A stretch of DNA of 64,000 nucleotides from Octopus sinensis (GCF_006345805.1 NC_043015.1:8804001-8868000), one strand, 5' to 3'; counted from the first letter of the stretch, positions 1-64,000 are shown. Program-made: numbers and translations. Notes: generated from the sequence alone by a model not told the origin.

Positions 1-2775
1 AAAGCGTCTGAGCAGGTCTCTGAGGCATTTGCATCCCCGTCTATTCCTATCTCTACCCACGTAGTCTACATGCGTGTCCAAGGTAGCATTCCAATCCCCC
101 ACTAAGAGTAAAGGACGAGACGTTCCCAAGAAAACTTCTAGACGTTGAAGAAATCCGCCCGACCTGTTAAGGGCGGTGCGTAAACTGATACGAGCCGAAA
201 AGCGCACCCATTGCTGCCGTCGACATCCAGGACGACCAGTCTACCCTCCGGGTCTACGAATATTGTCCTTACATTGAGATCCAGACTCTTGTGAAAAAGT
301 ACCGCGGTGCCACTACCGCCCATTCTCGGCAGACAGGGGGAAAAATAAATGTTGAACTGTCCGCCAACATGGTCTTTAGGGCCGCGGATTGTGGAGTCTG
401 GTCTCGCTTATGGCTATGATTTCTAACTTATGTGACTTTATGTCATTTAAGAGGTACCCTTGTTTCCAAGGGGACCCCAAGCCACGCGCATTTACACAAC
501 CAATCTTGATCATAGTTCTAATGAATTAGAATACAGAGGTTACTTACTGCTCGAAAGTTTTTGTTTTTGCTTTCTCCTCCGTTGGTTTGTCCTCGAGAAG
601 ATCCCAGTACAGTTTCTTTGTGAGATATTTTTGGCATTTACCACCACCGCACTGGGGAAAATGCCTTTGAGTGTGTGGTGCAGACTTTTGGAGATGTGTA
701 TTATTTTGATGTGGTCTGGTGGTGTTGTGTATGGTGGTTGTTTGTTTTTATGTCATCTTCTGTTATGTTTGTTTTTGATTGGATGTATTCCATCAAATTT
801 GTGTTTTTGGTGTCTATGGCTGTGAGCATGTTTGCTGTATATGTTTTTGTGGTGTTGGTGTGGCTGTTGTTTGCGTTGGGTTTTGAAATGTCTTCGGGAG
901 ATGTATTTCCCCCTGCTTTGTTCGTGTTTGCATTTGGTTTGGTTGTGTTTCTGCTCTTTATTTTCCTTCTTTTTGTAGCTATTTGCCATTCCTCACTGGT
1001 TTCGTCTTCCGACGAAATTTCTGAGGAATCAGAAGGGGGTAGGGGTATGTTGTGGGCTTCTATGTATGTCTGTGTAAGTGGTTGTGTTGTTGTTTTCGTT
1101 GTTGTTGGTTGTTGAGTGTTTGTGTGTGTTGAGTGCGGTATAAGGGATGGGGATCAGTTTGTGTGTGTTTTTTTTGTTTTTCTGTTCCTTTGGGTTTTGC
1201 TGTTGATGGTAGTGTTGGTATTTTTCAGGTGTCGAGTGGTTTTTGGTTGATGACGGATTAGCTTGGTGTGCTTCTCTTGTCGTCTTCTGTGTTGATGGTG
1301 GTGTGGTAGTAGAGCTTTTTTCCGGAGTGCTTTGGTTGTGGTAGTGGTTGTTGTTGTTGCTCTTGGTGTGCAGTGGTTGGGCACGTCTTTTTCAAGTGTG
1401 TTTCGCTTCCACACAAATAGCAGCGTGGTCGCCTGCCCTCTACCACTATATAGAGTTTGTAGCCTCCTGGCAGTTCTATAGCGGTGGGTATCTTCTCTCT
1501 TGCTGCTTCATCCAATTGAAGCAGGAATTCGATTGATTGCCCACATAGTCTTTCTCTCCTAGAACCGCGATTTCCAGGATGTTTGTCTCTGACATTGTCT
1601 CTGACATTTCAAAGCAGATGGCAGAGACCACACCATTGTGTTTCGACATCAAATGGTATGTTTTTTATTTGGACTTTCGTGACCCTTTTGTTTAAATAGA
1701 CTGGTATCATTACCAAGTCGTCCGAATGTAGCTCCAATGTGGAAAACGTTTTGCTAAACTTTCGTTGAGGAAACGTACTTGGACTGTACCAAATTTGTTT
1801 CCCCAACTGATATATTCCTTGGAGTCCCATACAGGACGAAGGCATTTATCGATTTTTTCCCTGCGGCATTTTCTGTTCTTCTTGTTTTTTTTGTTTATTA
1901 CTTTTATAAATTATGTTTTTTTTTGCGTGTTTTCCACGATGTGTTGTGGAATATGAAGGTGCAATTGTCTCCTTCTTTGGAGAAGAGTGCCTTTGTGCGG
2001 TTTATCTCTTGTGTGGTGAATGTTACAATTGTTCTTTTTTGTTTTGTTACGTCCGCAAAATTCGTTTTGAATTTGGCAGTAGAAGTGTTAATTGTGGCAG
2101 TGTTAATTGAAGTCATGGTAGTGGTGTTGGTGTTGGCGGTATTAGCAGCAGAAGGCTTGGATGTAGCATTTGACGTCGTAGTAGTGGTGTTGGTGTTGGC
2201 GGTGTTGTCTTTGGTAGGCGGCTTTGTGCCAATTTCGTTGTTGTTGTTGTGTGGTGGTGATGGTGGTGGTGCTGGCATTCATGTTTTCGTTGTATTCATT
2301 TTTGAAATCCCTTTCTCTGTCCCTTTATCATCAACAGTGGTGTGGGGAGTGAGGGGAAATCTAAGTTAATGTCTTTGGTCGCGGCGATGGTGAATGCGAC
2401 GTTAGATTTGTTGTTTGTTGTTGTTGGTGGTGGTGATGGTGGTGACAGCGGTGTTCACGCTGCGATGTTTAGCAGCTAGTGGTAGCAATAGTGTTTTGCT
2501 ACCGTTCTGCATGACTGGCGGGCTAGCCACGTGGTTTCTAGTTGCCATTTTCAAAATGAAAAATGGCTAAAAAACCCACGAAAGTTTTGAAAGTTTTTTT
2601 GTAATTTCGCCCATACAGGGGCGGAATTCTACGTGAATAATTCTCAGGTTTTTTAGTGAATGAATTTGCACAACGATTAAAACAAAATATTTGACAACAA
2701 GGAGTTTTAAACATGTAAAAGTGGCCAACTTACTTGGAGCCGATATGACTAGCGTCCGTCCATTGTGATGAGAGA
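1..2775 (-). mobile_element. Tx1/L1-clade LINE copy A (5' UTR, ORF1, start of ORF2); runs off the left edge of the window
   Basis: Bases 1-530 align by eye with 6270-6790, the APE endonuclease region of copy B. ORF 138..323 reads DPEGRLVVLDVDGSNGCAFRLVSVYAP. ORF1 pieces at 1258..1845 include a CCHC knuckle. The 5' end abuts (TATC)n on the element strand. Confidence 0.85.
1258..1845 (-). pseudogene. ORF1 (gag-like) of Tx1 copy A, frameshifted, with CCHC zinc knuckle
   Basis: Translation shows LYIVVEGRRPRCYLCGSETHLKKTCP (C-x2-C-x4-H-x4-C). The upstream piece MIPVYLNKRVTKVQIKNIPFDV resembles the ORF1-like ORF at 41574. Confidence 0.75.
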
Positions 2776-2851
2776 CAGATAGATAGATCTGACAGATAGA
2801 TAGATAGATAGATAGATTGATTGATTGATACATAGATAGATAGATTGATAC

Positions 2852-2900
<49 letters not shown>

Positions 2901-2905
2901 CAGAC

Positions 2906-2978
<73 letters not shown>

Positions 2979-2994
2979 CATAGATAGATAGATT

Positions 2995-3050
<56 letters not shown>
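2776..3050. repeat. (GATA)n microsatellite separating the two Tx1 copies
   Basis: Directly visible GATA array with occasional GACA/GATT variants. Confidence 0.98.
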
Positions 3051-3051
<1 letters not shown>

Positions 3052-3352
3052 CATTTTTATTGTAGCCACACAGGGCTAAACACAGAATAAAAATGGACGA
3101 AATACAATGTAGATTTTTTTCTTTTCGAGGTGGGATGGGTGGGGCAAAAAAAAAAAAAAAAAAAAAACGTTTGATCAATAGAGATCTGTGGGTTGTGTGG
3201 TGTATAAAAAAGCACTAAAATATATATATATAAGGTTCACAGTTTAGGTGTAGCCTTCGAAAGAAAAACCTACAAAAAAGACCAATGTCACCTCAGACAG
3301 TTCGAAACAGAACACATGAGTAAGTCGCCTTACTTCTCGTTGTCTCTTTTGG

Positions 3353-3880
3353 TTACAGATTTATGCTAAAATAGTGTCGTCTTTCATACTGACCATTTTT
3401 GCCACTTTTACCCACTTTTTTTAAAAACATTCGTTCGACAAAGCCTTCATCTATATTCTCATCCTCCTTTTCAAGTGGTACTTGAAAAAGTTGACGAGAG
3501 ACTGACCAGAGAGGAAGATGTTGTTTTTGCAGTCCTTTCAAACGCGTCCACCACACACATTCTTTCGCCATAGCCATCAGCGTAACGAAAACCGTTTCCC
3601 CCTTCCCGTTTAAAGGAGGGTGGTGAATAATATTCAGGACAGACTCGGCCGATAGGCGAGCCTGACCTACACGTGACAACAGCTGTTCGACGAAGGACCA
3701 CAGCTCTGAAATATCTGGACACTGCACGAGTGCGTGCAGAACGGTTTCGTCGCTCTGACCGCATCTCGGGCAGGTCGGTCCGGTGATGGTTTTTCGAACC
3801 GTGTCTGTAGCTCTTCTCTCGAACAGGTAGTGCGTCTCGATAGCACTGACAAGCCAGGGATTTCTGGAAGTTATCCATAG
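3353..3880 (-). pseudogene. C-terminal cysteine-rich (zf-RVT-like) region of LINE ORF2
   Basis: The minus strand translates to CPRCGQSDETVLHALVQCPDISELW (CxxC...HxxxxC). Stop codon at 3353-3355. Confidence 0.8.
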
Positions 3881-4251
3881 GCCCCGGCCCGAACGTCGTC
3901 CTGAACAGGCGGGTTGGAATTCCTCGTCGACGCCCAGGTTTGCCCCGAGTGTGTCGTCGGACCTCCCCTACACTAGTCCTCTATAGAACGCTTTAGTCGT
4001 TTGGAAGTTGCACAAGTTTGACCCCGGTCGGCAGAGCTGCTGTAGAGCTTGGCGACACTCTCGGTGCCAATCGCCCAGTTTCGGTCTCTTTTTGATCCAC
4101 GTTTGCAGTTCGGTCAGTGAGACGAGCTGCGGGAAGTCGTGCCTCACAAACGGCGCCCACACCTGTTCACCGTGGTCGATGAATTTCCAGAGATGTCGCA
4201 GTCTCAGCGCATGCCTGCGCATCATCAACCACGGCATGCCCAGTCCTCCAT

Positions 4252-5388
4252 TCAACGGATGTTGACAGCAAATGACTTCCTCACCATCGGAACGCCACCC
4301 TTCCACAGGAAGCGGAAGAGTATGCGTTCCAGTTTGGTGATGGTGGCGTCGGGACAAGGTACGACGGTCAGGCGGTAATCGATGACGGATGCGATGTACG
4401 CGTTCGCCACCTCCGCCCGGCCTTTTAGAGACAGCTTTCTCTCTGCCCATGTTTGGCTGAGAGCGACCACTCTACTCGTGATCTCGTCCCAGTTCTTATT
4501 CATTTGGAGGTCCGGACTGAACGAGACCCCGAGCAATTTAACCGGTCCGTCCGTCCAGCGTCCCACTACTGAGCCGCAGTCGGACGGCATGGGCTTGCTT
4601 CTCCAGGTGCCAAGTAGCAAACCCACTGACTTTTCCGGGTTAATCTTTGCTCCCGTCACCGTTTCATATTTTCTTAGTGTCTCGCCGACCAGTTCGATGT
4701 GCTGGTAGCTCGACACTATGACGGTGACATCGTCCGCATATGCCGACACGCTCGTCCCGCAACCCAGTTCCCGTGGGATGCCCCTCAGTGTCGCCAGCTT
4801 CCGCAGTAGCGGCTCGAGAGTCAATACATACAGAAGCGCCGACAGGGGACACCCCTGACGGACCGAACGCGTGATGTCAAACAGTTTCGACAGGTGACCG
4901 TTCACCCGAATCACCGATCGGATGCCGCTATACAAGGCAGCGATCCAACCGCGGAAGTCGGGACCGAAGCCAGCCGCCCTGAGGACGGCCGCCAAGTACC
5001 GATGGTCGACCCTATCGAAGGCTTTAGACTGATCCAAATTTATCAGCGCCCCACCCATGCCAGGATCCTTAACTACCCTGTCCACAATGTAGCGCATCAG
5101 ATGGAGGTTGTCATGTATGGTTCTGCCCGGCACGGCGCATGTTTGCGCCCTGTCGACCAGTTTACCAATGACAAGCGCCAACCTCTCGGCTATTACTTTG
5201 GCCAAAATTTTCAAATCTGCGTTGAGCAGAGTGATGGGCCTGAAATTATGTATAAAATTCCCTTGTTTGAGTCTTTCTTCAGCAACGTCACTGCACCTCG
5301 GCTCACGAAACCGGGGATTCTCCCGTTTTGTTGCCAGTTGCAGTAGATTGATGCTAAGAGGTCGCCAAACAAGTCTGGCATTCGACAA
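4252..5388 (-). CDS. Reverse transcriptase domain of LINE ORF2 (L1/Tx1 type)
   Basis: Motifs NFRPITLLNADLKILAK, LDQSKAFDRV, RQGCPLS and catalytic YADD. The N-terminal part (PGLDGLPYELY) is in the overlapping frame 5211..5456, implying a frameshift. Confidence 0.95.
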   Translation of the reverse strand: MSNARLVWRPLSINLLQLATKRENPRFREPRCSDVAEERLKQGNFIHNFRPITLLNADLKILAKVIAERLALVIGKLVDRAQTCAVPGRTIHDNLHLMRYIVDRVVKDPGMGGALINLDQSKAFDRVDHRYLAAVLRAAGFGPDFRGWIAALYSGIRSVIRVNGHLSKLFDITRSVRQGCPLSALLYVLTLEPLLRKLATLRGIPRELGCGTSVSAYADDVTVIVSSYQHIELVGETLRKYETVTGAKINPEKSVGLLLGTWRSKPMPSDCGSVVGRWTDGPVKLLGVSFSPDLQMNKNWDEITSRVVALSQTWAERKLSLKGRAEVANAYIASVIDYRLTVVPCPDATITKLERILFRFLWKGGVPMVRKSFAVNIR

Positions 5389-5972
5389 TACAGCTCGTAG
5401 GGTAAACCATCCAATCCAGGCGACTTATCCCTCGCGCAGCCCGCCATCGCATCCACACGTCAGCAGCTGTGATGGGACTTCACAACACTCCGCCTCTCTT
5501 GCCGAGAGCCCCGGCAGGTCGGTCAGGTAGGCACTGAAATCCATCCCTCGTTCCGACCCACCACTCGCACCAAACAGTCGAGCAAAGTGTGCTGTTGAAA
5601 GGCCTCACACATCCTTTCAGGTTCGAGTAAACTGCATCCCTGTTGATCTATTAGAGACCGAATGGTCGATCTGTTGCCACGCTGCGCCTCCGCTACCCGG
5701 GCCTCTCGCGCAGCTTCAATCCCTTCGTTCCTTAAGGCACGCATTTTAGCTCTGACGACGCAACCTTCGTGCTTGGCGTTGAGGTGGGTCGAGGGCCATC
5801 CGCGCAGCTAGCACGTTGTTGCGCTGCCAGTGGTAAGTGCCTCTTCTAGTTTCTTAACTAAGTCTCCCTCTACTCTATTTCGTTCTATCGCTAATTCCTT
5901 GCTAAACCTAATTGATTCCGATTATTGCCATTTTCAGGGCGTACCACCAGCGGTTGTTAACGACCGCTCCCG

Positions 5973-6791
5973 TCAGCGCCCTTTAATTAACTCGCTAATC
6001 CGGTTCCTGTAAACCTGTCGCGCTAACAGCGACGCGTTCAGTTTCCAGTAACCGGGACCCTGCCTATGTGTTTTATCTAAGTCGAGCGTACACGTAGCAA
6101 ATTTGTGATCTGTGTAGCTGACTATTTTAAATTGTGGACATCCTACACTCTCCCTATCTGCTGTCCTGCATAGAATTCTATCTAGATAAGATCTCGACGA
6201 TCCGACGCGGTTTGTCCAAGTCCACGTTGGCACGTTCGGATGGTCGAGTCGGAACCTGTCAGACAAATGGAAACGTCTGAGCAGGTCTTTGAGGCTCTTA
6301 CACCCCCTTCTATTCCTATCCCTTCCCATATAATCTAGATGCGTGTCCAAGGTAGCGTTCCAATCTCCTACTAACAGTAAAGGTCTAGACGTACCCAGGA
6401 AAACCTCTAGACTTCTGAAGAAATCCGCCCGACCCGTTAAGGACGGTGCATAAACTGCCATCAGACGGAATGCACACCCATTTCTGCCATCCACGTCCAA
6501 GACAACCAGCCTACCCTCCGGGTCTAGGAATATTGCTCTTACTTTTACCTTTAGACTCTTTCGAAAAAGCACCGCAGTACCCACCACCCATGTTCGGCAG
6601 ACAGGAGAAAAAATAATGTCAAATTGATTGCCAAACATGGACTCGAGGGCCCGCGGCTTACTGAGTCTGGTTTCGCTGATAGCTACTATATCCAGGTCCA
6701 GTGACTTGATGTCGTTTAGAAGGTAACCTTGCTTCCAAGCCGACGCCAAGCCACGCGCATTCACACAACCTAATTTAAGCATACTTGACAT
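5973..6791 (-). CDS. Apurinic-like endonuclease domain of LINE ORF2
   Basis: APE motifs NARGL, ISETR, GDWNA, YLDRI and YTDH are present in the 272-aa ORF. Confidence 0.93.
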   Translation of the reverse strand: MSSMLKLGCVNARGLASAWKQGYLLNDIKSLDLDIVAISETRLSKPRALESMFGNQFDIIFSPVCRTWVVGTAVLFRKSLKVKVRAIFLDPEGRLVVLDVDGRNGCAFRLMAVYAPSLTGRADFFRSLEVFLGTSRPLLLVGDWNATLDTHLDYMGRDRNRRGCKSLKDLLRRFHLSDRFRLDHPNVPTWTWTNRVGSSRSYLDRILCRTADRESVGCPQFKIVSYTDHKFATCTLDLDKTHRQGPGYWKLNASLLARQVYRNRISELIKGR

Positions 6792-7501
6792 TTACGAAAA
6801 TTGTGTTTTACACACTATATTAGAAGAGACAAGAGGCAAGAAGTGAGGTCACTTACTCATTTTAAAAGTTTCTTTTTTCTTCTTCTTCTTTTGTATCGTT
6901 TTTGATGAAATGTTTGTATAGTTTTTTCGACAGGTATCGTTGATACCCGCCTACCGCATTCGGAAATAATGTTTTCAGTATGTGGTGTTGTGCTTGTGTT
7001 ATGTGTAAAATTCTGATGTGTTTCGGTGGTGTGGTGTGCGGATGATTGTTTGTCTTAAAATCATCTTCACAGACGACCATGTTAGATTTGATGTAGTCCA
7101 TTAATTCTTTATTGGCTGTGTCTATTGCAGTTAGTTGTGTGTGTGGTTTTACGGGTTCATTACTTTTTTGATTGTCTAGGGGAATATTGTCCTGAGTGAG
7201 ATATCTCCCTGCTTTAATTCCTTGTTTGGTGGATTTTTTGGATCTTTTTCTTTTACCCCCTGTGGCTATTTGCCATTCCGTCGAACTTTCGTCGTCCGAG
7301 GTATCAGTATGGGGTAGAGGAAAAAGAACAGGATCACTATGTATGCTTGTATAAATTGTTGATGTTTTGGCGGTGTTTGTGTTGTTGGTGTTAGGGGTAG
7401 CATTTCTCTTCTCGTCAGTGTTTTCTGTCTTTTTAATTGTCGTCCTGGGTGTGGGTGTGGGTCGATTTTTTGAAGATTTAACAGGTTAATTGGTTGTGAC
7501 G

Positions 7502-7916
7502 TCAACGGTGATTGTGTTGGTACTGTTTTTCTTGGTGATGTTGTTGGGGTTTGTTTTCTGGTTGTTGTTTTTCTTGGCGTTGTTCCATAATTGAGTGTGT
7601 TGGTGTTGGTGTTGGCAACAAAGGGATTTTATTTGTTTTCTGAATTGTCTTTCTTGTTTTTTCTGTACCAGATCGCACTTGGCAATCAATGTTCGGGGCT
7701 GCCACATTTGTAGCATCTAGGCTTTTTGCCTTCTGCCATAACATATAGGCATTGCCCATTCTCCAAGTATATCTTGTCGGGTAGGCTCTCGATAGAGGCC
7801 CCCTCAATCTGGATGGTCACAACTACTGTTTTTCCACCCCAATTGTCGTTTAGGTACACGGCTGTTTCTAGAATATGATCTTTTTCAAGTGGTAACAGAT
7901 TGCCCCTGTTATCCAT
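7502..7916 (-). pseudogene. ORF1 remnant of Tx1 copy B with zinc knuckle
   Basis: LYVMAEGKKPRCYKCGSPEH is homologous to the knuckle region of copy A. Confidence 0.7.
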
Positions 7917-8916
7917 TTGTTCGGCATATCGGGGGGTACATTTCTGATAGTAATTCTACTCACCTCTGGTTTTTATAATAAGGGACCATGATGATTTCAT
8001 CATTTCCCAGAGACTCAGTAGAGTGAGCTTTTGCACTTCCTGGTTAGGAAGCGGACCACTACTGTGTTAAACTGGGGACCCCAGTTTATATACTCTTTTT
8101 CTTTCATTATGTTTTTTAAACATTTCTCCACATCAGTTTTTGTAATCTGTTCATTTGGTTTTTGTTTTTTCTAATAATTTTATATACAATTGTCTTATTT
8201 TCAATTTCTTGTTTTATATGTTGAGGTGTATGCAGGACTAAATCTTGTCCACGGGTTGTAAAGAGAGCTCTTGTTCTATGAGCTCTTCATTTGTGAATGT
8301 AACAATCTCCTTTTTCTGGCGAAAAATATCTGCGAAATTTACTGTTGTTGATTTTTTTGTATTGGCATCTTCACTATTAGATATTCATTTTTATTGTTGT
8401 TCTGTTGTTGCTGTTGTTTTTGTCAATAGTTTTCGTTTCAGTTTTATTTTTATCATTTATGTTGGTCGTGGTAGTGGTGGTGGTGGTGGTGGAGGTGGTG
8501 GTGGTAGCAGGTTGTGTCTCGTGGTTGCCTGTTGTAGTGGTGGTGGTGGCGTGGTGACAGGGCTGTTAACGCACGTGGTTGCAGCGTTCCTTCACCGAAT
8601 TTCACGTTGGCATTTTCCGTGCGAACGTTCTTTTTTTTCTCTGTCGTTTCCAGACTAGGAAAATTTTGTTCCATAAAAGAACGCGACCAGCGTTCAACAA
8701 TAAAATTTCTAGACATTTTCTAATGTCGAGAAGAAAATAACAGAAATGAAATGGGGTCGAAACTGCCCCTAGGGGCGAATTCCTCCCTTGGAAAAGCACT
8801 CAAATGAAAGTTGGTTGCCTTACACACCTTATTTGCAAAAATCTACACAAAAATTGGCCTATAAATAGTCAAAATAAATGATTACCTTCGAAGCTGAAAC
8901 CACATTACATCCGTCA

Positions 8917-8944
8917 ATAGATAGATAGATAGATAGATTGATAC

Positions 8945-8994
<50 letters not shown>

Positions 8995-9050
8995 TGATAG
9001 ATAGATAGATAGTTGATAGATAGATATATAGATAGATAGATAGATAGATC

Positions 9051-9107
<57 letters not shown>

Positions 9108-9165
9108 GTAGATAGATATAGAGAGAGATAGAAAGATAGATAGGTAGATAAATAGATATATTCAC
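8917..9165. repeat. (GATA)n microsatellite at the 5' flank of Tx1 copy B
   Basis: Directly visible. Confidence 0.97.
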
Positions 9166-9479
9166 AGATAGCTAGATACGCACATATATACGTAAATATA
9201 CACATCCGTGCATGCATATATACGTACATACACACATACGTAAATAGGAATGTATGAAGACACACGCCTCCAGGGTTTGACACACCCGACGAGGCAATTT
9301 GCATTTCAGTTTGAACGCAGATTTATTAATGTAATTTGCATAATTTTATGGGATCTCTATATGTACCTTGTCAGTACACCTGTCTTATCTGATCAACCGA
9401 ATTTCGTTATTGCTTTATTTTCTGGTTCCTTCAGTCTCCTAAAAGAAGGAGATTGTTTTTACATTTATCTCTGTCCGTT

Positions 9480-9812
<333 letters not shown>

Positions 9813-9819
9813 CTGTCTA

Positions 9820-9857
9820 TCTTTCTGTTGAAGAGCGTAGGCTCGAAACGTTAAAGA
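9820..9857 (+). ncRNA. Candidate minimal type I hammerhead ribozyme variant (CUGUUGA core) at the end of a ~140-bp dispersed repeat
   Basis: TCTTT-CTGTTGA-A-GAGC(GTAG)GCTC-GAAA-CGT-T-AAAGA: 5-bp stem I, 4-bp stem II and palindromic ACGT stem III. A6 is changed to U relative to the canonical core. Confidence 0.45.
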
Positions 9858-10002
9858 CTTGTTTTATTTATATTTCCTGAGCGCCATACTAATACAATTG
9901 TTCGTTTGTTTTCCACCTGCCTTCGTCTTTTGTTTATTTTCATAAAGCTTCCCGTTATATATATATATAGTTTATTTAAAAGCATCAGACATTCAACCAA
10001 AC

Positions 10003-10090
10003 CTGTTACTCGGAGCCTCACGTTCCCGTTCGTCGGACATTTTTGTTAAAAACAGTCCGACGAACGGGGACTTGAAACTCCGAGTAACAG
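10003..10090. repeat. Near-perfect ~88-bp inverted repeat (hairpin)
   Basis: CTGTTACTCGGAG pairs with CTCCGAGTAACAG (13 bp), and CCCGTTCGTCGGAC pairs with GTCCGACGAACGGG (14 bp), around a ~16-nt loop. Confidence 0.9.
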
Positions 10091-10136
10091 CACATTACTC
10101 TACCCCTGGTATTTCAGTACTCTTTTTTCCGCCTTG

Positions 10137-10175
<39 letters not shown>

Positions 10176-11691
10176 GTTCTTTCTTTATTTACTTCTCTCG
10201 TTTTCTGTCTCTTCTATATCTACTTCCGCTACCCCTTCATTAAGAACCGCTTTACTATATAGAATATTCTGTTAATACAGAAATATCATTGGTTAAATCG
10301 GGATGTACAACTTGATGTGGCGACCGGTTCATTATACTCTGTGACATAAACCACAACCTGAATAACACAGGTCAATAGTTTATATTTTATTTATATAATG
10401 ATTTATACATTTATTTAATTTCTCCGATTCCTTAACCTTGTCAAACCGCTTGCATATAAAATCATACGTAAGTGATCGAAAATTAGAGATCAATATTGCA
10501 TCACATATTTGTGCAAATTACCTCCACTAGCCATATTCGTAATTATTATAGCGATGATAGTGATAATATGCATGCTGCTGACAATGATAATGATCATCAG
10601 AATAAAATATGAAATAGCAACAAAAAGAAAGAAGAACAATATTATTTAAACAATATTATTTAAAATGGTGATATTACAATGCAAAAGAATATAAATACTT
10701 ATAGCTAATAAGCGAACAATTACTTGCCTCTTTTGTCATTTCTTTGCTTCTAGAATATTCTGAAGGACATTGCAAAACGTATTATCATCTAGAATGAATG
10801 AAAGAATATAATAATAAATAAATAAAAAAACTATTGCGAAATTAGTTCCGTTACGGCTTTTTAGCAGCTAAGGTGACTTAATCAACTTAATTGTGTAGGT
10901 CGATTTAACCACAGCAAATCGCACGCACGCCTCTATTACCACACACACACAACAACATACACACACACACAACAACAACAACATACACATCAACACACAC
11001 AGCAACTCACACATGCACTCACAAGCGCAGTTGCCTATACACACACAAACACATATATATATATATGTTTATACGTGTGTATGTGCGTGCGTACGTGTAT
11101 ATATATATATCTATAAATGTGTGTGTGCTTGTCTGCTTGTGTATGCCTGTGTATGCATTATAAGTAGAAGATTTCTAATAACACATGCACACACTTACAC
11201 ACACACACACACACACATATAAATATATATATATGTATATATATATATATACATAGCCATTTCTAAGAACGATAGCCAGTTAATCAAAGAAAGTAATTCG
11301 CACTCTAAGCTTATCGTGTAGTAAAAAATAAAGTAAAACACAATACCCCTGTATATAATGATATCAAAGTCAATTAATTGTATAGTTAATTATATCCTCT
11401 TTCTGGTTCAATACTTAGTAATTACTGCTTGTTAAAGAAGTGTGCATATTTGCCGAAGTGAATATATCGGTGTGTGCTTGTGTATGACAGTTTCTTTTCA
11501 ATACGGATCTGTTAGTATTCTGAACAGTCTGTGTATCATAATATATAAAGAAAAAAAACTGGAAATGTGAGAATAAATTTCTCCATGGTCGATATTTTGA
11601 TTAAACATGCTAGTTAACGAATTAATTGCAGGGGTAGGAAACTTAAAGAGCAAAGTATAAGATAGAACGATGCACACACACACAAACACAT

Positions 11692-11730
<39 letters not shown>

Positions 11731-11741
11731 CACGCACATAT

Positions 11742-11801
<60 letters not shown>

Positions 11802-12284
11802 GCGTGTGTACGGGAACATTGTAGTGTTTCAAAAGAACAATGAAAGCATCTTTTATCCGATCTCTTCTATTAAGAAATCTATACAATATCTTCTTCCATC
11901 GAATTCAAGAGTGGTATCAGAAGTGACAGTATGTGTTGGCATTGCTGCTACTATCTTAACATAATAATTCTTTCAAATTTTGACAGCAGAAAATGTGGGT
12001 TTTTTGGGGGGTGGGGGACAAGTGTTAGTTGATTACATGCAAACCACTACTTTGCTTGTACGTATTTTATTAAATCTGAAAGTGAAGAATGCAATGTTGA
12101 CATACGAGGTGTTCAAACTGAAAATGCAAAGGGTCAAATGAAAAGTTGTTAAACATTTTATCCGACAGCAGTAAAGATTCAATTACACGTACAAAACCAT
12201 AATAAAGCTTTCTATTAGAGGCACAAATGCTGAAATTCTATCGTGTAGGGTAAAGTTGATGACGTTTACTCTAGTGCTTGATAG

Positions 12285-12996
12285 AATTTATTTTTCTCGA
12301 CATCGAAAGGATGCGAGTCGAAGTCGAACTTGGCAGAAATTGAACTCAGAAGGTAAGGGCGGACGGAATACCGTTAAGTAACATACGCGGGATTACTAAT
12401 GATTTCGCTAACTCACCATGTTCATAAAGATAACAATAATAACTATGTCCACTCTAGCACAAAGCCGGAAAATTTTGTGCTGAGTGTGTAAGGCATAGTC
12501 GACTTCGGCAAACTTTGAACCGAGAAACTAAAGGCGGATCAAATGCCAATAAGCATTTTGCTTCGCGTGATAATAATTTTACAAGCTCACAGACCTAATA
12601 ATCATAATGATAATTTCTACTAAAGGAATTTGGTGGGGGAGGATATATTCGATTACATGGACCCCTTTCTTTCACTGGTACTTAATTTATCGATCCCGAA
12701 AGGATGAAAGGCAAAGTCGACTTCAGCGGAACATGAACTCAAAACATAAAACGGGCGAAATGCCTATTTCTTTACTACCTACAAGGGGCTAAACACAGAG
12801 AGGACAAACTAGGACAGACAAACGGATTAAGTCGATTACATCGACCCCATTGCGTAACTGATCCTTATTTAATCGACCCCGAAAGGATGAAAGGCAAAGT
12901 CGACCTCGGTGGAATTTGAACTCAGAACGTAGCGACAGACGAAATACTGCTAAGCATTTCGCCCGGAGCACTACCGTTTCTGCCAACTCGCCGCCT
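12285..12996 (-). mobile_element. Train of about four tRNA-derived OK-type SINE copies (one full-length at 12760-12996, three partial or decayed)
   Basis: Reverse complement of the family seen at 13707, with head GGCGGCGAGTTGGCAG and B-box GAGTTCAAATTCC. The body motif CGAAAGGATGAAAGGCAAAGTCGAC recurs. Confidence 0.85.
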
Positions 12997-13706
12997 GAAA
13001 TAATCATTATTATGTTCCTTTCCACTATAGGCACGAGGCCTGAAATTTGAAAGAGGTTAATAGTCGATCTGAACTCATTATGGAGCATGCACACTCACAA
13101 CTGTTAATATATTTCCTTACTCCATGCCCACATCATAAATTGCACATATATCAGAGTAATAGTAAAGAATTAACATTTTCGTCCTCGATTGCGTCTTTCG
13201 TTAATTTGTCATCATTCTTCGGTTTACACAATTCTAGATACGCACGTTTGTCTGTTAACAAGATTAACGAGCATGGTGAACTAAGTTTCGTACACGCCAA
13301 CACGTAATGTAATCTTATTGATGCATCCACATTTTAACCAGTCTACATTTTCATCAAATGTCTTTGGGGGCACGTGATGCAGACATAAGAATCAGAATTG
13401 ATTCCACCAAACTACTTTTTTCCGAAAACTTAACCAAGCAGGTGTCAAAAATTCCCACATTTTATTCCAATCATGTCATGTTAGTTAAGAGGCAATTGTG
13501 ATATTGTATACACGTGATAACATTGGCAACCGCTCGTGTCGCACATTACTAGCTCCTAAGTGTGTCAGTCCGGCCTTTTAGATTCCATAAGTGATGCGAT
13601 TGCATAGTTTTCAAGATGTTAGCATGCTGGTTTATAAGTTCTTTGTATCTCCATTTTTAAATCAGTTACTGATCATAAACGACCTTTGTCTATCGGTATT
13701 AGATTA

Positions 13707-13942
13707 GGCGGCGAGCTGGCAGAAACGTTAGCACGCCGGGCTAAATGATTTGCGGTATTTTGTCTGCGTTACGTTGTCAGTTCAAATTCGGCCGAGGTCG
13801 ACTTTGCCTTTCATCCTTTCGGGGTCGATAAATTAAGTACCAGTTACGCACTGCGGTCGATGTAATCGACTTAATACCTATGTCTGTCCTTGTTTGTCCC
13901 CTCTGTGTTTAGCCCCTTGTCGGTAATAAAGAAATAGGTATT
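13707..13942 (+). mobile_element. Full-length tRNA-derived OK-type SINE with candidate target-site duplication
   Basis: A-box-like GGCGAGCTGG and B-box AGTTCAAATTC. GGTATTAGATTA occurs at 13695-13706 and 13937-13948, partly overlapping the SINE tail. Confidence 0.9.
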
Positions 13943-14444
13943 AGATTACGAAATCCTGTCAATTATATACTACTCGCACAATTCAGAAAATCCTTCTATC
14001 AGTTGTTGTAGTCTGTCCCAGTTACTGCAAGTTAACGTAAATGGTATTCCAGTCACTGCATGTTTTCCTCTCTTTTTTCTTGGCCTTCTATACTTCGGCT
14101 GCGGCTGCTTAAAACATCAAACTTCAGTACTAAATATTTCTCTGAACCCATAAACAATATTCTTTTTATTTTCAGATCTGCTATTACTTACAGATCCTTC
14201 ACAAGCGAAGAGGGAGGGAAAGAGAGAGAGAGAAAGCGAGAGAGAGAGAGAGAGAAAGAAAGAAAAAAAATGGAAATATTCACAAGACTTTTCATTTTTG
14301 TTGTTTGTGATCATGATTAATATCCAACTTTGTGTTACACTTAGTTGAAAAAGTCGAAAAGACTTACAAAATGTAACCGTTACAAAATGCATTTCATGAT
14401 GAAATTATTTGAGCATTTTCAAACTTTCCAATTTACATTTTATA

Positions 14445-14536
<92 letters not shown>

Positions 14537-14538
<2 letters not shown>

Positions 14539-14652
14539 AGAGTTTACGAAGAATACAAAAGACGAAGACAGGTGGTGTACAAAACGAACAGATGTATTAA
14601 TATAACGCTCAGGATAGAAAAAAGTTCGAGTTACTCTCTTCTACAGAAAGGG
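14537..14652 (-). repeat. Second, more decayed copy of the 9820-9960 repeat family, between (TA)n tracts
   Basis: The reverse complement reads TTTCTGTAGAAGAGAGTAACTCGAAC...CCTGAGCGTTATATTAATACATCTGTTCGTTT...CCACCTGTCTTCGTCTTTTG, matching 9822-9945. Confidence 0.8.
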
Positions 14653-14711
14653 GCACAGGAAAAACAAGGAGAGAAAAACATGTGTGTAGTGGTTAACGAT
14701 CTTCATGGAGA

Positions 14712-14802
<91 letters not shown>

Positions 14803-15029
14803 CTTTCGGTTGTTCATTAAATAACTTTTTCTAAATATATATTAATATTTACATATGAATATTTATATAGCGAGATGCAAATTACGCACAAACAACAATC
14901 ACACATATAAGTACGGATATAAGTACTAATGTGTGTCTATGTGTTTTAGATGTTTATATGTATGCATATTTATATTTGTTTGATGATATGCATTTGATAT
15001 ATTATCTTTATTTTCTTTTTGTCCCTTTT

Positions 15030-15152
15030 AGTATCAATTCTTTCACGCTGTTGTACTAAAAACACATTTCCAAACTTATTTCATCATACTCACAGGAAAT
15101 TAGACTAGATTACTCCGACGAAGGAGCAAATTGTGAAAATAGAGCACCATAC
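15030..15152. repeat. ~123-bp direct repeat, copy 1 (copy 2 at 16630-16752); possible Penelope pLTR remnant
   Basis: The two copies are nearly identical: AGTATC.ATTCTTTCACGCTGTTGTACTAAAA...CTCCGACGAAGGAGCAAATTGTGAAAA.TAGAGCACCATAC. Confidence 0.85.
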
Positions 15153-15419
15153 CGCACGATTTGTTTTCTACATACTTACAGACATAGTCGAAGCAGCAGG
15201 TAGAAATTTAATAGCCGTCTCTATTGCAAGAAAATAATATCGACATAAGAAATACTTGCAAATCCTTATCAACATAAAATAGTACTCAATGAATTTGATC
15301 ATAGACCTGTGTTTTGGGGTTGAAGCTATCTATAATCAACAAAGTAAACGTAAAGAATTTGTGTGTGTGCTAGGTTTTGAGAACGCAAAATATTTCACTA
15401 TATTAATAAAAGAATAAAA

Positions 15420-15650
15420 GGCGGCGAGCTGGCAGAACCGTTAGCCCGCCGGACGAAATGTGTAGCCGTATTCCGTCTGCTGTTACGTTCTGAGTTCAAA
15501 TTACGCTGAGGTTGACTTTACCTTTCATCATTTTCGGGGTCGATAAATTAAGTACCAGTTGCACACGGGAGTCGATGTAATTGACTTGATCCCTTTGTCA
15601 CTCCTTGTTTGTCCCCTCTATGTTTAGCCCCTTGTGGGCAATAAAGAAAT
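15420..15650 (+). mobile_element. OK-type SINE with 14-bp target-site duplication
   Basis: Same family as 13707. TAATAAAAGAATAA occurs at 15404-15417 and 15657-15670. Confidence 0.9.
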
Positions 15651-16759
15651 ATATACTAATAAAAGAATAATACGACTTTTACAGCAATAGTATTTTACTT
15701 ATCTTTATAACAAATGTGTATTACGCAGTTGGAGAAATAATGGTGAGACAGTAATATTTATAGCTAATAAGCGAAAGAAAGAAAAAAACAGGATTATACT
15801 TTTGTAGTCAAATGATATGAGCAGTTATCAAGGTGATACTAATCAACGATAGAAATGTTTTGTCATTAACGCAATTCTATTTTTCTAATTAGCTTATTGA
15901 CGTTAATAGCATTTGACAGGTTAGCACGAATATAAATACCATTTGATTTCCAAGATTAATATTTTTTTGAATAAGTTGTGCAAAAATTCCCATTCTCTAA
16001 TCATTCACTGCCACATGTAAACTATACTAAGCATTATATTTCCTAATATGCCTTGTGTTCCATGCGATTGCCGCGAGCTATATGTCGGTATTAGATATCA
16101 CAAGCCATTTATTTCAAAGATGAGAACAAATATGCAATTGCATGTTGAAGAATATACGTTAGGCAATGAATATCGTAGCATCAAAACATAGAGATTAAAA
16201 ATGTAAGCATCAAATGGAAAACATTACAAGACCTCAAACAAAACAAAAGCTTCATTCGCGAGAATATTATTCAGGCGATTAACAAATGCTTATGTATATG
16301 TATATGAATACATACCTATGCATAAATAGAAAAACACATGGACGCAGAAACACATACACACAAACAAAGTATACATGTATATAAGAATTAAAATCCAAGC
16401 GCGCATCTATACTTCTTTCCAAATTCTTTTTACACAGAACGTATAAATATTTCTCTATTTGTAACTCTGTATAAATACGACGAATCAAAATTATAATTAT
16501 ACTGTATAACAATGAATAAAAAACGGAAATGAAATATTGTCTGTAGATCAGGAATATAACATCCGTTTTCCTCTGTGAGCCCCCAGTTTCTCGTGGAAGT
16601 ATTAGCTTTATTTTATTTTTGTCCGTTTCAGTATCGATTCTTTCACGCTGTTGTACTAAAACACATTTCCAAAATTATTTCATCATGCTCACAGGAAATT
16701 AGACTTGATTACTCCGACGAAGGAGCAAATTGTGAAAAGTAGAGCACCATACACTGACG

Positions 16760-18750
16760 GTTTCGTAAGAGTTTAATTCAAAGAGGATTGGGCCGAAACT
16801 GACAACTCTAAAAGTGACCAACGTATTTTGATATAATTTAATGCGATATTTGTAAAGTATTTGCCAAACTTACCCTTACTCTACTCTTTTACTTTTTTAC
16901 TTGTTTCATTCATTTGACTGTGGCCATGCCGGTGTTCTGATGATCTATAGCAATTTTTAACTTAGGAACGCAAGTGGATTTATTGTAATTATATCAGAGA
17001 GCTATTTAATGCCTTTCAGCTGATCAATGACCCAAATGAGTGTAGATTATTCATATATGTATCCCTTTACAGCATAAAAGCGGTTCCGTTGCACTTTAGA
17101 AATACCTTGCTTTCAGTTCCATTCATTTCAAGAGAGATATATGAGAACCTCGCTTTTATTCTAGACTGCATACATTACACGAAGCGTGGGGTGCTAATTT
17201 GTGCGTACTTTGCACGTTGGACAGTAGGAGCCGTTCAGAATATTATGTAAGTTTAGAATGGCCATCTCGGGAAACTATTCCGTAATGCGCTGTTGTAATA
17301 AAGTGCAGCATATTGAAATGCTGTATCATCTGAAGAAATTGACGATATTCGTCTTCCTGTATTACTAAGTTCCTAAGAATAACTGGCAGATGATTGGATT
17401 ATTTGCTACTATAAGATAGTTTATCATTAGATTTACGGTAAGAATTGATTTTAGTTGACTGTAAATCTAAATTTACATCTAAGAAATCTACACTTTTAAG
17501 GTTAGTAGCTATCTTTATCCGTACGCCCATCCTTTGGAAGAAAGCAATTAGATTCTTCCTAAGCTTATCTAATTCATGACCGTTTAAAATATGGGTGACT
17601 ATAAGGCCGTTATCCCATATTAAATACTGCGTCTTTCAACGGGAATTCTAGCTTTAGATTAAGTATATAAGTTCCTATGTGCACACATAACTCGGCCCCG
17701 TCGTATGTCCCCATCGGTACATCAAAAAGACAATCATCACACTTTTTGACCGAGATAGAGCCATCGTAAAAAAGACTTGATTTCCTCGCATGTATGATAA
17801 TATCTATTTCCGAGTTATTGATGTTGACATACTGCTAGGCGAAGTCTAATTAGTTTAGGAGGATATTGACGGTTAAAATTCAATAATATCAAACTGCGTA
17901 AATTTGTAGTTATGCTATTGGCTAATCCATTCAAACCAATCTATTACTGACTTCCTATTTTTCCAAATCCGTAAATTCACTATCTAACTTAGTTAAAATA
18001 CGATCTAAAATATATTTGCCAATTGTACATATTTCAGTTTTAGCCGGATTGATAAATCTACATTTAGGGTTTCTAATAAAATTAGCATTATGGTTTTTAG
18101 GGTAATAAAAGGAGGTGTGCGGTAAGATATCTCACTGTTGGATTTCTAATTTGCAATGCATGGTTATTTTGCATCGCAAAGATATTGTATATATTTTGAC
18201 CTATTTCTGAAGAAAACTAGTATATGTATATATTATTATCATGTTTAGAATTATATTTTATTTTTATATCATTTTATTGTATTTTACAAAGACATTTAAT
18301 CGTTATATTAGTCAACAATATCAAAGTGCGTAAATTTGTAGTTATGCTATTGCCTAATCCATTTAAACCAATCTATTATTGACTTGCCGTTTTTTCCAAA
18401 TCCGTAAATTTAATTCACTATCTAACTTAGTTAAGATTCGATCTAAAATATATCTGCTAATAGTACATATTTCAGTTTTAGCCGGAATGATCAATCTACA
18501 TTTCCGGCTTTTATTACAATTAGCTTTATGATTTTTTAGGGTAATAAAAGTGGACGTTGGGGAAGATATCTCACTGTTGGATTTTTATTTTGTAATGCAT
18601 GCTTATTTCGTATCGCAAAGATATTGTATATATTTCGACGTATTTCTTAATAAAAACTTCGACTCTAGTATGTATATATTATTCTCATGTTAAAGATTTT
18701 ACTTTATTTTTATACCATTTTATTGAATTTTACAAAGCCATTTAATCGTT
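16760..18750 (-). mobile_element. Decayed Penelope-like element (RT region)
   Basis: The minus strand translates to FDVPMGTYDGAELC, IWDNGL (decayed YRDDGL) and ELDKLRKNLIAFFQRMGVRIKIATNLKSVDFLDVNLDL...SNHLPVIL, all typical of Penelope RT. Many stops are present. Confidence 0.8.
17886..18750. repeat. Tandem duplication of a ~431-bp segment
   Basis: AATATCAAA.TGCGTAAATTTGTAGTTATGCTATTG starts at 17886 and at 18317, and similarity continues for about 430 bp. Confidence 0.9.
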
Positions 18751-18982
18751 ATATTTATAGATAATTCGATACATGGTGTTCCATTTTGCATGTCTTTTAT
18801 CCGATTTTTATTATAATATACTCAGCAATTAAAAAAAAAGATTTTTGCATATATATGTTATGACCTAGATATGTTTTTATGCGGATGTCTGTATTGTAGG
18901 CATACATATGTATTTGTATATGTTTGTCTGTGTAAGCGTGTAAGTAAGCGTGTATATTTATACTTGTACTCATACATGCATG

Positions 18983-19042
<60 letters not shown>

Positions 19043-19554
19043 TGTATTCACTTATATTTGTGTGGATTTGTAGTTACGTGCAAAATGGAACGCAATATGT
19101 CGAATTATCTATAGGTATAACGACTTCCCTATATTTATATACGAGATCTTATACGTTAATATATACTTATGTATATATATATATATATATATGAAATTTT
19201 ATTTTATGCGTACACTTGTTACACATATTCCGTCACCGATCTCTCATTTTTTCCTTTCTCTCTCTATTCGTTACTTTGATAGCGACCTTAAACAATGCTT
19301 CCCTCTTCTCCCCCCCCCCTTACTTCCCTCTTTCTTTCGCTAGCTGTTACATTTAGTGTTTTGGTTTCCTTTTCTTCCGCCTTCCTACATTTAAGGTATA
19401 CTTGCTATCTCTATTGTCTGGTATAAATGTCTTGTATATGTATACAGCAAGATATTTTTATGCGTGTGCATGGTTTTGTGCATATATGGATATGTGCACA
19501 TATCCATATATGTATATGTGTATGTCTGTATATAATATATACATATATACACAT

Positions 19555-20734
19555 ATAATGGAAACACCCAGCATCATAACATCTTAAATTTGAAATATCT
19601 ATACACCGTCAAAAACTTGTTTATTTTTATGTTTTTTGATTTATTATTAGTGCTGCTTGATATCCTTTGCTAAAATTGCTGTGTCTTTTCAGATATTATC
19701 AGAAAAAGTAATTAAAATTCATGAAAATAACAGATCCAACGGTCTTTCAAAGAGTTGATATTGCTGGTGCTTGTATGGCAGGCGTAGCGTAACGAAAATA
19801 GCCGAAATGTTTGGTGTATCTCGAAAGTACTGACAGTCTTTAGGAAAGAAGGAAAACCCTCCCGCTCGAAACAAAACTGTGGAGGAAATAAAAAACTTGC
19901 AGATAGGGAAGGTCGGAATCTTACGCAAATTGATGGAAAGGATCAAAGACGCACAGCTCTCAATATTACTGCGAGCTTACTGACCACCTCGAGAACCCAG
20001 TTTCTACAAGAACTGTTCGCCGGGAGCTGCACAAAGCCGGATTTCACAGGAGAGCTGCAATCAGAAAACCACTACTTTCAAAAGCAAATGTTGCAACGCG
20101 TTGAGATGCGGAATTGCTCCCTAGAGCAGCGGAAGTATGTTATAATCTCGGACGATTCATCCTGTACCTTATTTCCGACCACAAGACGAGTATACATATG
20201 AAGACAGCCAAAAGAGGCAATTGATCCAGAATGCTTTCTTTCAACTCTTAAACATGGAGAAGGATTTGTGTTGATTTTGGAAGTGGGGGTCAATCTCGGA
20301 AATCCGGCGCAATGGTTTCCCTTCATGGCAGAATTAATAGTGAAGACTAAGCATTATATGATCAAATTACTCCTGTGGTTTCAGAATTGTTACGGGAGGG
20401 AGGCGCAATCTTTCAGTATGGTTGTGCACCAACTCACACTGCTAAAGTTGTTACTGAATGGCACGATGAATATTCTAGTGAAGTCGAACATCTTATCTGG
20501 CCACGACAGTCCCCAGATCTCAATATTGTTGAACATTTACGGAGCATTTTAGGAAAACTGGCAAGGAGTCGATACCCTCCACCGTCATCACTACCAGAAA
20601 TGGAAACTGTTTTAGCGTAAGAATGGATAACAATTGATTTGGAAACAATTAATATGTTGTACGAGTTCATACAGACAAAGGCGGTCCTACCTCATATGAA
20701 AATAAATTTTAAGATGTTTCTATTATTTTGTCCA
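19555..20734 (+). mobile_element. Decayed Tc1-family DNA transposon (DD34E transposase pseudogene) with TIR remnants
   Basis: Fragments TVRRELHKAGFHRRAAIRKPLLSK, ISDDSS, FQYGCAPTHTAK and WPRQSPDLNIVEHL. ATAATGGAAACACC (19555) matches the reverse complement of GATGTTTCTATTAT (20713). Confidence 0.88.
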
Positions 20735-20767
20735 TACATAGATAAATATATGCATACATACATACAG

Positions 20768-20882
<115 letters not shown>

Positions 20883-20984
20883 TAATATATATATATATAT
20901 AATATATATATATATATGTGCATACATATATATATATATGTACGTATGTATATTCATTTATTTATAAGACTAGTACGTATGTTA

Positions 20985-21265
20985 TCGATATCTTTAGCTG
21001 AGCATCTAAGTTACGGGGACGTAAACACAATAACGCCCTTCGGCAAATGGTGGTGGGGACAAACGCAGACACAAAGATGACCGCACGCATAGATATATAC
21101 ATGTTTACATATACGCCAGGCTCCTTTCAGTTTCCGTCTATCAAATAATTTACTAGGATTTGGTTGGCCCTATGCTATAGAAGATTCACTAGCTAAACGA
21201 GTGACGCAGTTGGACTGAGCCTTGAATTATGTGTTTGTGAAGCAGATTTCTTACCACATTACCGC
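20985..21265 (-). mobile_element. Decayed copy of the second SINE family (as at 31445-31860)
   Basis: Shares GGGGACGTAAACAC and CTTTCAGTTTCCGTCTA.CAAAT blocks with 31580-31760. Confidence 0.7.
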
Positions 21266-22766
21266 TTCCATTTTAATAAAATAATAAACTGGGGACACTG
21301 CACCACTTTAAATTAGTATTATAGAACTGTCTTTGTATTCTGTATGTACTACTTCTTTAGAGAATGCACAGGTCGCTGAGCAAGTACGCTGTGAATGCTC
21401 AGAATTTTGAATAGGCATCTTCACTAGAAAACATATGGCCTAGCCTGCAGCCTGTTTTACTATGCCAATTCGCATTTAGTGAATACGCTGGAATACTAAC
21501 AGGATTTCGCTTCAGACGAAAATCGGATTAATTCGAAACAGCTTTGTTCCGGTAATTTTTTTTACTAATAATGCCTCTCTTTTAGCTGAAGGTAATCTAG
21601 AGGTATAGGTTATCGTCATTATTATCTCATTGCAATAGTTTGTCGGTCGAAAATACAGAGATAGGAGATATTCTAGAAAGAATCTTTGAGTGGATATTTC
21701 AAGTGATAGCAATAATCACATGAAGTGCAACAATATACAGTGAAATACACTTTGTGAAAGAAGTCATAATCATTATGTAAATTACATAAACATTATGCTA
21801 GTAACGTAAGATCGATAGCATGCAGATACTATTTGAAAATATAGTTTCGAAAGCATGTAAAATTTACAATTTCACAAAACTTTTACGAATTCCTAGACGT
21901 CCAGAGCTATTGAATAGAGTATGAGTATTTGCCGTGGAAAACTTCACACAAATTTCAGCTTAAGTCACTGATGGCTCCTCTAAATATAAAATTTAGTGTG
22001 TTAGTGATAATAATCTCTCTTCCGATATGTAAATCTAATTACATTGTGTAAAGCAGAATTACTCTCGGATTAGAATAACAAATTATCTACATTTCTCCAG
22101 AAATTTATCACAGGGGTTATGTTTGTATTGACTATGCTGAGTCAATTTTTTACTTTTTTCTGTCTTTCTTAATTTCCTTCCTTAAAGACTTTCTTATCCC
22201 TTCAAATTGTCCGTGCTTAATCATCTATCTCGCTTTCGCTTCTAACTACAGGAATATATTTGAAATATGATGTGCACTTTATAAGCGTATTACAAATACT
22301 ACGTAAATAAAGTGAGGAATATAAGAATAAATCATATACAACGGGGTTCATAGCTAGATTTACCACAGAATATCCTTTGACATCTAGGAATTTACGGTCA
22401 CACTTTGGTTACTATACTGTTCTGTTTCAAGAAATGTAAACATACATTTTGACAGCTATTCATCACCAGAAATTATGATACATGATTTCATAGTTTATCA
22501 TTTTTGCTTCCTACTTTTATATCTTGCTGCTTCTTTAAGTATACATCAAATAGTTATCTGCCTTCTAAACATTTACATACGCATTAATATAATTATGATG
22601 ACGATGATGATGATGATGATAATAGTAATAATAATAATGGTAATAATAATAATAATGATAATAATAATGATAATAATACATTTCTATATTTAAGAGATGA
22701 AGAATTATGTACGTTATTTACTTTATTTACAATTAACGGATATTTGTCCTCCTTTTGTTCGTTGTT

Positions 22767-22811
22767 AACACAACGTTTTGGCTGACACACCCCCAGACTT
22801 CATCAGGTGTC
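22767..22811 (-). ncRNA. Minimal type I hammerhead ribozyme (G12-to-A, probably inactive copy) inside a ~180-bp element flanked by (AAT)n
   Basis: The minus strand reads GACAC-CTGATGA-A-GTCTG(GGGGTGTGT)CAGCC-AAAA-CGT-T-GTGTT: 5-bp stem I, stem II with one mismatch, palindromic ACGT stem III and a GUU site. Confidence 0.6.
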
Positions 22812-22864
22812 TTGGTGAAATTTCGAACCTGTGTTCTCATTCCTAAAATATTTTTCGGTGATGA

Positions 22865-22930
<66 letters not shown>

Positions 22931-22933
22931 CAT

Positions 22934-23012
22934 TCAGGTCACCGCTTCGAATCGAATTCGGAATCTTGGGGTTAGTAGCCCGCGCTCTTAACCTCTACGC
23001 CATATACCCGTG
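22934..23012 (-). mobile_element. ~80-bp tRNA-derived mini-SINE or tRNA pseudogene with (AAT)n tail
   Basis: The minus strand reads TGGCGTAGAGGTTAAGAGCGCGGGCTACTAACCCCAAGATTCCGAATTCGATTC (A box, anticodon-like arm, B box), then GTGACCTGA-(AAT)n. Confidence 0.75.
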
Positions 23013-23014
23013 AA

Positions 23015-23086
23015 CATATGATGTAGTGGTTAAGAGTGCGGGCTACTAACTTCAAGATTCCGAGTTTGATTCCAGCAGTGACATGA
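23015..23086 (+). mobile_element. Second copy of the same tRNA-derived mini-SINE, head-to-head with the first
   Basis: TGATGTAGTGGTTAAGAGTGCGGGCTACTAACTTCAAGATTCCGAGTTTGATTCC...GTGACATGA-(AAT)n. Confidence 0.75.
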
Positions 23087-23098
23087 ATAATAATGATG

Positions 23099-23152
<54 letters not shown>

Positions 23153-23214
23153 TAATAATAATGATAATGATAATGGTGGAATGATGAAGGCAATTCAACC
23201 ACAGACCAGTTATA

Positions 23215-24560
23215 AATACATGAGAATACTTGAGGCAAATGGAATCAAACACCACGGCATGAAGAAAAAGACAAAATGAGTATACCTGGCGCGAGTGTAC
23301 CTGGGGCTTGAAAGCTGAATGCCAGAATCATAATTTCGGCAATAAACCCTCGCGCAGTCGCAGTAGTTTAGTATAACAGTGGAATCCTGAAGTGGTCAGA
23401 GGAGGAGCTAAAGAAGATGGACAGGGTTTTAAGAACGCTCCTAACGATGCATGGAGCGCATCATCCACGTGCAGACACTGATTGCGTATATATGAAAAGA
23501 GGAAATGGGCAAAGAGGACTGATAAGTGTGAAAGACTTTGTGCGTTTGGAACTCTTGGGATTAATAAGATACCTAGCCTAAAGAAAGGAAACCTTGCTAG
23601 TGAGGATTGAAAGCAGCGAAAGAAGGGAAAACAAAGGAAGAAGTACTAAAAAGACTTGGAGATGGATTTTTTAAGGACGTACTAAGCATACGATTCCATG
23701 TAGCCTCAACAAAAGTTGCTAGAGAACGTAGTTGGGGTTGGCTAAGTAAAGGAACCATGAAAAAGTCGACTGAGAGTACTATACGCGCAGCGTAAGGCCA
23801 ATCGTTGACAACGAACTGGAAGGTCAAACTTAGCAATGAGCAAGGGGCTCCGCTGTGTATAGGAAGTATACCTTAAAATGAAGCAGATTCCCAAACTAGA
23901 TTATGCAAATCAAAAGAGGAGAGCGTTACGCATATAGTGATTGGATGTAGCATGCTTCACAGAAAGAATACAAGAAAAGACATGATAGTCTAGGGAGAGT
24001 AATCTACTGGAGTTTTGGAGAAAGCTAGGATTTAAACATACTTATAAACTGTATGAACATGATTCTACTAAAGTAATAGAAAGTAAGAAATATAAGATGC
24101 TGTCGGACTGCAACATTCAGACTGACAGAGTAATAGAAGCTAGAAGGTCCCATTAAGTAGTGGTAGATAAAGAGAATAATAAGTACAAGATAACTGACTT
24201 TACAATCCTGAATAATGAGAAGTATAGAAAAAATAGCTAAGTAAAAGGAAATCGCTATTGAATTACAGAGACTGTGGAAAGTGTGGGTAAAATGTATCCC
24301 TGTTGTTATAAGTGCACTGGGAAGACTCCCTAAAATCTGAACGGATGGATAGAGGAAATGGATATAAAACACAGTTTAATACAGCTCCAGAAACCAGTCT
24401 AATTCGGTACAGCTAGGCTTCTTAGGAGGGGTTTTTACATCTGAGTTTACTTGGTGGAGACAAGCGGGTTCTTGGCAATTAAGTTTACTTGTTGCACCCC
24501 GATGTTATGATTTTATTTTATTTTCCAACAGGCTAATTTGTACAGCGTATATCAAAATAA
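23215..24560 (+). mobile_element. 5'-truncated, decayed R4/Dong-like RLE retrotransposon (RT thumb, zinc knuckle, endonuclease)
   Basis: Translations ILKWSEEELKKMDR, MHGAHHPRADTD, WLSKGTMKKSTESTIRAA and NIQTDRVIEARR, with a terminal TARLLRR-like motif and stop at 24442-24444. Begins just downstream of (AAT)n. Confidence 0.82.
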
Positions 24561-24654
24561 CAATATTATAAAATAATGACAGGAACACTAAAAAAAGAAA
24601 CGAAGGGCACGTAAGGAACACTAAACAGTAACCAAGAGCTCTATAGACGCATCA

Positions 24655-25040
24655 CAAGACTAAGCTTTGGCCACGAACTGGAGGGTCAGCCTTAGCAATT
24701 AGCAAGTGTCTCTGCTGTGCTGTATCTGCATTAGTTTGGGTAAAAACTTTGTTCATGTCACGAACGAATGTCCTAGATTTCCCAAAACCAATACAAGTTA
24801 TGGCGATACAATCAGGTAGCGAAAGAACTATATAAGAAACTGTGCGAAAAGTGGGGGCTAGAAAGAGGCAAGACGTGGTAGGAGCATAAGCCACAGAGTG
24901 GTGGAGTCGGAGACTAGCAAATTCCTCTGGGATTGCCCAATCTGAACACATCAGGTGCAAAAGCATAACAAACCGGACCTAATAGTGGTGGGTAAGATGC
25001 ACCACAAATGCTATATAGTTGATGCTGCATGATCCTTTGC
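24655..25040 (+). mobile_element. Second decayed R4/Dong-like fragment (knuckle to RLE)
   Basis: The plus strand reads HNKPDLIVVGKMHHKCYIVDAA, resembling the RLE PD..D motif. Confidence 0.65.
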
Positions 25041-25395
25041 CCACGAATTTTCCTACGACTGCAATGTCTGCTGGCTACTGTCTCTGCCCAGGCGCTTCTT
25101 AAGTACCGAAAAAAGGAATTTACCAAGAAACCATTGGTGTTTTGGTACTGCCAACGGCTAGACGGGAGTAGCAGCTCATTTACCTACGGTAAGTCTCGGA
25201 CACAGATCATGAGTCCATAAATCTGCTGGAAAAGACGTTTTCATGAGGTTAAAATGTGATAGCAGACCTATTAAAAACGTCAAATAAATTCTACTAAAAA
25301 CATACACACATACGCACAAACAGACACAGGCACACACACACAAACACACACACATACACACACATATATACACGTAAGTAACTACAATTTTTTGT

Positions 25396-25851
25396 TTTCT
25401 CTTTAAGAACATTAATAACTTATAAGTGATAAAGGTTAATAGGTAAATATATCAAAATAAGAGAACACAAGGATAAGAAATTATCGAGAATAGTAAAGAA
25501 ATATGTAGAACTAGAGCTGTGCTCTGTGGAAACTTATGAAATTTTAATTACCGGGACAAGAATAACCTGGTTAATAATAGATTAGACATAAGGGTGTCAT
25601 GCGTACATAGTGTCAACCTTACGTTTAAATATTTTCTAAATTATCGTTTACTGGTACTACACTGAACTTGGGAGAAAATAATTTTAGTTAGGTATATGAT
25701 GTGAACTTACCTGCTAGTATTATATGTAAGTTATATATATTTTCTTATTGTTCTCTATAATTTTTTCTTATTATTATTGTGTTCTCTTATTTTGATATCT
25801 TTACCTACTAACCTTTATCCCTTATAAGGTATTAATGTTCTTAAAGAGAAA
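25396..25851 (+). mobile_element. Penelope-like 3' end fragment bracketed by ~74-bp inverted repeats
   Basis: 25396-25469 is the reverse complement of 25778-25851 with few mismatches. The interior encodes, across a frameshift, LC.ETYEIL/NYRDKNNLVNNRLDIRVSCVH, resembling the C-terminus of GIY-YIG Penelope ORFs. Confidence 0.7.
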
Positions 25852-26450
25852 TAAAAACTTTCAAGTTACTCAGGTCTAGAAGAGTTGATTATAACATAAC
25901 CATAATAAAGTACAAATATTTGTGCATATTTGCAAGTGTACACATAGATAAATATGTGTATGTATCTGTCTACAACATATTTTTCCGATTTTTTCTGATC
26001 CTTAGCTTATAATTAATATCAAGAGAGCTTGATTTATCGCGCCAGTATTCTATAAGTAAATACACAGAGCAATAAAAAAACACCTAAGTAAATAATTAAG
26101 TGCAGGAATGAATATTAAACTAATTCTATGCAATTATCATTTTCTAATGTTGAAAATTGGTATATATACATGATTTATCTATTCTGGGTATAACATCATT
26201 TTTAGTAATCTTAAATTCCATCTTCATACGACATAACAATATTATTTATATACATCATCCGTCGTACCTTATGGTAATCTCCTCCGTATTAACATAATAG
26301 CTTTTACTAGCGTCTTGCCACTTTAAGTAGTAATGAACATCTTGACAGAGGGTTTCCACTACCCAGCCTCCTTCATAGAGAGTTACTTATAGGTTTTCTA
26401 GATCTAGGCAATACTTATGACCATACACCAATATTCACTCTAAATTTACA

Positions 26451-26495
<45 letters not shown>

Positions 26496-26798
26496 ATATA
26501 TATGTATTTATGTATATTCATATATACTCACGTATATAAATACAAAGCCTTATGAATATAGATACACATATACATATATACATGCAGGTATATGTATATG
26601 ACTTTCAGTGCGTGTTTGTTTGTGCAAGTTAGTGTGTGTGTATGTGCGTTCATGTATATACAAGGAACTTTATATTATATAATCCGAAAATATCTCATAA
26701 ACTATCTTACCTATCTTACATAATTTTGAACATTGCTTTATTTCTCCACATTCACTTTATTCATTCATTCATCCATTTATCTATAGTAGTTTCACCTA

Positions 26799-26945
<147 letters not shown>

Positions 26946-28784
26946 CGCAGGTTCTGGAAAGATCAATACGAAAGCATCTTTTTCATTAAATTGTAAACTA
27001 TTTCTCTTATTCAGAAATATACAGAACGGCTAAATCTACTAGAACTTGAAACCAACGAATATTTTTTTTCTTTCATTTTTCAAGACGTACGCAAATATTT
27101 TACTCAGAATATCTATAAATGGAACATTTAAAAAGAACGATAAATACAAAGGCATGAATTTATTGTGGTGCAAATATGTGTTTCAGCCAATTGTTTTTGT
27201 CTAAAAAGGCTAAACTTCGAATTTATAACTCAAATATTGACTGCAATATAAAAAGAAAAAACAGCTCTAAAACAAATACGCATTACCCACTCTCTTTCAT
27301 CTTCCTCCCTCCTCTCTCGCTCTCTGTCTTCTCTCCCGTGTTTCTCTTCAAAGAAACCCACGTATGGTATAGATACATATATACAAATATATGCGTGCGT
27401 ATATTTACATGTAACTGCTGCAAATATACGGCCTGAACTGACCCATGATACTAATACTTGCAACATCAATGGGTTTCTTTTTTTAAAATCGTTGCCGTGA
27501 CTCAAATGTCACATTATACATTGGCATTATGACTGACAATGTAAAAGCAGGTTGTCGGATCCTTATGTGTCGAAACCGGTAGATTATATATCAATATGTC
27601 GAAACCGGTAGACTAGATATGAATAGTATGTGGGGGCTGCTTGTGTAAAAAGAACCTATCTGTGTAGGGAAAGAATTAAAGATGACAGCACGGCATAAGA
27701 ATAGTCAATATATCACCATCAATCTCAAATAATATTCTTACAATATTTACAACCAGACAATGAAGGCTAATAAATGGTCTAAAACTGTAACGTTGGCCTA
27801 ATCTTTTTCTCGCTTGATAAATGCATGTTACATATTTCAGTCTAGAATAAATCCTTGCATCCCAAATCTAAGTTAGTAAATATCCCATCATACACACATA
27901 TAATATATTCTTATTCCAAAGTAATAATGTATTTTGTTTCCGTAATATATCTAAACCTTTTACACAGAATTTACTGATAATTTCCTAGACAAGTTTTGGC
28001 ATCTCTGTGGGAGAAACTTTAAAATAAGAATAACGTATATAAATATGTCAGCAATACTCACCGAAACTCGTTTACAATCTGAGAAAATGTAGAAAAGGAA
28101 AGGATATCGAAGCTAATGTCTATTCTTAAAAGATGAAGGTGCATCTTCAACATATCAGTCTCAAGAAATAATAGAATAGACTTCAATTGTTACAATTCCT
28201 ACTGACACATTTATAAGGAACGAAAGTGTATTATTTGCAGTCCTAGACGAATGGCAACCATTTCTACTTGCTTTTAGTTCAACACCACACTCCACGCGTT
28301 CGTGAAATTTAGTACCAAATATTGTAAAAATACTAAAATAACGTTTAGAGGGAAAATGGATGTGTATAGAAACCTGTAGGCAAATGCCTTCAGGAAAGCA
28401 ATGTATACCACGGACATATCTACCTACAAATTCTTTACAATATATTTTTGTTGTTGATCGGGCTTGTTTACAGTCTGCCGGAGAAAATTTATCGTGTGTA
28501 ATTGACGTTAATTTTTCCACGGTGAACATACTATTTTGGCATTAATATATCGATTTTATCTTCCATTATATATTTTGCTGATAGCATATAATAGTTTTCA
28601 AGCTGTAACAATTTGATTCAGAAGTTCTTCGTTGTATGAAGATACACAAATACCTAATACATTTGGTAAGAAAGTGATAACAGACGTTTGTTTCTTAACG
28701 ATAGAATGCTCAAATCCACAATGGCGTAAACTTGAGTATGAATCTACATCGTAACATTTGTTTTGCAAATATGTAAAATTGTTA

Positions 28785-28990
28785 AGACAGCAAGCTAGCA
28801 GAAACTATAGCACGCCAGGCGAAATGCTTAACAGTATTTCGTCTCTCTTCATGTTCTGAGTTCAAATTCCGAGCAGGTCGATTTGGTCTTTCATGGTTCC
28901 GGGGTCAATAAATTAAGTACCAGTTGCGCATTGGGGCCGATCTAATCGATCCCCCAAAATTTCGGGCTTTGTACCTAGAGTAGACAAGAA
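28785..28990 (+). mobile_element. OK-type SINE, diverged, with an alternative tail
   Basis: Head GCAAGCTAGCAGAAAC, B-box GAGTTCAAATTCC and body GGGGTCAATAAATTAAGTACCAG. Confidence 0.8.
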
Positions 28991-30061
28991 GTACGTACAG
29001 ATGTTAATATATTTCCTGAATTGTTGTTTCCCGTTGATATTTCTTTTCATCCCGAGTCGAACGGGATTACGGAGTGTTTTGACGACAGGCATGCTAAACC
29101 TTTCGTTTATATCTGACAATGTGCTACAATATGTAGTTTCCTTTTCGCAAAAGTGAATTGGTGAAGTTGACGTGGATTACTTGGATTTCTGTAAATCTCT
29201 GTCTCTGCTGAGAACAAGAAGTTCAATCTAAATCAAGATGATATTGTATTCCTAAGTAGTCACAAGTGTGCCTTCATATATTTGTTATATTTTCTAATTA
29301 ACATTACGTTTTGTCACGAAAGGTATTTGTTTAATATATCTTGTTTGTGTAATTAATGACACCCATACATTCTTAACAAGATTAATTTTTAAGTCCTTAG
29401 TACACAAATGCATCTTGCAGCAATATTGCACTTTTAACACTATAGGAACTCTGAAAAAAGTTATACGCAAGCTCTATAATTATGTTTGTCTTGAAATAGT
29501 TGATCTAAATGATTGTTGTTTTAACATTGGTATTATTGGTAAAAGAATCAGGCGGCGAGCTGGCAGACAGGTTAGCACGCCGGGCGAAATGCATAGCCGT
29601 ATTTTAGGATTCATTTAAATTATTTTATTAGTAAATGCCTTAGTTTGCCATATTGGTAATCTGAGATTTTACCCCGAAGAAAATAAACCAAATGTCAGAC
29701 GATATCAGTTTGTGGGCCTTAAATTCCAAATAGTAACAACCGGCGAAGAATATTTTCACAATTAATGTTGTAAGAATAGTCTTGATTAGTAAACACTTGA
29801 GATTCTATTGTCACCATTGAAAATGAATTTACGATTATCACCATGTGCTTTGTATGTAATATTGCATTTTGAAAACATAATGGGAAATTCATCAATTGCA
29901 GAAATTAATTTCTGACGATAGATAACATTAATTGTTTCAATGATGAGAATATAAGAGATATAATGAACCTGTCTGAAATAACTTCTGCAGATGCTACTTT
30001 AAGAATTCTTGAATATCACTACATTTCAGATTCTATAGTGCAGTAATATTCATTTCTAATC

Positions 30062-30682
30062 TAGACACAAGGCCTGAAATTTTAGGAGACTGTGCCAGTT
30101 GATTAGAGCGACCCCAGTACGCAAAAGATATTTAATTTATCGACCCGAAGGAATGAATAGCAAAGTCGACCTCGGCGGAATTTCAACTAAGAACATAAAG
30201 ACAAACGAAGTACCTGTTTCTTTACTACCCACAAGGGGCTAAACACAGAGACGACAAACAAGGAAAGACAAACGGATTAAGTCGATTATATCGACCCCAG
30301 TGCGTAACTAGTACTTATTTAATCGACCCCGAAACGATGAAAAGCGGAGTCGACCTCGGCGAAATTTAAACTTTGAATGTAGCGGCAGACGAAATACCGC
30401 CAACCATTTTGCCCGCCGTGCTACCCATTCTGCCAGCTCGCTGCCGTAAAATACCTATTTCTTTACTACTCACAAGGGGCTAAACACAGAGGGGACAAAC
30501 AGGGACAGGCAAAAGGATTAAGTCGATTATATCAACCCCAGTGCGTAAATGGTACTTATTTAGTCGAGCCCGAAAGGATGAATAGCAAAGTTGACCTCGG
30601 CGGAATTTGAACTGAAAAGGTAACGGCGGACGAAATACCACAACGCATTTCTCCCGGCATACTAAAGTTTCTGTCAGCTCAC
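30062..30682 (-). mobile_element. Three head-to-tail OK-type SINE copies
   Basis: TACCT.TTTCTTTACT..CACAAGGGGCTAAACACAGAG recurs near 30212 and 30452, and a third partial copy spans 30062-30210. Confidence 0.88.
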
Positions 30683-31444
30683 AGCCATATTGTACTTAAA
30701 ATATTGCAACTGAGAATAACAGTTTTAAAATTTAATAAATTTTATTAAAACAAAAATTATAAAAACATTACTCGGTTTTTTTTTTCCAAAATAAGTCCAT
30801 GCGATTTTCAGCCCATGGGCTTATATTCAGAAACTCTTTTTTTTTCAGAAAAAAATATTATTTAAGCAAAATTCTTTAAGTCTTTATTTAAGCCCATAGG
30901 CCTATTTTTGGAAAAGACAGTGCCTTAAAAATGAGATAATTTAAAATAATCTTTTAAAAAATCCAGTAGAATTCTTCTAATTAGTCATCCCTAAGAGAAA
31001 ACTGAAAGTGACGAATTAGGTGAAGTAACGAATTAGGCTAATTCTACTGTATAAATGCTAAGTAATAAATTGTACTAATGATCGTTTTGTCAGAATATAT
31101 TCTTTCAATATGGAAGAACTAACAGAGCATATGGTTAATTTGAATCCATTTAACGATCATTCTATTACAATCAATGATTATATTTATAGGATTTCACTTC
31201 AAGTGAATAAAGAAAATCTTGTGCTACATTATTTACAAGTTCATATTTTATTGTTTGTACTTGATACAATTAAAAACAATGCCTATTAAAATTGTATGTT
31301 TCAAAAGACCTGATATTAAACAAACACTTTGTTTAAGTTCATTTTTTTAATTATTTTTGTACCATGTTTTTACAGATTTACTTACTTTTTAGAATCTCAT
31401 AATAAACAAAATAAATTATCTAAAATTTAACTAATATCTCTTTC

Positions 31445-31860
31445 TCTTTCTCTTTTCTCTTTTACTTGTTTCAGTCATTTGACTGCGGCCATGCTGGAGC
31501 ACCGCCTTCAGTCGAGCAAATCGACCCCGGGACTTATTTTTTGTAAGCCCAGTACTTATTCTATCGGTCTCTTTTGCCGAACCGCTAAGTGACGGGGACG
31601 TAAACACACCAGCATCGGTTGTCAAGCAATGCTAGGGGGACAAACACAGACACACAAACACACACACACACATACATATATATATATACATATATACGAC
31701 AGGCTTCTTTCAGTTTCCGTCTACCAAATCCACTCACAAGGCATTGGTCGGCCCGGGGCTATAGCAGAGGACACTTGCCCAAGATGCCACGCAGTGGGAC
31801 TGAACCCGGAACCATGTGGTTGGTTAGCAAGCTACTTACCACACAGCCACTCCTGCGCCT
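31445..31860 (-). mobile_element. tRNA-headed SINE of a second family (CORE-like central motif, internal CA/TA microsatellite)
   Basis: The minus-strand head reads GGCGCAGGAGTGGCTGTGTGG...GGGTTCAGTCCCACTGCG, then TTGGGCAAGTG. The sequence looks young and intact. Confidence 0.85.
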
Positions 31861-32464
31861 ATATATAATATATTTTAATTTTAAAAATGCTATTCTCGCC
31901 AGCAATATTTTAAGTACAATAGAATTTTAATTTTAAGTACATTGTAGTATCCTTTAGAGGTGAAGAAGTAGGCAAATTCTACTGCAGAAATCGTGTTCTG
32001 TACGATTCCAGGTGTAATAACTTCAAAATATTAACATGCATGCGCTCGCATTCTGCATTGCAATCCACTTTTTTTTTTCAGGCAATGCGTTACTATTAAT
32101 ATGCTTTTGTTAAAAAAATATTTGTGTTACTAATAATAATATGCTTTTGTTAAAAAATATTTGCGTTACTAATAATAATATTCTTTTGGTAAAAATATTT
32201 GAATTATTTTTCCTTGTTGATTATTGAAATAAATAAGAATTTTATACTTCTTTTATTTTCAAATTATTTTTTGAATTTAAAAAAAATAAGAGAAAGTTAC
32301 TTGAACAAAGCTTCCTTCCATTGGCTAATATAGAATTGTTTTAACCCTGCAAAAATAGCCAATGTATCCACCATACGCCACGAGGAACCATCTGCCCTAT
32401 CCGAACAGCTTTCCTAGAAACTTTCACGTCTGCCCATTGAAAGAAAGAAACAGTATCAATATTG

Positions 32465-32681
32465 CTTTCTACTATAACCACAAGGCCTGAATTTTTGTTG
32501 GGGGCGGGGTCTAAGTGGATTACATAGACCCTAGTGTTTCATTGGTACTTAGTTTATCGACCCACAAAGAATGAAAGGCAAAGTCGGCACCAGTGGTATT
32601 TGAACACAGAACGAGAAGACAGGGAAAATACCGCTAAATGTTTCGTCCGGGGTGCTACCCATTCTGCCAACTCGCCGCCTT
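32465..32681 (-). mobile_element. OK-type SINE (alternative-tail subfamily)
   Basis: Ends in CTGCCAACTCGCCGCC (reverse complement of the head) and has body GAATGAAAGGCAAAGTCG. Confidence 0.8.
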
Positions 32682-33284
32682 AGAAACAATTACCATATTG
32701 TATCATTATATTTTGAGGAATAAAATTATTATATATGAAGTTTCAATGTGTTTGCTAAAATTCCGTATTGTAATCAAATTTCCAGAAGGCTGCAATTTCT
32801 ATAAATAAAATATAACACTTATTTTTTAAAATAACCAATGCAACCACAGTATGGCAGGGGGAGATACCTCCTCTTCTTGGAACAAAGTCAATTTGTTAGT
32901 TGAAATACAGGCAAAATAAATATAAAACCTGCAATTTAGCTACAGCTCTTTCCAACATGCCTGAAAATGAAATAAAATCCGAATTCTGCTACTCTGAAAA
33001 TCCAATCATGCTATCTGAAACCTTGTCAATTTACCCAAAGAAATGATGTAAATTCTGCTACTATTTATTTTTCATTAAAGTTTCAAAGCAAACAAATAAC
33101 TTATTAAACCATTCTGATGCTTTGCTTTCGTTTGTTTAATAAAAATTCATTTTCGTATCATGATTTCGTTTCCATTTTGTGATCGACAACTATCAAGCAG
33201 GAAATAACTGCTTCTAAATCTTGTGTTTTGATTAGGTGAAAATGATTAAACTGTAAGCCTCAGCTGCAGTTTACTTCACTATGC

Positions 33285-33341
<57 letters not shown>

Positions 33342-34464
33342 TGTATTATGTATGTGTGTGTTTGTGTGTGTCTGTACCTTGTTTTTGTGTGTATTTAATG
33401 GACAGCAGAAAATAGTCCACTTGTCTTCAATTGTTGTCAACCTCTACTTAAAGTTATGCATTCCTCACACTCACCTTTGTTTCCCTTCATGGGCGTTTCG
33501 AAACCTATTTATGTGTATGTGTATGTGTATGTGAGTGTGTGTGTATTTACGAAAGAATGTATGGAGCGTTGCGTCTATATCCGTAAAATCGATTTCAGGC
33601 GTTCTACTCCTAATTTGGATGTCACATAATTGAAATCTCAACTTTATTGTTCCTAAACCAAATTTTAAATTTTGTAGCTCAAAAATGTAGCGTAGGATCT
33701 GACCAATCTAAAAATGTGTAAACATAATCAAAATTGGTGAAACAAAATCTGATTTAATGACAAATTGTAGAAGCAGTCGTGAGTGAATAAATGTTGACCT
33801 TCAAAATATTATTTATACAGTGCCATGTGTGAATTAGATTTATTTCAAAATATATTTATTACAATATTGTGCATTCTAAGAATATGAGTTAAAGCTTTGC
33901 AACATACCTAAATACTGAACTGAATGAAACATTCTGCAATATTAGTTTTCAGTTTAGGCAGGAGGCCATCAAATCCGGATGGGTGGGAATTTGATTACAA
34001 TGAGCTCAGTGCTTAGCTGATACTCATTTTATCGAATACGGTAAACATAAAAGGCAAAGACGAACTTAGTAGAATTTGAACTGAGAATGCAGAAACAGAC
34101 GATATGACTCGAAGCTTTCACTCTGCGCGTTAACTCTGCCAGTTCGTGGGCTTAGTACTGTAATAAGTAATAATATTACTTGAAAATTGTTTTATGTAAT
34201 ATTGGCTTATTCAGCTTATATAATAACCTCTTCATTTTGAATATTTTGGGGGAAAGATTAGCGCCACTACACTTGTTTTTTCTAATGAGCTACAAAAAAA
34301 CGAAAACCTTTCCTTTGAATTTTCCTTTAGGAGCTACCACAGTTTACGGCACATTTGGTCACAGTTGTTTTATATATTTTACATATATATAATTAGCATC
34401 ATGGGGTTCCTGTAGCCGTGATCTATCAGTTAAATTTAGGTATAGTTTTCTTTTGAAATAAGAA

Positions 34465-35360
34465 TAATATTTAGAGTCAAAATCGACTTCGGGCGTTAAT
34501 CTCATTTCTTTTTCCCCAGTTATTACCTCAGTACTTATTTTCTACTGAATAGTTTTGCACATAACTAACATGAATAGATACCTTTTGTCGATATCTATCA
34601 TATGAGCCAAAATGGAATATATACTTATTAAAAGAAAATTAGACTCAAAGTCGATTTCGGGAATTATTTTCCCGATTGTGACCTCGTCTAATTTGATTAA
34701 AAAATTAGTTAGTGACAATGCCTACAATTAGTTGTGAGTAAGTAAATCTTGACCTTAAGAATATTATTCAAACACAGTAGCGTGTAAACGATATTTTTTG
34801 AAAAGATTAGCACCACGACACTCGCTTTGATGACTTCTATCACATGACATAAAAAAAAGTTTTGAATTTGATTTTAGGTGTTCCATTTGATTTTAAAATG
34901 TTGTTAGAATAATTGGTATAATCAGATTGGAGATCAATCAGAAAAGATGAATTTAAAAATATTTTTATTTTTAAATAAAAATAATTTTTGGAGTCAAATC
35001 GATTTCAGGCGTTAATCTCCTTTTTGTTTCGTCAGCTTTTACCGCAGTACTTTTACGTACTGAATATTTTTGCACATAAGTAGCATGGATATATTCCTGT
35101 GACCGAGGTCTATAATATAACCTAAAATACAATATACATTTCTTGAAAAAATATATTTGGACTGAAAGTAAATTTCAGGCGTTACACTTTGATTTCACAT
35201 ATTTTACTGAAACTTTTTAATCGAAGCAATTTTCAAATTTCGTGTATGAAAATTTTACTTTAGAATGTGACCAATCTAAAAATCTAAACATCATCTCAAT
35301 TGGTTAAAATCTGAGTTAATTATAAAGGCTGACCTTAAGAATTGTATTCATACACTAACT
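34465..35360. repeat. Old, diverged tandem repeat (~515-bp period with ~170-bp sub-periodicity)
   Basis: The motif AGTCAAA(A)TCGA.TTC.GGCGTT recurs near 34475, 34643, 34992 and 35160, with a related copy near 33587. 34465-34650 aligns by eye with 34980-35180. Confidence 0.6.
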
Positions 35361-36648
35361 GGGGTAAACATTCTTAATTGTTTGCAAATATATGCGCATT
35401 AATGCGATTCTTTTCTGTCTTGAATAAACTCCAAATATCTCAGATATTTACGAAAAGAGAAATCGTTTTGGCAAGAGAACATCATTACAACTTTCACTAA
35501 GTGTGTATGAGTAAAATTCAGCTAATAATTCGGCAATACAAAAACAAAAACAAAAATAATTTGATTAAATTTAATTTATAGATCAAATATCAAGCACCAA
35601 TATTTGTTTTAAACATTCCCTACTGATTATTATATTATCAAATATCATCATACGATCACTAAGTGGGATTCATTTTGAATATATGATGTATTTTCTTTCT
35701 TTATTTGGTGGTATATTAAACTATAAAATATCCTCAATGGTATTTGTTTGACAACAGTCCCATCTTAAAACCCGCACGGTTGTTATTTAAATAATTCTGA
35801 GAAAATATACATACATTGTTTGGCTCGAAGTAGAAGAAATTCATAAATATATCAAACAATAGTGATCTGAGCTTAGAACTGTGAGCAGAATGACTTCTGA
35901 AGTAATGTATAACGTACGATTTTTGGAACAAGCGATGGGGATATATACATATGACCATTATTGATTATTAATAAATTTTGATATGCAATTTTATTAGGTG
36001 ATAGTTGAATGATGCTTTCTAATATATTGCAAGAATAATATCCTACATTTATTGATAAATACTTTAATTAAACATCATGGACTAACCATCTTTGATTAAT
36101 GTGTTCTAATGCACAAGAAATATATATTCTGAAAATCTAGGATTTCAAAGGATACCAAATTAGAATTTCCATTTGGCATTATTTTATATATTAAAGGAAA
36201 TGTATAAGGCATCCTATTCATAGAATTTGTAAAAGTAAAATATACGCTCTATTGTACTATTCTAATAACACTGCGGTAGGAGGAATGAGAATAAACCATG
36301 ATACGATATCCATTACTAATATGATCAAGAAGCGAACATTGAGGATATGATAATTACATACATTCAGGAATTTGATATATATATAAAATGTATATTATGT
36401 ATGCATGCATGTATATATGTATATATTTGTGCGTCTATGTTTGTCTGCCAACATAGATTTTGACAACCGATGTTGGCGTATGGATGGCCCCTGTAACTTA
36501 GCTGTTCCGCAAAAGAAACCGATAGAAAAAGTACTAGCGTAATAAAGAAAATCACTTCGGCTCGATTTCTTTTACTAAAGATGGTGCTCTAGCACGGTCG
36601 AAGTCAAATTACTGAAATAGAAGAATAAAAGAATTATGTATATATTTT

Positions 36649-36692
<44 letters not shown>

Positions 36693-39600
36693 AATGAGAG
36701 AGAGAGAGGCAGACAGAAAGACAGACACACAAATAGATAGGTAGATAGATAGATATATAGATAGTTATTACTGGAAACATAATTTAATAATTTATTTAAA
36801 GAGAAATGAAATCGGTTACCATTAACAACATAGGAATAAAATGAATTTTAATGAAATAAAACTGACGATGCCATACTGATTAACGTATTGTTATATATTT
36901 AAAGAAAACATTGTAGCAAGTAATTCTATTCCCGTGTACGTTGTTGAGGAAATATATATGCAACATCAAATAAAGAAAAATCCTGGCTACTGCAAACTTT
37001 AATATATACATAAACCTGTTGATGCTGGCAGGGGAAATATAAATATTTCTATCAATTTGTTATAAAGTTGTCATCTATAATATTTATCCTAATAAAAAAC
37101 ATACGCGTCGAAATTTTGTACTCGGTGATTATGATAAAATTATTGAAGCCGTGCTACTCTTCTATATTACATACACATGTAAACACAGTAGTAATCTCGG
37201 TAAATGTAGAGCATGATTGCACATCCAAGCATATAGAAAATAAAACATCATGTTTCATTCTAAACAGTATTTGTAGAATTTAAAAAAAGTTACACAGCGG
37301 AACAGTAAAGATTCATTGCTGAAATATATTAGTTCATCTTTGGTAGAGAAAATATGGTCGAAAGACAGTTACACAATCATAGAACAACGTATGCTCGAAT
37401 TTAAATAAACACACACACACACACACATACGCACACACACACATACGCACACACACACACGCACACATATCCATCATAATCCTTATATGCACACTTTCAT
37501 CGGTAGCTCTTTACGCAACACTTCTAGCGTGGCTGCAAAACAGGTTTTAAGCAATAGAGGTCACAGGGACCATTACACTAACAAAGAAGTTCCAATTTAA
37601 AGTTTGCAGATCAGATTGTGTCTCACGCTTCATAATAGGGAACACTGAACAATTTTTAAAATAAATATAATTTTTTTAACTATCTGTGTGAGGTGTCACG
37701 ACATATCCAGGACTTTCAAGAAAGGACTTTCAATGAAAGTTGTGCTCTTTGGCGATCTTCTGGATTTTCAGTGAAAAGAATACCTCTATTTTCCAGCGTC
37801 AACGCCCCATATACTGCATGAAAATCTGAGAACATCGTCTATGTTGACGTCTCATTACGTAGGGCTGTGCTTTAATATCACTCTTTTACTAATACATCTA
37901 TGCAACGGTTAATGTTTTTTTTTCCTAAAACCGATATAACTTTCGGCTTAAAAACTGAACATGATGTAGATTGAGGTTTTCCATCAGCCAACATCTAGAC
38001 ACCCAATACAGGGTCAAATGGTCAAGGTAATTATCACCTTTCTAAACGTTGTGACAAAATTCTGAATCCAGGGTTAATTGGAAGATGATATAATCAACGA
38101 TTATGTAAAAAAATCAAATCTCGATAGATATCGACCCGGAGTTGAAGAAATCATCAACTAGGCCATAAAGATCAAAAAGCCATACGCAGCGGTGAATATC
38201 TCTCTGTGAAATAGCTATATAGAGGGTGGTACAATATAAATGGATTAGTGTCATTTCACTTCCGCTGACATGTCAGAGGGCAGGACGAGCCCCATCCAAA
38301 ACCAACAAAAGGGGATGTATTTTTAGCTGCAAAAAATCTCGTTAACAAGAAGCAGGTGGCCATGTGGTATGCATAGAAGACACTCACTTACCTAAAGCAT
38401 TCTATTTTTATATAGGACCTGGTGCCAAACACTAAGGCCGTTAGCACACCACTCGTTCTAAGGAACCTCTCCAACCAGTTTGTAAAAATATTCGTTTAAG
38501 CATGGTAACATGGAAATAGGAAGCAATTTCAACATATGAAACAACTAGGATCAACATTTCTAAGAACAGAGACGCTAATAAAACCCCAAACGACGAAGAA
38601 CAATACATTCAGGTCTGCAATCGAATCTGAAAATCTGAAAATCCCAGATGGGTTTAAATTCACTCATGAGGCGACACAACAAACCATTGAATTAAAAATA
38701 ATATGCAGGTGTATCTTGCATATCTTTCGACGCGTATCTTATTCGTCGAAGCATCATGAGTGTCCAGCTTATATCATTAAACATATAATCACACCACACT
38801 GAATCAAGAAGCATAAGCTAAAAGTTCCAATAATATGAAACTACAAAACATACGCGGCATGAAAAAAACACACTATAAAACTACCTTTAACCCTACAATA
38901 AACTATACTTAATATACAGATATGTTATAGGTAAAACACTCTGGAAAACATAAACATCATAACATATACTGTAATTACGCTGCAAATTAAAAGAAAACTA
39001 TGTACTAAATATAAACGAAAGGAGGAAATTTACTAAAATATATTCAGTTCTACATAGTTAAGCATGTCCAAAATCTGTTTACAAAGACTACAGCAGTAAA
39101 ACCTCTGGGAAATCGTAAATATTACAAAATGTCTTTAGTCTGTCACTGAAAAATAAGTTTTAATAGTAGATTCTACATTTCATCTGATAAAGTGACAGAT
39201 AATTTCCGTTTCACTTTAGAAGCTAGTTCTTCAAGGAAGGGGCAACATTACTGGTAGAAATGTATTAATTTCTTGGTTTCATTTTCTTTAGGCATACACA
39301 TATATATATGCATGCGTGAGTGGATGTGTGCGCATGTGTGTGTGTGCGTGTATGCGTGCGTGCGTGTGCACGATTTTGTTATACAGTGGAGGCATGTGGC
39401 TGAATAGTTAGGGCGTTGCAATAGAGAACGCAATATTTTGGTTTCGATTCTTGGTTCGAGTTATACGTTATATCGTTAAGCAAAATACACACTATATTTC
39501 ACGCTTCTCCACCCCACTCAGCTGACAAGACTGAGTATTCCTGCGATGGCACAGCGGCCCGTGCAATAGAGTGATATTATATATGCCATAGGTGACCGAT

Positions 39601-41499
39601 AACGTTGAGGTATATAGCTTGAGGAGGATATTTGACAATAATTTGTATGATATACACATTTGGGTTTCTGCCGCATGTAGTTTTACTCACAAGATACGAA
39701 TGCATTATTATATTCATAATATATCATAAATTCCAACATTGATTTGATTAGGGACAGCCAAGGTGGATTTAATTAAGGCTTGCGTTTAAATTTATCACTT
39801 TAGCATTTGGATTCACCTCTCACAAACATCAAATTTGCTAGCCATTCCAGATATGTCGGTAAAATAAATGTTGTGGTCGACAATGATAAGATATAACAAC
39901 ACAACCCTCCAGAAATACACATATACATGCAAATAAAAATAAGAAACCTGAAGCTATGTGTTTGTGTCAGAAATCAATTCCGATTACGTGAAAGCTGAGC
40001 TAGATTTGTACCGTATATAAAAGGAGTGATGTTATGTTCAAGACAGGTACAGCATAATAACTATAATACTTTAATTTGGCATAAATCTTCAGACAGAATT
40101 CCAGCTGTTTTACATTCACCTGCAAAATGCATCCTTTAGAGATATTCAGTGCACAAAGGAAATTCTATGAGTTTGATATTTAAATTAAATTTCATCTATT
40201 AATCTAAATATATCTGATTATGTGTTATCCGGTAGATTGTAAGACCTTATAAATTTCTACCGAATTTTACGTCCTTAATTACTGTATATTGTCAAATTTA
40301 CCTTTATGAGAAACGATATTTTTACGGAGATGATTCAACTCATCTGGATCAGTTGTAATTGAAATGCTTTTGAATCCATTCGAAAATCTTTGCCGTGTCC
40401 GTTTCTATTGTATTTGTATACAGTAGTCGACTATTCCTTTTTCTGCCAAAAGTGAAAAGTAATAACCTTTCCATCGATTGTTGTCAACTACTTGAACTTA
40501 TCAGTTACCATGCATTTTATTGCCGAAGGAAGATTTCTGGTTGGGCTATAGCATCCTACTAAACATTTTATGCGCAGCATTCCTGCTTGATTCAGTATTT
40601 TATGTGCTCTGCCTTGTCACTAATAATTCTTCATTGCTTGATTTCTGAACTCGGCATACTTGCAGCAAACTTTCTCTTCATCATTTAGAAAGCAGGAAAC
40701 CTGATTTTAAATACTCTCTAGGCATTTTGATGTGAATTAACCTGATCTAAATACATTCTTATCGGAAAAAACATATTTGAACATTTATTCAGAAAATTAT
40801 TCCACTAATTAATTTCAAGTGTAGATAATACTGGAGAAGCTTTGACAGTGTTAAATGTAAAAACAAATGTCAGATTTCCTATTCTATTTAGATCTACTGA
40901 TCCTGCATTACAGCTCTGTGCAGATGTCGGCTTCAGATATAATTTATGTAACTTTATATCGTGTTGTTCGTGGGTTCATATGATAGTAGATTTACTATAG
41001 TGACAAACCTTCGCTTGCCAAATTGAAAAAAGCTCGTTTTAATTAGTACAATGAATTCCTTATTATTAAATAGAATTTTATATTTAACAAGAATCTATAT
41101 GCTAAATAAGTAAGCTTTTCTCATAATTCGCACTTCAATATTTTAGAATGTACTTCTATTAAACTGAAATCACCCAGCAAAATAAATTTAACGTGCTTTA
41201 TGCATTACATAATATATTTCCTTGTAACATTTGTTTTCAGCTTCAGACACTGTCTCAATTATAGGAGCATACATATTAATGATTGTGGTACAATACAAGT
41301 GATAGGTAGCAGATAATTATTTGCAAAGAATAATCAAGCAATCCAATGCTTTGAGGACGTAGTTCATATAACGCCCTCAATCAGATCAATGTAAACACAA
41401 ACATCTACTTCATATAAGAACCATTTTAATTATTCCGGTGTTCAATTTTCGTTTGCCATATAACGTTATGAAAATAACGTTATCAACAGCTAACAAAAA

Positions 41500-42530
41500 A
41501 TTAGAGATTACTCCAATAGAAGCAATTGAGGAATGTCTACGTTCCGTGAAATGACTAACCACATTCTAAAGACGTGGATGTTAGGTTCTCCAACGAGGAG
41601 GACAAAATTAAACATTCCACTGAGCCGATGACACAAGAGTGGGTGCTGCTGCCGACGTACTGTGGAAAACATGTTGCCATAGTGAGAGTCGGCAGAGTGC
41701 CTCCCGAGATCGAAGAGGTATGGCTGATGGCAGCGGTCATGCACGGAATGGAGGAAGATGCAAGAATTTTGAAGATAACCAGTACGAAGAAAGTTACCTT
41801 CTGGGGCAACGGCATAGTGATGGCGATGCAAGTTGAGTTAAAAGACCTACACGGAAGTGTAGAAGAGATTTGTCTACCAGAAGACTTTACGTTAAGAGTG
41901 ATGGTGGAGGGAAGACCTGCAACATATTTTCTGTGTAAACAAAGAGGGCGCAGGAGAGCAAGGTGCCCTCTGGAAGAAAGTAAAGTATAGGAACAACAAC
42001 ACGAAGGAAAACCCGCCGAAGCGGAGGGGCTGTAAAAAATTAAAATAAAAAGGGAGTAATTTACTGTCGTAAATAGGCGAAAGGGGAAAGAGCAGGGGAG
42101 CTCTCCGCAAGAGAGCTCCAAAACAATGAAGGAAATAGAGGTGAAAATACAGGAGGTACCGAGGAACTGGTCAGATATAGCAGCAGAGGTATCGCAACAT
42201 AGGGTGGAAGACATAATCGTGGATGATTATTTTGATGCACAGGCGGAGATACCAAGGGGAACGACTAGCCCAGGCGGCCCAGTTCCGGAACAAGTATATA
42301 GGAATAAGAAAAATTGGTATGTAGTCACATATGTGAAAAGCACAGCCACAGGGCGGAAATAACGAAGTTTAAAAGTGGCATAAGGATTCAACTGCCAACA
42401 CAATGTTACCCGGAACACATCAAAAGTGTGGTGATTGACAACGAGAGGTATAGAAGATTGAAAGAACTATTTGGAGATGAGATAAAATCTTTGGGGGAAG
42501 AGATTGAATTTGAGGAACTACTAAATGTAG
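41500..42530 (+). mobile_element. ORF1-only fragment of an L1/Tx1-related LINE
   Basis: ORF 41574..41990 reads VLLPTYCGKHVAIVRVGRVPPEI...LRVMVEGRPATYFLCKQRGRRRARCP, homologous to the ORF1 knuckle regions at 1258 and 7686. I see no ORF2 downstream. Confidence 0.65.
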
Positions 42531-43490
42531 TTAAATATAAAGAATTAATACCTTTAATAATCATTGTAAAACGTTGTGATCGGATGAAACAGGCATGCAA
42601 TAAGATGAGGATAATTTGTTGCTACATACATCTACCCACAATTTCTCATCTGGATATTTCTTCCAGAAGAAATTGTTTTAACATTATTCGCTGTAGCAAG
42701 TTTGTGAGGAAACATTCTATATTTCAATACATAGGTGAAGTGCGAATCATCATTTCAACGCTGACTTTGAATCCAAACATCCGTGTCTTCGGAGTTACCA
42801 ATCGCTTTTAAACATTTTACACAATCTGAGCAATAACAAGACCCCCAACAACGAATAAAATTTGATACACAGTTAGTGTTGTATGGGTATATGTTATGTT
42901 CAACAAACATGGTCCATATTCTCAATTTTCAAACCAAAATGGTTTTGAAGTAAGAATAATAACAATAGCAATGAGGACGATAGTTATAATGGTAAATAGG
43001 AGGCTGGTAATTGTGGAGGTGGTGATAGTGAGGGAATGATGATGATGGGGAATATTATAAAGTGCTTCAAGAAATATAGGACGAGATAATTTGTTTGTAA
43101 CACAATTTTCCCTTTTTGAAATTGTATATCTAGAAAAAGTAAAAAATGAAATAATAATTATACTGATTAAACGGCAATTAAGAATGAATATTATCCTCAT
43201 TATAATCGCAAAAATAAAATCTTAGTTGAGATATTCGCAGTTGAACGTTGTGTAAGAATTTAAAATACAGATTACAGTTACTTATTTCGAGATACATTTT
43301 GATTTTGTTGGAATACCTCCAAAACATATACATTGAAAATTACTGCAGCGTATATTTAACAAGAAATTTTATCATATACATACAAAAACTAGAGACAATA
43401 TACAGGTAAATTACGTTCTGCAAAACAATTTTTGAAGTAAATAATATTCAATGTAATTATAAATTTTATACTTCATTTTTCTTGCATCTC

Positions 43491-43602
<112 letters not shown>

Positions 43603-44012
43603 CAAGGCAGGAAATACTAACATATTTTTATAGAAAAGATTTCACTACCGGTTTCAGTCTTTGAGACTTTTTCAACTCTAAGTATGGCAAACACATTTTA
43701 GAATATTTAAATGCATAGTATTCAAATATATATATATATATATATATACATTCAGATACATAAATGAGTAAACATCAAATGTAGGAGAGTAACCACTACA
43801 GATAAGGCAACACTGTATCTCACTGCATGCACGCTTCTATGTGTGTATATTATGTGTATATATATATTTATATACGTATATATATATATATATGTATATG
43901 TATATATGCATATGTATTCATGTATGTATATGTACATATATATATATGTCTCTCTCTATATATATATTATATGAATATGTATTTGTGTATACATATGTAT
44001 ATATATAGGTGT

Positions 44013-44057
<45 letters not shown>

Positions 44058-44379
44058 TATATATGAATGTTTTAACAAACGTAGGGAATAATAAGCACTC
44101 CGTGTCATCAGGAAATTTACTATTTTACACTTTACTAATATAATATAAACAGTATCATTTATACTATTATTACGACTTTGGGATGTTACCAATAGAACTG
44201 CAACTCCTATTACAGTATAAATTATTGTATGGAATAGAAATATATATTCAATAAAATAATATAAGCATTAAAAAACTACTATAGATAGTATTTAAAAAAA
44301 CATTTTGAAACATTTTTTTAAAAATTGATATAACTTACTTGTTATTAGTCTGTGGGGAAAGAAGATTGTTTTAATCAAC

Positions 44380-45090
44380 ACTGTTGTTTGGAAATAGGAT
44401 TGAACCAAATGTCCCTATTCATCCTAGAATAACCATTCAGGATCATAATTTTTTTTTAATCTAACTCGCTAATAAGACGGATGTGCCCATGTAAATCCGA
44501 TAGAGGAAGACTCAGTAGACGTATATTAGACAATTATATAGATAAACTTAATACGTTAAATAACCTTAAACTCTGGAGTTGGACCCGAGATACTTTAAAT
44601 TGGTTTATAAATATTAAAGATCAAAATAGGTGGAAGTTCATCAAATAGATATAGAAAATTACTATTCATCTATTAACGTGATTATTCTTAATAAGGCGCT
44701 TATATTAGCTTTGAGAAAGGTTAAGTTTACAAGTGATAAAGTTAAAATAGTACTAGCGGTTTGGAATCCCTAATTAGACATAAAAATAAACTATGGGCTT
44801 GGAAAGACAAGGGATTGCTTCGATATACCCATGGGAGCCCCAGTCTCTGCACAAATAACAGATTTTAGTAGCAATATACCTTTTACCTGAATTGCGTTAG
44901 AACATCTTAACATAGAAGGAAGTTTTATAGGGACGACCTAATCTTTATAATTAAAAAAACTGCACTGATACATCATGAGAAAATAAGAAGAAACAAATTT
45001 ACAAATTATTTAAGAATTATGGTTTAGATATATTTATAGAAAAAGATCATTGTGTGGTTAACTACCTAGATGCAAACCTAAATTTGTAAC
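44380..45090 (+). mobile_element. Decayed Penelope-like RT fragment
   Basis: Fragments LSRRILDNYIDKL, DIENYYSSIN, CFDIPMGAPVSAQIT, catalytic YRDD (TATAGGGACGAC at 44926-44937) and VVNYLDANLNL. Confidence 0.8.
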
Positions 45091-45559
45091 TAAAAAAAAA
45101 AACATTGGTTGTACATTCTACCGATGATTTGGTGCCATATGTAAACGCAATGTAGAAGGATGTTATTTTCTATGTTTGATCGTATTTGTTTGATCGTATC
45201 CTTATAATGTTATATTGATGCGTATTTATTGCTTGAGTCAATATAAGTACTAGGAATGCGAAAAACTTCTAACCATATACAAGGTGCCTCGCTAATCCGC
45301 ACGCCAACTTAACCATATCTATTGCAATCAGCTATTCACTAAATATTTTCATTCACTGATGCAAAGATATATCTACGAAAATTTACAAACTCTGTCACGA
45401 ACGCCCAAAGAAATGTTCCTTATCTTTCAATAATTGACTAGCACTCAAGTTTATGCAGTGCATATGTATATATATGTAGATATGAAATCTAGCATGACTT
45501 TTTTGGTGTATATGTATGTAATGCATATACATATGTATTGCATATTGTGTATATAATGG

Positions 45560-46250
45560 ACATGCACAAATTTGATTATGTTTTCAAAGTCACTGATGTT
45601 TCATACTTCGAATCGTAGAGTATGAAATGTTACCATTGGATACAAGGATGGAAACTTTCTCTCCTAAGATGCAAAAAGGTTTGCCATTGATATTATATTA
45701 TTTAATTTTGATGTTATACAAAGACTCGCATTTTCTCTCACGTCATCTCGCTACAACCATTATAATCCAAGTTGTATGAGATTCTTGCTTCTCTGTTTAA
45801 GTTTCTGCGCCACAAAGGAGTTATTTTCTTTCTCTCCTCAGAAGAAGGCAAAGAGCAGCGCATAAGATTCCTTGATTCTGTTTCCCGTCATCCAACATAA
45901 GTTTTCTTACGGTGGGGTTGGGTGGGCAGTTTCATACAAGTTAGTGATGCTGATTTGTAATGAATTACTTTCTCCAGGTATATATTTCACAGGAGGTAGT
46001 TACCTGGTAATCAACACTTGCAAGATATTTTATCTCGAATGTTGTAACTTACAACAACTTTCGCCATTTTTCCATTACAGGTCTCATAAATGGGTATTTA
46101 TAGATTTTATGAATTTTCTAGCTCTATTTGTAGAAAAATTTATGCAATATGGAGGATTATACTATAACACTTCCCTCTGTCTACGTTACTCTACAGGTCC
46201 CTTTATTTTTAGAACAATATAGTTGATACTATTCTTAAGATTGGACCTTT
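45560..46250 (-). mobile_element. Decayed Penelope-like post-RT / endonuclease half
   Basis: The minus strand reads YNPPYCINFSTNRARKFIKSINTHL and NGKPFCILGEKVSIL, typical of the Penelope linker and C-terminus. Confidence 0.65.
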
Positions 46251-46688
46251 GAAATGCAACATTGTAATATTTGAAAATAACTTGAAATAACTTGAAAATA
46301 ATTTGAGGATAGGTTTGAAACACGACTGCCAACTGAATAGTGTAAATGACAATGATTAGAGTCTCTGTTAATGTAGGAGATTACTTCATTTGATTTATGT
46401 CATTTTAAATTTGCTTCTAACGTCTAGAAAATTAATGTAGTTAACGAGAGTATTAATTGAAATTGAAAGGGAGAGCCGACTAAATTGCAGAATATTTGTT
46501 GCCTCATTACTTCCCAGGAAAAATGTCGATCACTTATTTCCACTATTTTTGCTAGCGAATGTATGTCTATCGACAGAGAGATAGTGAGAAACAAAGAGAG
46601 AGAAAAAGAGATGAAAATGCATGTTTCAGTAAACATATGTATATATATATACACACACACACATATATGTATATGTACATATGTAGTC

Positions 46689-46724
<36 letters not shown>

Positions 46725-46737
46725 TTATATATATATA

Positions 46738-46790
<53 letters not shown>

Positions 46791-46792
46791 AC

Positions 46793-46841
<49 letters not shown>

Positions 46842-47479
46842 CATATATATACATATATATATACATATATATATATACATACGTATATATATATTATATA
46901 CATGTATATATACACATATGAGTAGATATGCAGTTATCACGAGTCGTGAGGTATTATAAATTTACAGTAATATAATTTCTGCTATTTGAAAAGCAGTCAT
47001 TACGTATGTTTAAATTGATTGTGTTTGAAACATGCGATTCATTTGTTGATTCAAAAGTGTATTACATGTGCATTCAGGGCGTCGTGATCGTCATTATATT
47101 TAGCAGACTGGAAAACAATGTCACATAATTCCATGCAAAGAATCATGTAGAAGAATAGTGAAAGAAACACAGTAGTTTTAGTTGTGTGATTGCCTTAGAT
47201 GTATGAAAACAATTACGAAGCTGTGCTGTTATTAAATTTCCACATCATAAGCTGTAACAGATATTCATCTTTTCACATTTTCTATCTAATATAGATTCTA
47301 TTATGCAGTATTTATATATAATATTATGACAAAGTTAAATGACAACGAGAGAACGTTAACATTGTTATTAAGAACATGAATGGTATCCAAAGAATACTAT
47401 TAAAAGAAAGAGTAACACCACCCCGCCATCATCACCCACACTACCACAACCACCATGGTCAACAACATTAATAACAATA

Positions 47480-47690
47480 CTTTCTATTATAGTCATAAGG
47501 CCTGAAATTTAGTGGGAAGGAACTATTCGACTACATCGAACCCAGCATTTCACTAATACTTATTTAAGCGACCTCGAAATGATGTAAGGAAAAATTGACC
47601 TCGGTAGAAGTTGAACTTAGAATAAAGCGACAGACGAAATACTTTTAAGCATTTTGCCTGGTATGGAAATGATTCTGCCAGCACGCAGCC
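47480..47690 (-). mobile_element. Diverged OK-type SINE
   Basis: Shows AAGGCCTGAAATTT, GACCTCGGTAGAAGTTGAACTTAGAA and CTGCCAGCACGC blocks. Confidence 0.75.
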
Positions 47691-47699
47691 TTAACAACA

Positions 47700-47703
47700 A
47701 CAA

Positions 47704-47779
<76 letters not shown>

Positions 47780-47789
47780 GTTGTTGTTG

Positions 47790-47855
<66 letters not shown>

Positions 47856-47858
47856 CTC

Positions 47859-47891
<33 letters not shown>

Positions 47892-47905
47892 TAATAATAA
47901 TAATA
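47700..47905. repeat. (ATT)n/(AAT)n trinucleotide tracts (others at 22590-23170, 48441-48665, 49185-49310, 49737-50110)
   Basis: Directly visible. Confidence 0.97.
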
Positions 47906-48440
47906 GCCCTGATGCAGTACAAGACAGTGGCTCTCATGGCTTCTGATCTTAACTGATTGGATGTGTTATCATGTACGTTGTTTTGTCTTGGTATAAATGA
48001 TGGGCTACAGCAAATATTCTGCTCAATACCACAGATTTGCTTGTCAGTTGTTCGACCATAACCAGTTGAGCATGTCGCTTAGTGGCTGACGATATGTGCG
48101 TCTCTAATCACCAGCAGAACTAGTGGGGGAGCCTCATAACCAGGTGTTGAAAGGAATTCTTTGAGATTTGGATAATTCACAATTTGGAAAAATGGGTGGT
48201 TCGTTCAACATCCTTAAACAATCCTTATTCAGGGATCTTTTGAGAAGAAAATTTTAGCTGGGCGCCACCTGCAAGGTCATGCGCTATTTATATTGATATG
48301 AGATCAACATTCCGTGCACATATGGTTGTGATGCATGTGCCTGGTGTGCCCTTATCAGACAGGTAGTCATGATGGGTGTACTGGGCTTCGTATATATTCC
48401 CCCAGTTTCACTTTGATGGCATGCACTGCTCTCTCACTCA
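47906..48440. mobile_element. ~535-bp GC-richer non-coding element with (AAT)n on both sides
   Basis: Sharp boundaries AATAATA|GCCCTGATGCAG and CTCTCTCACTCA|ATAATAAC. No credible ORF. Confidence 0.55.
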
Positions 48441-48482
48441 ATAATAACAATAATAATGATAATAATAATAATAATAATAACG

Positions 48483-48551
<69 letters not shown>

Positions 48552-48563
48552 GTAATAATAGTA

Positions 48564-48595
<32 letters not shown>

Positions 48596-48621
48596 TAATA
48601 ATAATAATAATAATAATAATA

Positions 48622-48659
<38 letters not shown>

Positions 48660-48694
48660 ATAATAATCAATTAGAAAGCATTTTCTTTGTCTTC

Positions 48695-49184
48695 ATGATC
48701 TCTGACAACTATATCTGGTCTGTTGGCCTTAATTTTTCACACACAGATAGAGAAATTAAGGCCAACAGACCAGATATAGTTGTCAGAGATCATGATGAAA
48801 AAAAATGCTTTCTAATTGATGTATCAATACCGGCAGATGACAACGTGTCTCTAAAAGAAATGGAGAAACTCTCAAAATACAAAGACCTGGAAATAGAGGT
48901 AACTAGAATGTGGAATCTGAAAACAGAAACAATTCCTATTATAGTAGGTGCATTAGGCATGATAAGAACATATTCAGACAAATACATAACAAAAACACCA
49001 GGACTTACAAACACATATAACATACAGAAAATTGCACTACCAGGCACTGCACACATCCTACGCAGAACACTTTCCATACAATAACCATCAGAGCATCACA
49101 ACAAATCACAGCACATACCCAAGGCACACAGAGCTGCGCTCGGTAGTGAAGTGAAAGCACGCTATAAAAATAAAAATAAAACTA

Positions 49185-49188
<4 letters not shown>
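48695..49188 (+). mobile_element. Young 5'-truncated R4/Dong-like copy: RLE domain, 3' UTR and (AAT)n tail
   Basis: Open frame with HTDREIKANRPDIVVRD...FLIDVSIP...KEMEKLSKYKDLE (PD-(D/E)xK-type RLE). The 3' UTR ends ACTACTGA-(AAT)n, and an (AAT)n-rich tract lies just upstream. Confidence 0.9.
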
Positions 49189-49215
<27 letters not shown>

Positions 49216-49312
49216 TATTAATAATAATATAATAATAATATAATAATAATGATAATAATAATAATATAATAATAATAATAATAATATAATAATAATAATA
49301 ATAATAATAATC

Positions 49313-49515
49313 CATTCTACTATTGGCACAAGGCCTGAAATTTAGGCGAAAAGGACCAGTCAATTTTATCGACCTCAGTACCTAACTGATACTTAATTTA
49401 TCGACACCAAAAGGATGAAAGGCAAAGGCCACCCTGGCAGTATTTGAACCCAGAGCGTGAAGACAGACAAAATACCTGTAAGCATTTCACCCGGCATGTA
49501 AGAGATTCTGCGAGC
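49313..49515 (-). mobile_element. Diverged OK-type SINE
   Basis: Shows CACAAGGCCTGAAATTT, AAGGATGAAAGGCAAAG and TTTGAACCCAGAGCGT blocks. Confidence 0.75.
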
Positions 49516-49736
49516 GCAACCAAAACAACGACGATGACGACAACAATGATGATATCTTTGATTATTCGAAAATTTATCTGGTGTGGGGAGGAGTCACAAT
49601 ATTTATAATGATTAAATATTCTTAATATTCCCATTTGTAAAATGTAAGTTTGATATTAAAAAAAAGCGTAAAATGTAACTTCTGCTAGAACAAGTTAGAA
49701 TAAAAATGAATTGGTATTGGAAGAAATTTGAAAATT

Positions 49737-49799
<63 letters not shown>

Positions 49800-49982
49800 G
49801 TAATAATAATAGTAATAATAATAGTAATAATAAAAATAAATAATAATATTAATAATAATAATAATAATAATATTAATAATAATATAATAATAATAATAAT
49901 AATAGTAATAATAATAATATAATATTAATAATAATAATAATAGTAAAAATAATAATAATTATAATAATAATAATAATAATAT

Positions 49983-50032
<50 letters not shown>

Positions 50033-50057
50033 GAAGAAGAAGAAGAAGAAGAAGAAG

Positions 50058-50093
<36 letters not shown>

Positions 50094-50114
50094 AACAACA
50101 ACAACAATAATAAC

Positions 50115-53100
50115 AATGTTAATACGATCACACCAGCGACGTTTGACAAAACAGGTAACACCGGGGACGATTAAAATGTGAAAGCGATAAAACACGTTTT
50201 CGAAATTTATCCAAACCCATCGGGAATAAAAGCAGCAAATGGAGTCTAAAATAACTGACAAAATGTTGGACTATAACCTAGCAAGTAATACGCGTTAAAA
50301 TCTATTTCTATTTCCCGAATGAAATGTTGTATTTTAACTGTGTCATCTCCATCACTCGCACACAACACGTGTAAACACCCTCACCAGATTACGATCCAAT
50401 CAACATAGGACCATCTCCTTCCCAACCACCATACACAAAATATCTTAAATAAAGTAGATATTATTCAAACCAAAGATAATAAACGGGAAGTACGTATTTA
50501 TTTTAAAGTTGTTACACAAATAGTACGAACAAATATACGTGCAAAACCATTTAACACAAGAAATAAACATACCGGTGCCTTAAGAAATTGATAACCTTAA
50601 AAACAACAGAGCGGGCGTTATTCCCCATGTCCCGCAAATAAAATCAAAAACGCATAAACGGACCCGTGAGGATTATATTTCAATCCTACACGCTTATTTT
50701 ACAGCAGTGTTTTACCCACAGAAGGAAAACGCAAAGGCATATATAAACTAGATAAAGATTTATATACAGCAATTAATGAAAATAAGAGCAATGAAGGAAA
50801 ACACAACCACATATATATATATAAATTAGATAAAGGTTTCGATACAGCAATGAACTCAAGGAAACTAGGTAACAGACAGACACATATTCTCAGAAATAAA
50901 TGATCAGAAATGGAAATAGAAACTCTAAAATACATCAGGAAATTGTATATGGTAACCACGCAGCAACGCCAAAGAGTATGAGCACTGGGACTGTAAAATA
51001 CGAAAATAGACGTAACTTGTCCAACAAATCTAAATAAACAATGAATAACAACCCCGGAAAGTAGGATTGTATAATAATGAGCAAAATGCGTCAATCCAGA
51101 ATACCATAGACTAAAAGATGTACGGAAGGAAATACGAGAGGGAAACTAATGATTATGATACTTTAAAAGTAAGCATAGTCAAAGAATTCAAAGCCACAGA
51201 GCTCAGTATGGAGCACCGATTATACCTCCCAAAAATGAAAATTGATAATAAAGTTGATAATAAAACAACATATAAATAACATAAACCAGTCCGTCACAGA
51301 ACTAATAGCCACAGAAACAAGTATCAATATGACCAGGCTAAATAATATAATATATTCATCCGCCTCTGTGGCAACAAAAGAAACTAGTTACCCCCTAAAA
51401 CTTATCCAAAGAGGAGTATCACCACCCAAACAAACTAGTTGATAAATAATATCAAGAAACTTAAATGGAGAATAAGAGGAACGATCCTTCTATCCCCAAT
51501 GAAACTAGTAGACAATCAACACTACTACGTAACACAAAGAGAAGAAAAATACTACACTCATACAAAATTACAGAACAATACACACCTGAGGTAAAAAAAA
51601 GGCTAAAATAAGGCACCCTTACGAAAGCATAAAGAACCTGCCAGCATGGAAACACCAACGTTTCTTTCAACAAAACTCCAACCCCTAAAGATTTTCCCAA
51701 GAATAAAATAGCAACCAATGCAGTATCAACAGCAGAAGAAGTGGAATAGTTTGGGAAAGAAACATGGACGTTGGAAGAACAACCTAAGCACAGATCTATC
51801 AAAACAACGAACGCAACACCTGAACGACCCTCGAGCCGTATAACGACTGAAGGGGTCACCTATTTACAGCAAATCTAAGCAACTGGAAGGCACCCATGAT
51901 CGACAGATCCCCAACTTCTGATTAAAATACCCAACAGGAACATAAAAAAGCTGGCTGAGAAATTTAAAATATACTGGTAGAGACAGAGACAATACCCTAA
52001 TGGCTCACAGAAGGGCAAACTATTTAAATTCCCAAATTAAATAAAGCGGAAACCCCACAAAATTACAGACCGATAACTTGTCTCCCTACAATTTACAAAG
52101 CCTTTGCTACAATAAAATTGCAGAGAATGATCAAAGATGTGGAATAAAACAGTCTGTTTCCAGACGAGCAGAAGGTTATGCTGCAAGGGCTCATACAGCT
52201 GTGAACAGCAGCTACTTGTTAATAAATCTTGGATCGATTACCAAACTTTTTTTGACAGTATTCTCCGCACATGGATCTTAGAAACACTATCCATAACAAG
52301 GTAGCACCAATAATCATGAAATATATAAACATTCCATGAATAAATGGAAGCCAATACTACAGCTACAGACAAAGAGGGACTCATAAAAACAAACGCCATC
52401 GCCAATAGAAGTGGAATATTCCAGGGAGACACGCTCTTTCCACACCTGTTTTGCTTCGCTGTGACGCCTTTATCTGACATGGTAAACAGGACTGGATGTG
52501 GATACAACTGTTACGGCAGAACAATCAGCCACAACTTGTATACGGATTATCTAAAACTGTACGTTATAAATGATAAACAAATGGAAACATAACTACAGAC
52601 AGTACATAGATTTACCAGAGAAACAGACACGGAATTTGGCTTAGAAAAATGTTTCAACGCAACCAAGAAAAGAAGAAAACTAGTTGAGAGTAGCAACATC
52701 ACAGTTGATACAAAATATGGAATAATTAATCCAAAATCTGACATACAAATACTTAGAAATCAAAGAACTAGATACGATACAACACACACATGAAAGAGAA
52801 AATAAGAAAATAATACAATAGACGAGTTAAATTTATACTAAAAACAGAACCCAATGCGAAAAGCACAATAATAGGTATCGACATTCTAGCTGTCTTAGTT
52901 ATATGGTATAACTACAATATTCTTAAGAGGACACTTAAAATGTAATCAAAATAGATATGAAAACAAAAAAAAATAACGATAGGATTTAGAATGCACCATC
53001 CAAAATGTAACATAGAAATGTTATATATACAAAGTCTCGAAGGTGTTTGAGGCTTTATACATCTAGAAAACAATTACAAATTAACTACCAAAGGGCTACA

Positions 53101-54170
53101 GAAATATCTACTCCAGAAGCAAGGAAAACTAATACAGATAACGAGAAAACACGAGCAAACAAAACAACTATTTTCAGTCGTTAAGGAAGCTGACAAATAC
53201 AAAACAATGACTTCAGAGTACCTGACAACTATGAAGAAAAAGAAGAAACAACAAAACCCGTAAAACAACTAAAACCGAATTTAAAACTGGAACAGCAACG
53301 GATAATGATAAAAAGATGGCAAGAACAGTCCCTTCATGTTTAATACTGGGTTAAACTAACCAGAACAGAAATAGGCAAAGCAAAATCCCAACAGGATACA
53401 AAGCAGAGAATGAAGGACTTTTAACTGCAGCACAAGACGAAGGCCTTCCCACTAGAAATTATCAAAAAGATGTAACGAAAATAAATACAGGTAACAGCAG
53501 AATATGTAAAGATGGAAACAAAACAATAAATTATATTTTTTCTGTCTGCCCATTCCTAGCTTAGACGGAATATATTCACAAGCACGACAGAGTTGGGACC
53601 TACATACGGAAGCTATGACAACACTATTGAATAACAACAGAAAACAGATAGTATAGACACACGCCAGAAAAGATCAACGAAAATGAGACAGCAAGCATAC
53701 TTTGAGGTACGCCAATATACAAATTGGAGAAATTAAGCCAATATGTCGGATAGAGATGTCAGAGGTATCCACGAGAAAGAGCTTTCTAATCGATGTATCA
53801 ATACCAACAGATGACAATGTTTCTCTAAAATAAAAAAAAAACGATCAACTTTCATAATACAAAAAACCTGGAAATAGAGGTAATTCGAATGTGGAGTCTA
53901 AAAACAGAAACAATTCCTATCATAGTAAACGCAATAGTTTTGATGAAGATATATTCAGACAAATACATAACAAAACACCAGGACTAACAATTATATATAG
54001 CATACAGAAAATAGCACCCCTAGTCTCCGAAAACATCCTACGTAAAACACTTTCAATACAGTAAAAATAAGAATATCACAACAAAGCACAGCACATACCC
54101 AAGGCAGAAAAAGTTGCGATCGGTATTCCAACGAAAGCTAGGATATAATCTTATTTGTATAAGACTATTT
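50115..54170 (+). mobile_element. Near full-length, decayed R4/Dong-like retrotransposon flanked by (AAT)n
   Basis: Fragments WLTEGQT, NYRPITCLPTIYK, GIFQGDTLFP, LYTDYLKLY (decayed YMDD), EFGLEKC, HPKCNIE and FLIDVSIPTDDNVSLK. The 3' UTR is homologous to 49085-49160. Confidence 0.88.
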
Positions 54171-56742
54171 AATAATAATAATAATAATAATAATCATGAT
54201 GATGATAGAATTTTAATTATATACCGCAGTCTTAACGTTAATAATATTAATAATTGATGAATTCGATCCTATTCATACCCAATTTGGAGATATTCTTTTA
54301 TATGAATAGTTTAATTCGTAATCCTACAATAGTAGCAACACAGACACATACATATACAATCGCTCATATATAGTGATTTATACTCCAGATAGTGAGCAAA
54401 AAATTAATCAGGACTAGGAATGACTAATATGAAGTTATTATTCTAAGCATAATATGCAAACATTTTATTATGTATAGTAAGAAGTATCAGAGAGAAACGA
54501 TGAAAAATTGCAAATACTTAGATGTCAAAAAATTTATATATATAGAAATAATCGAAATTTTAGTGAATACAGTAACGCTATGTATTTAATAGGTCTATTC
54601 GCCATTTACTACATCAGCGACTGAAAGGTTACTGCTCTCCGAGAAAAGTTGAATAGTGATAATTCGTCGGTGAGAGGGTATCTGTCATTGACATAGCGTT
54701 GTAGGATAAAATTACCTGATTTGGCAATTCCAGCGTCGATGCCAGACAGTTTTCGTCTGCTAATAATATGTCTCTATGCTTCACTCTGTTCATATACAGG
54801 AAAGAATCTCTAAAGAAGTATCCACGGTATTCGGCACCCTTATAGTACATAATACGTTAAGTAGTATGTGTAATTTGCCATTCTGTATTCATATTTCCTC
54901 CTTCGCAAATATTTATTTTTCAATAGAACCGATGGCGGTGTACGACATCAGTGGCCGAGAAAGCAATTTTATGCTTATATCGGTGCGAGTATGATTTCGT
55001 TGGTATGCGGTAAACCGACACCTGTAGGCTGAAATCATTTCATCTGTCAACTGCGAAATCCATGCAAGACGGCATCCTCTTCTAGATGTACAAATTCTTA
55101 GCAACGTACGTATAATTTATAATTAACCTCCATGTTAAATAAGAAATAGAAATAGACATGAAGTCAAAGGAAAAAAACACAAATAAATATAAATACAAAA
55201 ACAATGAAAATGGAACATAAGCATGTGAAGTGATTCCAATTATCGCATAGATTGTTTGAAGAAAATGTATAGTTCGGAAACTTGGATCAGTGTGCGGGCG
55301 TGTCAGTCCGACAAGAGTACAGGAAAAGAAAATCAGTTCTTTTGAATGTTAACTTAAACGATACCAAGTATGATGTAGTAGTCGCAAAATGATCAATGTT
55401 TTTTGTGAAAGACACAAATGTACAATGAACCGTGAATCGACTATCCCCACCCGAAAATTGCAGGCATTGTGCTTCTAGAATAAAGGATTATTAGCTAATA
55501 AACTTCCAGCGCCTCATGAAATCTTCATCCATTTCCTATATTTTTAGATCATAGCAGAAATTTATTCAACTAGTGATAGCTAAAATGTTAATATTTCAGT
55601 AACACACTAGTTTTCATGGGGATATTCTTTACTAGATCTGAAATTACAGTAATTCTCCGTTTTACGTGGATGAATTTATTTTTCTTCCTTTACTAAACTT
55701 AAGTCGTTTAATTTGTTTAGTATCAAACTATTAGATTATTTGCTTGATATATTATTATAGATCGTAACAGAAATATCAGCGGTTAGGTTACCTGAAATTA
55801 CATAAGAAATATTGTTCAATTTTTTAATGTACCTATGATCATTTGTAGCAGTTATAATTCCTGGAATTATATATTTAACTTTTCCACTGAAAGAATATTA
55901 CTGAATTTACCAAGTATTGGTATTCCTATAAGAACATCAAATTTTAGCCTTCTTTGAGGCAACTATTCTGGCAGCGATAAGTATGTGTAGTTGTATATGA
56001 CAGCTCGTTAATTTTCCTATTAAATATTCTCTGCTACCGATATTTAGAAAGGAGTATTTCTTTCCAAAAATTTCCAATTCCAATTTTTATAGTATTGGAG
56101 AAGAATCAGCTATCTTAGGATATTCAACGCTTCCTTCAGTTATTCCGGCTACTAAGGGTTTGCATATGTTCTAGGGCAACGACGCAGCCCGTGTTACATC
56201 ATTGGCAAAATGTTGAGAATGTACGAGCTGTATTGCACATACGACCCTAACATCAAATTCAGAGTTCAGTCAAGGCTGGGACCGCATGACGTACATCCAC
56301 TACACAATTCAGGCACACAAAACGCAAATTCCCAGCAATAAAATATTTTTCTTTAACATACCCTGCTCTTTATTACATCAGCGCAAAGCGACCAAAGAGA
56401 AGATTGTTGCCATCAAGTGATGAACACAAACGCAGAAACACACACACACACACGCACATACACATGGCCATACGAATACATACTCGCACACACATTCTTA
56501 CATATATACATTAATATACGTAGATTTATACATATACATACATATGGGTTTGTGTATTGAATATATATATATATATATAACATTATATAAAAGGGCTTAG
56601 TAAAATAAATTACTTTGCCGCATACTGAACTCGTTAGAAATAGCAGCTAAAAAAACTATTTCTAACACTTAAAGAAAACCTCTCTCATATAGTGTTTGCT
56701 CAATTCAACTCAAGAAAGTATGAGGGTAGAGACATTAAAAAA

Positions 56743-56829
56743 TCAAATGCAAAGGTTATTTGAGTACGTACGTTTCAAGATTAGCCAAAATCGACCCTTC
56801 TCTCATCAGCTCAGAATGCCCTTGTTTGA
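56743..56829 (-). ncRNA. Type I hammerhead ribozyme, array unit L1
   Basis: Reverse complement of the plus-strand copies; TCATCAG at 56803-56809. Confidence 0.88.
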
Positions 56830-57293
56830 AATTGAAAACACTGAAAATGGGAGCATACCCTTTCGGCTTGTTATCGCTTCTGAAGAACTGTTCCAAACTA
56901 ACAGTGCCAACAAACTCAAATATGCAAGAGAAAAATTTCTGCTCTCCCCTTTCCACCAGCGTGGGTTAAAATCAGCAAACACTATGCTTTTTTCGGTAAA
57001 ATCCGAGACAATTAAGTAGAGAGAGATGAATTATAATTTCAACAATTGAGGGTAAAATTAATTAATTAATTAATCAATTTCACCAAGTATTCAGTATGCA
57101 AAGGGACCATTTAAGGCAAATTCAAATTATTACATTATATAAAAGGGCTTAGTAAAATAAATACTTTGCCGCATACTGAACTCGTTAGAAATAGCAGCTA
57201 AAAAAACTATTTCTAACACTTAAAGAAAACCTCTCTCATATAGTGTTTGCTCAATTCAACTCAAGAAAGTATGAGGGTAGAGACATTAAAAAA

Positions 57294-57380
57294 TCAAATG
57301 CAAAGGTTATTTGAGTACGTACGTTTCAAGATTAGCCAAAATCGACCCTTCTCTCATCAGCTCAGAATGCCCTTGTTTGA
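57294..57380 (-). ncRNA. Type I hammerhead ribozyme, array unit L2
   Basis: TCATCAG at 57354-57360; identical core and stems. Confidence 0.88.
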
Positions 57381-57845
57381 ATTTGAAAACACTGAAAATG
57401 GAGCATACCCTTTCGGCTTGTTATCGCTTCTGAAGATCTGTTCCAAACTAACAGTGCCAACAAACTCAAATATGCAAGAGAAAAATTTCTGCTCTCTCCC
57501 CTTTCCACCAGCGTGGGTTAAAATCAGCAAACACTATGCTTTTTTCGGTAAAATCCGAGACAATTAAGTAGAGAGAGATGAATTATAATTTAAACAATTG
57601 AGGGTAAAATTAATTAATTAATTAATCAATTTCACCAAGTATTCAGTATGCAAAGGGACCATTTAAGGCAAATTCAAATTATTACATTATATAAAAGGGC
57701 TTAGTAAAATAAATTACTTTGCCGCATACTGAACTCGTTAGAATAGCAGCTAAAAAAACTATTTCTAACACTTAAAGAAAACCTCTCTCATATAGTGTTT
57801 GCTCAATTCAACTCAAGAAAGTATGAGGGTAGAGACATTAAAAAA

Positions 57846-57932
57846 TCAAATGCAAAGGTTATTTGAGTACGTACGTTTCAAGATTAGCCAAAATCGACCC
57901 TTCTCTCATCAGCTCAGAATGCCCTTGTTTGA
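57846..57932 (-). ncRNA. Type I hammerhead ribozyme, array unit L3
   Basis: TCATCAG at 57906-57912; identical core and stems. Confidence 0.88.
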
Positions 57933-58334
57933 ATTTGAAAACACTGAAAATGGGAGCATACCCTTTCGGCTTGTTATCGCTTCTGAAGATCTGTTCCAAA
58001 CTAACAGTGCCAACAAACTTTTATATAATGTAATAATTTGAATTTGCCTTAAATGGTCCCTTTGCATACTGAATACTTGGTGAAATTGATTAATTAATTA
58101 ATTAATTTTACCCTCAATTGTTGAAATTATAATTCATCTCTCTCTACTTAATTGTCTCGGATTTTACCGAAAAAAGCATAGTGTTTGCTGATTTTAACCC
58201 ACGCTGGTGGAAAGGGGAGAGCAGAAATTTTTCTCTTGCATATTTGAGTTTGTTGGCACTGTTAGTTTGGAACAGATCTTCAGAAGCGATAACAAGCCGA
58301 AAGGGTTATGCTCCCATTTTCAGTGTTTTCAATT

Positions 58335-58421
58335 TCAAACAAGGGCATTCTGAGCTGATGAGAGAAGGGTCGATTTTGGCTAATCTTGAAACGTACGTAC
58401 TCAAATAACCTTTGCATTTGA
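58335..58421 (+). ncRNA. Type I hammerhead ribozyme, array unit R1 (predicted cleavage after GUA at 58399)
   Basis: CTGATGA at 58355-58361. Stem II pairs GAGA/TCTT and GGTCG/TGGCT. GAAA at 58388-58391 is followed by C-GTAC-G-T-A. Stem I pairs TGAG/CTCA, ATT/AAT, CAAGGG/CCTTTG and TCAAA/TTTGA. Confidence 0.9.
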
Positions 58422-58884
58422 TTTTTTAATGTCTCTACCCTCATACTTTCTTGAGTTGAATTGAGCAAACTATATGAGAGAGGTTTTCTTTAAGTGTTAG
58501 AAATAGTTTTTTTAGCTGCTATTTCTAACGAGTTCAGTATGCGGCAAAGTAATTTATTTTACTAAGCCCTTTTATATAATGTAATAATTTGAATTTGCCT
58601 TAAATGGTCCCTTTGCATACTGAATACTTGGTGAAATTGATTAATTAATTAATTAATTTTACCCTCAATTGTTTAAATTATAATTCATCTCTCTCTACTT
58701 AATTGTCTCGGATTTTACCGAAAAAAGCATAGTGTTTGCTGATTTTAACCCACGCTGGTGGAAAGGGGAGAGCAGAAATTTTTCTCTTGCATATTTGAGT
58801 TTGTTGGCACTGTTAGTTTGGAACAGATCTTCAGAAGCGATAACAAGCCGAAAGGGTATGCTCCCATTTTCATGTTTTTCAAAT

Positions 58885-58971
58885 TCAAACAAGGGCATTC
58901 TGAGCTGATGAGAGAAGGGTCGATTTTGGCTAATCTTGAAACGTACGTACTCAAATAACCTTTGCATTTGA
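58885..58971 (+). ncRNA. Type I hammerhead ribozyme, array unit R2
   Basis: CTGATGA at 58905; cleavage site A at 58949. Confidence 0.88.
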
Positions 58972-59434
58972 TTTTTTAATGTCTCTACCCTCATACTTTC
59001 TTGAGTTGAATTGAGCAACACACTATATGAGAGAGGTTTTCTTTAAGTGTTAGAAATAGTTTTTTTAGCTGCTATTTCTAACGAGTTCAGTATGCGGCAA
59101 AGTAATTTATTTTACTAAGCCCTTTTATATAATGTAATAATTTGAATTTGCCTAAATGGTCCCTTTGCATACTGAATACTTGGTGAAAATGATTAATTAA
59201 TTAATTAATTTTACCCTCAATTGTTGAAATTATAATTCATCTCTCTCTACTTAATTGTCTCGGATTTTACCGAAAAAAGCATAGTGTTTGCTGATTTTAA
59301 CCCACTGGTGGAAAGGGGAGAGCAGAAATTTTTCTCTTGCATATTTGAGTTTGTTGGCACTGTTAGTTTGGAACAGTTCTTCAGAAGCGATAACAAGCCG
59401 AAAGGGTATGCTCCCATTTTCAGTGTTTTCAATT

Positions 59435-59521
59435 TCAAACAAGGGCATTCTGAGCTGATGAGAGAAGGGTCGATTTTGGCTAATCTTGAAACGTACGTAC
59501 TCAAATAACCTTTGCATTTGA
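59435..59521 (+). ncRNA. Type I hammerhead ribozyme, array unit R3
   Basis: CTGATGA at 59455; cleavage site A at 59499. Confidence 0.88.
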
Positions 59522-59985
59522 TTTTTTAATGTCTCTACCCTCATACTTTCTTGAGTTGAATTGAGCAAACACTATATGAGAGAGGTTTTCTTTAAGTGTT
59601 AGAAATAGTTTTTTTAGCTGCTATTTCTAACGAGTTCAGTATGCGGCAAAGTAATTTATTTTACTAAGCCCTTTTATATAATGTAATAATTTGAATTTGC
59701 CTTAAATGGTCCCTTTGCATACTGAATACTTGGTGAAATTGATTAATTAATTATTAATTTTACCCTCAATTGTTGAAATTATAATTCATCTCTCTCTACT
59801 TAATTGTCTCGGATTTTACCGAAAAAAGCATAGTGTTTGCTGATTTTAACCCACGCTGGTGGAAAGGGGAGCGCAGAAATTTTTCTCTTGCATATTTGAG
59901 TTTGTTGGCACTGTTAGTTTGGAACAGATCTTCAGAAGCGATAACAAGCCGAAAGGGTATGCTCCCATTTTCAGTGTTTTCAAAT

Positions 59986-60072
59986 TCAAACAAGGGCATT
60001 CTGAGCTGATGAGAGAAGGGTCGATTTTGGCTAATCTTGAAACGTACGTACTCAAATAACCTTTGCATTTGA
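59986..60072 (+). ncRNA. Type I hammerhead ribozyme, array unit R4
   Basis: CTGATGA at 60006; cleavage site A at 60050. Confidence 0.88.
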
Positions 60073-60533
60073 TTTTTTAATGTCTCTACCCTCATACTTT
60101 CTTGAGTTGAATTGAGCAAACACTATATGAGAGAGGTTTTCTTTAAGTGTTAGAATAGTTTTTTTAGCTGCTATTTCTAACGAGTTCAGTATGCGGCAAA
60201 GTAATTTATTTTACTAAGCCCTTTTATAAATGTAATAATTTGAATTTGCCTTAAATGGTCCCTTGCATACTGAATACTTGGTGAAATTGATTAATTAATT
60301 AATTAATTTTACCCTCAATTGTTGAAATTATAATTCATCTCTCTCTACTTAATTGTCTCGGATTTTACCGAAAAAAGCATAGTGTTTGCTGATTTTAACC
60401 CACGCTGGTGGAAGGGGAGAGCAGAAATTTTTCTCTTGCATATTTGAGTTTGTTGGCACTGTTAGTTTGGAACAGATCTTCAGAAGCGATAACAAGCCGA
60501 AAGGGTATGCTCCCATTTTCAGTGTTTTCAAAT

Positions 60534-60620
60534 TCAAACAAGGGCATTCTGAGCTGATGAGAGAAGGGTCGATTTTGGCTAATCTTGAAACGTACGTACT
60601 CAAATAACCTTTGCATTTGA
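60534..60620 (+). ncRNA. Type I hammerhead ribozyme, array unit R5
   Basis: CTGATGA at 60554; cleavage site A at 60598. Confidence 0.88.
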
Positions 60621-61084
60621 TTTTTTAATGTCTCTACCCTCATACTTTCTTGAGTTGAATTGAGCAAACACTATATGAGAGAGGTTTTCTTTAAGTGTTA
60701 GAAATAGTTTTTTTAGCTGCTATTTCTAACGAGTTCAGTATGCGGCAAAGTAATTTATTTTACTAAGCCCTTTTATATAATGTAATAATTTGAATTTGCC
60801 TTAAATGGTCCCTTTGCATACTGAATACTTGGTGAAATTGATTAATTAATTAATTAATTTTACCCTCAATTGTTGAAATTATAATTCATCTCTCTCTACT
60901 TAATTGTCTCGGATTTTACCGAAAAAAGCATAGTGTTTGCTGATTTTAACCCACGCTGGTGGAAAGGGGAGAGCAGAATTTTTCTCTTGCATATTTGAGT
61001 TTGTTGGCACTGTTAGTTTGGAACAGATCTTCAGAAGCGATAACAAGCCGAAAGGGTATGCTCCCATTTTCAGTGTTTTCAAAT

Positions 61085-61171
61085 TCAAACAAGGGCATTC
61101 TGAGCTGATGAGAGAAGGGTCGATTTTGGCTAATCTTGAAACGTACGTACTCAAATAACCTTTGCATTTGA
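61085..61171 (+). ncRNA. Type I hammerhead ribozyme, array unit R6
   Basis: CTGATGA at 61105; cleavage site A at 61149. Confidence 0.88.
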
Positions 61172-61632
61172 TTTTTTAATGTCTCTACCCTCATACTTTC
61201 TTGAGTTGAATTGAGCAAACACTATATGAGAGAGGTTTTCTTTAAGTGTTAGAAAGTTTTTTTAGCTGCTATTTCTAACGAGTTCAGTATGCGGCAAAGT
61301 AATTTATTTTACTAAGCCCTTTTATATAATGTAATAATTTGAATTTGCCTTAAATGGTCCCTTTGCATACTGAATACTTGGTGAAATTGATTAATTAATT
61401 AATTAATTTTACCCTCAATTGTTGAAATTATAATTCATCTCTCTCTACTTAATTGTCTCGGATTTTACCGAAAAAAGCATAGTGTTTGCTGATTTTACCC
61501 ACGCTGGTGGAAAGGGGAGAGCAGAAATTTTTCTCTTGCATATTTGAGTTTGTTGGCCTGTTAGTTTGGAACAGATCTTCAGAAGCGATAACAAGCCGAA
61601 AGGGTATGCTCCCATTTTCAGTGTTTTCAAAT

Positions 61633-61719
61633 TCAAACAAGGGCATTCTGAGCTGATGAGAGAAGGGTCGATTTTGGCTAATCTTGAAACGTACGTACTC
61701 AAATAACCTTTGCATTTGA
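61633..61719 (+). ncRNA. Type I hammerhead ribozyme, array unit R7
   Basis: CTGATGA at 61653; cleavage site A at 61697. Confidence 0.88.
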
Positions 61720-61977
61720 TTTTTTAATGTCTCTACCCTCATACTTTCTTGAGTTGAATTGAGCAAACACTATATGAGAGAGGTTTTCTTTAAGTGTTAG
61801 AAATAGTTTTTTTAGCTGCTATTTCTAACGAGTTCAGTATGCGGCAAAGTAATTTATTTTACTAAGCCCTTTTATAATGTAATAATTTGAATTTGCCTTA
61901 AATGGTCCCTTTGCATACTGAATACTTGGTGAAATTGATTAATTAATTAATTAATTTTACCCTCAATTGTTGAATTA

Positions 61978-62026
<49 letters not shown>

Positions 62027-62049
62027 ATTGTTATTCTGTATTCGTAGCT

Positions 62050-62830
62050 GTAGGATGGTATACACTTTCTGTATTACCTTAGAATCCATTAAGGTACTCT
62101 TTGGCAAAATGTTGCTATCTTGGTATTATGTAGTATGCATATAGAATGTTGCCTTGTTACTCGCGTAATTCCCAAGTTACGCACGAACACCGAATCTGAG
62201 AATGCACTACACCCCTTCTGCTTTGTCTTTAGATTTTTGGTCGATAGTGGAGTGCACGAAACTTCTCAGTATCAAAGGGCATCTTATTTCCGTTTGAGAA
62301 TTGCATTTAGGTTGCTTTACTGTTATGTGTGCTATCATGGTCATTTATTGTATATGGTAATTCTGTAACATCAGAACTGATGTTGCGGCCGACTGTATGA
62401 ATGAAGTCATGTCTGAAAGAGACACTACGAGCACTAGACGTCATAGTACAATTCTTAGAAGGATTCCACTGAGAATTGATGTCTCCCCATAGGGATAAAT
62501 TCCACCCTTTATCACATCACGTAACCACTCTCCTAGATTTCCAGTGATACGAAGGTCACATAGGTTTTGACTTATCATCCGGCGTTCAACATCGTCAAAG
62601 GCTATGTAGAAGTTGATATACATCGGATCTTCATTTGAGTGATTGAGAAGCTGATCCACTAGCAATTCATAATGCTGTAGTCATGTTGTGCCTGTGAGCA
62701 AGTTATTTTTTTCCACAAATGTGATCAGCCTCCTGACAACATATTCGCTGAACTTCCTAATATGCGAACTCAGATAAATAGGCTTGTAATTTACAGTGTC
62801 TTCACCGCTTCACCCGTTATGGAGGGGCCT
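62050..62830 (-). mobile_element. Decayed CR1/L2-like LINE RT fragment
   Basis: The minus strand reads NYKPIYLSSHIRKFSEYVVRRL...LQHYELLVDQLLN..DPMYINFYIAFDDVERRMI..LCDLRITGNLGEWL, matching RT motifs 1-3 of CR1-group LINEs. Confidence 0.72.
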
Positions 62831-63245
62831 ATTATGTCTTATATATATTTCATTATTTTGACACCCGCAGTGGATTGGCGAGGGCGTCCATCCACGTCAT
62901 TAAATGAACTGACGGAAATCTATTTTGGTCACTTTGTGAGTTCAAGTTAATTTCATTTATGTCGAGCTAATGAATGGTTGCTACTTTCCCATATAGATCT
63001 GCAGTGCTGAAAAACTCACCAACTATACTTATTTACATATATCGCAGTGGGGAGTTGAGCAAAATTTAGATTTATTTAATCGTCACTTCACTTAACTTCC
63101 TGGAGTGTGCTGTGACTGAACACCGTTCTTCAAATCATGTCTCTATCTCTCTCTTTCTGTCCCTCTCTCTTTATCTATCAACCTATTTATTTACCTATCT
63201 ATATAACTACACCTCTCTCACTTTCTCTCTCTCTCTCTCTCTCTC

Positions 63246-63340
<95 letters not shown>

Positions 63341-64000
63341 AGAAATTGTTCAATATCAGATGATAAGATTATATGTCACTGTCGATGAGACATTTTGTTT
63401 AATATTGTTTTTTCTCTTATTTTCGTATTCATAACATATACGTCTAGAAATTATCTGCTATTGCTTTTGCAAGAATTCCCAATAATGTGTTATCGTTTTC
63501 TTCCACTTCCACAATCTCATACATTGCTATGTTAAAGTACATTCATAATTCTTCGACGCAATATTATACGTACAGAAGATATGTGATATTATAGATACTT
63601 CGTTGAAGAATTGTGGCTGCGAAAACCGTGTGTATACTTTAATATGTAAATGCCATTCTAAACAGAAACGAACCATACTATTCCATTAATAATTATACTC
63701 TACTCAATCTACTTTAATGTATGTCTACATCTGCTGGGTGACAGCGAAGCTTTTACCATCAAGTGAAACTTGTTAATTAAATTTGTATAAGACAGACTAA
63801 TTTTTTAAGTAATGCATTCATCTTTCACTAATGCAATTGCTCATTAAATATAAGCAATTACATATATCTAACGATATATTAATAATGACATTTTTGTAAA
63901 GTTGGTGACCATAATTATTACTTAAAATTATGGATTAGCGACAACACAAACCAGTTATGCATCTGCGATTACTAATTTGATATGCAAGCCAAATTCCCGT

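What the first reader, a model, noticed from the sequence alone, without database searches (positions are those of the whole stretch)
56580..61974. Ribozyme satellite: ~10 tandem 550-bp units, each with an intact type I hammerhead (retrozyme-like element)
Seen in sequence: every unit has a perfect hammerhead core (CUGAUGA...GAAA...GUA), a paired stem II and a ~18-bp interrupted stem I. The units are nearly identical, there is no credible coding capacity, and the array sits in (TA)n. Established knowledge: tandem type I hammerhead repeats are the form of newt satellite 2, Schistosoma SM-alpha, cricket pDo500 and the metazoan non-LTR retrozymes, which self-cleave to monomers, circularise and are thought to use Penelope-like RTs. 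Inference: this is a young, non-autonomous, self-cleaving RNA replicon with a monomer longer than the few hundred nucleotides typical of animal retrozymes. I do not recall a described cephalopod family of this kind, but I cannot check.
Basis: partly seen in the sequence, partly recalled or inferred. Interest (0 to 1): 0.92.

Follow-up and report, generated by a model that had tools for sequence, protein, structure and literature searches.

The report
Hammerhead-ribozyme retrozyme array, head-to-head inverted
A 5.4-kb block of about ten near-identical 550-bp non-coding repeats, each carrying a well-formed self-cleaving hammerhead ribozyme motif, looks like a young member of the known animal "retrozyme" family of parasitic repeats, and it sits as two opposed blocks inside a (TA)n microsatellite rather than as one simple tandem run.

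Summary
The repeat is real. It spans 56580-61974, with units of 548-552 bp that are 97.6-99.5% identical and 34% GC.

It is not one tandem run. There are 2.6 units on the minus strand (56580-58019) and 7.2 units on the plus strand (58018-61974). They are joined head-to-head, and both sense 3' ends abut (TA)n.

All ten copies carry an identical type I hammerhead motif: CUGAUGA, helix II, GAAAC, the palindromic helix III ACGUACGU, and GUA|C. A standard descriptor finds only these ten sites in the window. Chance expectation is about 3e-5 per unit.

Rfam's hammerhead models, and a small model I built from four validated retrozyme ribozymes, do not score it significantly.

Supporting features:
- Two copies are predicted to form an 8-bp double-hammerhead helix III.
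- The circular sense monomer folds unusually stably (z = -5.1; antisense -1.8).
- No variant falls inside the ribozyme.

Shared substitutions are mirror-symmetric about the junction. Both arms therefore copy one ordered multimer, by Penelope-type priming on both strands or by a DNA fold-back, and not by rolling-circle copying of a monomer circle.

Verdict: a new member of the known non-LTR retrozyme kind. Cleavage, circles and the source species are untested, and 552 nt is within the published length range.

The parts
56561..56579 (.). Left (TA)n flank, one half of the presumed microsatellite target
   Evidence: Read directly. The unit sequence ends at ...CCCTTTTATATAATGT (sense) and runs straight into TATATA.
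56580..58019 (-). Left block: 2.6 units with the ribozyme sense on the minus strand. In sense direction it runs from consensus position 401 (at 58019) through two full units to about consensus 185 (at 56580). The sense 3' end faces the left flank.
   Evidence: blastn of the 552-nt consensus against the window; end alignments; inverted-repeat pairs I1-I25.
58018..58019 (.). Head-to-head junction. The 2-nt microhomology (CT) is shared by the 5'-truncated ends of both blocks (consensus 401 on the left, consensus 170 on the right).
   Evidence: read directly.
58018..61974 (+). Right block: 7.2 units with the ribozyme sense on the plus strand. It runs from consensus 170, through six full units (58400-61697), to about consensus 279-285, where the sequence merges into (TA)n.
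61975..62025 (.). Right (TA)n flank
   Evidence: TRF row 61976-62024, period 2, 25 copies; sequence.
58335..58421 (+). Hammerhead motif with predicted cleavage between 58399 and 58400. Stem I 5' strand UCAAACAAGGG..UGAG; CUGAUGA at 58355-58361; helix II 58362-58387; GAAA; helix III ACGUACGU; A17 at 58399; stem I 3' strand CUCA..CCUUUG..UUUGA.
58885..58971 (+). Hammerhead motif, cleavage after 58949
   Evidence: Identical sequence; descriptor hit.
59435..59521 (+). Hammerhead motif, cleavage after 59499
59986..60072 (+). Hammerhead motif, cleavage after 60050
60534..60620 (+). Hammerhead motif, cleavage after 60598
61085..61171 (+). Hammerhead motif, cleavage after 61149
61633..61719 (+). Hammerhead motif, cleavage after 61697
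56743..56829 (-). Hammerhead motif on the minus strand. A17 is the complement of 56765; cleavage falls between 56765 and 56764.
57294..57380 (-). Hammerhead motif on the minus strand, A17 at 57316
57846..57932 (-). Hammerhead motif on the minus strand, A17 at 57868

Best explanation
This is a young copy array of a non-autonomous, non-coding retroelement of the metazoan non-LTR retrozyme kind, the class that includes newt satellite 2, Schistosoma Sm-alpha and the mussel, coral and axolotl retrozymes.

Shown here:
- The unit is 552 bp, 34% GC, and repeated about 9.8 times.
- Each copy holds a complete type I hammerhead motif.
- Helix III is only 2 bp, capped by a palindromic tetraloop.
- The array lies inside a (TA)n microsatellite as two head-to-head blocks, with the sense 3' ends outward.

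Inferred by analogy with validated retrozymes:
- Multimeric sense transcripts pair the self-complementary ACGUACGU of neighbouring units into a double hammerhead.
- They cleave after GUA, releasing 552-nt monomers with 5'-OH and 2',3'-cyclic phosphate ends.
- Stem I and the rest of a highly paired fold hold those ends together.
- A host RtcB-type ligase closes them into a circle, in which the weak single helix III prevents re-cleavage.

Inferred from the architecture:
- This locus arose when a Penelope-like reverse transcriptase/GIY-YIG endonuclease nicked both strands of an AT-rich (TA)n target and primed cDNA synthesis on both. UA-rich internal template sites (consensus ~185 and ~282) served as start points.
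- The two cDNAs were joined at their far ends through a 2-nt microhomology.
- Unit-specific substitutions are mirrored in the two arms. The template was therefore an ordered multimeric RNA read through from a source array, not a monomer circle copied by rolling-circle reverse transcription.
For: - Repeat anatomy.
- The motif is complete and identical in all ten copies.
- It satisfies the field's criteria CUGANGA / GAAAY / RUH with intact helices (PMC7229834 supplement).
- The descriptor scan finds only these ten sites in the window and recovers the validated coral and mussel ribozymes.
- The null gives 0 hits in 20 Mb x 2 (background composition) and 1 hit in 20 Mb x 2 (unit composition), about 3e-5 per unit.
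- Helix III, ACGUACGU, has the same architecture as the mussel's ACGCGCGU and shares the coral's GUAC loop in ACAGUACUGU. The GUA triplet also occurs in the validated axolotl Ax353.
- Cofolding two copies gives an 8-bp intermolecular helix III: -43.6 against 2 x -16.1 kcal/mol.
- The stem I duplex is -11.6 kcal/mol and is reached by 0.75% of shuffled flanks.
- The circular sense monomer has an MFE of -146.5 kcal/mol, z = -5.1 against dinucleotide shuffles. The antisense gives -125.6, z = -1.8.
- By my count, none of ~26 variant events falls in the ~85-nt ribozyme. My estimate of the chance of that is about 0.013.
- No protein relatives were found for the reading frames.
- Published properties of Penelope-like elements fit the locus. 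These are tandem insertions with an adjacent inverted 5'-truncated copy and a microsatellite/(TA)n bias (PMC8557442). The protein nicks and extends both strands at AT-rich DNA with internal initiation (PMC11167929).
- Mirror-symmetric shared substitutions: 277T in L1 and R1; 430T in L2 and R2; 486T in L2, R2 and R0.
Against: - No hammerhead family of Rfam 15 reports the motif, even at E<=10 on 111 nt.
- A covariance model built from four validated retrozyme hammerheads aligns it end to end, but at only 10.5 bits (E ~1.2). Six unrelated window sites score higher.
- The 92-nt ribozyme region alone is not more stable than shuffles (z = -0.11).
- The 10.1-11.1 pair is G.U instead of the highly conserved G-C. 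Helix II is unusually long (26 nt) and rich in wobble pairs, so activity may be low.
- All ten copies are identical in the ribozyme and no relative was found elsewhere, so there is no covariation evidence.
- No Penelope-like element is visible in the window. The only reverse transcriptase there belongs to a LINE.
- Transcription, cleavage and circles are untested.
- The mirrored variants fit a DNA-level fold-back duplication equally well.
Confidence: 0.7

Rival explanations
1. The array is an ordinary satellite that merely retains a hammerhead motif from an old Penelope-like or retrozyme ancestor. On this view it grew and is kept uniform by DNA-level processes such as unequal exchange and gene conversion. 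The inverted block arose by a fold-back or template-switch duplication of the first 2.6 units of the right block. No RNA life cycle operates today.
For: - The mirror-symmetric variants are exactly what an inverted duplication with a 231-nt single-copy spacer (consensus 170-400 of unit R0) and a 2-nt microhomology junction would give.
- No other copy or fragment of the unit lies elsewhere in the 64-kb window.
- The covariance models do not recognise the ribozyme.
Against: - The ribozyme is fully intact and invariant in all ten copies, while about 26 variant events hit the rest of the unit.
- The fold is exceptionally stable for the sense strand only.
- Both outer ends are sense 3' ends inside one (TA)n. 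That is the expected signature of target-primed reverse transcription on both strands by a Penelope-like protein (PMC11167929; PMC8557442).
- The units are too similar (five substitution sites in 5.4 kb) for an old relic.
Confidence: 0.17
2. The unit is not an independent family. It is the terminal pseudo-LTR region of an autonomous Penelope-like element, amplified here as a partial-tandem fragment without its reading frame.
For: - Hammerheads sit in the pseudo-LTRs of canonical Penelope-like elements (PMC4209133).
- In Xenopus, retrozyme consensus sequences are sister to pseudo-LTRs (bioRxiv 10.64898/2026.07.22.740005).
- The tandem-plus-inverted architecture and the (TA)n target are typical of these elements.
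Against: - There is no reverse transcriptase or GIY-YIG reading frame in the array or elsewhere in the window.
- Ten successive units carry no coding body.
- The ribozyme has a canonical 2-bp helix III with a tetraloop and a long stem I. [quoted passage not shown]
- The distinction is partly semantic if retrozymes derive from pseudo-LTRs.
Confidence: 0.1
3. The hammerhead resemblance is a chance motif in an AT-rich satellite.
For: Rfam and the four-sequence model give no significant score. The local fold is no more stable than shuffles.
Against: - The descriptor null expectation is about 3e-5 per unit and below about 0.003 per 64-kb window.
- Features not required by the descriptor are also present. 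These are the fully palindromic 8-nt helix III, the 15-bp stem I, tandem context, low GC and the (TA)n target.
Confidence: 0.03

Closest known systems
Mytilus galloprovincialis non-LTR retrozyme (Mg353) and its type I hammerhead (Cervera & de la Pena 2020, PMC7229834)
   Same: Both are tandem, AT-rich, non-coding repeats in a mollusc-type genome. Both have a type I hammerhead with a CUGAUGA core, GAAAC, and a helix III of 2 bp plus a palindromic tetraloop (mussel ACGCGCGU, here ACGUACGU). Both are predicted to form a highly self-paired circle.
   Different: The unit is 552 nt against about 350-400 nt. Helix II is 26 nt with an internal loop and a G.U closing pair, against a 4-bp stem with a 5-nt loop and a G-C pair. 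The cleavage triplet is GUA against GUC. I saw no sequence similarity outside the ribozyme core. The mussel element has proven cleavage and circular RNA; this one has neither.
Newt satellite 2 / axolotl retrozymes Ax330 and Ax353
   Same: All are tandem satellite-like repeats with type I hammerheads whose weak, palindromic helix III makes them act as double hammerheads. Ax353 also uses GUA and has a non-Watson-Crick pair (U.U) at the base of helix II.
   Different: The hosts differ (an amphibian, against probably a mollusc). The units differ in length (330-350 bp against 552 bp). The amphibian elements reach up to about 126,000 copies, whereas copy number here is unknown.
Penelope-like elements and their insertion signature (Arkhipova lab; Craig et al. 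2021, PMC8557442; Frangieh et al. 2024, PMC11167929)
   Same: They share head-to-tail partial tandems with an adjacent inverted 5'-truncated copy, a preference for AT-rich/(TA)n targets, undetectable target-site duplications, a hammerhead in the repeated region, and a protein that nicks and extends both DNA strands.
   Different: There is no RT/GIY-YIG reading frame here. The two 3' ends are about 97 nt apart in unit phase, rather than separated by the 30-40-bp 'tail'. The hammerhead is canonical-like rather than minimal.
Schistosoma Sm-alpha and cave-cricket pDo500 hammerhead satellites
   Same: All are tandem or dispersed short repeats that encode type I hammerheads and are transcribed as multimers.
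   Different: Sm-alpha behaves as a SINE-like element with an efficient single hammerhead and a stable helix III. The motif here is built for dimeric action.

Membership tests
Hammerhead ribozyme, type I | Conserved core: C3 U4 G5 A6 N7 G8 A9 ... G12 A13 A14 ... A15.1-U16.1, then H17 at the cleavage site (CUGANGA / GAAAY / RUH) | tested here: met
   CUGAUGA, GAAAC and GUA are present and identical in all ten copies.
Hammerhead ribozyme, type I | Three helices around the core in the right order, with helices II and III closed by loops and helix I open | tested here: met
   Descriptor scan. The MFE fold recovers stem I and helix II. The hammerhead-constrained fold is -13.9 against an MFE of -16.1 kcal/mol.
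Hammerhead ribozyme, type I | G10.1-C11.1 closing pair of helix II (highly conserved, not absolute) | tested here: not met
   The pair is G.U, with G10.1 retained. The validated axolotl Ax353 has U.U at this position, so this lowers expected activity rather than excluding membership.
Hammerhead ribozyme, type I | Significant score against curated covariance models (Rfam hammerhead families) | tested here: not met
   No hammerhead family is reported at gathering score, or at E<=10 on 7.5 kb or 111 nt. My own model from four validated retrozyme hammerheads gives 10.5 bits, E ~1.2.
Hammerhead ribozyme, type I | Covariation in the helices across relatives | not testable with these tools
   All ten copies are identical in the ribozyme. 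No relatives turned up in the metagenome or viral scans.
Hammerhead ribozyme, type I | Mg2+-dependent self-cleavage at the predicted site | not testable with these tools
   Needs in vitro transcription of monomer and dimer constructs.
Metazoan non-LTR retrozymes | Short repeats in tandem (dimers to large multimers), each with a type I hammerhead | tested here: met
   9.8 units of 548-552 bp with ten motifs. The length lies within the published 51-972 bp range.
Metazoan non-LTR retrozymes | Low GC (<45-50%); no LTR, PBS or PPT; no protein coding | tested here: met
   GC is 33.9%. The only long frame is an orphan antisense ORF, frameshifted in several copies and without relatives. I did not run a formal PBS/PPT search.
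Metazoan non-LTR retrozymes | Weak helix III (1-2 bp) with a small palindromic loop, allowing a dimeric hammerhead | tested here: met
   A-U and C-G pairs plus the loop GUAC. The 8-nt palindrome forms an intermolecular helix on cofolding, with about 11 kcal/mol gained. The feature is defined in PMC4209133.
Metazoan non-LTR retrozymes | Monomer RNA predicted to be stable and highly self-paired | tested here: met
   Circular MFE -146.5 kcal/mol, 61% of bases paired, z = -5.1. This is a prediction only.
Metazoan non-LTR retrozymes | Expression as monomeric linear and circular RNA | not testable with these tools
   No transcriptome of the source organism is available here.
Metazoan non-LTR retrozymes | Co-occurrence with autonomous Penelope-like elements in the same genome | not testable with these tools
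   Only 64 kb is available, and it holds a LINE (Exo_endo_phos + RVT_1) but no Penelope-like element.
Autonomous Penelope-like element | Single ORF with a telomerase-like RT and a GIY-YIG endonuclease between pseudo-LTRs | tested here: not met
   No frame in the array is longer than 108 codons. No Pfam match was found for the two array frames tested.

The most novel reading that the evidence does not exclude
The locus may be a fresh in vivo footprint of how retrozymes are mobilised. On this reading a Penelope-like enzyme primed on both strands of a (TA)n target and copied a long, heterogeneous multimeric transcript, not the monomer circle assumed in the current model. The circular RNA would then be a by-product or a storage form rather than the transposition template.

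A bolder and less likely variant is that the 99-codon antisense frame, which spans the ribozyme and is intact only across unit boundaries or in a circle, is translated. That would make this a coding retrozyme.
Probability: 0.12. Interest if true: 0.65.

Novelty: new member of a known kind. Interest (0 to 1): 0.4.

Why it matters
Retrozymes are the main known natural source of ribozyme-made circular RNA in animals. How they move is still a model rather than a demonstrated pathway.

This locus would add a family in a lineage, probably cephalopod or another mollusc, for which I found no description in the searchable literature.

More usefully, it is a very young insertion whose details can be read off directly. 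These are 3' ends outward in (TA)n, 5' ends joined by a 2-nt microhomology, and unit-specific variants mirrored in both arms. Those details bear on two questions: whether the template is a circle or a multimeric transcript, and whether Penelope-like enzymes prime on both strands in vivo as they do in vitro.

The head-to-head arrangement could also yield a 1.4-kb hairpin RNA if read through, which is a plausible trigger for small-RNA silencing of the family. All of this rests on one locus and on untested ribozyme activity.

Tried and rejected
1. Rfam cmscan at gathering score on the whole window, at E<=10 on 55500-63000, and at E<=10 on 58320-58430. No hammerhead or other ribozyme family appeared on either strand. 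The only matches were weak miRNA/snoRNA-like chance hits.

2. A covariance model (R1) built from four experimentally validated retrozyme hammerheads in the PMC7229834 supplement. It aligns the ten copies end to end, but at 10.5 bits (E ~1.2), below six unrelated sites. With four sequences the model is dominated by the primary sequence of stem I, so I treat the result as uninformative.

3. TRF could not see the array, because its longest period is 500.

4. Scans of metagenome and viral contigs with CTGATGAG-N15-30-TGAAACGTACGTA. The metagenome scan gave five loci. By eye they lack an adjacent 4-bp helix II or stem I pairing and look like chance or coding matches. The viral scan gave none.

5. 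An attempt to reach other copies through the reading frames. The exact look-up was not on record. The word-indexed search of 5.8 billion proteins gave no hit. Full HMMER against 1.84 billion representatives gave a single hit to a low-complexity repeat protein, which I judge spurious. Pfam and PDB gave nothing.

6. Organism identification through the window's LINE. The best named relatives are cuttlefish proteins at 53% identity. Closer hits (75%) are unnamed JGI/ENA contigs. The result is suggestive only.

7. A test of whether the left block is a recent copy of one particular register of the right block. Total differences are similar in all registers (15-21). Only the substitutions single out the mirror register.

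8. A relaxed minimal-hammerhead scan for Penelope-like remnants elsewhere in the window found none.

9. Rolling-circle copying of a monomer or small-multimer circle as the origin of this array. I rejected it because the substitutions are unit-specific, non-periodic and mirrored.

Full report
**Observation**

The region 56580-61974 is filled by a repeat with start-to-start spacing of 548-552 bp. TRF missed it only because its longest period is 500. I cut the array at the predicted cleavage sites. That gave eight full units, which are 97.6-99.5% identical, and a 552-nt consensus with 33.9% GC.

The array is not a simple tandem run. The repeat finder reports dozens of long, 96-100% complementary inverted pairs between 56576-58026 and 58018-61876. 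blastn of the consensus resolves two blocks:
- The left block runs from 58019 down to 56580 on the minus strand. It covers consensus 401-552, two full units, then consensus 1 to about 185.
- The right block runs from 58018 to about 61974-61979 on the plus strand. It covers consensus 170-552, six full units, then consensus 1 to about 279-285.

The two blocks meet head-to-head. The sense 5' ends, truncated at different unit phases, share a 2-nt microhomology (CT, 58018-58019). Both sense 3' ends run into (TA)n, at about 56561-56579 and at 61975-62025. No other copy or fragment of the unit lies elsewhere in the window.

**The ribozyme motif**

All ten copies share an identical stretch. It reads 5'-UCAAACAAGGGCAUUCUGAG / CUGAUGA / GAGA-AG-GGUCG-AUUU-UGGCU-AA-UCUU / GAAA / C-GUAC-G / UA | CUCAAAUAACCUUUGCAUUUGA.

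This gives the full conserved core (CUGANGA, GAA, A15.1-U16.1, H17 = A) and a C1.1-G2.1 pair. Helices II and III are closed and helix I is open, which is type I topology. It meets the criteria used in the field, namely CUGANGA / GAAAY / RUH with intact helices (PMC7229834 supplement).

Two features are off-consensus. The 10.1-11.1 pair is G.U rather than G-C. Helix II is long: 4 bp, a 2x2 internal loop, 5 bp including three wobbles, and a tetraloop.

**Is it more than chance?**

I wrote a descriptor requiring:
- CUGANGA;
- a 4-bp helix II directly adjacent to the core;
- GAAAY;
- a helix III of at least 2 bp ending in RUH;
- a 4-bp stem I.

It finds exactly the ten array sites and nothing else on either strand of the 64-kb window. 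It also recovers the experimentally validated coral and mussel retrozyme ribozymes. In first-order Markov sequence it gave 0 hits in 20 Mb x 2 strands with background composition. With unit composition it gave 1 hit, which is about 3e-5 per unit.

Features the descriptor did not ask for are present as well:
- The whole helix III segment ACGUACGU is an 8-nt palindrome.
- Stem I extends to 15 bp (-11.6 kcal/mol), a value reached by 0.75% of shuffled flanks.
- By my count, none of about 26 variant events in the array falls in the roughly 85-nt ribozyme. My estimate of the chance of that is about 0.013.

**Negative results that must be stated**

No Rfam 15 hammerhead family reports the motif at gathering score, or at E<=10 on 7.5 kb, or even on 111 nt.

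I also built a covariance model from four validated retrozyme hammerheads (coral Amil224, mussel Mg353, axolotl Ax353 and Ax330). It aligns the ten copies end to end in the proposed register, but at only 10.5 bits (E ~1.2). Six unrelated sites score higher. With four sequences that model mostly rewards the stem I sequence, so I regard it as uninformative.

The 92-nt ribozyme region is no more stable than shuffles (z = -0.11), although its MFE has the hammerhead's three-way topology. No relatives could be fetched. The metagenome pattern scan gave five loci that by eye look like chance matches, and the viral scan gave none. There is therefore no covariation evidence.

**Comparison with validated retrozyme ribozymes**

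The published constructs show helix III architectures of the same type:
- mussel ACGCGCGU: 2 bp plus a palindromic tetraloop;
- coral ACAGUACUGU: the same GUAC loop;
- axolotl Ax353 ACACGUGU: a GUA cleavage triplet and a U.U pair at the base of helix II.

The literature describes most metazoan type I hammerheads as having a 1-2-bp helix III with a 2-4-nt palindromic loop. Such motifs are inactive singly but active as dimers in tandem transcripts (PMC4209133; PMC7229834).

Cofolding two copies of the motif here predicts exactly that. An 8-bp intermolecular helix III forms, with -43.6 kcal/mol against 2 x -16.1.

**The whole monomer**

Folded as a circle, the 552-nt sense RNA has an MFE of -146.5 kcal/mol with 61% of bases paired. 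That is z = -5.1 against 100 dinucleotide shuffles. The antisense circle reaches only -125.6, z = -1.8.

The strand asymmetry points to wobble-dependent structure on the ribozyme strand. It fits the "highly self-paired" circles reported for retrozymes. In this fold the two ends created by cleavage are held together by stem I.

**Coding capacity**

The longest frame is antisense to the ribozyme. It is 99 ATG-started codons (108 stop to stop) and crosses the unit boundary. It is longer than in about 99% of mononucleotide shuffles.

It is nevertheless frameshifted differently in several copies. The three substitutions inside it all change the amino acid. It has no relative in 5.8 billion clustered proteins, Pfam or the PDB. 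Full HMMER against 1.84 billion representatives gave one hit to a low-complexity repeat protein, which I judge spurious. I treat the frame as non-coding and record it as a curiosity.

**How the locus arose**

The substitutions are few: five sites in 5.4 kb. The shared ones are mirror-symmetric about the junction:
- 277T occurs in the first full unit of both arms (L1, R1).
- 430T and 486T occur in the second full unit of both arms (L2, R2).
- 486T also occurs in R0.

The roughly 21 indels are all private, mostly 1-2 nt, and often sit in short homopolymer runs. They may be assembly errors.

My estimate of the chance of the mirror placement for the two independent shared variants is about 1/56. 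Both arms are therefore copies of one ordered series of slightly different units. The variants show no periodicity along the right block. This argues against rolling-circle reverse transcription of a monomer or small-multimer circle, which is the current general model for tandem retrozyme insertions.

Two origins remain.

(a) **Priming on both strands by a Penelope-like protein.** Such elements typically insert as partial tandems with an adjacent inverted 5'-truncated copy, and they favour microsatellites including (TA)n (PMC8557442). The purified Anolis element nicks AT-rich DNA on both strands, extends both, and starts reverse transcription inside the RNA (PMC11167929). That predicts sense 3' ends outward at the target, 5' ends joined inside, and initiation at internal template sites. 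Here those sites are UA-rich, at consensus ~185 (UUAUAUAAUGU) and ~282 (AAAUUAUAA).

(b) **A DNA-level fold-back or template-switch duplication** of the first 2.6 units of a pre-existing array, leaving a 231-nt single-copy spacer.

I favour (a) slightly, because both outer junctions lie in one (TA)n. By my estimate from the TRF rows, (TA)n covers only about 1.5% of the window. The sequence cannot decide between the two.

**What it is and how it probably works**

The best reading is a young array of a non-LTR retrozyme-type element.

Shown: the repeat, the motif, the architecture and the target.

Inferred from validated relatives:
- sense multimeric transcripts cleave through double hammerheads;
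- 552-nt monomers are ligated by a host RtcB-type ligase into stable circles;
- a Penelope-like enzyme supplied in trans mobilises the RNA.

A read-through transcript across the junction would form a 1.4-kb hairpin. That is a possible small-RNA trigger, and it is inference only.

**Novelty**

The unit length is inside the published range: 51-972 bp for consensus sequences, and circles of 150 to over 1000 nt. Retrozymes are already characterised in a mollusc, the mussel.

The held literature contains no paper describing a cephalopod hammerhead retrozyme. I could not query Repbase or Dfam. The cephalopod origin of the window rests only on a LINE reverse transcriptase whose named relatives are cuttlefish proteins at 53% identity.

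I therefore file it as a new member of a known kind. One feature is of wider interest: the mirrored-variant, head-to-head insertion footprint.

Noticed in passing
window 59796-60119 (-) and equivalents, e.g. 56696-57019 (+) and 58695-59021 (-): There is an orphan reading frame antisense to the ribozyme, 99 ATG-started codons (107-108 from TTG/GTG starts). It crosses the unit boundary, so it is intact only in multimers or circles. It is longer than in about 99% of shuffles but frameshifted in several copies, and it has no relatives in any protein library searched.
   Followed up: yes
window 3968-6791 (-): A LINE-type retrotransposon lies here, with an apurinic-type endonuclease ORF (5973-6791, Exo_endo_phos) and a reverse transcriptase ORF (4252-5388, RVT_1). 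The segment is GC-rich (55% against about 33% elsewhere). The nearest named relatives are Acanthosepion pharaonis proteins at 53% identity, and unnamed JGI/ENA contigs reach 75%.
   Followed up: partly
window 2773-3050, 8917-9178, 9586-9826: Long (AGAT)n/(ATAG)n/(TCTA)n tetranucleotide microsatellites lie on both sides of the LINE. They give the spurious 'SIYLSIYL' reading frames.
   Followed up: no
window 14441-14800, 20734-20939, 43846-44064, 46635-46912, 47704-50032: The window holds many long (TA)n and (AAT)n microsatellites, so potential AT-rich targets for Penelope-type insertion are common locally. Only the one at 56561/61975 is occupied.
   Followed up: partly
window 50001-54000 and 1-2000: There is strong AT skew (+0.32 to +0.37 at 50-54 kb, and -0.34 at 1-2 kb) with no obvious cause examined.
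   Followed up: no
window 56580-61974 (variant table): About 21 private 1-2-nt indels, often in short homopolymer runs, account for most differences between units. This looks more like long-read consensus error than mutation, so true unit identity may exceed 99.5%.
   Followed up: partly
consensus 175-182 of each unit, e.g. window 58023-58030: Each unit has a TATA-box-like TATATAAT. It lies at the same place as the 3' end of the left block and just inside the 5' end of the right block. Whether it is a promoter element or only a (TA)n-like priming site is unknown.
   Followed up: no
L004:8487-8524, L006:6091-6128, L007:7572-7609 (marine metagenome contigs): Three contigs share an identical stretch matching CTGATGAG...TGAAACGTACGTA. 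By eye it lacks an adjacent helix II, so it is probably a conserved coding segment of a marine organism and not a hammerhead.
   Followed up: partly
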